A stretch of DNA of 60,500 bases, filler included, from Fonticula-like sp. SCN 57-25 (Eukaryota): the NCBI GenBank assembly GCA_001724245.1. It is 10 parts of 10 records of this genome, joined end to end, with 100 filler letters (N's around TTAATTAATTAA, not from the genome) between each part and the next. Parts side by side here need not be neighbours in the genome. Positions count along the whole stretch, not along the records: positions 39,572 to 44,886 come from MEDX01000591.1; 9 more parts are not named here. One strand, 5' to 3'. Of the stretch, positions 1-60,500 are shown piece by piece. Within the stretch, counting starts at the first letter, position 1, and each line of letters starts with the position of its first letter. A model generated the notes under the pieces. That model was given only the letters and a program-made list of their open reading frames with translations, searched no databases and had not been told where the DNA came from. Both the position numbers and the translations under genes were made by a program.

Positions 1-3000
1 CACTACTTGAACCTTAGCGCGTCCATGGTGAACAGTGCAGTTCGTTACAACCGCGGCAAGGTATGATCCTACTCCCCCTTTTTTTGCGTCGCCTATTGTT
101 GTGACCTAACCTGTGTCGTGCAGACTGGGATCCGCGCTACGTGGACAGCAGGTACCCTCACGTGTTTTGAAACTCACATGTTGGGAGCTGGTTATCGCGC
201 CTATGTCGCATTTGATTATGTGACCTGCGATACAAACGCCGACTGCACGAACAACGCGTGCGTCTGCAGGTCGGGCTACACTGGATCTGGATCTGTTGGC
301 AACTGCTACCGTGCGCAACTGCTCTCTCGTAAATCTATGCTAACGACGGCGCCTGCAGCGTCCACTTGTTCCGCGACCACGATGGCCAATGCCAATTTCC
401 CAGCCACGACTTCTGGCGCTACCGCTTCGGGCACATGTGTTAGCACTTTCCAGGGTTCAGTGTGGGCAACCTGCTCAAGCGGCGCCTGGGGAGCCGTTTC
501 TGGGCAATGCACAAGTGCGTGGACCCTTTCATTCGCGATTGAAAGATATTAACGCACGGCGTACTACAGAGATCACGTGTGCTGCTGATACAAGCGGCAG
601 CGTCGGAGGAGCCACGTATCCGGCAACCAATGCAGGAACCCAGGCTGCGGGTGTTTGCCTTTCTGGCTACTCTGGATCTTCGCTGCGCAGCTGCGGCGTC
701 ACCGGCGTGTGGGCCAATCCAAGCACATCGTGCAGCCGTACGCCTTATCCTGGGCCTTATCACGCTTTTCATTCGGTTTGCTTAGTGCTTTTTTGCAGGC
801 ATCTATTGCGGCGCTACCACTATTGGAACGGCCTCTTTCGTCTCCTCGCCTAGTTTGACTACGGTCACTGGCACGTGTGCGTCGGGGTATTCGGGCTCTC
901 CCACGGCAACTTGCACCGCTGCTGGCACGTGGTCTGGCGTCTCAAACCCGTGCATCCGTACGCATTCTCTGTGGTTGGATGCTGCTGCTCATGTGCTCGA
1001 TAGAAAACACATGCGCGGGCCACTCGGATGCTTCCAGGAACGTCGTTTGGCCAACCGCCTTGTCGTTTGCCGTGGCGACAGGCACCTGCAACGCTGGCTA
1101 CGACGGCGCCCCCCAACGCTCCTGCCAGGCTAATGGCCAGTGGAGCTCGACCGTTTCTGGCACATGCATTCGTGCGCGCGGGATATATTTGATTCTTTTT
1201 TACTCACTATGAAATAGAGCGCACTTGCAGCGCTGCTGCTGGGTATGACAATGCCAATTGGCCGCTCACGGGTGCTGGCAATACTGCCACCGGCATTTGC
1301 GCGTCGGGCTACTCGGGATCTCCGCAGCGCTCCTGCGAGCTGACCGGCGCCTGGTCACCAGCGGTCACAAACAACTGCGTCCGTGCGTATCTTTAAGCGT
1401 GGCTTGCGATGATTTCTCACTCTTGCAATGACCGAAAAGGCAACCTCTGTTTGGCCGTCACGTACAACAATGCTGTCTGGCCCGGCAACACGCTTTCCAA
1501 CACGGTGGCCACTGGTACTTGCGTCGCTGGCTTTTACGGCTCGCCTACCCGCCAGTGTAACGCGGACGGCTCCTGGGGAGCTATCAGCAATCCGTGCATC
1601 CGTGCGCTCGATAATTTGTTTCAATGATACGCTGCTAACTTTGTTGTGACAGAGATCTTTTGTTCTGCCTCTACGCAGTACAATGCCAATTGGCCCAGTA
1701 CTGCTGCCGGTACCACTAATGTGGAAGGCGTGTGCGTGTCCGGCTACTCTGGCCCTGTTCGCAGCAACTGCGACGTCTATGGCTACTGGACACCGTCCAG
1801 CCCATCGTGCACCCGTACGTCGCTCCGCCTATCTAAGATCAGTGACTGACACCCTGACAACAGGCAACACGTGCACCGGAAAGGTGGAAGACCACGCAAC
1901 GTGGAGCACAACACTCTCGCTGGAGCAGACAACGGGCGTCTGCGCAGCGGGCTATTCGGGCACGCCGCAGCGCACATGCGGGGCCGACGGCGTCTTTGGC
2001 GCGATCGTCAATCCGTGCAAGCGTACGCAGGCGGCATTATACGATCATTTGCGCTCACCCTTGGCTCCAGAGATTTTGTGCCCTCAGCGGACCGAGAACC
2101 AGGCGACGTGGCTGGAAACTGCTGCCGGTTCTTCCAATGTTGCGGGAACATGCAATCTTGGATGGGCTGGATCACCCAGCCGCTCGTGCGATTTGACCGG
2201 CAACTGGGGCTTGGTAACTGGCAGCTGCACTCGTACGGCCTTTTGCATGTCATATTGATACTGATACCGATTTCAGAGCTAAAGTGTACTGCGGTGAACG
2301 ATTCCAGCGCGCAGGCACTCTGGCCGGAAAAGATGGCAGGCGAAACGTCTGTGCTCGGCCAGTGCTATCCAAACACGTCCGGACAGCCTCGACGCGACTG
2401 CTTTTACAACGCAACGTGGTCGGAGGTCTTGAATCCCTGCTCGAGTACGCAGTGTTCCTGATACATTCCGTAGTAACTGTTATCTTTTAGCCAACCCCTG
2501 CGGCACCCTCACGAATGATCAGCATGCAAACTGGCCTTCCCCGGCGGTGGTCAACACCGTCGTGACAGGAACCTGTGTGGCCGGCTACGATACGACGCTC
2601 CCTGCGCCGTCGCGGCTGTGCAAGGCCGACGGCTCGTGGGATGCGGTCATTAGCAACCCTTGCCAACGTACGCCACTCGCGCGCCGCTTGATTTCGTTTG
2701 CTGATACTCGCGGATGTTGTAGCCCTGTACTGCACTCAGGACTCCGATTCGTACACGCCGTTCTCTGCCACCTGGCCCGAGTCGGTGCAGGCCGGCTTCT
2801 CCGCCACCGGCGTTTGCATCGCCGGCTACACCGGAACAACCGCGCGCACCTGCACGCTCGATGCCAAGTGGAGCACCCCGTCGCCGATTTGCCAGCAGAT
2901 CAAGTGCGCTGCTATTTCAAACGATGGAAACCAGGCGTCGTGGCCGCAGACCGGCGCCGGCAGCACGGCCACCGGCTCGTGCCTCCCCAACTACAAGGGC

Positions 3001-5365
3001 ACGCCGACGCGCGCTTGCTCCCTCACGGGCGAATGGGGCGCAGTTTCGAACCCTTGCGTCGGTACGCACAGCATTGGCCGCCTTGTCTGCGCTCATATCT
3101 CTGTCTCGCAGAGGTGACCTGCCCCGCTGTGGAGGAGGGTTCGGCGTCGTGGAACGAGACAACCTTTGGCCAGACCGTGTCGGGCACGTGCGTCAGCGGC
3201 TTTTACGGCACGGTGACGCGTACCTGCGCCGCGGGCGGTATCTGGCAGCCGATCGTCGGCACATGTGAACGTACGGCGCTGCTGATGGGAATATCAATGT
3301 AATGACTCACGGCATGTGCTTTTCAGGCGTGTCGTGCGCCGCGGAAACAGTCAACAACATTATCTGGGAGGCGACGACAGCAGGCTCGACCGCTACCGGA
3401 ACGTGCGTCATGGGCTACGGCGCGTCGTCGCAGCCGTCCCGCCCGTGCCAATCCAATGGCGTGTGGGGCACCGTTTTGGGCGCCTGTATTCGTGCGCAAT
3501 TCCCATTATTCCATGTGTGCACCTGCTCATTGTAAATTGTAGGGCTGCGTTGCCCCGCCGCCACGTACGAGCAAGCCACCTGGCCCGCAGTGGACTCGAT
3601 GACGTTTGGCGTGTTTGGCACGTGCATTGATGGATGGGCGGGAGCTCCGGTCCGCAACTGCACCGCATCGGGTCAGTACTCGGTCGAGGTCGCGAACCCC
3701 TGCCTGCGTACGCATCAATCAATTTATATTGTTTTTGCTCAGATAGTGGTTGATATAAACAGAGAAGCGCTGCCCGGCCGTCTCGGAAGTGAACGGCGAG
3801 TGGCCCGAAACGCTCGCGGGTGCACAGGCAGTGCCCGGTATCTGCCCGCCGGGTTCCTTTGGCGACGTCAATCGTGACTGCGACCTTAACGGATCATGGC
3901 GCCCAATCATGGGCGTCTGCTCGGGTACGTTGCTCACGCTGCTTGTGGCCACGCGGCTAATCGGCTCGTAGGTCGCCAATGCAGCGCCGCCTCGTTTAGC
4001 AACGCCGAGTGGCCCGCGTCGGCGGCGGGCAGCGTCGCTGCCGGTGTCTGCGACACCGGGTATGCGGGAAGCCCTTCGTGCGAGTGTGACTTGAATGGAT
4101 CATGGGGCGAGGTGTCCAATCCCTGCCTGCGTGCGTTGAGGGTTTTGAAACTTTGATATATTCTGACGCTCGCTTATATAGGTCTTGAGTGCGCCGCGAT
4201 TACCGAGGATAACGCGGATTGGCCAATGTCCGAGTCGCTGACGGTTGCGGCGGGCACTTGCCACCCCGGTTTCATCGGCAGCCCATCACGCTCGTGCAAT
4301 GCCAATGGCCTATGGGACACCATCTCTGATCCCTGCGAAGGTACGTCATGCACTCTGACGCTCGTGCTACGGCTGCTCACGCTCGTTTCGATTTCAGCCA
4401 TTTTCTGCCCCGCCGGTCTTGCTATGAATGCTCAGTGGGAGTCAACGCGCGCCGGCTTTACGGCTGTGGGCAACTGCACGGACGGTTATGTCGGGACGCC
4501 GCAGCGCGCCTGCCAACTGAACGGCCAGTGGAATTCAACCATCATCAACCCGTGCAGCGGTACGCAAATTCAAATGAGACTTCACGGACACTCAACATAC
4601 GCTAGTGTTTTATGAAAACTGCCCCTCGACGACGATTGATCGCACGTTCTTCCCCGAGGCGACGCCCGGCTCAAACAGCACGGGCAACTGCGCAACTGGC
4701 TACGAGGAGAACCCGAATGGCCCGCCCATTCGTCTCTGCCTTGCCAACGGCACCTGGGCCGAAGAGTACAGCAACCACTGCAAGCTGAGTACGATTGCGA
4801 GAATGAAGTGGCTCATATGCTGACGTTGCCTGCGATGTGCAGTCCCCATCGAGTCGGTTGGAAATGTTGCCAACTTGACCCTTGTCAGCAAGACGTCTAG
4901 CTCGGTCCTCCTTACCTGGGAGCTTATCGAGCGCTTCCCCAACACGACGTGCCGCATCGAGCTGGCTGTCGGCGCGGGCTCCTTTGTCATTGCCAACCTC
5001 AACAGTACGCAATTCAATGTGTGCTGTTTATTCTAATATTGTGTTTAGCCGCCGTCGACCTCAATACGACTGAGCTGATGGTCAACAACCTGCACGCGTA
5101 CACCGAGTACTCGTTCCGCGTGACGTCGCGCGACGTGTACGGCTACTACAACGATGACACGGGCGCCCTTCTTGTGACCACCACGTACATTCCTGGTACG
5201 TTTAGCGCGCCTTACTGCTCTGCGCTGCTCACACTTTGTACAGCCCCCGGTGCAATTCAGCTTGGTGAGTCGACCTCGACGTCGCTGTCGATCAGCTGGA
5301 CCGCCTCTGCCCTCGCCGAGATGTACAACGTCTACTACCGCCCCCTGACTGGCGCGCGCAATGTC
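1..5365 (+). CDS. Partial multi-exon extracellular/cell-surface protein: EGF-like domain, 21 tandem HRM(hormone-receptor)/sushi-like 4-Cys modules, then FN3 domains; open at both contig ends
   Basis: Hand-spliced through 24 GT-AG introns (e.g. 61-123, 311-358, 515-569, 738-798 ... 5196-5243) giving one open frame. EGF-like CDTNADCTNNACVCRSGYTG; repeat consensus C-x(7-10)-WP-x-T-x-AG-x4-G-x-C-x2-GY-x-G-x-P-x-R-x-C-x3-G-x-W-x5-PC; FN3 motifs SSSVLLTW and NNLHAYTEYSFRV. Confidence 0.85.
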
Positions 5366-5465
5366 NNNNNNNNNNNNNNNNNNNNNNNNNNNNNNNNNNN
5401 NNNNNNNNNTTAATTAATTAANNNNNNNNNNNNNNNNNNNNNNNNNNNNNNNNNNNNNNNNNNNN
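5366..5465. other. Artificial contig spacer (N44-TTAATTAATTAA-N44); repeated at 11821, 17285, 22740, 28188, 33631, 39472, 44887 and 50300
   Basis: Identical 100-nt N-padded linker with stops in all frames. Confidence 0.98.
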
Positions 5466-6393
5466 CCGCGGCCCGTCTGGCGCACGTAGTCGTTGTGGTC
5501 CTTTGCGATCTGGCCGCGGCGCTGCTGGCGACGCACGCTCTCCTCCTCGTCGACAAAGAGCACAACGAGGCGGAACAGCGGGCGGCCAAAGCGGTTGCGC
5601 AGCGGCGTGTTAAAGTAGTGCTTTCGCTGCTCCTGCATCTTGTCAAACAGCAGCTTGGTCGTGTCCACTTGGACTTCGGTGCGAGGGAAGCCGTCGACGA
5701 TCACGCCGCTCGTGTAGTCGCCTTTGAGCATCGACTCGAAGAGGAGCTCGAGCACGTACGCGTCGCCTACAGTGCAGTTAAACATGTTAGCAATGCTGTT
5801 TTGGTTATTGTGCATGCGATGCGCGCACTGATCATGACGCCCGAGTTGATCATCTGGCGCGTATTGTCGTTCTTGAGCAGATCAGAGATTACGATCGGCG
5901 CGTTGGTGATGCCGCGCGCGTGCTGAATAAAGGGTGTGTTGGTGCCTTTGCCGGCGCCTGGTGCGCCCATAAGCCAAACCACCTCTGACGGGAAGGTCAG
6001 ATTGTCCACGCCGTACTTGGCCTCCAGCCGCTTCCACACCGTGTTGAAGATAACGGCGGGATCCTTGATCTCGGCCATCCTAAAGATCGAAACGTCAGTC
6101 CGCCGCATCCCTCGCTGCAACACGTACGGCTGCATGCCGCTCATAACAGTGCCAGCCTGCGTCTCGTGCTTTTGCAGATTCAGCTCGACCGTCCCCGCCG
6201 GCATGTCGGCAGGATCCACCGGCTCGCTGTCCTTCACCGTCGCCGACTGGTACCTCACCTGCCCCGCCGCCGCCACAACTGCCCTAGGAAGAAAAGCTCG
6301 CGCATTCACCCCGCGAACGCGCGTCTGCGAAACCGCACCGGCCGCAGCGCGGAACGCCGATGCCGCGCGCGCTGCTCCCACAATCCGAAACAT
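5466..6393 (-). CDS. Atypical adenylate/nucleoside-monophosphate kinase with mitochondrial-type presequence; 3' truncated
   Basis: P-loop WLMGAPGAGKGT and IVDGFPRTEVQ; Arg/Ala-rich N-terminus MFRIVGAARAASAFRA; two short GT-AG introns. Confidence 0.85.
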
Positions 6394-7028
6394 GCCCGCA
6401 GAACCGTCACTGCTGCGACTGTTTTTTTTTTTTGAATCTTTTGATCCGTTGGAGTGTTCTGATTGGTCGAGCCGCATCGCTTCGTGCGAAAAATGGTCCT
6501 TTTCATATGGAACTGCGTATTGTTCACTTGTATAGCAAAGATATAAAACAACTTTAACATGTGGTCAGGTATGGAGCTTCGTTTAATAGTATTTATTTCT
6601 TGTGTGTTAATGAAGGAGGCGCACATAACGCGTGCGACCTTCATGTACAATGCCATTCATAAGGTATGTAACGTATAGGTGGGTACTCGAGATAGCGAGA
6701 GAGAGAGAGAGCAGAGAGATAAACGAAAAAGTAGAGAGAGATAGAGATAGCATAATATCAAAAATCATCAATATCTTTTGCTTAACACTCGAGAAGTGAA
6801 ACATCAATAGCGCGCACGATCCGAGCGACACGACCGGCCAACAAAAAACGGCCGACCGCCTCACCCTCAACGACGCAACAATTGCTTTTATACACAACCG
6901 CAAAGAATGAAGAACAAAAAACTACGAAAACTAAACCACCTTATGAGAAAAGGCAAACTCATGCACCGGTGGCAGTGCGACCGGCAAAACCGCAAAAATT
7001 TGCCGGCCGCACGCATTCCTTTTTTTCT

Positions 7029-8107
7029 CTACATGTTGACAACGTCAATCTCCTCCTCCTCGTCCTCGCCGATCTCGTCGTCCACGGCGGCAGGCTCGTC
7101 GAGCACCAAGACGGGCGACGACGAGCGCTGCTTGCTGGGCGACGCCACGTTTTTCCGGCGCGCAGTCTGCTTGCGCGAGCGGCGGATCTTTTGCGAGTCG
7201 TCGGGCGTTTCCCTCAAGGCGCCCTCAACCAATTCGTTCAAGGAGAGCAGCGTCGACTGGCTCTGCGAGCCGAGGTCGGCGCCGAGGATCGCCTCGGTGG
7301 AGGCGGACGTGCAGAGCAGCTTGGACAGGTTGCGAAGGGTGGCGGTGGGGGGGCGCCGCGTCAGCATGAGCACAGCGAGGCGGTCCTCGAGCTTGGAGCG
7401 CTTGCGATCGGGCGTCGACGGGATCGGCGTCGAGGGAGCAGTCGAGTTCGAGTCATCAGAGTCGCACAGGTTGCCGTCAACAACAAAGCCGTCGTCGGTA
7501 ACCGAGAGGCGGCGCTTGCGGGGCGTCGACGGCGCCTCGATCGTGGCGTGCTCAATCACCGTCATCGTCTCGACAATGGCGACAGAGTCTATCGTCTCCT
7601 CGTCATCGTCATCGTCCTCATCCTCGTCCTCATCAGAGCCATCGTCATAGTCCTCGTACATGTTGTCCTCGCACTCTTGTTCGTGTGCGGCCATCATGAG
7701 CTCGAGGGCCTCCTGGTCAATCTGATTGTTGTCGACGGCATGCTCGAGCTCAACAAGGAAAGAGCCGGGCACCTCAAAGTAGTAGGTGCCTTCCTCGTCC
7801 TGCTCAGACTCAAACTGCATGTCCAGGGGGGCAGGAAGGGGGGACGAGATCGCGGAAGAGTCTGGGGTAAAGTCTTCGCTGTAGTCGCTGCATGGCAGAC
7901 TGAAGACATTCGATGAGCAAAAAAGCACGCGGGACGAAAAGAAAGCAAGAAAAAGGGCGCACCTGTCGTCATAGTCGTCTTCTACGTCGCTGGACTCAAA
8001 GTTCAGGAACGAGAGAACCTCGCGCTCGCCGAGCGACTGCATGATCATGCTACGAAAGGTGGGTTAGCATTGAAAATGGAGGAAGAGCGCAACTTGTACC
8101 TAGCCAT
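7029..8107 (-). CDS. Acidic low-complexity protein of unknown function with S/T-P-x-K/R sites and NLS-like basic clusters
   Basis: ATG at 8107, introns starting GTACAA and GTGCGC, long ORF 7029-8048; motifs TPRKRR, TPDRKRSK, SPSK. Confidence 0.55.
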
Positions 8108-8915
8108 TCGTAGCTCCAAAGCGCGCTTGCAGGTGCACAAGCGTGGAGCGCCGAGCTACAAAGCACGTTGTCTGGAAAGAAAAAAGGCCACCAACAAAGA
8201 GGCTTTCGTGTTCAAGCCCTTGTTCTGGTGTCTTCCTTGTGCTTCTACAAGCGCGTGCGGAAAAACAGATGCCCTCACAACTCGGGCAAACTTCTGTTTG
8301 TCACACACAGCACCTCAACACAAACGGTCACACAAGCGCGGTTTCAGCTACACCAATTCACAGAGCAAGCGAGCTAGTGAGGGCGAGCCTTCTTCCGATG
8401 CCGGGGCAAACACGCGTGCTTTAGTGGTAGAGAGGAAGAGAGAGGGAGGAAAAAGAAAAGAACTTTGAACGAAGCCATATGTGCGAAAGAGCCAAGTGAA
8501 CACGCCATTTTCGTCTCACCATAGCAAAATCAATCCAATATAAATCATGTTCCCGATCGCGCCACATGAGGATTGCTTGCCGGATCACTTGGCACCCGTG
8601 GCATCCCAATTAGCCTTGCCAAGCCGAGGCACAGGCCTGCCACAGCAAGGTGGAACTTTTCCTAGTCAACAGGCCTGCCGCAGGGCTGCGACCACAGCAA
8701 TAAGCGAAACCCCGAGCAGACCCCGAGCCCCCAAACATACTCTTTTTGACGCGCGTTTATTGCGTGACGCGCGCGCACGCGGTGCACTCGAAAACATCCG
8801 CTGCCGTTGACAAGCCGCGCGAGACCTTTTTATAGCGCTGTTCAAGCTCGTATAGGGCTTTTTTGTTGTACCCTTCTCTGAAGTGTCAGTGGGCGGGTAG
8901 AGATTTCTAGAGGTG

Positions 8916-10204
8916 ATGCCGTCATTGAATGCCGGCGTCGAGGCGATGACGCGCGTGATTGCGACGCCCAACGGGCATCATGGCCACAAGATGGACAAGA
9001 TCGACGAGCTTTTTCCGCGCGCGAATTCGGTCGTTGTCTCGCATGACAACGTGGTGGAAGGCGCGCGCTCGGTCGTGTCGCACTTTTTCCCCGATTGGCC
9101 GCAGGACGACCGGCTGGTGTGCACGCAGTTCACGCATGGCATCACCAACAAGCGTACGCACTCTTTTCCGGGAATCCCTTTCGAGCGCTTTCTAACACTC
9201 CTTTTGCGTGAATAGTGGTCCATTGCAAGCGGACTGATACGGGCGACTCGCTGCTTGTCCGCGTGTACGGACGCAACTCTGAAATCCTTATCGACCGCGG
9301 CCAGGAAGTCATCGTGCGCACGCGCCAAGCGCCTTTAAACCTGCCACTAAACGTGCTCTTTTCGCATTTTTCTCAGAATATTTTCACGTTGAGTCACGAA
9401 GGGTTCGCGCCGCCGCTTTATGGGCGATTCAAGAATGGCATTGTGTACGGCTTCACGCCCGGCCGCCCCTTCTCTGTCGATGACATGGCGGACGATCGCC
9501 TGTCGCGCCTCGCCGCGCGCCGCCTCGCCGAGTGGCACACTGTCCCTGTGCCCGGCGACCGCGCGCCGTCGCTCTTCACGACGATCCGCGCGTGGCTCGC
9601 GCAGGTGCCGAGCGAGTACGCCGACGCCGGCAAGGCCGCGTACCTGCAGAAGCATCTCTCGATGGCGCAGGTGCACGCCGACCTGGACGAGCTGCAGCGC
9701 GACCTTGAAGCGCTCGCCGCGCCCGTCGTGTTTGGGCACAACGATCTCCTCTCGGGCAACGTCATCGTCGACCCCAAGGAGGAAAGCGTTTCTTTTATCG
9801 ATTTTGAGTATGCAAACTACACTTTCCGCGGGTTTGATATTGCAAACCATTTCTGCGAGTTTGCCGGTTTTGACTGCGACTATTCAAAGTACCCGTCGCG
9901 CGAGTTTCAGTTGGTGTGGCTCAGAGAGTACCTCGAGTCGGCCAACAAGACGCCGCCGACCTGCGAGGAGGTCGAGCGGCTGTACACTGAGGTGGCCAAG
10001 TTTGCGCCGGTGCGTGCCACTTTTTAGATATAAAAACCGGTTTCTTACATTGTTTTTTCTTGTTTTTCTTTCCAGGCGTCGCACTTTTTCTGGGCAATTT
10101 GGGCACTCGTCCAGGTACAGATCTCTGATCTCGATTTTGATTATGCCGAGTTTGCCGTGATGCGGTACCAGCAGTTCCGCGTCATGAGGCAAATTCAGTG
10201 CTGA
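8916..10204 (+). CDS. ETNK: Ethanolamine/choline kinase
   Basis: GITNK, LVRVYG, Brenner motif FGHNDLLSGN, FIDFEYA, FDIANHFCEFAG, SHFFWAIWA; three introns. Confidence 0.92.
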
Positions 10205-10495
10205 GTGCACATGCTGCCGCGCGGCTTTGAGGGCTGCCTGCAGGGTGTACTTTAGAGTGTGAGTGCGGTGTGCCATAGAGCATGGCCGCGGCGTGGCGTC
10301 GGCACACGTTAGTTTGCCGACATCACCTAGTCATTTCATTCTTATTATATTCATGTTTGTTCATCATTTTTACAATTCTAATCGATTCATTTAAATGACA
10401 CGCAAATGCCATACGCACAAACCGCACATTTACACTGCACGCAATCCACGCAATCTACACAATATACACTTGAGTATTAGTCCCCCATATTCCAA

Positions 10496-11022
10496 CTACT
10501 CGGACGAAGAAGGGAGAATCTCGTTGTGGCGGAAAAACTCGCGAAGACCGTACACACTCTTGTGATAGTCAAACTTGTATATCTTTACCCGCCCGTTGGC
10601 CACGCCGTTCTAGCAGCATCCCGGTCAGCGAGACGCAGCATGGTCCACAAGCATCGTACCTCTGTCACCGGGACAAACACCTCGACTGAGGGCAGCTGCG
10701 ACGGCGCCCTCGACCTGCAAAAGTCCTCTGCCTCTGCGCAGTTCACCTGCAGGAAAATGACCTTTTTATAAAACTCTGCGGACGCGAGCTTGAGCTGCTC
10801 CTCAAAGGCGTGGCATCCCGCCTCGCCTGGGACCATGAGCGAAACGACGACCGGTCGACCGACGCGCAGCACGCGCTTAAACATCTGCTCGCCCGACCAA
10901 AAGATCCGAAAGTCCGGCGTCTTTACGCGCGGGATGCCGAGGTAGTACCGCGAGGTCGCCTCGAGCGTGTCGCGCCATCCGCCGGCCGCCGCGCCCGCCA
11001 CATCGTTCGCACCTGTGGACAT
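10496..11022 (-). CDS. Small thioredoxin-fold-like protein lacking CxxC
   Basis: PVVVSLMVPGEAGCHAFEEQLKLASAEFYKKVIFLQVNC...LPSVEVF follows the Trx beta-alpha pattern; one GTACGA..TAG intron. Confidence 0.55.
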
Positions 11023-11127
11023 GCTGTCACAAGCATGTGCACAGGCGATCTGACGCCTGTGACAGCTTTTACACACCACCCGACACGTGCCGTGTGGTGG
11101 AGGAAGGATCCCTGCAGGCAAGGAAAA

Positions 11128-11731
11128 ATGCTGCGCAGCCTTGTGTCCCGCTCGGGCGCCATTTCGCGCGCCGCCGGCGCCTTGAGCGCTAGCACCGCGT
11201 CGGCCGCGCCGCGCGGTCTCATCCCGCGCGCTCGTCTCTATTCGACCGCGGGCGGCCATGGGCATCATGCCGCCACCGAGGAGGCGTCCGGCCGCCGGCT
11301 AGCGACGGCTGCCCTCGTTACGGGATCTGTTTTTCTTGGCCTTTACATGTCGTCGCCTGACGCGTCCGAGCGCAAGGTGGCGCGCAGGAAGGCCACGCCG
11401 GTAGCCCCGGCGGCCGCTGAGGAGCCCGCCGAGGAGGCCGCTACGCATGTCGTAGAGACCAAGGTCGCCGTGCCCGAGAAGAAGGTCGAGGCTGTTGTCG
11501 TTAAGCGTGCGTCTATTATTCCCCCTTTTCTCTCTTTTCTTTCTTTTTTATTGACTTTATGGCCGAACAGCCAAGGCTGAGGAGGAGACCGTCGAGGTTC
11601 TGCTTGTCCTTTCGGATGCCGCCGTCGAGGATGAGGAGACGGGCGAGCTCATTTCAGAGTCGTCGTGGGAGGAGCGCCGCATCGTTTCGGTGCTCGCCGA
11701 CGACGGAGACGACGTTGTTGACGACGAGTAG
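11128..11731 (+). CDS. Mitochondrial-targeted single-pass membrane protein with acidic C-terminus, function unknown
   Basis: Presequence MLRSLVSRSGAISRAAG...RARLYS, TM LATAALVTGSVFLGLYM, one intron ending at 11570. Confidence 0.65.
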
Positions 11732-11920
11732 AAGGTAGCAAATAAGAAACCAATGGTAGACGCTGCTTTTTGTTTGTTTCATGTTTGGCAAGCAGCAGCC
11801 GCAATGCCAAGATCAGGAGANNNNNNNNNNNNNNNNNNNNNNNNNNNNNNNNNNNNNNNNNNNNTTAATTAATTAANNNNNNNNNNNNNNNNNNNNNNNN
11901 NNNNNNNNNNNNNNNNNNNN

Positions 11921-12013
11921 ATCGAGTTCTGGCGCTCGCTCCCTGGCCTCATCAAGGACGGCTGCGTCTTCTCCTGGAGCAAGATCACCGGCCTCTGCCG
12001 CGGCTCCAACTAG
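11921..12013 (+). CDS. C-terminal fragment of a cation-dependent mannose-6-phosphate receptor/ATG27-family protein
   Basis: IEFWRSLPGLIKDGCVFSW is typical of the family's cytoplasmic tail; truncated by contig start. Confidence 0.6.
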   Translation: MEFWRSLPGLIKDGCVFSWSKITGLCRGSN

Positions 12014-12512
12014 ACAGATCCACAGGAGCGGGCGTGACCTTGCGCGGCTTTAGCACACTGTTCCTTTGCTGCGCATGATACAGTCCGTCGTTTCCTCTGT
12101 GTTCTACCCCTCTTTTCTTTATTTCCTGTTGTGGAGCGCGGGCGGGCCGGCGTAGTTTCGTTCGCCTGCCTGCCCGCGCTCCCTTCGTCAGCCTTTTGAT
12201 TCGTCTAGTCTGTTTCACATAAACGCTTGATTACCAAATTCTCTAGAGACATCTCTGAATAGTTTACGGTTTTGCCAAAAAGTAATAGACGTTTCTCTAT
12301 CTTAAACAGTAGATACACGTTCATAGTAGCACAGGGTACAGGGAGATTACATTGAAAACGTATCTTTTAAAGCCTCTTGTAATAGGCCAGAATGTCCCAA
12401 ATTGTCCAAATTTGCCTAAATTTTGGTTCATTTTGCTTCAATATTGGCGGGAATAGAAGATGTTTTCAAAAGGTCGATGATGGATCCTACAGCATTGTGA
12501 CAATCCTGTACG

Positions 12513-13679
12513 ATGTCGAAGCGGTCGGCGGAAGGAGATGGCGCTCCATGGAGCCTGATCGAGAGTGATCCCAGTACGCCTTGCACACTCTCTATCGTTC
12601 CATGTATTAACGCGGCAATAGCGACATTTTCTCAACTTATCCGGAGTATTGGCGTGCGCAATGTAGAGGTGGACGAGATATACTCGCTGGACGATGATTC
12701 GCTAGCGAGCCTGCCGCCCGTATACGGCGTAATATTCCTGTTCAAGTGGCGCGCCGATGCGCCTTCGCGGCAGCCGTCGTCGACGTCCACCGAAGGCATC
12801 GACGATGTTTACTTTGCTAGCCAGGTAATTGATAATGCGTGTGCGACGCAGGCTGTGCTGAGCGTCGTGCTGAATCGCCCCGACCTCGACATTGGCGATG
12901 ACCTGATCCACTTTAAAAACTTTACCGCCGACTTTCCGCCTGCGCTCAAGGGCCTTGCCATCAGCAATAGCGACCTTTTGCGCGAGGTGCACAACAGTTT
13001 TGCAAGCGACTCTTTCGCGCTCGATGCCGACCTCGATCTGATCCGCGGGTCGACCGGCGGCGGCGGTGTCAGCGCGGGCGCCACCGGCAAGAGCAACGAC
13101 ACGTACCACTTTATCAGCTACGTACCAGTGAATAACCACGTGTTCGAGCTTGACGGCCTGAGCGACGGGCCCGTCAATGTCGGCACGGTGGCGGATGGCG
13201 CTTCGTGGCTCGATGTCGTCCTGCCCGTGATCAAGGAGCGGATCAGCCAGCACACGCAGTCCGAGATCCGCTTCAACCTCATGGCCGTCGTCAAGGACCG
13301 CCGCGCCGTCGCCGCACAGGAGCTCCAGCGGCTGGAACTCGTGCGCGCTGCGCTCATGGCGCACATGCTCGCCCTGCGGGAGCCGCCGTCTGCCGAGCCC
13401 CCCGTGCTGCCCGATCTCGGCCCCCTGGCAGATCTTGCCGGTAACGAGGCGAGGCTCGTCGAGGCCGTGTCCGAGAACGAGCAGCAGCTTACCGAGCAGC
13501 GCAAGGTATTAAAGGCCGAAGAGGAGCGCGAGGAGGCGGCGCGGCTCGAGGGCGTCCGCAGGAAACACAATTACTACCCGTTCATCATCGAGCTGATCAA
13601 GATCCTCGGCGCAAAGGGCGAGCTCGCGCCGCTGATTTCGCGCGCGAAGGCGAGGGCGGGAAAGTCGGCGCTCAGGTGA
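12513..13679 (+). CDS. UCHL5: Ubiquitin C-terminal hydrolase UCH37/UCHL5
   Basis: WSLIESDP, QVIDNACATQA, YHFISYVP, ELDGL, IRFNLMAVV, RRKHNYYPFI; one 48-nt in-frame intron near 12575. Confidence 0.95.
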   Translation: MSKRSAEGDGAPWSLIESDPSTPCTLSIVPCINAAIATFSQLIRSIGVRNVEVDEIYSLDDDSLASLPPVYGVIFLFKWRADAPSRQPSSTSTEGIDDVYFASQVIDNACATQAVLSVVLNRPDLDIGDDLIHFKNFTADFPPALKGLAISNSDLLREVHNSFASDSFALDADLDLIRGSTGGGGVSAGATGKSNDTYHFISYVPVNNHVFELDGLSDGPVNVGTVADGASWLDVVLPVIKERISQHTQSEIRFNLMAVVKDRRAVAAQELQRLELVRAALMAHMLALREPPSAEPPVLPDLGPLADLAGNEARLVEAVSENEQQLTEQRKVLKAEEEREEAARLEGVRRKHNYYPFIIELIKILGAKGELAPLISRAKARAGKSALR

Positions 13680-13902
13680 ATGTACGTAAGTTGAATGTAA
13701 GAGAATGTTTTTGTTTGTCGTGCGGCATCAGTGTGTAGGGGCATCATTGTGGAATAAAAGATCAACACTATATTGTGAACAACAGTAGCGGCCAGCCGGC
13801 CGACGGGAACAATGCACACGGGAAGAACGAAAAAACAAAACGACGACTACCGTAACAACAACACGACATATACTCACTAGTGAGCTATTCTCTTTTCTTG
13901 CC

Positions 13903-14681
13903 TTAGTTTACCGCGATGGACGGCACGGACGTGGCGGCGGCGAGCTTCTTCTTGAGCTCGTCGATCTCCTCGAGCAGCGACTTGTTGGTCTGCTCGAGCA
14001 GCTCGATCTTGCCCTCGACGTCGCGAATGTACTGCTTCTTTTTCCGGCGGCACTCCTTTGCAGCCACGCGGTTCTTTATCAAGCGCCGCGACTTTTTGGC
14101 AATCTGATCGTCCGCGACAACGCCCGGGCCCGTCGGGAGCATCATCTTTGACGAGAGCACGCCGCCGGGGCCCGCCGTCGCCGGCTTGGGGAGCATCCCG
14201 TGCGACTGCGCGAGAAGAGCAGGGTTCATCGAGTACCCGTTGGGCATCAGCCCGACATTCGCCGCCTGCTGCATGCTGAGCACCTGCGTCGGCGAGAGCG
14301 GGATGCCATTGAGATTGGCCGAGGCGGCGGCGGCAGCGGCGGCCGCCATGTTGCCGGTCGATCCCGCGCCGCTCGTCTTGCGCCCATTGTGGCGCGGCCC
14401 ACCGGCGACAGAGACATCCTTGCCACCGGCGGGCGATCCGGGGAGACCGGGGCCCGCCCACAATTCACGGAAAGCGGCGCGCTTCATGATGCGCTCTAGG
14501 GGGTCGCCCGAGGCGCCAGACTCGTCGCCAACATCCTTGGCAGCATTGTAGGGATCGCTCTCGGCGTCCTATTTGGTAATGCGCCACGGTCAGATGGCGG
14601 TCATATAAGGGGAGTCAGCGTGATGCGCACCACAAGTGAGCCGCGGGGATCCTCCATAACAGCCGTGCCCTTCTCCTCCAT
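13903..14681 (-). CDS. CREB: CREB/CREM/ATF1-type bZIP transcription factor
   Basis: Basic zipper RRLIKNRVAAKECRRKKKQYIRDVEGKIELLEQTNKSLLEEIDELK; first exon from ATG 14681 spliced at a GTGCGC..TAG intron; KID-like LERIMKRAAFRELW. Confidence 0.85.
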
Positions 14682-14975
14682 CAAGCAAGAAAAACAACGA
14701 GAAAAAAGACGGCTTCTATGTGCAAGACAGCCGCCACGTGAATGCGAAAGCAAACGTGCTAGACACCCTCGCTGGTCTCGCGCAGGTTATAGCGTTTGAA
14801 ATTATTTGGCGGGTGCCACTTGCAATCCTCGCAAGAGTGAAAACTGCTGCCCAACCGTCGCTGTGCGCGTCAGCGGTGACGACGAAGTCGACGAAAACGG
14901 GGTGTGATGAGTCTGTCCCCCCGAAAAATGCTTTTGCAGAGGGATGAACAAGGGGGGGTACACATTCCTCCCCTC

Positions 14976-15024
14976 ATACGTCACCAGTGACGCCATTGGA
15001 CCGACTGTGACGTCGCTGACGTCA
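14976..15024. promoter_or_regulatory. Cluster of four CRE/CRE-like sites upstream of the CREB-like gene
   Basis: ATACGTCA 14976, TGACGCCA 14988, TGACGTCG 15008, perfect TGACGTCA 15017; CACGTG boxes at 15086 and 15106. Confidence 0.6.
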
Positions 15025-15184
15025 TAGGGGCATCTATGGCGTGGCTGCAACCTCGGAGTCCAGGGTGGATTTGGGGAAAGCTGTCCACGTGGGTAGAATT
15101 ACGCCCACGTGGTTGTCTGCACTCTGCAAGGTTGGCAAGCTAGCTGCTAGCTGCACACGGGGGGTAAAAGGGATCTCGCGTGCG

Positions 15185-17284
15185 ATGTCTGTGCATGCCG
15201 AGAACGAGTGGGAAGACGAGCCGTTGCTGGACGGGGCCGACTCTGATGACGAGTTTCCATTAGACGATGTTGCAGGTTACAAGCCGCCCGCAAAGGACAA
15301 GGGACGTGGGCTTTGCAAGCGGTGCCTGCCGACATCCCGCAGGGGATGGTTCTGTGCGATCTTGAGCACCATTGTACTTTTAGTATTGCTCGGCTTTGGC
15401 ATTTCATTCCTTGTTTACTTTTTATGTCTCGGCACCCCTACGTTTCAAGTAACGCATCTTCACATCAAGGATCTGTGCTCGACGACGCTCGAGCTTGATC
15501 TTGACGTCGAAGCTGCCATCGGGTGCACATCCCTCCACGTGAACAAGGTCCATGTCTCCTTGCTTGACGCGTCTGGTACCACCGCCATTACTGGCTCGAC
15601 GCCCAGTGACTGGTCGACGACCATCTCCAACTCTGACACGCTCAAAAAGATCCCCGCGACCGTCTCCTTTGACCCCGCCGGCATCGCCGTCGCGCGCGAT
15701 CTTCTCCAAACATACGCGCTCAACCTCCCCATGGACGAGTTCAATTATACCTTGGTTGTTGACTTTGACGTCGGCGTCTCTTTCATCCGCGTCGCCGAGC
15801 AGATCACCCTCAGCTGGGCCGATCTCCTGAGCCGCCCTGCCCCGCCGCCGCCGCCGTCCGAGCCAGGCCCTTCTCCGCCGCCCGGCAGCAACAGCACGAA
15901 ACCAGCGCCTCCCGTCGGTGTCCGCGTGGACAGCTCTGCATGGGGCGAAAACCTTAACATGAACATTTCGTTGTTTGGCGACGCTTTAACGTCCTTTGTG
16001 ACGATCGGCTCACTGCCGGCGGTCCCTCTTCGCGTCCTCTCGAGCGACAGCGTGCTCGCTCACCTTCAAAGCACATCACCCTCACTTTCCTCTGGCGGCG
16101 AGCTCGGCCTATTTTTATCGCTCCCCGTCGGCCAGGACGTCTACTTTATGCTGCACAACCACCCGACATACGCGCGCTACCCCATCTGGTTCTCTGCCTC
16201 TGAACAAGAAGCGCCGACGTGCCTCGCCGCCCAAATTGTCGACGGCCTGACACTCCCATTGGACGCCTCAAAAGACCTTTGGGCACTTTTGTATTCGATC
16301 CGGATCGAGCCATCGTCCCCTACGTCGCTTCGCTTTGCCTTTGGCGGCAATACATCTCAATCGATCGTCGACGCGGCCATTTCCGCCGCCGGCGCCGCCA
16401 CCGCCGCCATTCAACCGCGCCTCTGGATGAGCCTCTTCCCCTCTGGCAGCCAATGCCAGCTCGCCACGCGCGCACTCACCGTCGAAATCGCCCTCTACAT
16501 TGGCGGCGCGGCAAATTCCCTCAACGCATCCATCGACTTTGTCGCCGGCGACGACGTGGCGGCGATGCGCGACTATATTTTAACGCCCGCGTGGTCGCTC
16601 GGCACTATAAACGACGTTGATTGGACGGTTGAAATCGCCACGGCAGAGGACGGCGGCGATCGGCGCATGCTGTATGCCTGTGAACGTCGACCAACGGCGA
16701 ATGTCACGTGGGTGCATGATGCGCTGGATGCCATGTGGCGCAGTCCGAGTTTGAAGGATGCGCCGCTTGCTGCTGTGAGTTCGTCGAGTATTGCTACGTC
16801 GGCGATTATTCTGCAGGCGGTGTTTGGTTGGGTGCCGCAGATAAGCATTCCTGATATTCGATTCAAGTTTGACTATGACGATGGTACGATGAAGGAGATG
16901 AGATAGGCTTAGATATGTATGGATGTATGGGTGTGCTTGCTATTTGTGTACATGTGCCATGTATACTTTATATGATATCTATTCATCTACTGTGTATGAT
17001 CATATGTGTACATCTATAGTGTATATTCATCTACTGTGATATGATATATCATATCTGACCATCTACTGTATGATATCATACATGTATTTTTATCCATCTA
17101 TTGTGTGATATCATACATGTTTCTGACCATATTTCATATCTATTTCTGACCATCTACGCTCATATTTACTCATGTTCTCTCCACGTTTAGATGGCACACT
17201 ATCTACTATGGCCGATCTTTCCGTCAAACAAGGCGTCTCTGCCTTTGGCGACATCCAATTCAACTCTGCCTCTGGCCTATTCAC
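15185..17284 (+). CDS. Type II membrane protein with acidic dileucine signal and LEA2-like beta-rich luminal region; 3' truncated
   Basis: EDEPLL sorting motif, single TM segment, long ORF to an intron at ~16885-17190. Confidence 0.6.
16910..17170. repeat. AT-rich degenerate intronic minisatellite
   Basis: Recurrent ATCTACTGT(G/A)..ATGATATC(ATACATGT) units inside the long intron. Confidence 0.5.
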
Positions 17285-17384
17285 NNNNNNNNNNNNNNNN
17301 NNNNNNNNNNNNNNNNNNNNNNNNNNNNTTAATTAATTAANNNNNNNNNNNNNNNNNNNNNNNNNNNNNNNNNNNNNNNNNNNN

Positions 17385-17850
17385 GGTTACGCGTCGGGCG
17401 ACAGATGGGCCGCGCCGTCCCGTCGATGAAGCCCCAGCACACGCCAAGCGGGGCGTTCTGGTCCGACACGGCCCTGGCAAAGGCCGCAAGCCTGGGCCCC
17501 TCGTCGGACAGCGCACTCGCCGATCGTTGGAAATCCCGGACCAGATCGTCGAAGCGGTTGGGGTAGGCCATCCTGCGCAGCGCAATCACGAGCGCCTCAA
17601 TACTGTAGAAGACACCTGGCAATGCGAACCCGGTTGCGGGTCGTGAAGGTTGCTTCCCACCTCAAAGCATCGACGATCTGGCACAGTTCCGGGATCGAGA
17701 AGCGGAGCTCTCGATACGAGCGCTCCGCATCTCTCTCGTACACGGCGAGATCGCGTACGCCGGGATGAGCGGGCGCTCGATCCAGCGACGCCTGCGCTCA
17801 GCCATGTACCGTTCATAGTCGGTGACCGCTGCAATGGCCAGCGACAATTA
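17385..17850 (-). mobile_element. Degenerate PIF/Harbinger-type (DDE_Tnp_4) transposase fragment
   Basis: LRFSIPEL...TRNR / EALVIALRRMAYPNRFDDL...CWGFIDGTARPICRP; 13-nt frameshifting insertion and an apparent internal deletion. Confidence 0.8.
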
Positions 17851-18016
17851 CCGCAGGCGAGCGACCGCATGTGGTCTTTTGTATCCTATAATAAAGTACC
17901 CAAAAGTCTATTGATACAATTACTGTATGTTACAACCGTATGTTACATCATCCATAATCAAAACACTCTAGCAATACACATGTCTAAAAGGCGCTACAAA
18001 AAGCGCACTTTTATAG

Positions 18017-19283
18017 TTATTTCCACTTTTTCGGCGACATTGGGAGCGCTGGCGCCCTCATGTGGCGGCGCTCGACGGCCGCCCTGCCGCGCTCGAAGTT
18101 CCTCTTAAGGAATGGCTTTGGCGCCCGCGGCGCCGCCTCGGCGTCACCATCATCCTCTACGACGGGCGCCACGAGCACGCGGTAGCACCGCTGCTGCGCG
18201 GCAAAGTAGAGGTTTCCGATGTTGAGCACGCGTCGCCGCATCGGGCCGCACACGGCGCGCGCCACGAGCACGTCCATCGGCGCGGGCGGCGGAAGATCGT
18301 GGATCACGAGACGGTGCGCGAGCGGCCACACGCCGTCAAACTGGATGAGCGTCCCGGGCGGGGGAAGCGACGACGTGAGCGGCGGCATGTCGCTCGGGAT
18401 CACAGGTCCGCTCGGACGAGGTTTAACTTGAGGGGCAGCTCCAGTAGGGGCAATGGGAGCCAGCGGGCGGAGAGGGCGCGCCGCGGCCGAGTCGGGGGAA
18501 GTGCCTGGAAAAGTACCGGGGAAGGAGCCTGGGAAGGGGGCCGAGGTGGGCACGAAATCCTCATCGTCATCGTCATACAACAATCGCCGGCGTCCGCGAT
18601 GCGAGTGCCGACTATCGCCGTCGCGGTCGTCATCGTCGTCATCATCGCGAGGGCGAGGCGCCAGGGCAGAGTTACGATTATACGCGGCGACTGGCACTGG
18701 CAGCGCCGTCGCATGCGCTGCGGCGGGAAAAGGATTCCGCGCGGGCGACGCCAGGTCCGCCAGCGGGTCAGCGTCATCATAGTCGTCCTCGTCAAAATGA
18801 TGGTGCGAGCGATATTGGGGTACCGGCATGGCTACCGCAGCATTGTAGGCGCCGCGTCCCCTGCCTCGCCCGCGCCCGCGCCCTCTCCCGCGCCCTCTTC
18901 CGCGGGTCGGCCCCTGGGCAGCGGGGAGCGGAGGCGGCGGGAGCTCGCTCCGATTGAACACGAGCGGAGGGGCCTTGGGAAGGCGCTTCTTGCGCACAGG
19001 CGCACCGTCGGCCGGCGACGACGGCGAAGGAGACGTTTCAGCACTGGTTGGTAGCGATGACGCCGCTGCCGATGAAGACGCAGGCGCCGCCAAGCTCGAG
19101 CTGGACTCTAGCCGCGCCGGCCTAATGGTGCCATCAGTGAGACAAACAACTACTAAAACGAAACACGCACAGTTGCTTGAACAGCTGCGACACTTCGGCA
19201 GGGTTGTTTGGAAGAGCGTTCGTATCGTACTGCCTCAAAAGCAGCTTGAACGCATCGCGAATGGCGCCCGGATCGACCGACAT
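18017..19283 (-). CDS. Pro/Asp-rich protein with (RG)n tract, function unknown
   Basis: Exon 1 MSVDPGAIRDAFKLLL...KQL spliced at GTGCGT..TAG in frame into ORF 18017-19093; RGRGRGRGRGRGRGRG. Confidence 0.6.
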
Positions 19284-19960
19284 GGCGCGCACACCGCGCG
19301 AAACCAGAATCCCGCCAAAAAAGAAAAAGCAAACTGCAAATCAGTTTTCAGATTGCATCGATTGTGGTGCGTGCGGCGGCGCGGGCTGCTGCGGGGCGCC
19401 GCACCCCGGAATGCGGGGAAATACAGCTTAAACGGTGCCAGTTTCAATGTCGGCTCGCAAATGGCAGCTGACTCTATAACGTCGGCGCGTAATTTTGGTT
19501 GGACGAAATAGAGCACGTAGTTCGGCGGCTGCGCTCGCGCCAATCGCCTGCTTGATGATGCCGACATTATGGTGGCCCATTTTGCACAAGTGGATCGCAA
19601 AATTAAGTATCATAATATATATTATTCCTTGTAAAAGGACGCCTCAGTGGGCAACAACAATACAACGTTAACTGGTAAAGTGGAGCGGGCGAGCTACCCG
19701 TCGGCCACTACAAAATAGAAAACTAAATACTCTGACCAAGCGGCTGGAGAAATGCAAATATAAAACTACATGGTCCTTTTCAACACGAAAAGAACACAAA
19801 AGAGCACGCCGCAGTATCGTCGCAAAGACGCCTTAAATTAAACTACACTATGAAAAACACATAATCAATCAATAATCAACCGGTGGCGGCTACTAAAACA
19901 TACGTGGCACCACAAGCGTGGCACAATGGCACAACAGAAAGACGTAAATAAACAGCCGGC

Positions 19961-20701
19961 TCATTCAAACACCTCCACCTGAAGGATGACATTCTCGGTG
20001 AGCCCATTGAGCATAGCGCACGTTTCGTCGTCCATGGGCATGACGTTCTGCTCCAAAAAGTAGTTTACCGACGCCCGGTCGACAAAGAGGTCAAAGCGCA
20101 GGACCGTCAAAAAGTCCATCTCCATCATGCTAATCTCGCTGAGCGAAAACAGCCCGCTCGCCTTGGCCCACGCCTTGTTCGTGAGGCTCTGGTCGTTGAG
20201 GAATTTCGACGCAAGCATGAGCGACACCATAAAGAGCCGGTGGCGCGTGTCGTGCGAGCCGACCGACGCGGGCGACAAGTGCGCCTTGAACCGCCCGATG
20301 TAGATCATGGCCACAGCGAGCGTGAACGCATTCACCGGGGTGCGCTTCACGACGCCGCTAATGAAAGAGTGCAGCGAGGGGATCTGCGCAGATGCAGGGG
20401 ACGGCTTGCAAGAGCCTTCCAAAACCGACTCCATCGTGCACACGGCAAAGTCAATAAGACGCGGCGGCATGTAGCACACAAAGGCGCAGCTGCGCGACCC
20501 GCGGCGGCCTTGCCGCGGGCCGCCGCTCAGCGACGACTGCGACCCTTTCAGCTGCGATTGCTGCTGCTGCTGCTGCTGCTGCTGCTGGGCATGCTGCTGC
20601 GGCTGCTGTTGCTGCTGCTGCTGAGGAGAGTTATTCCAAAAGGAGAGCCGCGAGAAGGCGTCCAAAAAGACAGGTACGAATGGAAGCGCGGCCACCGACA
20701 T
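19961..20701 (-). CDS. PHO80/Pcl-family cyclin with poly-Q tract
   Basis: IPSLHSFISGVVKRT...TLAVAMIYIGR...HRLFMVSLMLASKFLND...NKAWA...EISMMEMDFLTVLRFDL. Confidence 0.9.
   Translation of the reverse strand: MSVAALPFVPVFLDAFSRLSFWNNSPQQQQQQQPQQHAQQQQQQQQQQSQLKGSQSSLSGGPRQGRRGSRSCAFVCYMPPRLIDFAVCTMESVLEGSCKPSPASAQIPSLHSFISGVVKRTPVNAFTLAVAMIYIGRFKAHLSPASVGSHDTRHRLFMVSLMLASKFLNDQSLTNKAWAKASGLFSLSEISMMEMDFLTVLRFDLFVDRASVNYFLEQNVMPMDDETCAMLNGLTENVILQVEVFE
20558..20623 (-). repeat. CAG trinucleotide repeat encoding poly-Q
   Basis: (CTG)n on the + strand inside the cyclin CDS. Confidence 0.9.
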
Positions 20702-22839
20702 TCTCGAGCCAGTCGTAGATTCGATCAAGAAACCGCCGTTCTACGGGCACAACAACAAGAAAACGAGGTCTGGTCAAGGCCCCTAGTACGCGGGAGCAAT
20801 CCGCGTATGTCTGCCGTGCGCCAGCAGAGCTTCAGTACTCCCGCCAGTAAAGTGCCAACGCTCACCTGATGGCGTCAGCAGGATGGCAGACAATCAAAAC
20901 AAAGCAGAGAGGCACCCCCTCTGAGAAACAACAACGCGCGGCGAGCGGATTACAATCCAAGGGGGGGAATATGTGGGGTTCCCTGCAGCGAGGTCAAGAC
21001 GGCGTAGTGCACTCCGCGTTTTTTACACTACAGAAGTTTCTGGGGAGGGCTATCCGACTCGGAAAATGTCATTCGTCCGCGTCGTCATCGAATCCTCAAT
21101 CCCAAAAAAGGTAGCCCCTAGTTAGCATTCTGTTTCTTCTAAAGGCAACAGCGGAACGCCCTGATTGGCCGATGATCAAGGGGCGTTTCAGAGGCATCCA
21201 AAGATGCCCAAATTCGGACTGGATCTCTCCGATGCGGCAACTATCGATACACTGCAGCAGGCCTGTGACACGTAACATCCCGATTAACACCGATCCGGAT
21301 CGAAGTGTGGGACGACTCCAGCGGGCTGCTGCTGCCCGCGCCCCGGCTGCTACCACGTTGCCGCGATGACGTAATATTGTGCGCCCACTGTGTAGAGTAG
21401 TCGCGCTGGCCTCTGTCGGGTGGCATTATGAGATCCTGCAAGTTTCATTTTATACGGATGCCCTGGACAGCGTTGGTGCGATTGGCCGCCGCAGCTGGTT
21501 GATAGGGGTGGCTAGATGGGCCAACGCGCTCAGCGTGTCCACGGGGCACCGAGCGCGTTTCCTTTTTGGCCAAGGGTCGCGATCTGCTCAAATTTACAGT
21601 TTTTTGAGCGACGCTGTGACGCGCTTAGTTCTGAGCAGCGGCGATGCGTCAGCAGAGATCTCGACCTCCGCGCCATCCGTGATGCGGCTCCCATCCGCGC
21701 AGCGCTACCATGCGCTTGCTGCCATTTTATTACCTTTTGTTGTGCTGTTCATGGCCTTTCTTGTCGCTTGTGCAAGGGGCTCGCACCAGCGAGCCCGAAA
21801 GCACGATGTTGCAGGCTGTTTGTGGATGGTCAAACTAAAGCCATCAGATAAGTGAATATATTGATCACAGAAACCACGCTCCACAACACATTCGCATATC
21901 ATACTACAATATTTGCGTATATACCGGTTGCTGTAAATTAGACTTCCGATACCACTAACAATGAACGCGCGATCAACCCAAGGTACCACCACGTCATCGC
22001 TCGAACATCATCTTACGTGACAACCAGTCACCTCGGCCGATGTCGCGGACGGCAATACTGAAAGTCTCAAAATATGGTCAACAACAGTAAGGGTTCACGA
22101 TTGGACTTCAACGGTGAGGGCTAACCCAGTGCCGTTGGTGATTGCCGTCGACGAAATTTCAACCTTGCTGCGATGTCCCAAGGTAGGGACATGGCACGAG
22201 ACAAAACTGCAACCACACGCTAAGCGGCGGAGCGTCCTCAGTTGATGTTGGCATCAAATGGTATCGAATAAAAGACAAGCGCGAAAACATGGTCCGAATC
22301 GAGATGCGAGGATTGTCGACGACGTGGAATGTCGACGGCGACCATGCCATTGGTTCGATTCGTGATTGCGATGGGATGCCAATTGCCCCATCTGCCACCC
22401 ACGCGCAATCTTGATCAACATAATTCAGGAGGTAAAGACGACAGGCCTGAATTCGCCGCAACGAACCTCACGTAGCGCGATTCATGGTGGTCGGCTGTCA
22501 AACGGCTGCCAAACGGCGGCGAGAGAAAAGAACGAAACTGTTGATTTGTGGCGACCAATCACGAATGTCCAAAACGAGTAGTCCAATCATATCGCTCCTA
22601 GCCATGAATACGCGGAAATGGTTGGTCCGCTGCTGAACCGCCACGAGCTAGACCCATGCGCCAGGTTGACTATCAGAAATAATAAGAATTGAACAGTGAT
22701 TGAATGGCCTTTTGTAGACTAAAATGATGGCTGCAGAGTNNNNNNNNNNNNNNNNNNNNNNNNNNNNNNNNNNNNNNNNNNNNTTAATTAATTAANNNNN
22801 NNNNNNNNNNNNNNNNNNNNNNNNNNNNNNNNNNNNNNN

Positions 22840-25800
22840 CCTTCTGCTCATCGGTGTGTCCGGCGCCGGCAAGACGACGCTCACGCGCTTTGTCGCGTGG
22901 ATGACGGGTCTCTCCGTGTTCCAGCTCCGTGTGCATAACGGCTACACAATGGAGGACTTTGACGACGATCTGCGCAACGTTCTCCGCCGCGCGGGTTGCC
23001 GCGGCGAAAAGATCTGCTTCATCATGGATGAGGGCAACGTTCTTGACGCCGGTTTCCTCGAGCGTATCAACACGCTGCTCGCTAACGGTGAAGTGCCTGG
23101 TCTCTTTGACGGTGACGAGTATGGCGCCCTTATGACTCAGTGCAAGGAGGGCGCCCAGCGCGAGGGCCTGATGCTCGACTCGCCCGACGAGCTTTACAAG
23201 TGGTTCACCGCGCAGATCATGCGCAACCTCCACGTGGTGTTCACGATGAACCCGCCGGAGGGCGGTCTCGGTGGCCGCGCCGCCACGTCGCCCGCCCTGT
23301 TCAATCGTTGCGTTCTCGACTGGTTCGGCGATTGGTCCCCGCAGGCCTTCTACCAGGTCGGCCACGACTTCACCGACAAGCTCGACCTTGACCTCCCGTC
23401 GTACCGCGTGCCGGACTTTTTCCCGGTGGCGTACGCGGATCTCGCAAACCCGCCGACGCACCGCGATGCGATTATCAACGCCCTTGTGTATGTGCACTCG
23501 TCGTTGGCCGACGTCAACCTGCGCGTGGCCAAACGCCAAGGCCGTACCAACCACGTCACGCCGCGCCACTACCTCGACTTTATCCAGCACTACGTGCGCC
23601 TGTACAACATGAAGCGCGAGGAGCTTGAGGAGCAGCAGCTTCACCTGAACGTCGGTCTGAAGAAGCTGCGCGATACCTTTGACAACGTCGAGGAGCTTCA
23701 GCGCAGTCTTGCTGGCGTGAACGCCGAGCTCGAGCGCAAGAACATTGCTGCCAACGAGAAGCTCCAGGTGATGATCCAGGAGCAGCAGGAGGCCGAGCGC
23801 CGCAAGACTGCTTCGATTGATATCCAGCGTGCGGTCGAGGAGAAGGACCGCGAGATCGAGTCTCGCAAGAGCGTCGTCATGACTGATCTTGCCAAGGCCG
23901 AGCCCGCCGTTATCGAGGCGCAAACCGCTGTCAACGGCATTAAAAAGTCCCATCTTGTCGAGCTGCGTAGTATGGCGAACCCGCCCAAGCTGGTGCAGCT
24001 CGCGCTCGAATCCGTCTGCGTGCTGCTCGGAGAGAAGGGCGACCTGAACTGGAAGCTCATCCAGGCCGTCCTCCGTCGTGACGACTTTATCCCCAGCATC
24101 GTCAACTACGACACGGACAAGAACATGACGGAGTCGATGCGCACGCGCATCCGCACCCAGTACATGAAGGACCCCCAGTATACATTCGAGACGGTCAACC
24201 ACTCGTCCAAGGCTTGCGGTCCGCTTGTCCAGTGGGTTATTGCTCAAGTGTCGTACTCTGAGATCCTGACCAAGGTTGAGCCGCTCCGTAACGAGGTCAG
24301 CCAGCTCGAGGCCGATTCTCAGGGTGTTCGCATCCAGCTCGCCGAAGTCCAGCGTCTTGTTGGCGAGCTCGAGGCGTCCATTGCGCGCTACAAGGAGGAG
24401 TATGCCGTTCTCATTGCGGATACGCAGGCGCTCAAGGCCCAGATGGAGACTGTGCGCACCAAGGTGGAGCGCGCGACCAAGCTGCTCGGCTCGCTCACGT
24501 CGGAGCGTGCTCGCTGGGAGGACTCGTCGGCCACGTTTGGCTCGCAGATGGGCACGCTTACCGGCGACGCTCTTTTGTGCGCCGCGTTCCTGGCGTACGC
24601 CGGCTTCTTTGACCAGCAGCATCGCCACATCCTCTGGTCTCGCTGGACGGCGCACCTCAACGCGTCGGGCGTTCTGTTCAAGCAGGACCTCGCCGTCACC
24701 GAGTACCTGTCGTCAGCCGACACGCGCCTCGGATGGCAGTCGAACGGGCTCCCCGCCGACGACCTCGCCAACGAGAACGCCATCATGCTCTCGCGCTTCA
24801 ACCGCTACCCGCTCGTGATCGATCCGTCGGGTCAGGCGACCACCTTCCTCATCAACGAGTACAAGGACCGCAAGATTGCTCGCACGTCGTTCCTGGACAA
24901 GGCGTTCATCAAGACGCTCGAAGCGTCCCTGCGCTTTGGCACGCCGCTGCTTGTGGAGGATGTCGAGTCGATTGATCCTATCCTGAACCCGCTGCTGAAC
25001 AAGGAGCTGCGCAAGGCTGGCGGTCGTGTGCTTGTCCGCCTCGGCGCCAATGACATTGACTTTTCGCCGTCGTTCACGCTCATTCTCGCGACGCGCGATC
25101 CCACCGCCGCGTTCGGTCCCGATCTCTGCTCGCGTGTGACCTTTGTCAACTTTACGGTCACCCGCTCTTCCCTCCGCGCTCAGTGCCTGCACCGCGTGCT
25201 CAAGGCGGAGCGCCCCGACATTGAGCAGAAGCGCACGGATCTGCTTCGCATGCAGGGCGAGTTCCAGCTTCGCCTTCGCCATCTCGAGCGCTCTCTCCTT
25301 GATGCGCTCAACGCGTCCGAGGGCTCCATCCTCGAGAACGACAAGGTCATTGCCACGCTTGAAAAGCTCAAGTTTGAGGCCGCCGACATCAGCACAAAGA
25401 TGGCGGAGACCGAGGCCATCGCCGCCGAGGTCAATGAAGGCATGGCGACGTACACGCCGCTGGCGGCTGCTTGCTCGTCCGTTTACTTTGCGCTCGAGCA
25501 GCTCTCGCAGCTCCATCCGTTCTACCAGTACTCGCTCGACATGTTCTATCAGATCTTTGCGTTTGTCATGCAGGCGAACCCGCATCTGCAGGGCGTCACC
25601 GACCCGGCCAAGCGCCTGGAGATCCTTACCGCCGACCTCTTTGCTGTCGTGTACCAGCGCGTTTCCACCTCGCTGCACAACGCCGACCATATCACGCTCG
25701 CGGTGATTCTCGCCCGCGTTATGGCCCGCGCCTCCGCGGCCAGCAGCGCCTCTCGTGCCATCGCGGATGCCAGCAACCTCGCCTTTGGAAGCAGCGGCGC

Positions 25801-28168
25801 ATCCGGCGCTGCCGAAAAGGCCGCGTCGCTGCGTGCCGTTGATGAGGACGAGTACGACGAGCTCATTGCCCACGTCGAGGCCGGCGCGACTGCCGCGTCT
25901 GGACCGCTGATCCCGTCCGCGGTGGTCACCGTCGCCGCGCAGCTCAAGGTTGACGACGACGCGAGGGCTCGCCTTGCCAGCATCTCGCGCCTTGTATCCA
26001 TGTCGGGCCTCGTCGCGCACATTGCGGCGAACCCGTCGGACTGGGCGGCGTTCATGGACTCGAACGAGGCCGAGCTGGTCGTCCCGCTCTGCTGGTCTTC
26101 GCCGTCCGCCACGCACGAGGCCGTGAGCGACTTTGTGCGTCGCGCGCTCATCGTCAAGGCGCTTCGCCCCGACCGCCTCGTGGCGGCCAGCTACGGGATC
26201 TGCAACGCGCTCTTTGGCGAGGGTGTGTTGGACGCTGCCGAGCAGCAGACGCGCCTGCGCACCACCGTCGAGAGCGAGATTATGGCCAACACGCCCGTTG
26301 CGCTGTGCAGCGTTGCCGGCTTGGACGCGTCCTTCCGCGTGGACCAGCTTGCGCGCGACAAGAACGTGCCGCTGACGTCGGTCGCCATTGGTTCCGCCGA
26401 GGGCTTTGCTCAGAGCGACCAGGCGATTGCCGCCGCCGCCGCCAACGGTAGCTGGGTGATGCTCAAGAACGTTCACCTCGCCCCGCAGTGGCTCGTCACC
26501 CTTGAGAAGCGCCTTCACGCGCTCCGCCCTCACCCTCAGTTCCGCCTGTTCTTTACGACTGAGATTTTGCCGACGGTGCCCTCGTCCATCCTGCGTCTGT
26601 CTCGCATCTTTTTGTACGAGCGCCCGCCTGGTGTGCGTGCGAACCTGCTCGAGACGCTCGCCTCAGTTCCGTCGGAGCGCGCTGCCCGCGTGCCTGTTGA
26701 GCGCGCTCGCCTGTTCTTCCAGCTCGCCTGGCTGCACGCCGTTGTGCAGGAGCGCCTGCGCTACGCGCCGATGGGCTGGACCAAGGTGTACGAGTTCAAC
26801 GACGCCGACCGCCGCAGCGCTATCGACGTCATTGACACGTGGGTGGACCAAGTGGCCGCGGGCCGCACCAACATTGCCCCGGACCGCATTCCGTGGGCCG
26901 CCCTGCGCACCATCCTGTCGCAGAGCATCTACGGTGGCCGCATCGACAACGAGTTTGACCAGAAGACGCTCGAGTCGTTCCTCGCTAGCACGTTTGCGGC
27001 CGAGGCGTACGGCGGTGACTATGCGCTTGCCAGCGACAGCACCGGCGACGAGAAGCTCGTTGTCCGCGCGCCCGAGGGCACCAACCTGCAGGCGTTTGCC
27101 TCGTGGGTGGCGGGCTTGCCTGATCACCAGCCGCCGACGTGGATTGGCCTGCCGCCGGACGCGGACGACGTTCTGCTCGTGGCGCAGGGCTGGTCGCTCC
27201 TCAGCAAGCTCCGCACCATGAAGGGCCTCGACGAGGAGGAGGAAGCGCCGGCGACCGAGGTGCTCGGCGGCAAGCCCAAGGAGACCAAGGCGAAGAAGGC
27301 CGACGTCGCGCAGCCGTTGTGGATGGCCTCTGTGGGCCGCAACGCTGCCGAGTGGCTTGCTCTCCTGCCCAAGGATGTTGCCGTGCTGGCGCGCGGCGCT
27401 GACCAGATGAAGGACCCTATCTACCGCTGCATCGAGCGCGAGGCCCGCAACGGCCGCCGCCTTCTGCAGCGCGTGCGCAAGGATCTTTCCGACGTGATTG
27501 CTGTTTGCGAGGGTCGCATGAAGCAGACGAACCACCTCCGCTCGCTCCTGACCGACATTGTCAAGATGGCGATTCCTCGCCACTGGCGCTCGGTGTACAA
27601 GGTCCCGAACGGCACGCCGCTGTCGCAGTGGATCGGCGACTGCGCCGTCCGCGTTGAGCAGCTCGACACACTCGCGAAGCAGCTGCCCGCGCAGATGACG
27701 TTGCCCACTGGCCTCTCTGGCATGGTCATCTGGCTCGGCGGCCTTCTCGCCCCCGAGGCGTACATCACCGCCACCCGCCAGGCTGTGGCGCAGGCGAACC
27801 AATGGTCGCTCGAGGAGCTCTCGCTCGGTCTGCAGCTCGCCGACGTCAGCGATGTCAGCGCGCCGACCGCCGTCAAGAACTCGTTCCTCCTGAGCGGCCT
27901 CCGCCTTGAGGGCGCGTCCCTGCCTGGCGGCCAGCTCAAGCCGGGCCAGTCGGCGCCGACCAAGCTCCCCGTCATGCGCCTCGTCTGGACCCACAAGGAG
28001 GCGGGCAAGGAGACCAAGCCCGTCGAGAACGGCGTCTTGCTGCCCGTGTACCTCAACGCGGCGCGCGCCGACATTCTCTTTGCCACTGAGCTGCCTTCGC
28101 AGGCGTCCGCCAGCGTCGTGTACCAGCGCGGCATCGCCCTCACGGCTTCTTCGCTCAAGGGCATGTAG
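22840..28168 (+). CDS. DYNC1H1: Cytoplasmic dynein-1 heavy chain, C-terminal portion (AAA4, stalk, AAA5, AAA6, C-terminal cap); 5' truncated
   Basis: LLLIGVSGAGKTTLTRFVAW, NLHVVFTMNP, ATSPALFNRC, RYPLVIDPSGQA, WVMLKNVHLAPQWL, YGGRIDN, PVYLN; one uninterrupted 5.3-kb ORF. Confidence 0.98.
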
Positions 28169-28287
28169 AGGTTGGACAGACCACCATNNNNNNNNNNNNN
28201 NNNNNNNNNNNNNNNNNNNNNNNNNNNNNNNTTAATTAATTAANNNNNNNNNNNNNNNNNNNNNNNNNNNNNNNNNNNNNNNNNNNN

Positions 28288-30802
28288 AAGGTACCTATGA
28301 TGAGCTTTCGAAAAGAGAAGGTGGCGAACTGAAAAGACTACTTGATGAGTACAATCTTCATAAACATGAAGTAGAAGAGAAGCAACCAGAGCAAGACAAG
28401 GAAAAGACAAGTTTGACTGAAAAGAAGGAAGAAAGCCCTGAAAATTCTGGAAAATTAATTCAAGATGAAGAGCTTGCACGTGGAGTTGTGTCACTACGTG
28501 TGTTATGGAATTACACTTGGAAAATGGGTGGACCAATTATTATTCTCCTCATTCTATCCTTTTTCCTTCTCGCGCAAGCAGGATTGGTGCTAACGGATTG
28601 GTGGCTAGCCCAGTGGTCTGCCAATTCATTTGCATCCTTCACATATAACCACTATTTGGGAATCTATATAGGTTTAGGAGCAGTAGCTATTTTTGCAATA
28701 TTTTTTAGAGATTTTTGTCTGCAATCCTTTGCATTACTGGCTGCCTTTCGCCTCCATGTTGCCATGTTCAAGCGCGTCATTCGAGCACCTGCACCTTTCT
28801 TCGATGTATGTTGAAACTGTTGAAAAAGGAGTGACTGCAATACTAACTGTTTTGGTTCTTTGATCACTGAACATGTTATAGGTCACTCCATTGGGTAGAA
28901 TCTTGGCACGATTTTCGAAAGATCAAGAAAATGCAGATTCTACTTTTATTGCTGGCGTGTCTCAAACAATCAATGCCATCTTCCAAGTTTTAGGTGCTCT
29001 TGCTGTGATGATTTACGCTTCGTTTGTATTGTAGTGCGAGTCACACTAACTTGTTTCGTGCAACAGATACTGGTTTATTATTCCGATGGTTCCAGTTATC
29101 CTCGTGTATCTTGCAGTTGTAACAATTTATAGGAACAATGCCAGAGAATTGAAGCGTTTGGATGCCGTAAAAAGATCACCTCTGTTTGCCCACTTTGCAG
29201 AATCCATGGTTGGCATTCCCACCATTCGTTCTTACAATGCGGATGAGCGTTTCAAGAGTATCACGCGTGAAAAGATTGATGACCACGTCAGTGTACTGTT
29301 TATCGAATACCAATCTCGTATCTGGATGATGGGTAGACTGGATTTTCTTGGATCCTTGTTAGTGGCAGCCTCTGGTTTCCTGATTTTAGCAATGAAGAAT
29401 CAAATTTCAGTGAGCGTTGCTGGCCTTGGATTCACCTATGCCATTCAAATCACTGCATTTCTGAGCTGGGCTGTTCTTCAATTCTCTGAAGCAGAAGCTA
29501 ATTTGAGCTGTATTGAACGAATTCTTCATTATTCCAACAGTATTCCGAATGAAGCACCTGCTATTATTCACGAGAAGCGCCCTACAAGCAACTGGCCAGA
29601 TAGAGGTGGTATTTCATTCAACAGTTTTTCGATGCGCTACAGACCAAACTTACCACTTGTGCTCAAAAATTTGACAATTGATATCAAACCTGGAGAAAAG
29701 GTACGCTTTTGTGATGATTTTGTTGTGCACGGAATTAACTTGACTACCGAAATACTACTGGATTGTTCAGATTGGAATTGTTGGACGGACTGGTGGAGGA
29801 AAGAGTTCAATGATGGTAAGTTTGTTTTGGGTATCGGTTCGGTTTCGCTCATACCACTTGGATTAGCTTGCCTTGTTTCGCTTCGTGGAGGCAGCAGAGG
29901 GAAACATTTCCATTGACGGGATCGATATTTCCACAATCGGTTTACAAGATTTACGACGGAAGATTGCCATTATTCCCCAAGAGCCAGTCTTGTTCAGTGG
30001 AACTGTTCGAAGCAACCTGGACCCGTTCAATGAGTACAGTGACCAACATTTGTGGAGCTGCTTGGAAAAGGCTCACATCCTCAAGGATATCGAGGCTCTC
30101 CCTAGCAAGCTTGACAACATTGTGACGGAGAATGGAGACAATTTTTCAGTGGGACAGAGACAGTTGCTCTGTCTAGCAAGGGCCCTCACTAAACAGACCA
30201 AGATTTTGATCATGGACGAAGTTACAGCGAACTTGGATTACGAATGCGACGCATTGATTCAACGTACAGTGCGTGATGAGTTTGCATCCTGCACTCGCTT
30301 GACCATTGCGCATCGATTGAACACGATTGTTGATAGTGACCGAATCCTAGTCTTGGACAAGGGAAGTTTAGCCGAATTTGACACACCACTTGCATTGATT
30401 AGCAACGAACATTCGATTTTCACAAGCATGGTCAATGAAACAGGGTCTGCGAACGCAGCACTCCTTAAACGAATTGTGCAGGACCGTGAGAAACTATCCA
30501 CACAGCAATTAGTGGAATTGCAATTGGAAATGGGACATTGCAAAGATGAACAACAGAAACAAGATGAACATCAGATACAGAAGCAAGGTGAACAACAAAT
30601 ACAGAAACAAGGCGAGCAACTAACACATTCACAAGACAAGCAAACACAGAAACAAGATGAACAACAGATACATCTCCAAGATGAACAACAAACACATCTC
30701 CAAGACGAACAGATACATCCACAGATACGAGAGCAAGAAGGACTGGAACTGGAAGTGAGCGAGCATAAAAATGCTGATAACGAGAATGGAAGGAGCGAGT
30801 AG
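28288..30802 (+). CDS. ABCC/MRP transporter, TMD2 and NBD2, with Gln-rich repeat tail; 5' truncated
   Basis: TPLGRILARFSKD, RELKRLD, Walker A GRTGGGKSS, NFSVGQRQLLCLARAL, ILIMDEVTAN, TIAHRLNT; four introns. Confidence 0.95.
30541..30730 (+). repeat. ~24-nt coding repeats (QDEQQIQK/QGEQQIQK)
   Basis: Repeated CAAGATGAACAACA... units in the ABCC tail. Confidence 0.7.
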
Positions 30803-30934
30803 CCAAGACAAGAAGAAAGTATCTATTGTACAAAATGCCGGGATAATAGTTAAAAGCATTACTCATGCAGTTTTAAAAATCACATGTGAACTCAATGGGC
30901 AGCAAATAAGGGCAGGCAGACAGGCAATTTGTCT

Positions 30935-31990
30935 CTAATCCAATTGGAGTGCCTCTTGATCCTTTAGCATCTTTAACACTGTTGGTTTGCCCACGCCACA
31001 GAGGTCGCAGATTTCATCTGGAGTGCCTGGTTCCTTTGGAAACTTCTTTTGCGTGAGAATCAATGCAGCTGCAGCAACAGTTCCAGCCCTGTGACTCGAG
31101 TAATGTGCACCAAGCAGCCTCGCTCGCTTTGCAGCCTCCACGGTTGCCTTACTGCTCCACTTTAGCTGCGAGCAGATTCTTCGCGAGAACTCTGCCTTCC
31201 CCTCACTCGTACCATGAGCAGCAACTGTTGCCAACTGTGGTGCAGCAGCAGATGTCTGGTTCTGCATCAGCGACATTTTAGCATCTCCAGTAGTAGTAGT
31301 AGTAGCACCCTCTGCCCCGAGTGTTGGTATTGGCTGCGCTGTCTCGTTCCTAATCTGCGCGTAGACCCTGATTGCCTTTGAGAAGAGCTTCGAGCTCAAA
31401 TCCCATCCGACTGATTCCTTTGCAGCCATTGTCATCTCGCCAATCTCTCTCGGCACTGCGCTCTCCTTGCTCGAGTGATAGAGGGCCACCAGCGCGAGCG
31501 CCTCGAGTGCCCTCGCGTTGCGCTTCTTCCTCACAGCGGCCGTGAGGAACTTTTCGTGCGCAAGAATGACAATGTTCTCGCCGAAGCCGAGATTCGCAGC
31601 AATGTTCTTCATGTCCCTGCAGTAGCGACGGTACGTGTCGCCGCTCTTCTTCACCAGCTCCACCTGCGATTCTTGCTGTGTTGAAGAGGAGGAAGAGGCA
31701 TGGTTGCGCAGCTGCAGGCGCGTCGGCGCGTCGGAACCCGTGCCACTCACAATGGTGGTGGTGGTTCGGTGGCTGTAGAGCGCCTCCACGAGTGGGCTCG
31801 CGTAGCTGCGCTCCTTGGCCTCGCCGCGTTTATTCGAAATGTCCTCAGGTTCGTGCACCGCGGCATCCGCGTACGAGTAGTTCTGGTCGTCCACCACGGT
31901 CCCGCACTGCGAGCACGTCGCGGCGTTCTCGTTCCCGCCGACGAAATTCTCCACACCGGCGCCACATGAGGGGCAGGTTCGGTGCGACAT
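30935..31990 (-). CDS. Divergent TFIIB-family protein, intronless
   Basis: Zn ribbon CPSC-x16-CSQC; cyclin repeat 1 ALALVALYHSSKESAVPREIGEM; repeat 2 FSRRICSQL...TVAAAALI...EICDLCGVGKPTV. Confidence 0.8.
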   Translation of the reverse strand: MSHRTCPSCGAGVENFVGGNENAATCSQCGTVVDDQNYSYADAAVHEPEDISNKRGEAKERSYASPLVEALYSHRTTTTIVSGTGSDAPTRLQLRNHASSSSSTQQESQVELVKKSGDTYRRYCRDMKNIAANLGFGENIVILAHEKFLTAAVRKKRNARALEALALVALYHSSKESAVPREIGEMTMAAKESVGWDLSSKLFSKAIRVYAQIRNETAQPIPTLGAEGATTTTTGDAKMSLMQNQTSAAAPQLATVAAHGTSEGKAEFSRRICSQLKWSSKATVEAAKRARLLGAHYSSHRAGTVAAAALILTQKKFPKEPGTPDEICDLCGVGKPTVLKMLKDQEALQLD

Positions 31991-33730
31991 TTGCGCAATT
32001 TTTGAACAACTCGGAAAGGTTGACTTGGTTAAATTTGCGTCAATTTTTTGTGTGGTGCCCTGTGGTGTTGTGAGACTGTGTGCAAGATGCAACAATTTTG
32101 CTCCAAACCAGGTGAGGCTTTGTGTAAACAATTTACATAAAACAATTTTCCTCACAGGTGAGGCTTTTTAAAATTTTATGTACAACAAATTACATCTCGG
32201 TTGCGTGTGTTCTACAAGCTGCTTGAGAGGCTGTTTCGCTTCTAATGAACCTCGTTTTCGCAATCTTATCCACACAAACACTGGATATACCATTCTCATA
32301 ATGTACCATCATCTTATTATCTCATCATCATCATGTACCATGTACCATTTCATCATCATCTTATTATCTCATCATCGTGTACCATCTCATCATCATCATT
32401 TACCATCTCATCATTTACCATGCACCATCTCATCATCATGTGGCAGTAAACACGCATGCACACACACACATCACAACTACTATCTTACAATCCTTCTATT
32501 GTCATCATAAACGCGTCATAAATTTGAGTCGCTCTTCATGGCGCAGTTGGAGACTGTTGCGTAGTTGCTGTTGCAGCTGTTGCAGCGCTGCGATTGCCCT
32601 GGATTGCTTGTTGCCCAGGATTCCACTGGCATGAACAGTCCGCTGGGAGTCGAAAGCTCTGCAACAATAGGTGAGAGCGAGGGCGCAACTGTCGACCACG
32701 CTGTACGCGATGATTAGCACGAGAGAGCACTGAACTATCAGAAGCAGTGCCAACACGTATAGAACGCATGTGAACATCTCTCTCATTCTGTTTTTTGTTC
32801 CGGTCTTTCTGTGCTTCCACTGGCAATTGTTTCAGCTGTGAGATTTCTTGTTTTTGTTGCTGTGATTGTTCTTGTGCTACTGCTGTGATTGTTCTTGTTT
32901 GTTTTTGTTATTATTACTCTTGTGCTACTGCTGTGCTTGTTCTTATTCTTGCTATGATTACTCTTGTATTGCTGTGATTCGTATTATTATTATTGGTTGC
33001 GGTGGTGTTGTCCCAATTGTTGACGGTAGTGGGTCACACAATTGCTAAAAAGTGATTGGTTAGCTAGGATCTCTAAAGTCCGCTCATCTATCTATAAATA
33101 CATTTCTATGAGTTGACACGTACATGTAGCTCTGAACCTCACCTCACAAACACTTGCAATCCAAGTATCCATTGATTGGAAACATGTAAATTCAGCTATT
33201 GTAGTCCCATGTTTAGATTCTGGCAAACATACTTTAATAACGTAATAAACCCAGTGATTTATTGCTTTTTCTTCCACCCCCGGAATGTATTGTTTCCATT
33301 TGTCTTGGATGAGTTTCAAATATTTGCAAATGCTTGGTGATAAGTGCCTCACGAACACAAACATAACAATGATAGTCAATAAGTTGAGCTCAAAGAGGAG
33401 GGCCATTGTTATGTTTGTGTTCGTTCTTCTACTTACCCCCAAGTGCCATTGCAAGTATTAAAACAGAAACTCGCTACGCCCAAGAAATGGGTTTTACTCA
33501 CCGAGGTGCTGGTACCAGATTACTGTGGAGTAAAATCGGATCGTCGATCTTTGCCCCTGGGACGCTTTGCCCTGGGGCGACCTTCGTCGTCTCTGTTGTC
33601 TCCTCTGTTGTCTCCTCTGTTGTCTCCTCTNNNNNNNNNNNNNNNNNNNNNNNNNNNNNNNNNNNNNNNNNNNNTTAATTAATTAANNNNNNNNNNNNNN
33701 NNNNNNNNNNNNNNNNNNNNNNNNNNNNNN

Positions 33731-35319
33731 ACTTGATACCGTCAAAGGTCAACGAAGCGGTCGCCTCCTCGGGCGTCCTAAACTAATAACGGCCACGTGC
33801 ATGTCAGTCTCGTCCAATCAGAAACAAGATAAATGTACCTCGACAAAGGCAAAGTTCTTTTCGTGGTTGATCTGGACGGCGATGATCGGGTTCTCGGCCG
33901 AAGTGTTGAGCTGGCTGTCGACCATCGCTTGGTTCATAAACGTCATGATTTCCTGCTAAAGAATGGGAAAAAGAGAAGAAATTGAAGAAATATGATAAAA
34001 AATGATATAAAAATGATATAAAAACATCCAAAAACAAGTCAAAAACAAGTCAAAATCACCATTACCAATACCAATACCAAATTCAACCCAATACCAAAGT
34101 CAAAAAAATGTCGTTAGAATCTTCCACGTGGCCATTATACTTTCGCACCTCTGACACTGCGTAAGGAATATTGCCGACGTAGATGCGCCTCGCCTGCCTC
34201 ACCGGATGCGCCTCGCCTGCCTCACCGCGTTCGCATTGACCGTCGTCGGGATCGAGTCGCGCATGATCACGGGCAGCTCAGTCGACGCGCCCATTCCCGC
34301 ACGCGAGGCGAGGCCAGGGAACATGTGCGGCATTGTGAGTGCCGAGACGGGCTGCGTGCCGGGGCGGATGACGCCCATCTGCTGCAGCTGCTGCACAGTC
34401 ATGCCCTCGCAGCCGGGCGGCGGGAGGTCCCAGTAGGTGACGCTGCGCTCGCGCTTGTCGAGGGGGACGGCGGGCTCGGTCGACTCGGGCGAAGCATCTA
34501 ATTTGCGTCAGAAATGGAAAGGAAAAGAAAGAATAAAGTTGTGTGGCAATGCCTGGACAACTGAGCATGTAAGGCAAAGACGTACCGCGGCGAGAGGAGC
34601 GATCGGCATCGCGGTAGCGGTCATCGCGGCGATCGCGGCCGCCGCGGTCACGGTAGCGGTCGCGGTCGTCGCGGCGGTCGTCACGGCGGCGGTCATCACG
34701 GCGGTCGTCACGGCGGTCGTCGCGGCGGTCGTCACGGCGGTCGTCGCGGCGGCGATCATCACGGTCATCACGGCGGCGATCATCGCGGTCATCACGACGG
34801 CGATCGTCACGGCGATCATCGCGGCGATCATCACGGCGGTCATCGCGACGGTCATCGCGGCGCTCGTATCTGTCGTCGCGGCGCTCGTACCTGTCGTCGC
34901 GGCGCCCGCGGTCGCGATCCCGGTCGTCGCGGTGGCGGTCATCGCGGTGGCGATCGTCGCGATGGCGGTCGTCGCGGTGCCTGTCATGGTCGCGCGGGTC
35001 ACTGGACAAAAGTCAGCCAAACGAAAGGGAAAGTAAAGTATGCGGAACATACCGCTCATGGTGACGGCTCTGTTCGGCAGTGTTCCTGCAAAGTGAAAGA
35101 GCGCAAAGGAAAGAAACGGCGGCGTGTTAGAGGCGGCCTTTCCCTCAACCGGCGTGATGCAAAGAAAGGGGCGTACGGCTGCGCATCGGCGGGGGGCGCG
35201 TAGCCAAACTGCTGCGAGGCGGCGGCCGCGGCGGCGGCAGCGGCGTACTGCGCGTAGTCTGCCTGCTGCTGCATGTAGAGCTGCTGCATCGCATCCGCGC
35301 TCGGCGGAGGGTAGCTCAT
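33731..35319 (-). CDS. U2AF2: Splicing factor U2AF large subunit (U2AF65); 3' truncated; contains a 23-nt tandem duplication
   Basis: RD-rich N-terminus, ULM-like YWDLPPPGCEG, RRM1 RQARRIYVGNIP and INHEKNFAFVEF; multiple introns. Confidence 0.92.
34600..35000 (-). repeat. Arg-Asp (DDRR)n coding repeat
   Basis: Tandem CGCCGYGAYGAY-type units encoding RRDD. Confidence 0.85.
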
Positions 35320-35375
35320 GATGGCGGCAGGCGGAGAAGGCAAAGTCGCGCGTTCGATAGGAGAAATCGCACCCT

Positions 35376-35391
35376 AAATCGCATGCGATTT
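35376..35391. promoter_or_regulatory. Palindromic promoter motif AAATCGCATGCGATTT upstream of U2AF65
   Basis: Perfect 16-bp palindrome 57 bp upstream of the ATG; identical copy at 37634-37649, partial copy at 36514-36525. Confidence 0.6.
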
Positions 35392-35788
35392 TGATAGTAT
35401 AGGAAGACGAGCAAGGAGACGGGCGGGAGTGGCGAGGCCGCTGTAAGGAAAGAAGAAATGGCAAGGCGGGCAGCATTAAGGGCATGTGAACATTGAAAAA
35501 AAGATATAAAACGCTTTAGAATACTTGAAAGCAGCGTGTTCAGCGCTCTGCATGCTCGGCTCAACCAGCCGTTGACGGTGCAAATGTGGACTGCGCTCGA
35601 CGTTTAGCCTCGAATTCTCCTCTAGCTCGCATAGTAAAAGGCAAAGACACGTGCCCCAGTACTCGGTAAAACATGTATACACCGCCGTAAAGCAAGAGAA
35701 AAACTTGAAATTCGTAAAATTATTTGCAAAGGCAACTGCCTTCAAGAGCATACAGTACAATGAAAAATACAACAAAAGAACGGCAAAA

Positions 35789-36071
35789 CTAGTTTGAGTT
35801 TCCTGCTAAAACAGACTGCGCGTGCACAATGATCTTGCGCGAAGCCGCGTTCCAGGCCGCCGCGACCTCTGCCAGGCCTTGATTCTTGTCGGCGAGCGCC
35901 TCAAGCTGAGCATTGAGAACGGCCATCTTGTCGGCCGTTGAAGTAAGCTCCTAAAGATAGCAATGGAAAATTTAGTAAGATAAGAGACAATAGGTAAAGG
36001 TGGCGCACTTGGGCGAGCTCTTGTGTCAGTGCAAGACGCTCTGCGGCATGAACGGCCGCGGACGACGACAT
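35789..36071 (-). CDS. Small coiled-coil protein resembling DASH/Dam1 complex subunit Dad1
   Basis: Two exons (intron 35951-36008), 74 aa: AERLALTQELAQELTSTADKMAVLNAQLEALADKNQGLAEVAAAW; not shown in the ORF track. Confidence 0.5.
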
Positions 36072-36612
36072 GGCTAAAATGGCGGGAATCAGAAATCAGT
36101 GGAATCAGAGGATCCTGTCGAATTTTATGGTTTTTTTAGGTTTTTATGCATACTAGACCCCTTTTCCCTTAGAAAAAACTATATAATGACTATTGGCGGG
36201 AACGCAGAATAGCGTCTTTTTGTGTTCCAGTAGAGAAAAGCGCGTGGGTAAAAAGTGTCATTTTTTCAGTGGAAATGATCACCTACTTTGCATGACAACC
36301 TTCTTGCCTTTGTTGGAAATGGTGATTGAGGATTTGGACGCCAGAGCGGATTTTCGAGATTTTCTCCAAAATTTATGCATCGAGTATCATAGTGCAATAT
36401 GTCGAAAGATGCGCAATTTAGAGACCTACAGGTTGGTAAACGTACGTTTTTACATATATGATAAATGACTGAGTTACAGTACCAGAAGCGTCCCCATCGG
36501 TCGGGTGCGTTTACGCATGCGATTTTACAATCTTGAAATTTCTAAACTTCTCGCGCTCGCCGCCTGAAACAGAGTGATCATCGCTGGCGACAGTGCAAGA
36601 TCGCCCCTAAAG

Positions 36613-37290
36613 ATGAATGTTTCAGCAGTGTTAAACGAGCCTAGCGCGCCCGTCGCTCCCGCTTCTGCCGCTCCTCTCCCTGTGCCCGAAGTTCCGGCTG
36701 CCGCGCCTATTTCGCATTTGGTGACCCCATCGGCCGCCCCCGTCCCTGCGCCGGCGCCCGCCGCCCCCGAATCGTCCGCCGATCCCGCCGTTTCTTCGTC
36801 GCCGACGAGTGCGCCTCTGCCTCGCGTGGCCGCTCATGTTCTGACACTACTTGCGTAGAAACGACTGACTACCAGGCCAAGCTCGCGCAGCTTCGGAAAC
36901 GGTCACGGGATCTCGAGCAGGTGCGTTTCCGTTTTCGTGTATTCAATGGATCCTGACGGGATCTCTCTTGCAATGATAGGAGAATGACCAGTTGGTGACC
37001 AAGCTGAGCCGCGCTCGCAGGAATATTGACCGTCTTCGCGCAGAGCGCAGGTGCGTATCCAATGCTGAGACATGCACCGCATGCTGCTGCCATCCCCTTG
37101 CTGCACTAGGATACTAACCGTCTGCATCTCTCCCTTTTCCAGCTTCCTTTTTTCAAAGCTTGAGGAGATGCAAAGGAAGGCGCCCGCAGCCGCGTCAAAG
37201 GGCCGGCCGGCGCCGCCGACGTCGGACATGCTCGCCAGCGAGGATGAGCACCAGGGTCGCAACGGGGGGTACTCGGACGATGACGATTAA
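36613..37290 (+). CDS. TFPT/INO80 subunit (INO80E/F-type) coiled-coil protein
   Basis: Spliced DYQAKLAQLRKRSRDLEQ|ENDQLVTKLSRARRNIDRLRAERS|FLFSKLEE; three introns. Confidence 0.6.
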
Positions 37291-37633
37291 ACTTGTAATA
37301 GAATATCCATTAAATCAAAAGTTAAACTATTAATTTCACTCTTATTATACGTTATATTCTTTACAATGCTGGGAAGTGGTCAGGCACATATGTGTACAAT
37401 ACTTGCTGCAAAAGTAAAACGCATATGGTGACATACATGGAGCTAGAATTTGGACATTGATAGCGACATTTGATAGCCCATACATAGCGCTATCCTCTAG
37501 CTATATTAGACATAGAGTCCTTTAATGTTTAGTGCAAAGCGTCTGTGTTCAAATAGTCGAGATCATTTGAGATCTTCCCTCGACACCCCCTTCACCTGGG
37601 CGCGTCACATGCGATTTTTGTGATTAGTTGTAA

Positions 37634-37649
37634 AAATCGCATGCGATTT
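37634..37649. promoter_or_regulatory. Second copy of the AAATCGCATGCGATTT palindrome, upstream of ABCF
   Basis: Ends 35 bp before ATG 37685; extra half-site at 37608-37617. Confidence 0.6.
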
Positions 37650-37684
37650 GAAAGTACCCGCGTGCCAGCGCCAGCGACATCGAC

Positions 37685-39471
37685 ATGGTGCGCAGCCCAC
37701 CGCGTAGCGTACCGTGCCCAGCTAACTTTGTCCTTTTCGCAGGCGAGGAAGGGTAAGAAGGACGAGTCCGACGACGAGCAGCCCGTCGCTGCCGCCGCCG
37801 CCGCCGCGCCGCCTGCTGTACGCTCCTTTCCCACCCTCTTTTGGCTTTCCGCGTGTTCTTTCCCGCCCTTTTCCCTTGTCATGTCTCTCTGCGCGCGCTC
37901 ACCGCCCACTAACCACTTGCCATGTCTCTTTTCCTTTTCTTTTCTTTTATTTGATAGCGCGGCAAGGGTAAGAAGGGCGGCAAGCGCGGTGGCGATGTGA
38001 GCGATGACGAGCCCGAGGTGCCCAAGAAGGCCGCCGCCGCTCCCGCCGCCGCCAAGAAGGGCGGCAAGAAGGGCAAGAACGCGGACGACAGCGAGGAAGA
38101 GGAGAAGCCTGTTGCCAAGAAGGGCGGCAAGAAGGGCAAGAACGCCGACGACAGCGAGGAAGAGGAGAAGCCTGTTGCCAAGAAGGGCGGCAAGAAGGGC
38201 AAGAACGCGGACGACAGCGAGGAAGATGAGAAGCCTGTTGCCAAGAAGGGCGGCAAGAAGGGCAAGAGCGCGGACGACAGCGATGAAGATGAAAAGCCTG
38301 CCGCCAAGCCCAAGCCCGCTGCCGCCGCCCCCGCCCGCAAGCAGCGCGGCAAGCGCCGTGGCGGCAAGGGCGGCGACAGCGACGACGACGACGACGACGT
38401 CCCCTCGATGCTCGCGCCCGTCGCCGCCGCCAAGGGCAAGCCGACCGAGAACGACTCTGACGACGAGGACATCGACGACGACGAGCCGCTCCACGTGCGC
38501 CCTCTTTTCGTGTTTTTGTATGTGTGTCAAGTGAAAGTTTGCTGACGTGCATGTAGCCGCTGAATGTCAAGACTGGCAAGGCGCATGCGTGGGAAGCCCT
38601 CGAGGTCGAAGATGAAGATGACGATGAGGAGGAAGATGAGGAAGAAGAGGAGGAGGAAAAAGAAGAAGACGAGGAAGACGGTGTGTCCTCAGTCACCGAC
38701 GCCGTTGCCAAGCTTCACGTGCAGAGCCGCCCCTCTGGCGTCCCCCACGACGCGATGGCGCACTCTTCGAGCGACGTCTTTGCCGCCGCCTCTGACGATG
38801 AAGACGCCTCCGCCACCGGCGCCAAGGTCGACCGCAAGGAAGCCCGCCGTGCCAAGAAGCAGCGCATGAAGGACGCGACGATTCTTTCGCGCCAGGAAGG
38901 CGACCTTATTGAAGCCAAGGCCGAAGTGGACGTGCTTGAGGAACCGATTGACGACCTTGCCGCCCCCCAAGGCAATGACATCAAGGTGAACAAGTTTAGC
39001 ATCTTTGCTGGCGGCAAAGCCCTGTTTAAGAATGCGAATTTGACGCTCGCCCACGGCCGCCGTTACGGCCTTGTCGGCTACAACGGCACTGGCAAGACGA
39101 CCCTTTTGCGCCACCTGTATGCTCGCGAAGGCGACTTTAAGGTACCGCGCCACATTGACATCCACATGGTGGAGCAGGAGGCCAAGGCGGACGACAAGAG
39201 CGCGCTGATCACTGTCGTCGAAGCCGACGAAGTGCGACTTCGCCTGCTCAAGGAAGAAGCCCTGATTTCGGCCATGAGCGCCGAAGATCAAACTGCAAAC
39301 AGCGACAGACTGGTGAGGATTTACGAAAAGCTGGAGGAAATTGGCGCGTCGGCGGCGATTCCGCGCGCGAGTGCGATCCTGAGCGGCCTTCAGTTCACCG
39401 AAGAGATGAAGCAGATGCCGACGCGCGCGTTTTCGGGTGGCTGGCGGATGCGAATTGCGCTCGCGCGAGCC
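37685..39471 (+). CDS. ABCF1: ABCF-family translation ATPase (ABCF1-like, long K/D/E-rich N-terminus); 3' truncated
   Basis: ATG-only first coding exon; GRRYGLVGYNGTGKTTLL, RASAILSGLQF, FSGGWRMRIALARA. Confidence 0.88.
38051..38300 (+). repeat. 63-bp coding tandem repeat, about 4 copies (AKKGGKKGKNADDSEEEEKPV)
   Basis: Near-identical units starting at 38051, 38114, 38177 and 38240. Confidence 0.92.
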
Positions 39472-40108
39472 NNNNNNNNNNNNNNNNNNNNNNNNNNNNN
39501 NNNNNNNNNNNNNNNTTAATTAATTAANNNNNNNNNNNNNNNNNNNNNNNNNNNNNNNNNNNNNNNNNNNNGAGAGCTTCCGTAATCAGGTTTTATAGTC
39601 CCGATCAAGGCGCCATAAAAGGAAATCATCAAATTTGTGGTCTCGCTCGATCCAATCAAATGCGAGAACGAGCCCATCGATGCATCGTAGGATAGGCGTC
39701 GGGCGAACGTTATGTCGCGTGTCCGAGTGGGCTGCCGCGCGTGCCAAAGAGAGGCACAGAGGGAGCAGAAAGGGCCGGGACAATGGCCAAACGCGTGAAC
39801 GCATGCATTACCAGCGTTGCAAATGTGGTAGTCAAAGCATAGGGCGCTCGAGGGACGGCCGCAGTCTATTCTCGTGGTTCAAACACGATGAGCACGATGC
39901 GTGTGATACATTTGCCTAGTCCACTGAGTCCCCGACAGCATTGTGTACATTTTACTTGATGCTATATTACTCGATACCATATTACTCGTTCTACGCACTT
40001 GACGTCCACTTTTGCACACCAATTAAATTTTTAATGGGCCGATGACTACAACCCTGCCACAGCCCTGTTAGTGTCTGCTTGTTGCAGCTTTGCTTTGACC
40101 TCGGAGAC

Positions 40109-41571
40109 ATGGAGGTCTGCAAGAGGGGGCTCAGCTGCGAGCATGTGATTGACTCTTTGCATCAAGACAAGAAACGTCATGCCTGCATTTACGGCGCGAC
40201 GTGCAGAATTGTAGAGTCTGACACATCTGGCTTGCATGCGCAACGTTTCGTTCACGATGCACCGATAACCTCGGCGCGGGAAGTTTGCAAGGCCCGTGCA
40301 AACTGTGCGCAGCTGGCCAACCGCAGCCATCTCTTGTCCCACTTGCACGAGTGCGCTCGCGGCGTCGAGTGCGTGCAGGTCGACCCTCAGCATCACTTTT
40401 ACTTTTCTCACGGCGGCGAGGTTCGCCCGCGGGTGCTGTGCCAGACGGCTCGGTGCCCGCTTGTCAATGATGCCGCGCACACCGCCCTGTTCATGCACGT
40501 GTGCTCATGGGGAAGCAGGTGTAACAAGCAATCCCAGGCGGCCCACGTGTTGCGCTTCATGCATCCCCGCGAGTACTGCCCCGACCGCCTGAGTTGCACG
40601 CTCATCGATGTTGATCAGTCCCATCGCTCCGCCTTTCGCCACGTCTGCCCCGCCTTTGGCGACTGCGCCAAGATCAAGGATCCAATGCACGCGCTTCGCT
40701 TTGCCCACCCGACGCTCACTTCTCTGTACGCCATTCTCTTTTACTTTAGCATTCTATGTTTTACCTTTACTGATCTCCATAAAGGCCGCCGTGTCCGCAG
40801 GGATCGCTGTGCGACAAGAATCGGCCGGAAAGCGAGCACAACTGGGAGTTTACGCACCCATGCAAGGTCCCGAGCTGCACCAACGAGGACCTCATCCACA
40901 AGCAGACGTTTACGCACGAGGTGCCGTCGCTGATGCAGATCGACGGCTTCATCAGCAAGCTGCCGCCGGAACTCGCCGCGTCGGGCGAGCAAAAGTATGA
41001 GCTAATGCCCATCAACCAGGCCTCGACAGAGGCAAAGTTTATTTTGGACCGGTTTGTCAACACGCTGGGGAAGACGTACACGCTTCGCCGCATCGAGCGC
41101 GTCTGCAACCCGTTCCTCTTGAAGCTCTATGTGGGCAACAGGAACAAGATGGCCGCCGATCGCGGAGGCAAGGCCAACGAGCAGCTCATGTTCCACGGGT
41201 CCCAAAGCTGGAAGGAGATTCTTACAAACGGGTTTGACTTTCGGTATTCAAGAAACGGTCGCTATGGCTGCGGTGCGTACTTTGCGTTTAACTCAAGATA
41301 CTCGGATAGCGGGTACGCCGTACCGGTCTTTGGCTTCTCTGCGTTAACGCCCCACTTATTGTTTTGCAGTTATGTAGGACAGGACGAGAATGGATTCAAG
41401 ACCATGTTTGTCTCGTACGTCGTTGCCGGTGTGTCGACACAATGCGCGCCCAATTCCGCCCTCACTGAGCCGCCGAACGGCGCGGATTCGGTCATCGAGC
41501 CCAACACCATGGTCATTGTGTACAAGGAGTTTCGGGCATACCCGGCCTACCTTATCAGATACACAGCATAA
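40109..41571 (+). CDS. PARP-family ADP-ribosyltransferase with ten N-terminal PBZ-like CCHH zinc fingers (start codon uncertain)
   Basis: Introns 40726-40784 and 41313-41369 join the fingers to IERVCN..., EQLMFHGS, GRYGCGAYFAFNSRYS, MVIVY, AYPAYLIRY. Confidence 0.85.
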
Positions 41572-41643
41572 ATGGGTAATTGGTTTTCATTCATTTTGTA
41601 TGGCAAAGAATAGAAAGGTAAGAAAAGAAAGCAGAGAGACGAG

Positions 41644-42176
41644 CTACCACTGGCCGGCAGGGGCGGGGTGCTCGAGCGGCTCCCACGGCTTCCACGCGGC
41701 CATCTTCGGCACAAGGTCAAGCTCACGCTCGGCCTGCAAAACAAGCTCCTCAATCTGTCCGCAGGCGATCTTGCTGGTAATCCAAAAGGAAGAGACGTGA
41801 AAAAAAAGACTTGGTTAGAGGCAGAAAAGCAGAAAAAAGAGGCCGCAGCGAGCGAGCGCGTACCGCTCAATAACGTCCGGGTTGTGCTCCTCCTGGACGA
41901 TCTCGAGACGCTGCTTGGTGAGCGCCTCAGTGACCTTGCGGTACTCGGCGTCGGCGGGGATCGACGAGTTCAAGAGCTCGAGCGTCTTTGTGTAGAGCGC
42001 AATGAGATCCTTGCGGGCGTGCTTGTTGACATCAATGCCGACAAGGCCGGTCGACTGCCGTGAAAGAAAACACCAAAACGTTAGCCAAAAAAGAGCACAT
42101 TATTCAAACAACGAACCTGCTTGTTAGTAGCCGAGCTCGCAAGACCGCGGCCCGCTCGCCTCACCGCCGACAGCAT
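41644..42176 (-). CDS. NDUFA5: Complex I accessory subunit NDUFA5 (B13)
   Basis: STGLVGIDV...[19 protein letters not shown]...[17 protein letters not shown]...WKPWEPL...GQW; two introns. Confidence 0.92.
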
Positions 42177-42312
42177 CCTGCGTGTAAGGTGTGATAGAAC
42201 AATTTGCAAATTTGCAAATTTGCCCACCAAGTAGCTGATTGGCCCGCGATTTGAATAAAACCCGGAACTCCGGGCCGCCGGGATCGCTAAACAACTTGTC
42301 AGGTGGGCGACG

Positions 42313-43503
42313 ATGAGGGTGGGCGACTGCGTCGCTGCGGTGGTTGGGGCTGGTCCCGCCGGCCTCTTTGCTGTGGGTTCCTTGCTGGACGCTGGCGTTG
42401 CTTCTATTCTGTGGGTTGACGCGTCGCACGACGGTAGCGGTCGTCTCAAAAAGTACCTTGCCGTGCCGAGCAACACCAAGGTCCGCCTCTTTGTCGGCGC
42501 CGTCCTCGCGTGCGACTCGTTCAAGGCCGCCTGGGAACACGTGCGCGCCAACGGTGGGGGAAAGTCGCTTTCGGACCTCGAGACACTCGCGCAGGACGGC
42601 GAGTGCCCTCTTGGCTTTGCGGCCGCTGCGCTCGAGGAGCTCGCCGGCGGCATCCTGGCCGTGTTCAAGGATCGCCTCACGACCCTCACGGGATACTGCG
42701 ATCGCATCGAGCGCTCGACGTCGGCGGACGGCACATGGACCCTGAGCGTCGGCTCGGAAAAGTTCCGCGCCAAGATGGTCGTTTTGGCGACGGGCAGCGC
42801 GCCCATCCTGCCGGCCGACCATGCGGCGCCGCACAGCAAGCATGGCGCCGCTGTGATCGAGCTCGATGATGCGCTGTCGCCGGCCGTTCTTTCTGGCCTT
42901 CTTGGCTCGCAGGCGGGCGCTCGCGACATTGCCGTTGTTGGTTGCAGCCACTCGGCCGTTCTCGTGCTCCGCAATGTGTCGGACATTCTTTCGGCGCGCG
43001 GCGACGGCAACGCGTCGCGCATCAAAAACTTTTACCGCTCGCCGCTAAAATACGCCGAGTACATTGACGCTACTACGATTATCAACGACAACACGGGTCT
43101 CAAGGGCCTTGCGGCCAACTGGGCGCGCACGCACCTCGAGGACGGCTGCGCGGCGCCGCTCTCGCACATGCACCGCATCAAGACGGACCCGTCGAATGAA
43201 AGTGGCATCTACGACAGCGAGCTCGCGTCGTGCTCGTCAATCATTTACGCGATCGGGTACGCGCGCAACAGCCTGCCGGTCATTGCGGTGGACGGCGCCG
43301 AGGCAAAGAGCGTCGAGCACGGCGAGGGCGGGCAGCTCGTCGTGGACGGCGTGCCGCAGCCGTCCCTGATGGGCTTTGGCATCGCGTTCCCGGAGCGCAT
43401 CATTGGCATCGCCGGCAACGAGGAGAGCAACGTCGGGCTTTGGAAGTTTATCCGCTTTATCCGCGCATCGATTTCAAAGGCCGTTCCGAGCATCATTGCA
43501 TAG
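42313..43503 (+). CDS. FAD/NAD(P)-binding pyridine nucleotide-disulfide oxidoreductase-like protein, intronless
   Basis: VVGAGPAGL, VPSNTKV, VVLATGS, VVGCSHSAVLVLRN, NTGLKG, YAIGY, GFGIAFPE, NVGLWKF. Confidence 0.8.
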   Translation: MRVGDCVAAVVGAGPAGLFAVGSLLDAGVASILWVDASHDGSGRLKKYLAVPSNTKVRLFVGAVLACDSFKAAWEHVRANGGGKSLSDLETLAQDGECPLGFAAAALEELAGGILAVFKDRLTTLTGYCDRIERSTSADGTWTLSVGSEKFRAKMVVLATGSAPILPADHAAPHSKHGAAVIELDDALSPAVLSGLLGSQAGARDIAVVGCSHSAVLVLRNVSDILSARGDGNASRIKNFYRSPLKYAEYIDATTIINDNTGLKGLAANWARTHLEDGCAAPLSHMHRIKTDPSNESGIYDSELASCSSIIYAIGYARNSLPVIAVDGAEAKSVEHGEGGQLVVDGVPQPSLMGFGIAFPERIIGIAGNEESNVGLWKFIRFIRASISKAVPSIIA

Positions 43504-43581
43504 TTTTGTAGAGCGATTAATGCATGTGTTTTACTATTCCGCAGCAGCAAAAATATGTACAGCAATCAAAGAGAAATGGCT

Positions 43582-44436
43582 TTACGCGTCGACCTTTTCG
43601 CCGCGCAGCATCTGCACGGCGCGGAGCTGGCGGTACTGGGCAATCACGCGCTCGCGCTCGGTCTCGAGCTGTCGCTTGTCGGCCGCAGAAAGATCGCGAA
43701 GCTTGGTGCGCTTGGGCAGCGGCTCCCCGGGCTCGTCCACCGGCTTGGGCGGGCGCGGCGCCGACTCTTCTTCTTCTTCGTCGCTGCCGTCCTTGTTGGA
43801 AATTTCGTGCTGAGGGCGCTTGCGCTGCTTCAATACCGTCTTGATGTGCGGGATGTCCTGGGCGACCTCTCCAAACTTGGGCGCAGTCTGCTCCGTGCGC
43901 TGGCGCACAGACTCTTCAAGCAGCTCGTCCTTTGCCGCAGCCCCCTTTTCGGCGAGATGCTTCTTGCGCTGTAGCAAATGCCTTGAAAAACAAATTAGAA
44001 AATATTCAAAAAAAGGGTCGCGTACTCTTTCCGGCGTGCGCTGACCTTGCGCGTGTTGCGCATGTCGGTCTGGAGCTGCTCGCGGAAGGCGGCATCGACA
44101 CGGCGCGAGTACTCGTTCAGCGATTCGTCCGGACGAGCCACCGGGGCAATGCTATTCGAGTCGGCCTGCTTTGGCTTCTTGGGCTCTTTCGCAATCTTTT
44201 CCGTCTTGCGGATGCCTTGCAGCATGTGGCGGAACGACCGCGGCGCCTTGTCCGAGCGGGCCGTGGTCTTCTTGGTCGGGGCGCGGTCATACTGCGCCTC
44301 GATCTTTGCCCTGTTCACCAGATAAGCTTCTGGATCAAATAGCACAATTAAATATAACGCACCGCTGCTCGAGCTGCGCCTTGTTTAGCTTGGCATCGGG
44401 ATCAAAAGCCTTGATCTTGCCGCGGCGACGTGCCAT
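43582..44436 (-). CDS. CCDC137-like basic coiled-coil protein
   Basis: DKAPRSFR, RPDESLNEYSRRVD, KFGEVAQDIP, LETERERVIAQYRQLR; two introns. Confidence 0.6.
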
Positions 44437-44683
44437 CTTGACCAGATCGTGACGGGGCCACACGGAAAACGACGAGTCAGCAAATCAGCAAATCAGATAT
44501 CAATCAGAGATGATCAGGCATAGGTCTGTGCAGGGAATGTGTCTGTCCCGTTAAAATACTACAATAGAGTTCTACACAACATAGAGAATAAAAATATATT
44601 GACCTGCATACAGGGAATATGATCACTAAAGTCGATGCGTCGATGTAATTGAATGTCCAAAATGTTATCTATTGCCTCGTTGC

Positions 44684-44886
44684 CTACGCGAGAGCAGCAT
44701 GCACAGCTTCCGCCATTGCTCCCGACACGGCTACAACGCACTCTGGGCCGTTCGCCACGCTGAAAGTACCGCCGTTCACGTCCATTGCCTTGCCGCCGCT
44801 CTCGGTAACAAACAGGGTGCCGAGGGCGAGCTCGGCGGTCGGACCCACCGGCGCCTTGACAAACACGTCGACGCGGCCGCCGGCGA
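44684..44886 (-). CDS. C-terminal fragment of an inositol-monophosphatase-like (FIG) protein
   Basis: AGGRVDVFV...ELALGTLFVTESGGKAMDVNG matches the AxGxxD...WDxAAGxLIVxEAGG region. Confidence 0.55.
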
Positions 44887-45059
44887 NNNNNNNNNNNNNN
44901 NNNNNNNNNNNNNNNNNNNNNNNNNNNNNNTTAATTAATTAANNNNNNNNNNNNNNNNNNNNNNNNNNNNNNNNNNNNNNNNNNNNGAACTTGACTGTGG
45001 AGTTCGTGTGGTTGTTCGTCCTCTCACCTTGCCATCCATCAAGCAGGTAGCCCTTAACC

Positions 45060-45753
45060 ATGGTACGTCCCGGCTGCGCGTGCAGCGCGCCTCCCGATGC
45101 TTACCGGCCGTGGCGGATGCGGCATACACCGGATGCTATTGATGCACGGCCCGCATCGTTTTGATGCGTGCCGCCGTACTGAGGAGTTCCCGTCGGATGT
45201 GCGGATGGTGCGCATCCACCCATCCGCACGTCGGCGAGGCATCCTCTGTCGGTGGCCCGGCCGGTGTGCTGCATCCGCTCGTTGGTGGCATCGGGAGTAT
45301 CGTTTGTCGAATTGGTTCTTTGCTCACGCGCTTGGTTGTGGTGTTTAGACGAAGGGTACCCAAAGCTTCGGTAAGCGCCACATTAAGACGCACTCGCTGT
45401 GCGCGCGCTGCAACAAGCGTTCCTTCCACGTCCAGAAGAAGGAGTGCGCTTCGTGCGGCTACCCGGCTGCTCGCATTCGCAAGTGTACGTGCTTTTTTTG
45501 TTTGCTCATCACTGTATCCGATGCTGATTTCGATTGTTCCTCCATTTCAGTCAACTGGGGTGCCAAGGCTATGCGCCGGAAGACCACCGGTACCGGCCGC
45601 ATGCGCTACCTCAAGCAGGTCTCTCGCCTTTTCAAGAACGGCTTCCGTGTTGGTGCGTTACTCTTCTACCCGATTTACGTATCGTGAGCTAATCAAATCT
45701 GATTTTCAGGCCACTCCGTGACTGGCAAGAAGCCGGCTGCTGCGTCCAACTAA
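45060..45753 (+). CDS. RPL37: 60S ribosomal protein eL37
   Basis: Exons 45060-45062, 45349-45484, 45551-45652, 45710-45753: [68 protein letters not shown]. Confidence 0.97.
45091..45297 (+). ncRNA. Putative structured intronic RNA element (three-way junction) in rpl37 intron 1
   Basis: Nested complementary segments with many G-U pairs (detailed in findings). Confidence 0.6.
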
Positions 45754-45925
45754 ACAATTGAACCTGTTGTGTACATGATGCTGCTGAATTGGTAGGTGAA
45801 AACGAAAACTTTTTTGTTCACTCTTGGGGGGAATGTGGTGATGGGTTTTGATCAGAAAGGAACTCGCCGAACGTTATTGTTTGGTTCATTTATTTGTTTC
45901 TTTGATCAAAAAGAGGAGTGTTTCG

Positions 45926-48900
45926 TTATGCGGATGGAGGCTTGGCGAACGCGCTGGCGCGCGGGAAGCGGGGGCCAATGATGTCTGTGAGCTGCGCGAC
46001 GGCCGCTGGGTCCCGAACCTTGAAGCGCAGCAGCTCGACAGCGTCGATGGCCTGTTGCAGCGTCGCGTTGGCGAGTGCGCCCGGCGGCGTTTCAAGCAGT
46101 GTCGAAACAGCAGACATTGTGTATCCGCTTCCCAGCGCAGCGTACACTTGCGCCGCTATGCACAACAAACAGTGTCAGCATTGCACAGTCCAGTCACAAC
46201 AATAGAAAACTATCAAACAAAAGAAAACCATCAAACGCACCAGCGAGGCGGTGACCAAACGAGCTCTGGTTGTCGCTCAAAAAGATGCTGTTAAGCTCGC
46301 CGGTGGGCTTGCCGCCCGAAAGCGCGGCGACCTCGGCCTTGACGATGGGGGCCACGCGGGCGTCGGCAATGTCGGCGGTGGCGGCCTTGGCCAAAAACTC
46401 TGCGCGCGCGACGTGCAGGGCGGGGTCGGACTCGCCGAGCACGGCGGCCGCCTTGCGCAGCATGCGGATCGCGAGGAGGAAGCGGTCCTTGCGGGTGTAG
46501 GCGCGCGCGGCCATGACGAGAGCGCCGCCGTGGTTGGGCTGGCTGGCGAGCAGCGGCTTGATAAAGTGCTTGAGGGCGTCGCCCATCGGGTCCGTCGTCT
46601 CGATCGGGCCGTCCTCCTTGCGGGCAGCGGGCTTGGCGCCGTCGGCGCTCTTCTTGCTCTTGTCATCCTTTGAGAGGGCCGCATTCTTGGCAGCCTCCTC
46701 GGCGAGCTTCGCCTCGGCGCGGCGCTGCTTTGACAGCATCTTTTTGCGCTCCGATTCCGACAGGTGAGCTAAGGGCACGCGTTAGCACAGATGGCCGCAC
46801 GAGGGTAAAGCAGCGCACCAAACTCGTCACCGCCGGCCTTGCCTGCCGGCGCGTCATTAAGGGCCAAATAAGCCTATAAAGTGAGAGAGGCATCAGTATC
46901 ATTATCGGAAAAAAAGTCACAAAGCGCCGCACCTTGAAGGCGCCCTCGGTGGCCGAGACGAAAAAGTGGTGCTGGCGCAGGCGGTCCTCCATGCGAAGCA
47001 TGCTGCGCGTCACGCGTAAGTCATCTTTCTACATGTGGCCACGGAGCATGTACCGGACGTAGGCGCGGAGGGTCGACTTGCGGATGGCATACGTGTGGTA
47101 GTCAAACTGGTCGTCCCAAAAGTCCTCAAAGAACTGCGCGCCATGCATTAGCGGCTGACCAAATAGCTTCAAAGAGCGCACCTTTTGGACCTCGAGGAAC
47201 TTGCGCAGCGCGTGGCCGTACTTGCGCTGCCTGAGGGAGCTGTACGCGTGCTCGTTGGCGAACCACGAGCACTGCATCTCGGTGAGGTTGTTGACGGCGT
47301 CCGCGTCGGCCTAGCATCATTCTCGACGTGAGCACAACAATTTCTCGCAATTTATGTAGGTCGTACGCGAGTGAAGAGGCCAATGGTGTCCTCGGCGAGC
47401 TTCTGCTGGTCGTTGCGGAGCATGTACTTGGTGCAGATGGTGTTGATGAAGCGGTCCTGCAGGTCGAGCTCGCGCGCCGTGTTCATGCAGTCCATGGCGC
47501 CCTGCACATCACCGGCATGCTATCACCTTATAGTCAGTAAAAGCAGGAAAGTGGACAAAGAAATCGCACCTTGAGGATGCGGCCCTTGGCCATGTGGACC
47601 TCGACCAGTGTGGGCGTGTGGGCGATCGCCTCGTCTATAAGCTCGATGGCGTCCTCGGTGTGGCCGAGGATGTCCTCGTGGTAGGCGGAAAAGTAGAGCG
47701 CCCAGAGGAGGGCCGTCGGCGGCTCCTTCTCGCCCTCGGGCGTCGACGGAAAGCGCGAAGTCTCGCGGAGCCCCTTGACGAGGCGCGTCAACACGCCCTC
47801 AATGAGCTGCGCCTTGCCCTCGACGCGGTACAGCGCCTTTAGGTACGAGAAGAGCGTCGGACAGCCCTTGCGGAACCAGCTCACAAGCAGCGTCTCCAGG
47901 TAGCCCTCAAACTCGGCGCCTACGCGAACGAGTACGTGAGCAAAAGAGGAAAAAGCTGGGCAGCGCACCGGTGGTGATGTCGAGGAGCTTGCGGAGCGGA
48001 AAGTTGGAGCGCGGGTTCTTGGCGTGGAGCGCGGCGTACATCTCGGCGGGCGTGGCGTGCAGCGAGCACTTTTCGAGGCGCTCGTAGGTGGCGGCGTTCT
48101 CGGGGTTGAGCGCGAGCAGCTTCTCATACTGGGCGCGCGCCTCAGCCGGGCGCTGCAGCTTGAGGAGAACGTCGCCGCGCTGCTCGAGCAAAAACACATG
48201 GTCCCAGATGCTGTGCTGCACCTTGTCGAGGTCGTCCAGCGCCTCCTGGAAGCGGCCGGCATCGAGCAGAAGCTGGTTCTTGTACGCAAGGATCTCGCTC
48301 ACGTCAAAGTCAAAGGTAAGCTCCGGCGGGCTCGTCGCAAGGTACGCGTCGAGCACCTTGAGCGCAAGGTCATAGTTGCCCACAAGATCGTAACTCACAG
48401 CGAGGCCGACCCACGACATGCGCTGCTGAGGGCGGCTCGAGAGCATCGCGATGCGAGAGTCAACATAGCCATCGAGCGAGCGGATCTGGATCTGCAGCGA
48501 AGAAAGGTCACGCATGATCTGAAGATTGTCCTAGAGTAGCAGGCAGAGCGCGTTAGGCGCACGCAGCGGAGAGAGGGTGGGCATGCGTACAGTGTCGATG
48601 CGCAGCGCGCTGCGGTAGCACTTGCTCGCCTCCTCATAGTTCTTGTCCGAGCGGTAGATCAAACCAAGCACGTGCCAGCCTGCACCGCCGCTTAGTGTTA
48701 GCACACACTAAAGACGAGGAGCGAGCGCGCACAGATGTGGCTGCGGAGATCGCCGCGAAGACCCTTGCGCGCGAGATCGTAGGCCTCCTCCTTGCGGTTC
48801 AGGTGGTTGAGCGTCAAGCCCTTGAGCGAGAGCGTCTCTACAAACGACTAATAGTAAGACCCGCCGCTCCTTCACCATGTCTGCTCGCGCTAAAGCACCG

Positions 48901-49109
48901 TGGACGTACCGCCGTGGTTGGGGAACTTTTTCAGGATGAGCTCGGCGGTCTTGAGCGCCTTTTTGTACTGCCGCTGCTCTTGCAGGCGCTACGCATCCGT
49001 CAGCAAATCGCGCCCACGCACTAAAGAGATCTATGACACGCACCAGAATCTGCTTGAACAGGTTCTGCTCCTTGCCCTGCAGCGGCGTGTTGCTCGCCAC
49101 AGCGCTCAT
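45926..49109 (-). CDS. NAA15: NatA auxiliary subunit NAA15/Nat1
   Basis: [68 protein letters not shown]; many short introns. Confidence 0.95.
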
Positions 49110-49312
49110 CGCTGCCGACTTTCTCTGCCTCGGGTGACCGGAGCACGAGCAATCTGCGATTCCTGTCACAGACCTGTGGTCCGATGTGCACAACCCTGTG
49201 CACACGCGGGAACTGAACCGGTTTGCGCAGGGGTGGGTCATCGCTCGCAACATTGTTGCGTTCTCGCCGCGCGCGTGCCTCGCCTGCGACTTGCCCGCGC
49301 TCTACCGCCGTC

Positions 49313-50299
49313 ATGGGGGCCTGTTGCAGCAAGGGACGGTACCAGGGAGACGCGCTGCTTGCGCCGATCGAGCTGCCGTCGACGACCGCCGATGACATTG
49401 CGATCGACATTGACACGCCGGTGACCGAGCGTGCGGAGGCGCCCAGGGCCGCCGCCAAGATCGCTCCAGCACGCATCGTGCAGGATGAAAGCGATGAAGA
49501 GCCGCCGAGGCGGCAGCAGGCAGTTCGCCGTGACGACGACAGCGATGAGGAAGATGCCGCGTCGCGCCGTCGTCGTGCTGCTGCACGGCGCGCTCTTAGT
49601 GACGACGACGAGGAGGACGTCGTTGTGCCCGTGAGCAAGTCGAGGAGGAAGCGCAAGGTGTGCCGGCTGGAGGCGACGATTACGTACGATGCGTCGGCGC
49701 GCTCGCTCGTTGTGAAGGCCGGTCAAATCGTGGATCTTGCCGATCGGTCGTTTGGAATGCCCGATACGTACCTCAAGATCTACCTCGCCCCCGATGAGGA
49801 CCAGGTGACCAAGGTACGTTTGGTCTGCTGGCTTCTTTACGCGTTTTCTCATTTTGTGGGTTGCTTCAGCAAAAGAGCCGCGTGGTCCGCAAGAGCACCT
49901 CGCCCGACTTTGACGACGAGTTTGAGTACCGCGTCGCGCCGACGGCCCTGCCCAAAAAGTACCTCTTGATCCAGTTTTGCGTTGCCAACCAGGGCATCCG
50001 CAACGACGTCGTGGGAGACCTGGCGGTTTCCTTCCGCAGCTGCGCCAACCGCGGCAGCTTCCGGTGGTCCGACACGTTTGCCGTGACGCAGCCGGACGAG
50101 CTCGACGATCCCTTTACGCGCTCGCAGGACGACATTGACAGTACGTTGTCAGCGGTTTGCGCGGGTCTTACTAACGCGTTTCTGTAGACGGCGGCTCGGA
50201 AGGACCCGTCTTTGGCCCGGTGTCGGCCCCCGCGCCGGCAGTCGAGGTGGTGCCGCGCGCTGCCCCTGCGCCTGCCGCCGTGGCGCCGCCGCCTGCTCC
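49313..50299 (+). CDS. Acylated C2-domain protein (synaptotagmin-like C2); 3' truncated
   Basis: N-terminus MGACCSK (myristoylation/palmitoylation pattern); PDTYLKIYLAPD, KSRVVRKSTSPDFDDEFEY, NDVVGDL. Confidence 0.75.
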
Positions 50300-50399
50300 N
50301 NNNNNNNNNNNNNNNNNNNNNNNNNNNNNNNNNNNNNNNNNNNTTAATTAATTAANNNNNNNNNNNNNNNNNNNNNNNNNNNNNNNNNNNNNNNNNNNN

Positions 50400-51705
50400 C
50401 CAAAGCTGTTTCCGCCATTCAGCGAGGAGGACGCAGAGGGCGCAGAGCGTCCGGCCGCAACGTGCGCACTGTTTTTCGCACTATTAGCCTAGCTAACCGA
50501 ATGTTTGATCCATATCCAGGCCGAACCCTATGGGCTATGACAATTCTCTCTCGACGATGCTCGGCCAGCGCAATAGCGTGTTCCACCTGAGCGCGCGCCT
50601 CTCTTCCCTCTCCTGCTCTCTTCACGTATCGCGCGACACGTCACCTTATGACCTTCTCGCCGTCATGCAGAGCGCGCGGCGGATATGCGAAAGCTTCCGC
50701 CAAGCAATGACATTTGGATTTGCGTCCAGCGTTTGCCTCTGTTTCCTGCAGCTCTTTTCGCAGATTATGATCCTGCCGCCCATCTTTACCGGGTACCAGA
50801 TGCTCTGGTTCTCGTGTGTGCTGCTGCCGATCATGGTCTTTGCGATTGGGCTCGCGCCGACGCAGGACAACGTCATGCAGCAGATGCCAGGTGCGCATTG
50901 TTGGTTTTGTATGTCGTTGCTGACGCTTTTCTTTCCTTTATCGCTGCAGTCAAGAATAAGAATCATTTGGCCAATGAGCGCCAGATTGTGAGCCTTTTTG
51001 CGATGCGATTCCTTCCCGTCATCGTCATCGTCACCATTGTCTTTATCTTGTACGTCTATCTGTTTATGTTGCTATTGCTGACATGTCCGCTTAGCTCGTG
51101 GTACGGCTTCAGTCACGTCGCCGCGCCCAAGGAAGTGTTTTTGGGAATGCCGCCGCTGCAGTGGCGCACGCTCTCGCCCGACCAGCAGTGGGCGCTCCTG
51201 GCCGCGCAGAACGCCGCACTTTTTGTCTTTGTGTTTTTGATGAGTGCGCATTTGTCCTATTCCTTTCGCCGCCTTGCTGACGATGAGACAAAGTGCTTGT
51301 GTCGGGCACGTTCCTTTCGCGCCACGCGACGCTTATCGAGTACCCGCCGTTCAAGAATGTACCTTGGATTTGTGCCTCTGTCTTTTGGTACGCGCTCTCT
51401 TTACCGCCTGGCCTGCAATGCTTACTTTTTTGCGCTTGTTTCGCCTTGTTTTGCCTATCAGGATTGTCGCGCAGATTATCTTTTTCGCCGTGACACTCGG
51501 CCGCGGCTGGGCCGATGTTGGCCCGCTGGCGCCGCAGCTGTCGAGCATCCCCGCGTGGGTCTACGCCTTTGTCTTCACGACGTGGATCATTGTCGTGATC
51601 CTGCAAGAGTTTGCAAAGTCGGTCGAAAAGAAAGAGTTTCGCAAGTCGCAGCGGCGCTCCAAGCTCGTCTTCAACACAAAGCTCGGGATGCACTCGCCCG
51701 TATGA
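50400..51705 (+). CDS. TMEM94: TMEM94/KIAA0195-like P-type-ATPase-related membrane protein, C-terminal exons
   Basis: LSSLSCSL, LPPIFTGYQMLW, C-terminus QRRSKLVFNTKLGMHSP. Confidence 0.85.
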
Positions 51706-52037
51706 CCGCCGCAATATGCATTTTTTGATACCATTTATACCATTCTGTACTTGCATGATTGTTTATAATTATATATTAATCGTCCTGATGCGATGCACCC
51801 TGCCCTCGCCATGCCATTCATGGACAATCAATACAAAAGGTGACCAAGAAACCAACAAAAATACCAAGCACACGTTGCTAACCCAAAGAAAAAGCCCAAG
51901 AATCCCTCGCAGGACGACATATTATAATAAACAGTGTATGCGAATCATTGTTCCCGAACAGCATCCTCGCGACGCCCAATCACGGGCGCGCTGAGACAGC
52001 TACGCTTGCTTTCCCCTGCAACATGCAAAACTTTACC

Positions 52038-53771
52038 CTACTGCCGCTCGGGCTGCCGCACGCCGTGTACGCCGCCCTCCTCCTTGCGCGGCTGCAACAC
52101 CAGTCTGCGCGAACCACGTGTCAGCGAAAATGTCCACACTACTATATCAAGTGCGGCCACGTACGGCTGAGAGTCCTGGTCGGACATCATTTCCCCTTCC
52201 GTCGACGGCGGCGTCCCGCACAGGCTCAGCAGCCACTCGGGGTCGAGCCTGCGCACACGTGTCAGCCTTGCACATGCAACCAATCAAAAGAGGCGCACCG
52301 CGAAAGGTAGTTTTGCTGCGGCCCGACGACCATTCCCGGCCGGCAGACGCGCGAGTACCCGATGGACTCTGCGCACGTGAATTTGTAGTGCGCCATCATG
52401 TACGCGCAGATGAGCGTCCCCGTCCGGCCGAGGCCCGCCTTGCAGTGCACGGCGATGCCGCCGCCGGTAAAGTGCGTGCTGAAAGAAAGGAATTTTTGGA
52501 GGACGCGGTTCGACGGGTTGTGGCCGTCGGGGAAGATAAGGTCAAGGTGAAAGATCCCTGAAAAGCATGATTAGCAGGAAAGAAGGAGGGGGTAAAGAAA
52601 AGACACCAAAGATATACATGGCAGGCCAAAGTATGCCATTTTAATAAAGAAACAATAATCGACACAACCATAACGCAGTCGTACCGCTTCTCGTAAAGTC
52701 GGCCGCGTCGTATGCCGGTGCGTTGAGCCGCACGACCGCCCCGATACCCATCCGCTTAAAATGTGGGATATAGTATGCTACAATCCATTAGTTAGCACGC
52801 GCTTTGGTCGTCAGCAAGGGCGCAGGGTCGCACATGGTGGCAGCGCTGACGTCGGCCCCGCAAAAGCGAGGAATTTCCCCGGCACGATCCAGTTCCAGTC
52901 GCCGTTCTCGGGCTGCTCGTAGTGCTCGTACTCTTCAGGGTTAAAGTTCCTGAGGTCGATCCACCCAAGCCCCATCCCTCTATGAAAGCCCATCAGGACG
53001 TCCCGAACGCTCAAATTGTACGTCGAGATGGCCGCGCCGGCATCGCGGAACGGCACGAATGGGCCAATGTTGTGCTCGTCAAACATGGCAAGGATCTGGT
53101 CGGGCGATGCGCCGTGGTACGCGATCAGGTAGCAGCCAATCAGCGTCGCGGCATTGGCGCGCGCCTGCTCCGACGCCGACGCGAATATGCACGACACATA
53201 CCCGTGGTTACGCTGGCAGGCGGCACACGCAAAGTCAGTCAGCAATGACTTGAAAAAGCAAGCGAGTGCGCACCAGCGTCCGAAGAAGCTCGACAGAGTT
53301 GCAGAAACGAGCGAGCTGCGCCATATTGTACGGCCCAAAGTCTAAGCAAAAGCTCGCGTAGTAAAGATTGGCCTCGATGGGCCAGTACATGACACGGTCA
53401 TTGACGTGCGGCGTCCCGCTGGCGCGCGAAGAAACATAGTACAGGGAGCCTGCCAGAGCATGCAGTAAGCGATCCCGTCGCAAACACAGAGACAAAAGAC
53501 AAAAGCAATGCATACCTTCGACGATAGGGGCGGGCATGAGGTTCTGGAGCGAGTCCGGAAGCCTGCTGTTCTCGATCGGCGGCAAATGAGTTGATTTTGA
53601 CTGGAGAAGTTGAAGAAAGTCGTGGAATTCTTTGGGCGACTGTAGCCCGAGCGATGACGCCCGGACCGACGGGCCGTCCGGCGCCCCGCCAGTCCCTCGG
53701 CCGCTCTGTGATACAGGCACGCCTCGCGCCTCCGCATGTGACATTGTAGGCCTCAAGATTGCGACTTGCAT
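52038..53771 (-). CDS. CDC14: Cdc14 dual-specificity phosphatase
   Basis: DFGPYN, RANAA, PFRDAG, YEHYEQPENGDWNWIVPGKFLAFAGP, VVRLN, IAVHCKAGLGRTGTLI, RVCRPGMVVGPQQ. Confidence 0.95.
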
Positions 53772-54129
53772 GGCACTCGCCCGGGGTAATCTCCAAGCAG
53801 CAACGCACCGTTCGATTAACCGAAGGAACGTCGATGCAGTAGAAACAAAGGAGCGGCGGTTCTCTACCTAACACACGGGCTCTATTCTTGCACCGGAAAA
53901 CGCTCTTGCGCAAGTGCGGTGCTTTTAAAACAAGTCGCGTGGAGAACGAAGCGGATGCCTACGTGTGGCGCGGTCGTCCCAACGACCGTTATTTTGAGGC
54001 GGGAAACCAGCGATTCAAACAATGGATCGCGATTAAGTGGATCCAGATCGGTTTGCGTTCCATTGTTGCGTCTCCCCGCCGTCGGCCTTCACTTCGTCTC
54101 CGTGGCAGATTGGTATTTGCGGGGCTAAC

Positions 54130-55487
54130 ATGAACGGAGTAGCAGCGGGCGCCGCTTTTGTGGTGGCCGCGGCTGCAGCGGCTGCGGTGAGCGAGAGCGG
54201 CAAGTCTGTTGAGGCTGTTATTGATATGGTGGCGGATCACCCCCAGTCGCACCCGTCGGCGTACCGGGCTGCCCCGCCTCCGACGGTAAGGGAGGCCCCG
54301 GCACCTGCGGAGGCACCGGTGGCCGCGCCTGCGCAGGCGCCCGAAACGAGGAATCCCGACCCTTTTAACACGATGCGCGCAGCGTCGACTATGTGGGAAT
54401 ATTTTATTTCCACAACGGAGCACTTGCTGGACTCGGATTTTCGGTTGGTTACCCTGTGGGCCCGGAATCTGGCGCCATTCGTTGTTCTCGTGATTATTAT
54501 TGCGCTGCTGGACCACTCTCTTGGTGCGTTATGGGCCCGCTTGGCTGCCAACCTGCTTAATTTCTAATATTTTTGCTCGCTTTTGCAGAAGTGGCGACGG
54601 TTGCCTGGCTGGCGTACGCGATTTACCAAGGAGATTCGCTGGTGAAGGCGCAGTTCTCGCTTCGGGAAAGCTGCCAAGTCCGACCACTCGTCGTTGCTGT
54701 TGCGACATACGTGCTGCATATTTACAGCGCTTTTCGTATTTTCCCGCTGGCGCTTCTTGGCCCAGGGTACGCATCGCATCTCATGACGTCACCATTTGTT
54801 GTGGTTTTGCTGACATGGGGCGGGGTTCAGGCTGCTGTCGCCGCTCGCGCCGCAGGGCCTGCTTCAAGCGACGTGGTACTGCATGTTGATGGACCTTTTG
54901 CTGTGCGAAGCGACCATCGGCCTCAAGTGCCTCTTTGTTCTTGCCGCGCGCCCCTTCCCCTCCTTTGCCCACGGGGTACGTCCCTTTTCGCGCCAAAATG
55001 TTTGCCCCCGTGCTGACGCGCGCGCCCGTAGCGCAAGGTGCTCGGTGTGATTGAAGTTGTCTCGCACATTGTGCGCACGGTTGTCCCTATCCGCGTGTGG
55101 CTTCCGTTCCTCCTGTCACGCCGCGAGTTTTCGCAGCCGCTGCTCGTCATCCTCCTTCCGACGATCTACTGCGCGTACAAGGCGACCGAGATCCTGTTCA
55201 CGCTGCAGTCCCTCATTAAGCTCGCTGCCGCCGCGCGCCGTGTGGCTGTCGGCAGGAGCGCGTCGGAGGAGGACCTCGCGGGCCACGACGGCCAGTGCGC
55301 CGTCTGCCAGGACGCCCTCAAGCGGCCTGTCGTGCTCGTCTGCCGCCACATCTTTTGCGAGGACTGCATCAGCGAGTGGGCCGAGCGCCAGCACTCGTGC
55401 CCAATGTGCCGCATCGCCACCGCACATAACCACGGCGGCATCCCGTACGGCGACGGCGCCACCAGGACCGCGCCCCATGTGCTCTAG
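54130..55487 (+). CDS. RING finger and transmembrane domain protein (RNFT1/2-like)
   Basis: Several TM segments, RTVVPIRVW, C3HC4 CAVCQD...CRHIFCEDCISEW...CPMCR, YGDGAT. Confidence 0.8.
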
Positions 55488-55837
55488 GATTGTGTGTGCT
55501 CTAGGATTGTGTATACTTAGTTTTTGGATTTTCCTCGTCGCCCTTGGCCTCTAGTAGTCGGCCGACCCTGCATTGCAAGTTGCATCTCTAGTTATCGTTC
55601 ATCGTTCAGATTATGTTGTTTGGTCAGTCGCCCGTGCCCAGCCACTGCGCTTTATTGGCAATTGCCGTGTGGCATGGTGAGCGCGCCCAAGTTCCGTATG
55701 TTTGTTTGTACATTTGTTTGTACATGTTCTGAATTATTACATTGCACGCTATTCCGTTTGCTGGTGAGGCTAGTTTATTATGCGATGCAGTGAGAAATGC
55801 CCATAAGGTGACATGAAGCACCGGCAAAGAGTGCCGC

Positions 55838-56432
55838 TTACTTGATGGCGAGGAGCTCAACCTCAAAGATGAGGGTGGCGTTCGGGGGGATCTACGCAGC
55901 GTGGGTGAGCGGGCATGGCGCATACGAAAGAAGAGACGCACGAGGCCCGGGTAGCCCTGCTGGCCATAGGCATAGTCGCCGCTGATGGTGAGGCGGGCCT
56001 TCTCGCCGACGCTCATCTGAGGCACGGCCTCGTCCCAGCCTAAGGTAAAGAGTTAGTTGGGCAAGGAAACCGCAATGCACTCGGCGCACCGCGGATCACA
56101 CGGCCGACGCCGATGGCAGTCTCGAACGGCTTGTTGCGGTCGCGGGAAGAGTCAAACTTCTTGTTGCCGTTGGCGGCGTCAAGCTAAACAAGGCAAGCCG
56201 GTGTTAGATCGCAAAACAACACGAGCCCCTTCCTCGAGCGTCACGTACAGTGCCGACATCTAAGGGACAGCGTGTAAGTACGGTGCTGCCATCGCAAAAG
56301 ATAGAGAAACGAACAGTGCATGACAACGGTCTGGCCGGCCTTGGGGAAGGTCTTGCCGTCGCCGGCCTGGAGGACTTCGCGAGTAACACCCATTGCTGTC
56401 TTTGCGGTCTGCAGGAGGCGCGAACGAAACAT
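55838..56432 (-). CDS. FKBP1A: FKBP12 peptidyl-prolyl isomerase with in-frame upstream ATG (13-aa extension); includes an 11-nt micro-exon
   Basis: [31 protein letters not shown]...KKFDSSRDR...[29 protein letters not shown]...|[14 protein letters not shown]. Confidence 0.95.
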
Positions 56433-56575
56433 GGACGTCACAAAAGAACAAAAAAGAGAAAACAAAAAAACGCCCCATAAATCGTCGGTTACAAACCGAC
56501 ATCTCACTGCCCCTCAAGTGGTATAGGTCTGTTTGTGTGCTGACCAAGCCCCGAGCCGAGCCGAGCCGACCGTCC

Positions 56576-58428
56576 ATGGCGGAAAGCACGTCGGCATGGT
56601 GCGCGGGGGCGATGAACCCGCAGCCTCAGTCGTCCAAGGGCAGGTGGACTTATAGGTATCTGTCCGTGGCTGTCGGTTTGCTCATGTGCGCGACGAGCGG
56701 AACGCTGTATGCCTTTTCGACCTACGCGACGTCGCTTCAGGACCAGCTCGGGTATAGCAGCGTCGAGATCTCGGTGATCGTGGGTGTGGGTGATAATGGG
56801 CTTTACCTTGCCGGTGTTCCATTTGGCTTTCTAGTCGACAGATACGGCCCAAAGGTGCGCTCGCGCGTGGATTGATCCCGGCCCCATCTTACCTGTCCCG
56901 TGGGGATCGCATAGCCCACCGCGCTGATCTCCGCGGTGCTCCTGCTGCTTGGCTACACGCTTATGGCGCTGACGTACTCGGGCGCCCTGAGCAACTCGAG
57001 CTACATTCTCATGGCCGTCTACTTTTGCATGGCGGGCATTGGGTCTGCGGGGGTGCGCCCGCGCTCGTCGATCATCGATTACTGACCGCGCTGCAGTCTA
57101 ATGTGAGCGCGCTCACGACCAACATTCGGAACTTTGGCCCGCGCCACCGCGGCCTCCTTGTCGGCACGCTTGCCGCGTTCTTTGGCCTGTCGGCGATGCT
57201 CTACACGCAGATCCACAAGGCCTTCTTCGTTGAGGAGAACCCGGCCGACCCTGCGTGCGCCGCCCCCATTCCCGCGCCCGTTTCTGACACCCGCCGTGCT
57301 GCAGGAACCCCACGGTCGACACGTTCCGTTTCCTCCTTTTTATGGCGATCACGAGCGGCCTTTCGAGCGCGCTCGGCGTGGCGACGCTGGCCGTCGTGGG
57401 GGCCGAGCCGGACGTGGAGGCCGAGCAGGCAGTTTACCAGGACGAGGTGGGCAGTAGCAGCCTGCAGGATGAGCGCGATGAGAATGCGCCACTGCTCAAC
57501 CCGGACGTCGGCAAGCCGGTCGTACTCCCGCCGGAAATCAACTTTAACACGCGAAAGCTCATCAAAGTGCGCACTTTATACACGATTGTCACCGCTGCTG
57601 ATTGCTTGCGTACAGTCGCGCGACTTTTGGCTCATGTTTGTCATCCTCCTGTTTGGCTCGGGCGCCGGCCTCATGTATATCAACGGGTACGCCTTTTATT
57701 GATATGGCGCGCGTCTTGCTGACTGTCCTTGCAGCGTCGGTCGCATGGTGCAACTGCTGGCCGGGTCGGGCGAGGAGGAGCTGCACTACTCTGGCCTCCA
57801 CGTGTCGCTGCTCTCGGCGATGAGCGCCTCGGGCCGTATTCTCATTGGCCTGCTTTCCGACTACCTTCTCATGAAGCACCACGTGCGCCGGCGCACGCTG
57901 CTCGCCTACTGCATCGCCCTTATGGACGTCGGCATGGTGGTTGCGCTCCTCGTTACCGACATTGAGTGGCTCTGGATATGCACCGTGCTCGTCGGCCTCG
58001 CCTACGGAAGCATCTTTTCCATCTCGCCGACGCTCGTGTCGGAGCGGTTCGGAACGCCCAACTTTGGCATCAACTGGTGCGCTACGGTTTCGTTGTATAT
58101 TGCCGTGCTCACGTGGCTTGCGTGGCTATAGGGGATGGATGTGCTGGTCAGTGGCCATTGGCGGGCAGTGCATGACGCTCGTCTTTGGCGCCGTCGTCGA
58201 CGGCAATGGGGGCGACGAAGGCGCGCTGTGCCCCGACGGCAGCAAGTGCTACAGCACAGCATTCATCATCAACGTTGCCACGGTGCGCTCGCCTTGCTTG
58301 TCCGCTTTGCGTGCCTAACTGGCTTGCCGTAGACATCTCTGGCGCTCGGTCTCGCAATCATCTTTGGATTGCGCCGCCGCCTTATCGAGAGCGCGCGCGT
58401 CGCCGTTTCGCGCCCCGTCGCCCACTAA
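56576..58428 (+). CDS. MFS transporter, Mch1/nodulin-like (SLC16/OFA-related)
   Basis: GTLYAFSTYA, GFLVDRYGP, NFGPRHRG, AFFGLSA, SRDFWLMF, GRILIGLLSD, SERFGTPNFGINWG. Confidence 0.88.
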
Positions 58429-58666
58429 TAGTACTGATTAAATGGATAGTATGAGCCAACAAGCCCAATCAATTTTAGTATGCTTTGTGCCTTTGTGTAT
58501 TTAATTGTGTACCAAAGTCAAACAATGACCCTACTTTTGTAATGACCCCTTTCACATTTGATTTCTAAAACGTATATATAAAGGCTATTGGAACGAAACA
58601 TTGACTACAGATTGTCGACAGGAATATAAAACGTACAACAAGGTATAATGCAAACGAAACAGCATC

Positions 58667-59553
58667 TTAGCTGCGCTTGAGGTCGTGCTGCTGGGTTAGC
58701 GACGCGAGGAGCTGGATGATGGTCTCCTGCTGCTTGAACAGCTGCTCGTCGCGCTTCTTGCGCTGGTCGGCGTCCTCCCTCAAGAACTGGATGATCGAGT
58801 CTGTGAGCTGCGGCTCCGAGATCTTTCTCTTCTTGTAGCGGATGGGGTGCTCGGTCTCCTGCTGCGGCGTGACGCCGGCCTGCAGCCCCGCGAGCGCAAT
58901 GCCGTCGGGCGTTCCCGGGACGCTCCCGTCGCCGCCCGTTACCGTCCCCGAGCGCGTCGGCGTGCCGGGCGAGTCGGGGGTGATACCGACGAGATCGCTG
59001 TCCTGGCCCAGCCCGTCGTTCATCATGCGATCAAGTTCGTGGTAAAAAGGGCAGATGCGCGGCATCGACGGCCGCGTCGCGTTGTACGACTTGCAGTCCT
59101 TGTACGCCTTTGTCAAGTTACGCCACTTGATCTCGCACTGCTCGCCGGTGCGGTCGGGATGCCCGTGCCGGACGAGCTCCTCGGCGATCAGGGCCCACAA
59201 AGAGCCGTGATTCCGCTTCGCCATCGCAAACTTTGTACGGTCGCGCATCCGGAACTGCAGCAGAAGCTGCGTCTCGGCGGGCGACCAGTTGGACGACCTC
59301 ACCTTTTTCATGGCCGAGGACATCGGAGATACCGCGTTCGCCGAGGAGAGGGGCGATCCCGCCTGCGTAGAAAGGCCGCCGCCCGACATGGGGCTCACAC
59401 TCGGGGGGTGGCGCATGATTAGAGAGTGGTGCATGTCGGTAAGGTCATGCTGCTTCATGCGCGCATCCACTCCGCTGGAGAGACGCGACGAGCCGCCAGA
59501 CACCGACGGCGGCGGCGGCGAGGACGACGAGGTGCCCTCGAGATGCACGATCC
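58667..59553 (-). CDS. Myb/SANT-like (trihelix) DNA-binding protein with C-terminal coiled coil; 5' end uncertain
   Basis: NWSPAETQLLL...LWALIAEEL...RTGEQCEIKWRNLTKAYK...CPFYHELD. Confidence 0.85.
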
Positions 59554-60191
59554 CTAAAGAACCGAACGGGTCAGCGAGACCGAAAAGTACAAGAACAACG
59601 AAAAGGGGCACGAACCAACGTCGTTCATTGTCTGAAAATGAGAGATGGCGAGCTGGATGGTATAGGACTTGCAAGGGAGACGGGAATGCGCCCTTTAACA
59701 AGTCGTTGTATACCGCTGCAGTTGCCCCCTCACTGACCGTTGTCAAGGCAAGACGTGGATCAGTGATTAGGCGCGGAAACAAGGCTCTTGATGCTTATCA
59801 AGAACTGACCATCATCAACGACCACGTGGTCGTGATGTGAGGTAAGTATTGGAAGCCATTCAAGGGCAAATTCACTCTGCAATGCACATGTACAGGTATG
59901 TTGTATGTACCAGGCCGGTTTGTGCACTGCTAGGAGGGAGTGGTGTACCAAAGTGGTAAAAGGACGAATGAATTGACCGCCTTTAGCGGGCACATCAAAT
60001 ATGAAAATAGGGGCACTTTTTGGTCACTTCCGCGTAAGATAAGCGAGCCCATTGCAAGCAAGCATCCAATTATCAAACACAAGAAGGAGGCGTTTTATGT
60101 GACGTTCAGCCCAAAGATACTCTGCTTCCATCATTCTAAAGAAAGGACCTCTCATTTCAAAAGTTATTTATGTACATTGAAGGGAAAGAAT

Positions 60192-60486
60192 CTACACGAG
60201 TATCTGTTCACTGATAAACGACTGGAGCTTTGTCAACCGCTCCCGCGACAATTCGCCTTTAAGCGCAAGCGTCAGCACCATCGGCCTCTCCTCATTCTTC
60301 CGCGTGAGGATCGTCCGCCCGATCTCGTGCGCATAGAGCTCGAGAATCTGGTCTGTGCGGCGGCCCAGAAGGCAGTCGACGTACAGCTGAGGCACCTCAT
60401 CAACGCTGGCTTCAAAATTCTCTGCCATTCCAAAATTGCCGCCCGCGTCGCCTTCAGTCGACGGCGACATCTTGGAAACAGAGTAC
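60192..60486 (-). CDS. Proteasome assembly chaperone 3 (PAC3/PSMG3)-like, last exon
   Basis: CLLGRRTDQILELYAHEIGRTI...RPMVLTLALK. Confidence 0.6.
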
Positions 60487-60500
60487 TAAAGCTTGGTGAG

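Follow-up and report, generated by a model that had tools for sequence, protein, structure and literature searches.

Comparison with described systems

Eph receptors carry a sushi subdomain in their cysteine-rich domain (CRD; Ephrin_CRD, PF25599; EphA2 residues 199-261), present once after the ephrin-binding domain in an ectodomain whose FN3 domains connect through one membrane helix to a true tyrosine kinase. CCP modules (Sushi or SCR; PF00084) form long head-to-tail arrays in CR1, CR2, factor H, and beta2-glycoprotein I, and animal CCP genes encode one module per phase 1-1 exon. The HRM domain of secretin and adhesion GPCRs (PF02793) occurs once per protein and takes a six-cysteine, helix-capped form in class B receptors. 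HRM domains have also been reported outside Holozoa, in five or six non-GPCR membrane proteins of Fonticula alba (PMC12716839). Choanoflagellate Eph-like receptors are reported to be without the sushi/EGF region (PMC6485061). A single-pass layout, in which a cysteine-rich or FN3 ectodomain is linked to a kinase in the cytoplasm, is found in the TKL receptor kinases (IRAK/Pelle-like, CTR1/Raf-like) of plants and unicellular eukaryotes as well as in lineage-specific RTKs of choanoflagellates and filastereans. A receptor kinase combined with long HRM-like or Sushi arrays was not found in the literature searched.

The window analyzed here is a stretch of 60,500 nucleotides, filler included, in which N/TTAATTAATTAA/N spacers join 10 contig pieces. 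Its first piece, a short, metagenome-derived contig of 5365 bases (positions 1-5365), probably encodes the ectodomain of a type I single-pass receptor that belongs to a family of TKL-type receptor kinases, built around an array of 21 Sushi-fold modules. Like Eph receptors, it places the module in an ectodomain ahead of FN3, a single membrane helix, and a kinase (the last two taken from relatives); unlike them, it has 21 copies and no ligand-binding domain that we could see, and the kinase of its relatives is TKL-like. It shares with CCP arrays the four cysteines, a tryptophan between Cys3 and Cys4, the long head-to-tail arrangement, and the exon plan, but the modules have a two-residue deletion in the G-Y-x-L-x-G region and an N-terminal half, with a W-P motif, that is not CCP-like. 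They differ from HRM domains in having four cysteines rather than six, no N-terminal helix, no GAIN or 7TM context, and 18 to 30 tandem copies per protein.

Exon structure of the module-array gene

The spliced model of the whole contig comprises 25 exon pieces and 24 introns on the plus strand, reads through 1379 codons without a stop, and is cut off at both contig ends. It begins with a 5'-truncated coding piece (1-60) of a gene that runs past the contig start, open until its GT donor (position 61). Only the first intron, 61-123, has phase 0; the other 23 follow one another in phase 1, and 22 consecutive exons are symmetric (1-1). Introns measure 44-63 nt and have uniform strong GTRCG donors. 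Short introns with uniform strong donors are typical of intron-defined constitutive splicing.

The initial annotation had proposed 20 exons, most of them encoding a single module, between an EGF-like domain and FN3 domains. All 20 module exons have an AG acceptor and a GT donor of the GTRCG type, lengths divisible by 3 (156 to 339 nt), and no internal stop, in an open spliced frame, and 44 to 61 nt separate them at each of the 19 introns. These features bear out the exons where they had been placed, and the spliced model with its intron phases likewise agrees with about one module per symmetric phase-1 exon. The upstream EGF-like domain is a more tentative assignment. The cysteine-rich exon at 124-310, which ends in phase 1, matches EGF_MSP1_1 best at 19.2 bits (cut-off, 27), followed by EB (17.3 bits) and EGF_3 (17.1 bits), all below cut-off.

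The FN3 region downstream was correctly recognized, as the read-through frame 4901-5365, which contains intron-derived residues, matches fn3 at 32.4 bits, and the region is collinear with FN3 of P0002, the closest relative. The first half of one FN3 domain lies on 4843-5004 (162 nt), collinear with P0002 directly after its last module, and the second half on 5049-5195 (147 nt; fn3 19.2 bits, profile positions 46-73; tblastn match to P0002 residues 1036-1138). A 3'-truncated exon at 5244-5365 starts the next FN3 (18.9 bits, profile positions 2-40) and runs past the contig end at 5365. Phase 1 also holds for the two introns inside the FN3 region, which makes 4843-5004 and 5049-5195 symmetric 1-1 exons too, a point that the initial annotation had missed.

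Module sequence and predicted fold

The modules, 51 to 60 amino acids each, are arranged head-to-tail, and their alignment confirms a count of 21, with two on one exon. Four cysteines and one glycine are invariant; the first tryptophan of the motif is present in 17 of 21 modules (aromatic in all 21), the proline in 15, the arginine in 17, the glycine in 19, and the second tryptophan in 19. Pairwise identity ranges from 21 to 56% (median, 37%), and the consensus keeps W-P, R-x-C, and G-x-W, motifs in common with HRM.

Exon 1 (359-514, 156 nt, AG/GT, four cysteines) matches Ephrin_CRD at 13.5 bits and HRM at 12.3 bits, and exon 2 (570-737, 168 nt) matches HRM at 16.6 bits. The Sushi cut-off of 20.7 bits is exceeded by exons 3 (799-957, 159 nt; 21.5 bits) and 4 (1004-1171, 168 nt; 21.7 bits, with HRM at 18.0 bits), the latter being the partner of module 1 of P0002. 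HRM is matched by exons 5 (1218-1382, 165 nt; 19.3 bits), 6 (1440-1601, 162 nt; 21.0 bits, with Ephrin_CRD at 20.7 bits), and 7 (1653-1814, 162 nt; 19.5 bits), and Ephrin_CRD by exons 8 (1864-2022, 159 nt; 14.2 bits, the only match), 9 (2071-2232, 162 nt; 17.1 bits), and 11 (2491-2667, 177 nt; 22.5 bits, the best for this family, whose cut-off is 27 bits). Paralog contigs overlap exon 8 at 1986-2019. Exon 10 (2277-2444, 168 nt) has no Pfam match at E<=1, and exon 15 (3543-3707, 165 nt) has none to HRM, Sushi, or Ephrin_CRD at that threshold; both can be aligned to the other modules. The two modules of exon 12 (2723-3061, 339 nt), which have no intron between them, match HRM at 26.1 bits and Sushi, above cut-off, at 24.4 bits and are 63% identical to P0002. 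Exons 13 (3112-3270, 159 nt; 33.5 bits) and 19 (4398-4559, 162 nt; 27.6 bits) pass the HRM cut-off; lower HRM scores were obtained for exons 14 (3327-3491, 165 nt; 22.3 bits), 16 (3763-3924, 162 nt; 21.4 bits), 17 (3972-4130, 159 nt; 18.4 bits), 18 (4182-4340, 159 nt; 18.8 bits), and 20 (4606-4788, 183 nt; 24.6 bits). A fifth cysteine in exon 17 replaces the conserved arginine, and exon 20 holds the last and longest module, which has an insert and is the partner of the last module of P0002.

The modules had initially been taken as HRM-like. Profile comparison of each module exon upholds this in part: of the 20 exons, 12 have HRM as the top Pfam family and 17 match it at E<=1. It does not uphold membership, as only 2 of 20 pass the HRM cut-off (Sushi, 3/20; Ephrin_CRD, 0/20) and the modules have four cysteines and no N-terminal helix. 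Most single modules score below every Pfam cut-off. A profile built from all 21 modules matches EphA2 along the profile's full length (E 3e-4), whereas CR2 and factor B CCPs are matched by its C-terminal half. In animal Sushi giants the match is restricted to profile positions ~17-52.

AlphaFold models of two short segments, the exon 13 module and the exon 12 two-module pair, gave a Sushi-type fold. The exon 13 model (pLDDT 96.4) is all-beta without an N-terminal helix. Among known structures it fits the EphA2 CRD best, with Z 8.8 and an rmsd of 1.0 Å for 52/52 residues at 36% identity; EphB2 (Z 7.7), the HRM domains of Gpr126 (5.6) and VIPR2 (5.2), and CCPs (~4 to 5) score lower. Foldseek ranking agrees in order, with latrophilin at rank 8. 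In the exon 12 model (pLDDT 93.3), the second module again matches the EphA2 sushi subdomain best (Z 7.6, rmsd 1.3 Å, 52 residues; identity for the two modules, 31-36%), and 104-108 residues of the pair can be superposed on tandem CCP pairs (Z 6.0-6.6). The predicted fold is thus closest to the sushi subdomain of the Eph-receptor CRD. Together, the HRM scores, the four-cysteine, helix-less model, the CCP-like C-terminal half, and the Eph-like predicted fold place the modules between HRM, Eph-sushi, and CCP, as Sushi-fold modules that are neither ordinary CCPs nor demonstrated HRM members. They form a distinct Sushi-fold subclass with the HRM residues W-P, R-x-C, and G-x-W, a CCP-like C-terminal half, and an Eph-sushi-like predicted shape.

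Relatives and receptor architecture

The spliced product aligns collinearly to residues 3-1138 of P0002 at 50.7% identity; in the module part, identity is 52% in register and 37% out of register. Domain matches in P0002 comprise HRM, Sushi, Ephrin_CRD, fn3, and kinase entries scoring 82.6 and 76.6 bits, and the protein has one membrane helix. Its TKL-type kinase looks degenerate, lacking the DFG aspartate and the glycine loop, so catalytic signaling is doubtful. The module arrays of P0154, P0155, P0007, P0011, P0013, and P0032 are likewise followed by FN3, a single hydrophobic helix, and a kinase domain, and in all 10 kinase-bearing relatives examined a single hydrophobic segment lies between the FN3 and kinase regions. 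Among solved structures, the P0007 kinase is nearest CTR1 and IRAK4. Like the contig, the paralog P0013 has an EGF-like cysteine pattern at its start, directly before the first module.

Outer modules are swapped on the same FN3-helix-kinase chassis in the paralogs P0156 and P0157 (Ephrin_rec_like, NCD3G, and TNFR-like repeats) and in P0161 (Furin-like repeats). Gene models of other relatives have no kinase (P0001, P0003-P0006, P0014, P0158-P0160) and may be truncated models or real secreted forms. All 15 family members examined come from metagenome sources (ena, jgi, lgn). The contig itself stops inside the FN3 region, before any helix or kinase; judging from its collinear relatives, the rest of the protein would add further FN3 domains, a single membrane helix, and, on the cytoplasmic side, a kinase or pseudokinase. 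The FN3, single helix, and kinase of these relatives support the earlier proposal of a surface receptor in a non-animal microbial eukaryote.

Alternative explanations

The modules could possibly, though this is unlikely, be true HRM domains, sharing specific ancestry with those of secretin and adhesion GPCRs, the gene family then being a non-animal pool of tandem HRM domains. The Pfam lead of HRM, the two exons above cut-off, and the retained motifs would fit, as would the non-GPCR HRM membrane proteins reported from the nucleariid F. alba (PMC12716839). Taken over their whole length, relatives reach 130-243 bits for HRM, with Sushi well behind (P0019 reaches 243 bits without a Sushi match). 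Against this, 18 of 20 exons fall below the HRM cut-off, the modules have four cysteines and a helix-less, all-beta model, the Eph sushi subdomain (Z 8.8) is clearly ahead of the best HRM structure (Z 5.6), and GAIN and 7TM are absent from every relative scanned. A different function is implied if the protein is a kinase-less adhesin, a secreted or wall- or membrane-attached rod of modules for attachment to surfaces, prey, or mates. Modules-only gene models exist (P0001, with 30 modules, and P0003-P0006), and other proteins join the same module to subtilase, FG-GAP repeats, P_proprotein and CHRD, He_PIG, or Big_5. This role is nevertheless improbable, since the nearest collinear relatives, P0002 and P0154, go on to FN3, one helix, and a kinase domain, the start of that FN3 region is present, in register, before the contig ends, and the kinase-less models look cut off, starting inside modules, with P0003 ending in an odd tail.

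Were the contig a pseudogene, a decaying repeat, or an assembly artifact, its shortness and metagenomic origin would be understandable, as would two odd joints in aligned contigs (963>2606 and 2801>2869; short sides of 25 and 29 letters), but joints with sides under 30 letters are flagged as typical of repeats or other organisms. The absence of any functional gene is extremely improbable and already contradicted by the evidence at hand: the 1379 codons without a stop, the intact collinear relative at 51% identity, and the coverage of the gene, at 90-100% identity, by metagenome contigs that come from 4 studies (4 runs). Of the 12 indels listed (23 more rows exist), 10 lie in predicted introns and the remaining 2, both in exon 20, offset each other (-1/+1); 26 of 32 exon substitutions, among the 40 of 405 rows listed, are at codon position 3. 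This bias and the intronic indels support the gene model, and the contig holds an internal part of a genuine gene under selection. The initial annotation had also proposed that the symmetric exons could serve as cassettes, alternatively skipped in frame to give many ectodomain isoforms. Any of the 22 consecutive 1-1 exons could indeed be removed without breaking the frame. We consider such skipping quite improbable, given the short introns (44-63 nt) with their uniform strong donors, the module number and order kept in P0002, and the much lower frequency of exon skipping reported outside bilaterian animals (PMC6335736).

Origin and proposed role of the array

A search for DNA-level tandem repeats in the array found none left, and 15 of 18 modules best match their own positional counterpart in P0002; the array therefore appears to be old. 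That module number and order are kept in P0002 shows each module to be maintained individually; with regard to exon skipping the positional pairing is neutral. We infer that the array arose by exon duplication: one phase 1-1 exon may have been tandemly duplicated repeatedly, long ago, and the copies kept module by module afterwards.

In the proposed layout, an EGF-like segment leads into 21 four-cysteine Sushi-fold modules and FN3 domains, with a membrane helix and a kinase or pseudokinase probably beyond the contig end. The long module chain may serve as an extended stalk or as a binding surface for a putative extracellular ligand or partner, and a signal could be relayed via the kinase domain or via partners it recruits. 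An exon-per-module building style is usually regarded as typical of animals. The contig probably represents a case in an uncultured, non-animal microbial eukaryote, a receptor ectodomain of 21 small, putatively disulfide-bonded modules, encoded at about one per exon.

A long run of symmetric exons

The initial annotation had placed 20 exons between positions 359 and 4788, and we found every one of them in its place. Each is bordered by an AG acceptor and by a GT donor of the GTACG/GTGCG type, measures a multiple of 3 (156 to 339 nt), and is free of stops; the intervening introns span 44 to 61 nt. Carried on to both ends of the contig, the model gains plus-strand exons at 1-60 and 124-310 upstream and at 4843-5004, 5049-5195, and 5244-5365 downstream; it then has 24 introns, and its 1379 codons contain no stop. 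Phase 1 holds for 23 of the 24 introns, the sole phase 0 intron being 61-123. The run of symmetric 1-1 exons is confirmed and, at 22 exons, is longer than first described. It reaches beyond the module borders, as two of the 22 exons each carry half an FN3 domain. Nineteen of the 21 modules are flanked on both sides by phase-1 introns, placing them among class 1-1 modules in the exon-shuffling sense of Patthy, and exon 12 (2723-3061) holds two modules, as had been annotated. Skipping of module exons in frame, and with it the combinatorial variation first proposed, would be permitted by the phases of the predicted introns.

The gene stretch was found in metagenome runs only. We compared Logan contigs from four runs of four studies (bioreactor, wastewater, fungus, and aquatic metagenome), and all four span the stretch at 90 to 100% identity, covering 23 to 30 of 30 bins. 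A further 16 listed runs, among them small shares, several "fungus metagenome" rows, and one coded organism, enter into none of our claims. Among the 12 indels listed (there are 23 further), 10 fall inside predicted introns; the remaining 2, one -1 and one +1 at a distance of two bases, lie in exon 20 (4606-4788). Predicted exons hold 32 of the 40 listed substitutions (405 in all), and 26 of these 32 are at codon position 3. The position-3 bias, together with the intronic indels, is the pattern left by purifying selection on a gene that is translated in precisely the frame of our model. Two joints in the contigs, 963>2606 and 2801>2869, are not exon-exon joints. Their sides are 25 and 29 letters long, and each comes from one contig in one run; we rejected both as chimeras of repeats or paralogs.

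HRM, Sushi, or Eph-type modules

The 21 modules align well over 51 to 60 residues, with four Cys and one Gly invariant and a pairwise identity of 21 to 56% (median, 37%). The core residues of the HRM domain in the class B receptor literature are Trp-Pro, Arg-x-Cys, and Gly-x-Trp, and the modules carry them at high frequency (W in 17, P in 15, R in 17, G in 19, and the second W in 19 of 21). They also have the make-up of a Sushi/CCP domain, with about 60 residues, four Cys, and a Trp, which lies between Cys3 and Cys4 in 19 of the 21. Module 18 of 21, encoded by exon 17 (3972-4130, plus strand), has a fifth Cys where 17 other modules have the Arg before Cys3; this extra Cys may be unpaired or intermolecular.

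The initial annotation had called the modules HRM-like and named Sushi as the alternative, and in profile scoring each of the two families passes its cut-off in a few exons. Against the HRM family (PF02793, Pfam gathering cut-off of 26.2 bits), 17 of 20 exons gave E<=1 and 2 reached the cut-off (33.5 and 27.6 bits), with one more at 26.1. Sushi (PF00084, cut-off of 20.7 bits) gave E<=1 in 11 of 20 and reached its cut-off in 3 (21.5, 21.7, and 24.4 bits). The sushi domain of the Eph-receptor cysteine-rich domain (Ephrin_CRD, PF25599, cut-off of 27 bits) gave E<=1 in 14 of 20, with a top score of 22.5 bits and none above the cut-off. By bits, HRM was the top family for 12 exons, Ephrin_CRD for 4, and Sushi for 2, leaving 2 with none. 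P0002, the closest relative from our protein searches, has four stretches above the HRM cut-off and sums to 149 bits.

A profile of the 21 modules searched against 1.84 billion representatives matched 2345 proteins at E<=0.001. Among the best 150 of these, 86 match the whole module, starting at profile positions 1 to 3, and the rest match only with a start at about position 8 to 26. Five of these partial matchers were scanned, and all are giant Sushi proteins of animal type that score 933 to 2446 bits for Sushi. Against solved structures, profile positions 19-52 match CCPs of CR2, factor B, C2, and CR1, and the full length matches EphA2 (E 3e-4), C1s, CRF receptor 1 (0.029), GHRH receptor, and BAI3. 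These partial and full-length matches together indicate that the C-terminal half is generic Sushi and that the N-terminal half, with its W-P, is the part shared with HRM and Eph.

Structure prediction drew the comparison closer to Eph. The module of exon 13 (3112-3270), folded with the 21-module alignment, gave an all-beta model with a pLDDT of 96.4. In an exhaustive structural comparison, its first-ranked match was the sushi subdomain of the EphA2 CRD (Z of 8.8, rmsd of 1.0 Å, 52 of 52 residues, 36% identity), followed by further EphA2 entries (8.5 and 8.4) and EphB2 (7.7), all four over 52 of 52 residues at an rmsd of 1.0 to 1.4 Å. After a gap came the best HRM, that of Gpr126 (Z of 5.6), VIP receptor 2 (5.2), PAPP-A CCP (5.1), and then, at 4 to 5, numerous other CCPs together with class B ectodomains. 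Foldseek gave the identical order, with nothing at E<=0.001. The two-module model of exon 12, folded with six orthologous rows, has a pLDDT of 93.3; its second module again has EphA2 on top (Z of 7.6, rmsd of 1.3 Å), and the pair superposes on the tandem CCP pairs of beta2-glycoprotein I, Crry, CD46, and factor H over 104 to 108 residues (Z of 6.0 to 6.6). The comparison tool cautions that a Z of 7 to 8 is common for models without true relatives; the EphA2 match is nonetheless whole-domain, at 1 Å and about one-third identity, and it was reproduced, in predicted models. As modeled, the modules are of the Sushi fold, arranged head to tail like CCP arrays, and their shape is nearest to the Eph type.

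These results support the HRM reading in part. The core residues and the top Pfam rank in 12 of 20 exons speak for it. The HRM domains of class B receptor ectodomains have six Cys, paired in three disulfides, and a helix at the N terminus, whereas these modules have four invariant Cys and both models contain strands only by DSSP. The GPCR context is likewise missing: no GAIN or 7TM domain was found among the 31 relatives scanned with Pfam, and intact C termini consist of FN3, one helix, and a kinase; the window gene itself is cut off. The likeness to Eph does not extend to the whole receptor. An Eph receptor as a whole has an N-terminal ephrin-binding domain and a tyrosine kinase, but the relatives have no Ephrin_lbd in Pfam scans and the kinase of P0007 is not of the Tyr type.

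A receptor-kinase family

A search with the two-module exon 12 returned six longer relatives. P0002 (1588 aa) is collinear with the spliced product: across the modules, identity is 52% in register and 37% out of register, and residues 3-1138, including the FN3 region, are 50.7% identical. It has 18 modules, and the best match of window modules 4-21 is the positional counterpart in 15 of 18. Following the modules are fn3 matches, a strongly hydrophobic segment (1204-1236), and a kinase domain (PK_Tyr_Ser-Thr, 82.6 bits). The same layout is present in the relatives P0007, P0011, P0013, P0032, P0154, and P0155. All 15 members of the family listing and all six exon 12 relatives come from metagenome sources (ena, jgi, and lgn). 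Among ESM Atlas clusters, P0002 is similar to the FN3 receptor tyrosine kinases of animals, with Eph clusters at ranks 12 and 13, and residues 1-700 of another relative, P0001, fall to a "Hormone receptor/Sushi" cluster without taxa; we take both as leads only.

In P0007, the kinase shows the full set of motifs, including an HRDxKxxN-type loop, and its nearest solved structures are CTR1 and IRAK4, which indicates a TKL-type kinase rather than a tyrosine kinase. In P0002 the glycine loop is gone and G-F-N replaces D-F-G, and the HRD aspartate is gone in P0011 (H-C-N) and P0032 (H-R-N). Several family members are probably pseudokinases, and the family seems to be a mix of active kinases and pseudokinases, judging from these motifs. 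Paralogs share the FN3-helix-kinase part and swap the ectodomain, which carries Ephrin_rec_like, NCD3G, and TNFR-like domains in P0156 and P0157 and Furin-like repeats in P0161. The pattern resembles a radiation of receptor kinases, specific to this lineage, in which the outer modules are exchanged.

The window gene occupies the first piece (1-5365) and is cut at both ends; the contig stops at 5365, inside the FN3 region, and the helix and kinase are present in the collinear P0002 and P0154. No further piece of the receptor gene lies in the window, and the family was not found in the rest of it: of the 379 HSPs from the tblastn queries P0002, P0007, and P0011, none lies outside 1-5365. The receptor proposed at the outset is seen directly in its ectodomain modules and FN3, and its membrane helix and kinase would follow as in the collinear relatives. 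We infer that the window gene encodes the ectodomain of an FN3-helix-kinase receptor. In its basic form, the reading is that of a surface receptor built of known folds.

Age of the array and spread of the module

Tandem duplication of a 1-1 exon would be the simplest account of 19 modules that each sit within phase-1 introns. The exon layout favors this origin, which had also been the initial one, but its trace in the DNA was not found: Tandem Repeats Finder detected no repeat of the module period and no DNA-level tandem repeat. Module number and order are retained in the ~51% identical P0002. With no repeat in the DNA, modules only 21 to 56% identical, and their order kept, the array is old and stable, not a fast-evolving repeat.

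One module per exon is not universal in the family, as exon 12 itself has two. A scan of metagenome contigs with this exon found only two distant loci; in one (L001), two modules are contiguous in one frame, and the other (L002) has no module match. Loose ends at 1986-2019 in three of the metagenome runs (X1, X4, and X5) come from contigs that match this 34-base stretch only, with differing coding sequence on both sides and, on the 3' side, the next module directly, without an intron. These contigs indicate that the communities also harbor a paralog in which two modules meet without an intron. Elsewhere, the module is joined to subtilase and EGF, FG-GAP, ALK/LTK glycine-rich, P_proprotein and CHRD, He_PIG, and Big_5 domains. 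Partners so varied imply that the module has been shuffled between genes, with or without introns as mediators.

Source of the sequence

The window of 60,500 bases is 10 pieces and not one locus. The pieces are separated by spacers (44 N, TTAATTAATTAA, 44 N) at 5366-5465, 11821-11920, 17285-17384, 22740-22839, 28188-28287, 33631-33730, 39472-39571, 44887-44986, and 50300-50399, and genes on adjoining pieces may be unlinked and may even come from different organisms. An Rfam scan of the whole window gave no match, hence no rRNA or other marker. Long open frames on other pieces encode a choline/ethanolamine kinase (9212-10027, plus strand, 197 bits), a ubiquitin C-terminal hydrolase with a UCH_C tail (12501-13679, plus strand, 189 bits), and a Myb/SANT-like DNA-binding protein (58667-59794, minus strand, 68 bits), all ordinary eukaryotic genes.

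The piece at 22840-28187 carries an intronless open frame of 1775 aa (22841-28168, plus strand) for a cytoplasmic dynein heavy chain, specifically its C-terminal motor half (AAA_8, MT stalk, AAA_9, Dynein_heavy, AAA_lid_11, and Dynein_C). Its best named matches are in early-diverging fungi (Basidiobolus, Dispira, several chytrids, and Mucoromycota) at 53 to 57% identity, followed by animals at about 52%. The 120 matches listed include no oomycete, and no close sequenced relative was found. An oomycete source, guessed from the short introns and GC content, is unsupported by these matches. Codon usage correlates between the dynein and the receptor gene (r of 0.94), although the GC-rich usage common to both is weak evidence of one source. 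The piece at 28288-33630 has a GC content of 0.45, codon usage with an r of about 0.1 to both genes, and parts of ABC transporters (ABC_membrane and ABC_tran); it may come from a different organism or compartment. Taken as a lead only, the dynein matches and codon usage suggest a deep-branching opisthokont with no close relative sequenced so far; the pieces may differ in source.

Discussion

The part of the gene in the window is a gene under selection that encodes a long chain of Sushi-fold modules, as predicted, and then FN3; by analogy with its relatives, the protein would continue into a single membrane helix and a kinase or pseudokinase of TKL type. CCP arrays and Eph ectodomains behave in ways that give a basis for a proposal on function. 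The ectodomain may form an extended, semi-rigid stalk with many similar, individually conserved binding surfaces. These surfaces could meet a ligand, a surface, or another cell, and clustering would be relayed to the cytoplasmic domain.

A recent survey (PMC12716839) describes the HRM domain as mostly confined to holozoans. It treats the few Fonticula proteins as a puzzle of transfer, loss, or convergence; the nucleariid Fonticula alba is its one non-holozoan with HRM proteins, all of them non-GPCR membrane proteins, and stramenopiles and rhizarians are outside its sampling. A deep-branching opisthokont source for our sequence fits this report. The review by Patthy (PMC8001218) restricts shuffling of class 1-1 module exons to Metazoa. 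Choanoflagellate Eph-like receptors are reported without the sushi/EGF region by Krishnan et al. (PMC6485061), whereas the Eph sushi subdomain is the nearest solved shape to our modules. It is very unlikely that the gene, with its 22 consecutive 1-1 exons of Sushi-fold and FN3 pieces, comes from an animal.

Nothing is new in the folds, the domain types, or the plan of a single-pass receptor kinase. Open-access papers and preprints yielded no non-animal receptor-kinase family with 18 to 30 tandem HRM-like or Eph-sushi-like modules, and no such gene with a long class 1-1 exon run. What is added is a sizeable family in uncultured eukaryotes whose proteins set 18 to 30 copies of an HRM-like module on a receptor-kinase frame. 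It bears on how HRM and Eph modules first arose and on exon shuffling outside animals, and offers a concrete non-animal system for asking how modules and exon structure came about. A bolder scenario, which we think unlikely, is a pre-animal pool of a W-P / R-x-C / G-x-W Sushi subclass, probably among opisthokonts on the fungal side, that was ancestral to both the HRM of adhesion and secretin GPCRs and the Eph CRD sushi, with class 1-1 exon duplication and spread at work in a unicellular lineage. If this were true, such duplication and spread of modules, held to be an animal speciality, would extend to a unicellular lineage, and one could test outside animals how the building blocks of HRM and Eph, and exon shuffling as such, originated.

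Follow-up and report, generated by a model that had tools for sequence, protein, structure and literature searches.

A protist ADP-ribosyltransferase preceded by ten PBZ-like zinc fingers in closely linked pairs

The gene and its locus

The window, i.e. the whole stretch of 60,500 nucleotides analysed here, is a chain of short contigs of Fonticula-like sp. SCN 57-25 with N spacers between them. Contig C591 (window positions 39572–44886) of this assembly, which comprises 9.5 Mb in 749 contigs, carries on the plus strand a gene of three exons with a spliced product of 448 amino acids. Exon 1 (40109–40725) contains the start codon, positioned relative to the first cysteine as in the orthologs P0002 and P0016, and fingers 1–8 (pairs 1–4) of a finger array. 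Pair 5, a linker and the front part of an ADP-ribosyltransferase (ART) domain are located on exon 2 (40785–41312), as indicated by Pfam and PDB matches. The remainder of the ART domain and the stop codon are provided by exon 3 (41370–41571), which displays 58% identity to P0002. Both introns follow the GT..AG rule, and each opens with GTACGC and closes with AG. Intron 1 (40726–40784; 59 nt, 34% GC) shifts the frame, whereas intron 2 (41313–41369; 57 nt) is in frame and free of stop codons.

The ortholog P0002 (436 amino acids) is encoded by a single uninterrupted open reading frame with ten fingers and an ART domain. It can be aligned with the spliced product from end to end at 38.5% identity (51% in the ART domain), without a gap at either junction. 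P0016, likewise an uninterrupted frame with ten fingers and an ART domain, aligns straight across both introns, and the 19 codons of intron 2 correspond to a gap in P0002 and P0016 and largely to a gap in PARP15. In run X1, a comparison confined to one run and single contigs at a depth of 7–8 with differences near contig ends omitted, intron 1 exhibits five substitutions and a 1-base deletion within its 59 bases. The exons show six listed differences over 694 covered bases in the same comparison, and the excess of synonymous changes (five of six) is a hint of purifying selection. Moreover, transcriptome-derived proteins of Arcella intermedia and Rigifila ramosa contain array and ART domain in a single chain. 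At the level of sequence, array and ART domain are confirmed as one conserved gene, with both introns supported by the uninterrupted orthologs, and the original prediction of a spliced single gene with fingers fused to an ART domain is upheld by the same layout in P0002 and P0016. No transcript of the locus itself was encountered, a result that carries no weight as to its expression. Database entries carry the locus as two separate proteins, P0005 (274 amino acids) and P0001 (212 amino acids), but both calls disregard the introns, and the notion of two genes fused by a splicing artefact has practically no standing against the single frames of the orthologs, their continuous alignment over both introns and the 1-base deletion and dense substitutions of intron 1.

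An ABC-transporter gene located upstream in the window belongs to a different contig. On C591 its true neighbours encode an NDUFA5-like protein (minus strand) and an FAD/NAD oxidoreductase, and neither hints at a functional tie with the array-ART gene. In a search for paralogs, no PARP match other than the gene itself was obtained in the assembly. The paralog count proposed along with the original prediction thus revealed no expansion, a weak result in view of a partial and probably mixed assembly, and the gene may be single-copy.

The finger array

Every unit named in the predicted series of ten tandem PBZ-like fingers was found in the spliced product. The units (residues 4–24, 26–49, 60–80, 82–101, 111–130, 132–152, 157–178, 180–200, 209–230 and 232–250) each follow the pattern C-x4/5-C-x6-10-H-x5-H, and all are of the CCHH type. 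When the first 290 residues were shuffled 5000 times, a maximum of two motifs was obtained, reached in 15 shuffles. Four residues past the first histidine, phenylalanine is found in 8 of the 10 fingers, in agreement with the predicted H-x3-F-x-H ending of most units. The expected close linkage in pairs was likewise observed: five linkers consist of one residue (H-x-C) and four of 4–10 residues, giving rise to five pairs. By motif pattern, pair 1 (residues 4–49) lies at 40118–40255, pair 2 (residues 60–101) at 40286–40411 and pair 5 (residues 209–250) at 40792–40917, all on the plus strand. Pair 3 (residues 111–152; 40439–40564, plus strand), which contains the C-x-W-G of finger 6, is the least conserved with 21% identity to P0002, and pair 4 (residues 157–200; 40577–40708, plus strand) the most conserved with 45%.

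Neither exon 1 nor exon 2 matched the Pfam profile PF10283 (PBZ) at E ≤ 1, and a genome scan of the assembly with the same profile found two other loci but not the array-ART gene. A profile of the five pairs retrieved the tandem PBZ of APLF at E 6e-9, with nothing else below E 8. The exact C-x5-C-x6/7-H-x5-H spacing is present in five of the ten fingers; the others deviate by 1–3 residues, and all retain four ligands. In an AlphaFold2 model of exon 1 (alignment of 47 sequences, pLDDT 84), a strand is predicted at each H-x-C junction, where the helix of the leading finger passes into this strand, with which the next finger opens. The arrangement of the pairs is unsure, since the model has a pTM of 0.55 and contains no zinc. 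Foldseek placed APLF in the top row for this model (E 0.016). One modelled finger overlays the PBZ of CHFR at 0.8 Å over 24 residues, albeit with a Foldseek E of only 0.22, and finger 1 of APLF at 1.5 Å over 24 residues, again above E 0.001. Weak rows were obtained for Nab2, Unkempt, CPSF30 and ZAP (E 0.1–6). No Foldseek row against the PDB reached E ≤ 0.001, and VIA-align detected no chain at Z ≥ 2 among 48,161. A BFVD row at 7e-4 with a TM of 0.13–0.15 was judged non-specific. Exon 1 led in the ESM Atlas to a PF10283 cluster at 0.77, below the mark of 0.9.

Judged from the model, each finger probably adopts the PBZ fold, and the pair profile also matches APLF. The modelled finger pair appears to be without a solved counterpart detectable by the fold searches run. 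Accordingly divided is the fate of the PBZ identity proposed originally: it is supported by the pair profile and the model overlay and not by PF10283, and of the two profile checks suggested with it PF00644 scored above its cut-off (see below) while PF10283 missed the array. With the PBZ domains of APLF and CHFR (PF10283; PDB-IDs 2kuo, 2kqb, 2xoc) the fingers share the C-x5-C-x6/7-H-x5-H spacing, the [FY]-x-H ending and probably the local fold. These proteins contain no more than two copies, set apart by a long linker, whereas the array displays ten fingers in tight pairs, and it differs from them further in the missing PF10283 match and in an aromatic-Gly site restricted to two of eight fingers.

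This site bears on the question of whether the fingers read poly(ADP-ribose) (PAR). The full PAR-binding consensus as given in passages of PMC4030884 and PMC4756826, [KR]xxCx[FY]GxxCx[KR][KR]xxxxHxxx[FY]xH, is matched by none of the ten fingers; fingers 2 and 6 come closest with four of six features, and the rest have one to three. As a test the consensus is blunt, since the PBZ finger of a PBZ-TDP1 gene elsewhere in the same assembly, used as a control, also has four of six features. The aromatic-Gly site appears to separate the sequences better. Among C-x5-C fingers it is present in two of eight in the window protein and in 5 of 21 in three orthologs, and it occurs in 17 of 90 fingers of 17 other array-ARTs, whereas strong PF10283 proteins have it in 24 of 30. 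Another motif, the C-Y-R of APLF taken from a passage of PMC6264785, was rejected as an indicator of PAR reading: it is absent from all ten fingers here and also from all 37 fingers of six strong PF10283 proteins.

PAR reading at ten sites is doubtful, because only two of the eight testable fingers keep the aromatic-Gly site. The C-x-Y-G of finger 2 is retained in four of four orthologs, and the W-G of finger 6 is absent from P0002 and P0016; on this comparison finger 2 is the best candidate for an adenine or ADP-ribose site. The array is near neutral, with 29 Lys and Arg versus 25 Asp and Glu residues, and together with the scarcity of the aromatic-Gly site this weakens the predicted role as a multivalent PAR reader. 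Individual fingers carry their own conserved signatures across the orthologs. By best match to the window protein, six of ten fingers of P0002 and five of ten of P0016 are in register, as are seven of nine in P0009, where the pattern missed finger 5 and the fingers were re-indexed by hand. Since finger order is largely conserved and no paralog expansion was found in the partial assembly, the array does not resemble a shuffled sensor repertoire, which weakens the role in innate immunity considered in the original prediction. The picture emerging from these comparisons is that of a stable array in which one or two fingers hold candidate adenine pockets, rather than one of ten equal PAR sites.

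The ART domain

The ART domain (residues about 276–448; 40993–41568, plus strand), which is interrupted by intron 2, was identified by PDB matches and by PF00644 with 33.1 bits against a cut-off of 26.7 (E 5e-8, intron 2 left in). About 25 amino acids without a WGR or regulatory-domain Pfam family connect it to finger 10, and neither CCCH fingers nor a WWE domain gave a Pfam match in the window protein. Compared with the PDB on its own, the domain is closest to PARP15 (8e-14) and tankyrase-2 (5e-13), followed by PARP14 and PARP12, with values ranging to 5e-10. The family profile ranks PARP12 first (5e-47), followed by PARP15 (8e-45), PARP14 and tankyrase (1e-35). With PARP1 as distant as 8e-11, this ranking agrees with the ZAP/PARP12 analogy drawn in the original prediction. 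For P0002 the ESM Atlas returned PARP clusters at 0.84, a lead under 0.9.

Alignment with PARP15 identifies His343 (41194–41196) and Tyr371 (41278–41280) as the first two triad residues and places Met429 (41509–41511), which is common to P0002 and P0016, at the position of the catalytic glutamate, as had been predicted. The column of Met429 contains Leu in PARP15. It can be assigned to the catalytic glutamate because the Glu of one relative aligns in this very column with the Ile of PARP12. Seven residues past Tyr371 a further tyrosine is found, matching PARP12 and PARP15; in PARP1, a lysine at this +7 position aids chain elongation. A methionine in place of the glutamate was considered as a novelty and discarded, being a listed substitution of clade-3 PARPs in a passage of PMC2964712, where Ile, Val, Met or Leu replaces Glu and the change is linked to mono activity. 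By sequence comparison the domain is clade-3-like (PARP12/14/15-like), with the glutamate replaced by an aliphatic residue. Mono-ADP-ribosylation by this ART, as originally proposed, is probable given Met for Glu and a +7 Tyr of the kind found in PARP12 and PARP15.

With PARP12, PARP7 and ZAP (PDB-IDs 2pqf, 6v3w, 2x5y) the protein shares an N-terminal finger array and a C-terminal clade-3 ART lacking the glutamate; among solved structures the family profile matches PARP12 best, and a relative from Rigifila has the WWE domain in common with PARP12 and ZAP. However, the animal proteins possess CCCH fingers, Ile or Val at the glutamate position and WWE domains, whereas the protist protein combines ten H-x-C-chained CCHH fingers of PBZ type with Met and is devoid of WWE. 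Passages of PMC4245714 (section 3.1.5) and PMC2964712 place CCCH-type PARPs in animals only. As far as the domains can be compared, the window protein would work like a zinc-finger clade-3 PARP without being a member of the ZAP/PARP12 group. PARP14 and PARP15 (PDB-IDs 7f43, 3goy) provide the best single-sequence match of this ART (8e-14) and a common reader-writer logic, but their reader is a macrodomain, which is missing from the window protein. The poly-ARTs PARP1 and tankyrase have the catalytic glutamate where Met429 is found here, and the WGR and regulatory domains that precede the ART of clade-1 poly-ARTs are absent.

Array-bearing relatives and possible functions

A search of 1.84 billion representatives with the pair profile gave 379 matches at E ≤ 0.001, of which the best 150 were analysed. 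Omitting P0005, the read-through frame of the window itself, 149 array relatives were scanned with Pfam. Among these 149 matches listed, at least 20 are array-ART proteins (19 by Pfam PARP, three of them below the cut-off, and P0071 by a custom ART profile); the domain-architecture search suggested originally thus places the gene as one member of a protist array-ART family and not as a unique case. Further partners among the matches listed are a bacterial-type PARG in at least 25 proteins, an EEP domain in at least seven (one tested being CCR4/Angel/nocturnin-like), the nucleotidyltransferase (NTase) head of CCA/poly(A) polymerases in at least two and NADAR in at least one. RING is found in five, and kinase, UFD1, SAM and zf-PARP in one each; the remaining matches have PBZ-type or other finger matches alone, or none. 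ADP-ribose enzymes amount to 46 (20 ART, 25 PARG, 1 NADAR) versus nine enzymes of RNA-end type among the matches listed. BRCT, FHA, WGR and Ku were not found among them, taking the best five families per protein.

The H-x-C link divides these groups. Among the matches listed it accounts for 81 of 116 links in ART, 25 of 33 in EEP and 14 of 19 in NTase proteins, and for 4 of 7 with NADAR and 7 of 17 with RING, but only for 27 of 253 with PARG. In this set, H-x-C chaining is common to the ART, EEP and NTase groups and not to PARG. Array-ARTs among the matches listed carry 4–10 fingers. Six of 20 relatives looked up could be named: Gefionella okellyi (NTase), Eutreptiella gymnastica (NADAR), Naegleria lovaniensis (EEP), Entosiphon sulcatum (RING), Rigifila ramosa (ART, with WWE N-terminal to the array) and Arcella intermedia (ART). 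These organisms span several eukaryote supergroups.

Other searches added little. Word-based searching gave none of 110 candidates for exon 1 in longer proteins, 2 of 126 for the ART part (one being this locus) and 5 of 2307 for the family alignment. In metagenomes, none of 41 stretches was related to P0002, and of 370 tested with the ortholog alignment ten were related and none of these bears a finger array. Scans of viral contigs yielded none of three and none of two, without a pattern match or finger array, and in a further scan 2 of 102 were PARP1-like proteins without fingers; since no finger array was obtained, the viral contigs scanned give no indication that the array resides in viruses.

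Parts of this architecture are on record. Passages of PMC4245714 (section 3.4) and PMC4030884 report PBZ together with a PARP domain in Entamoeba histolytica, Capsaspora, Branchiostoma and Dictyostelium, in one chain as here. Chained arrays of 4–10 fingers are not described in these PBZ-PARP passages, and overlap with such proteins is possible, since the passages compared state neither finger number nor PARP clade. A bacterial-type PARG of Adineta vaga with several PBZ repeats (PMC4245714, a passage of section 3.2) resembles the window protein in its long PBZ-like array on an ADP-ribose enzyme; it is an eraser, not a writer, and fingers of array-PARGs are mostly spaced (H-x-C 27 of 253, compared with 81 of 116 in the ART group, among the matches listed). 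The main text of a preprint on fungal PARPs (10.64898/2026.07.25.740670) contains neither 'PBZ' nor 'CCHH'. In the literature within reach, mainly openly available papers, chained PBZ arrays fused to a clade-3 ART were not found described. The claim of an undescribed protein is thereby narrowed: PBZ with PARP (passages of PMC4245714) and a clade-3 Met (passages of PMC2964712) are already reported, and what stands is the chained-array family, for which a description was not found. Its absence may be explained by Pfam missing the array and by intron-blind callers splitting the gene.

The favoured reading, held tentatively, is a mono-ART which its array docks on ADP-ribose-marked or adenine-rich RNA or ribonucleoprotein and which adds single ADP-ribose units. 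The fingers would bind zinc, and each pair would fold as a single unit, since in the model the first-finger helix runs via a short strand into the second finger. The five pairs could then make an extended arm. Within this arm, finger 2 and perhaps finger 6, with their aromatic-Gly pocket, might bind adenine, most likely in ADP-ribose marks and possibly in A-rich RNA, the remaining fingers serving as spacers or secondary surfaces. Docking on an ADP-ribosylated ribonucleoprotein or RNA would position the enzyme, and the ART could modify proteins in the vicinity, or the ends of nucleic acids, with one ADP-ribose unit at a time. This ligand class is favoured because the partners are mostly ADP-ribose enzymes and the H-x-C-rich group includes enzymes of RNA-end type; one of the partner families, NADAR, reverses guanine ADP-ribosylation according to a passage of PMC11125620. 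A ligand read from partner domains is guilt by association, and the near-neutral array with its mostly missing aromatic site fits neither PAR nor RNA binding well. RNA metabolism or stress/defence signalling is a more likely setting than DNA repair.

A rather unlikely alternative is a ZAP/PARP12-like RNA sensor, in which the array reads single-stranded, for instance viral, RNA by sequence and has no need of ADP-ribose; the ART would then mark the RNAs or proteins captured, leading to their silencing or decay. ZAP, PARP12 and PARP7 are RNA-sensing antiviral proteins of animals. The family-level proximity of the ART to PARP12 and the WWE, array and ART of the Rigifila protein, which are the parts of PARP12/ZAP, speak for such a sensor. 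So do the arrays on CCR4/Angel/nocturnin-like and CCA/poly(A)-polymerase-like enzymes, the weak Foldseek rows of Nab2, Unkempt, CPSF30 and ZAP, and the structural proximity of PBZ to RNA-binding CCCH fingers (a passage of PMC4030884). However, the fingers are CCHH and match APLF in sequence, not CCCH proteins, the array is near neutral, finger order is conserved, no paralog expansion was seen in the partial assembly, and ADP-ribose enzymes outnumber RNA-end enzymes among the matches listed.

Two further proposals are distinctly improbable. In the first, a DNA-damage reader-writer resembling Dictyostelium PBZ proteins, up to ten fingers would wrap a PAR chain at a break while the ART adds marks. 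The probable PBZ fold and the PBZ-TDP1 gene elsewhere in the assembly are in line with it, and passages of PMC4245714 and PMC5087659 locate PBZ mainly in DNA-damage proteins, PARPs included; PMC5087659 ties Dictyostelium PBZ proteins to DNA repair, and a more than 1000-fold gain in affinity by tandem PBZs is given in a passage of PMC4030884. Against it stand the full consensus in none of the fingers (best four of six, as in the control), the rarity of the aromatic-Gly site compared with strong PBZ proteins and the distance of the ART from PARP1. The DNA-damage signalling considered in the original prediction loses further ground through the partners among the 149 matches listed, where BRCT, FHA, WGR and Ku do not occur and the one zf-PARP-bearing relative is without an H-x-C link. 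The second proposal, equally improbable, regards the array as a scaffold for protein binding or spacing, which has given up nucleotide binding and chooses the protein substrates of the ART. A pocket degenerate in most fingers, neutral charge and finger-specific signatures conserved across orthologs would suit a scaffold. The arrays on RING, kinase, UFD1 and SAM proteins fit such a general adaptor, and the PBZ of SNM1A without PAR-binding residues (a passage of PMC4756826) offers a precedent; yet the C-x-Y-G of finger 2 persists throughout the four orthologs, and partners among the matches listed are strongly skewed to nucleotide-handling enzymes. Finally, a ZAP-like dead ART in a protein that acts solely as a binder is very improbable: the catalytic glutamate is gone and triads are broken in some relatives (N-H-T in P0069), but none of the four orthologs departs from His, Gly, Tyr or the NAD+-site motifs around them, and the ART is the best-conserved part of the protein (51% to P0002).

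Beyond the docked mono-ART favoured here, a broader and rather speculative proposal is that H-x-C-chained PBZ-fold arrays are an old, protist-wide module for targeting in an ADP-ribose system centred on RNA. One kind of array would bring a PARP12-like writer (the present gene), an eraser with NADAR and RNA-end enzymes of the CCR4/Angel-like and CCA/poly(A) types to the same ADP-ribosylated or adenine-rich RNAs. If true, this module would parallel the RNA surveillance of animals by ZAP and PARP12, having been assembled independently. A protist family with the ZAP/PARP12 layout and PBZ-type fingers would imply either two separate origins of the design or an age far beyond that of animals. Should the fingers turn out to be ordinary PAR readers, the family would be a modest extension of the known PBZ-PARPs. 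Its members are small, expressible proteins with which to ask what degenerate PBZ-fold fingers bind.

The family also bears on shifts between poly and mono activity in clade-3 PARPs. By a motif-anchored count on the C-terminal motif, the catalytic-Glu column is scorable in 16 of 22 ART rows and contains Glu in eight, Met in four, Val in two and His and Thr in one each. Four of the Glu-bearing array-ARTs also have Lys at +7. For clade-3 PARPs, only one Glu-retaining case is known according to a passage of PMC2964712. Under the RNA-module reading, the Glu-retaining members may display an ancestral chain-making state. In a tree of the 22 ART domains, constructed without named reference PARPs and weak in its deep branches, P0002, P0016 and P0009 form a group with the window protein at 100/97. 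Since the Met-bearing protein of Arcella is placed apart from this group, Met may have arisen twice.

Catalytic triads and fusion partners of related proteins

Among the relatives of the ART gene product, the PARP12-like domains of P0022, P0028, P0032 and P0072 retain the catalytic Glu, the third residue of the triad, and carry a Lys at position +7 from the triad Tyr. Judged from these residues, the four proteins are candidate chain-making clade-3 enzymes. An H-W-V triad is found in P0035 and in P0050/P0157 of Rigifila ramosa, array-ARTs in which a chain of PBZ-like fingers is combined with an ART domain. In the tree of ART domains these proteins form one group (support 98/98), and the Rigifila ramosa array-ART possesses an additional WWE domain.

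Chained arrays are also fused to other domains, namely UBC together with UFD1, a Ser/Thr kinase, RING and SAM (P0120, P0025, P0051 and P0153), and these fusions tie the array module to ubiquitin and signalling.

Genes surrounding the ART gene

The window is composed of contigs joined end to end, mostly about 5.3 kb each, with nine spacers located between positions 5366 and 50399, each consisting of 44 N, a 12-base AT spacer and a further 44 N. Genes on opposite sides of a spacer are not neighbours.

On the contig of the ART gene, a gene for an NDUFA5-like complex I subunit (41644–42150, minus strand; PF04716), which contains short introns, appears to be arranged tail to tail with the ART gene, its 3' end about 70 bases from the ART stop. 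It is followed by a single-exon FAD/NAD(P)-dependent oxidoreductase (42313–43503, plus strand; PF07992, E 8e-7) and by two open frames at 43582–44381 (minus strand), which belong to one basic and probably spliced gene. A Pfam search with these two frames gave no match; the basic gene presumably resembles CCDC137.

An ABC ATPase (37726–39471, plus strand; PF00005), which we take to be ABCF1-like, is situated on another contig. Its N-terminus is formed by repeated Lys/Gly/Asp-rich units, and its reading frame is incomplete, being cut by the contig end.

Further PBZ and PARP loci

Elsewhere in the assembly, a near-canonical PBZ motif opens a predicted ORF (L004, 1387–2334), which we assume from its motifs to be TDP1-like. 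At a second locus (L005, 1432–1824), the PBZ stretch and its upstream sequence are almost identical to those of L004, and the continuation downstream of the PBZ stretch differs. By this sequence comparison, L005 is possibly a partial duplicate of the L004 PBZ locus.

The metagenome and viral contig scans yielded PARP genes whose domain labels were read by eye: a PARP14-like ORF that is long, at about 1800 aa (L006–L008), a kinase-PARP fusion on an AT-rich contig (L015), and PARP1-like genes on two viral contigs, both large (306 kb and 111 kb; L016–L017).
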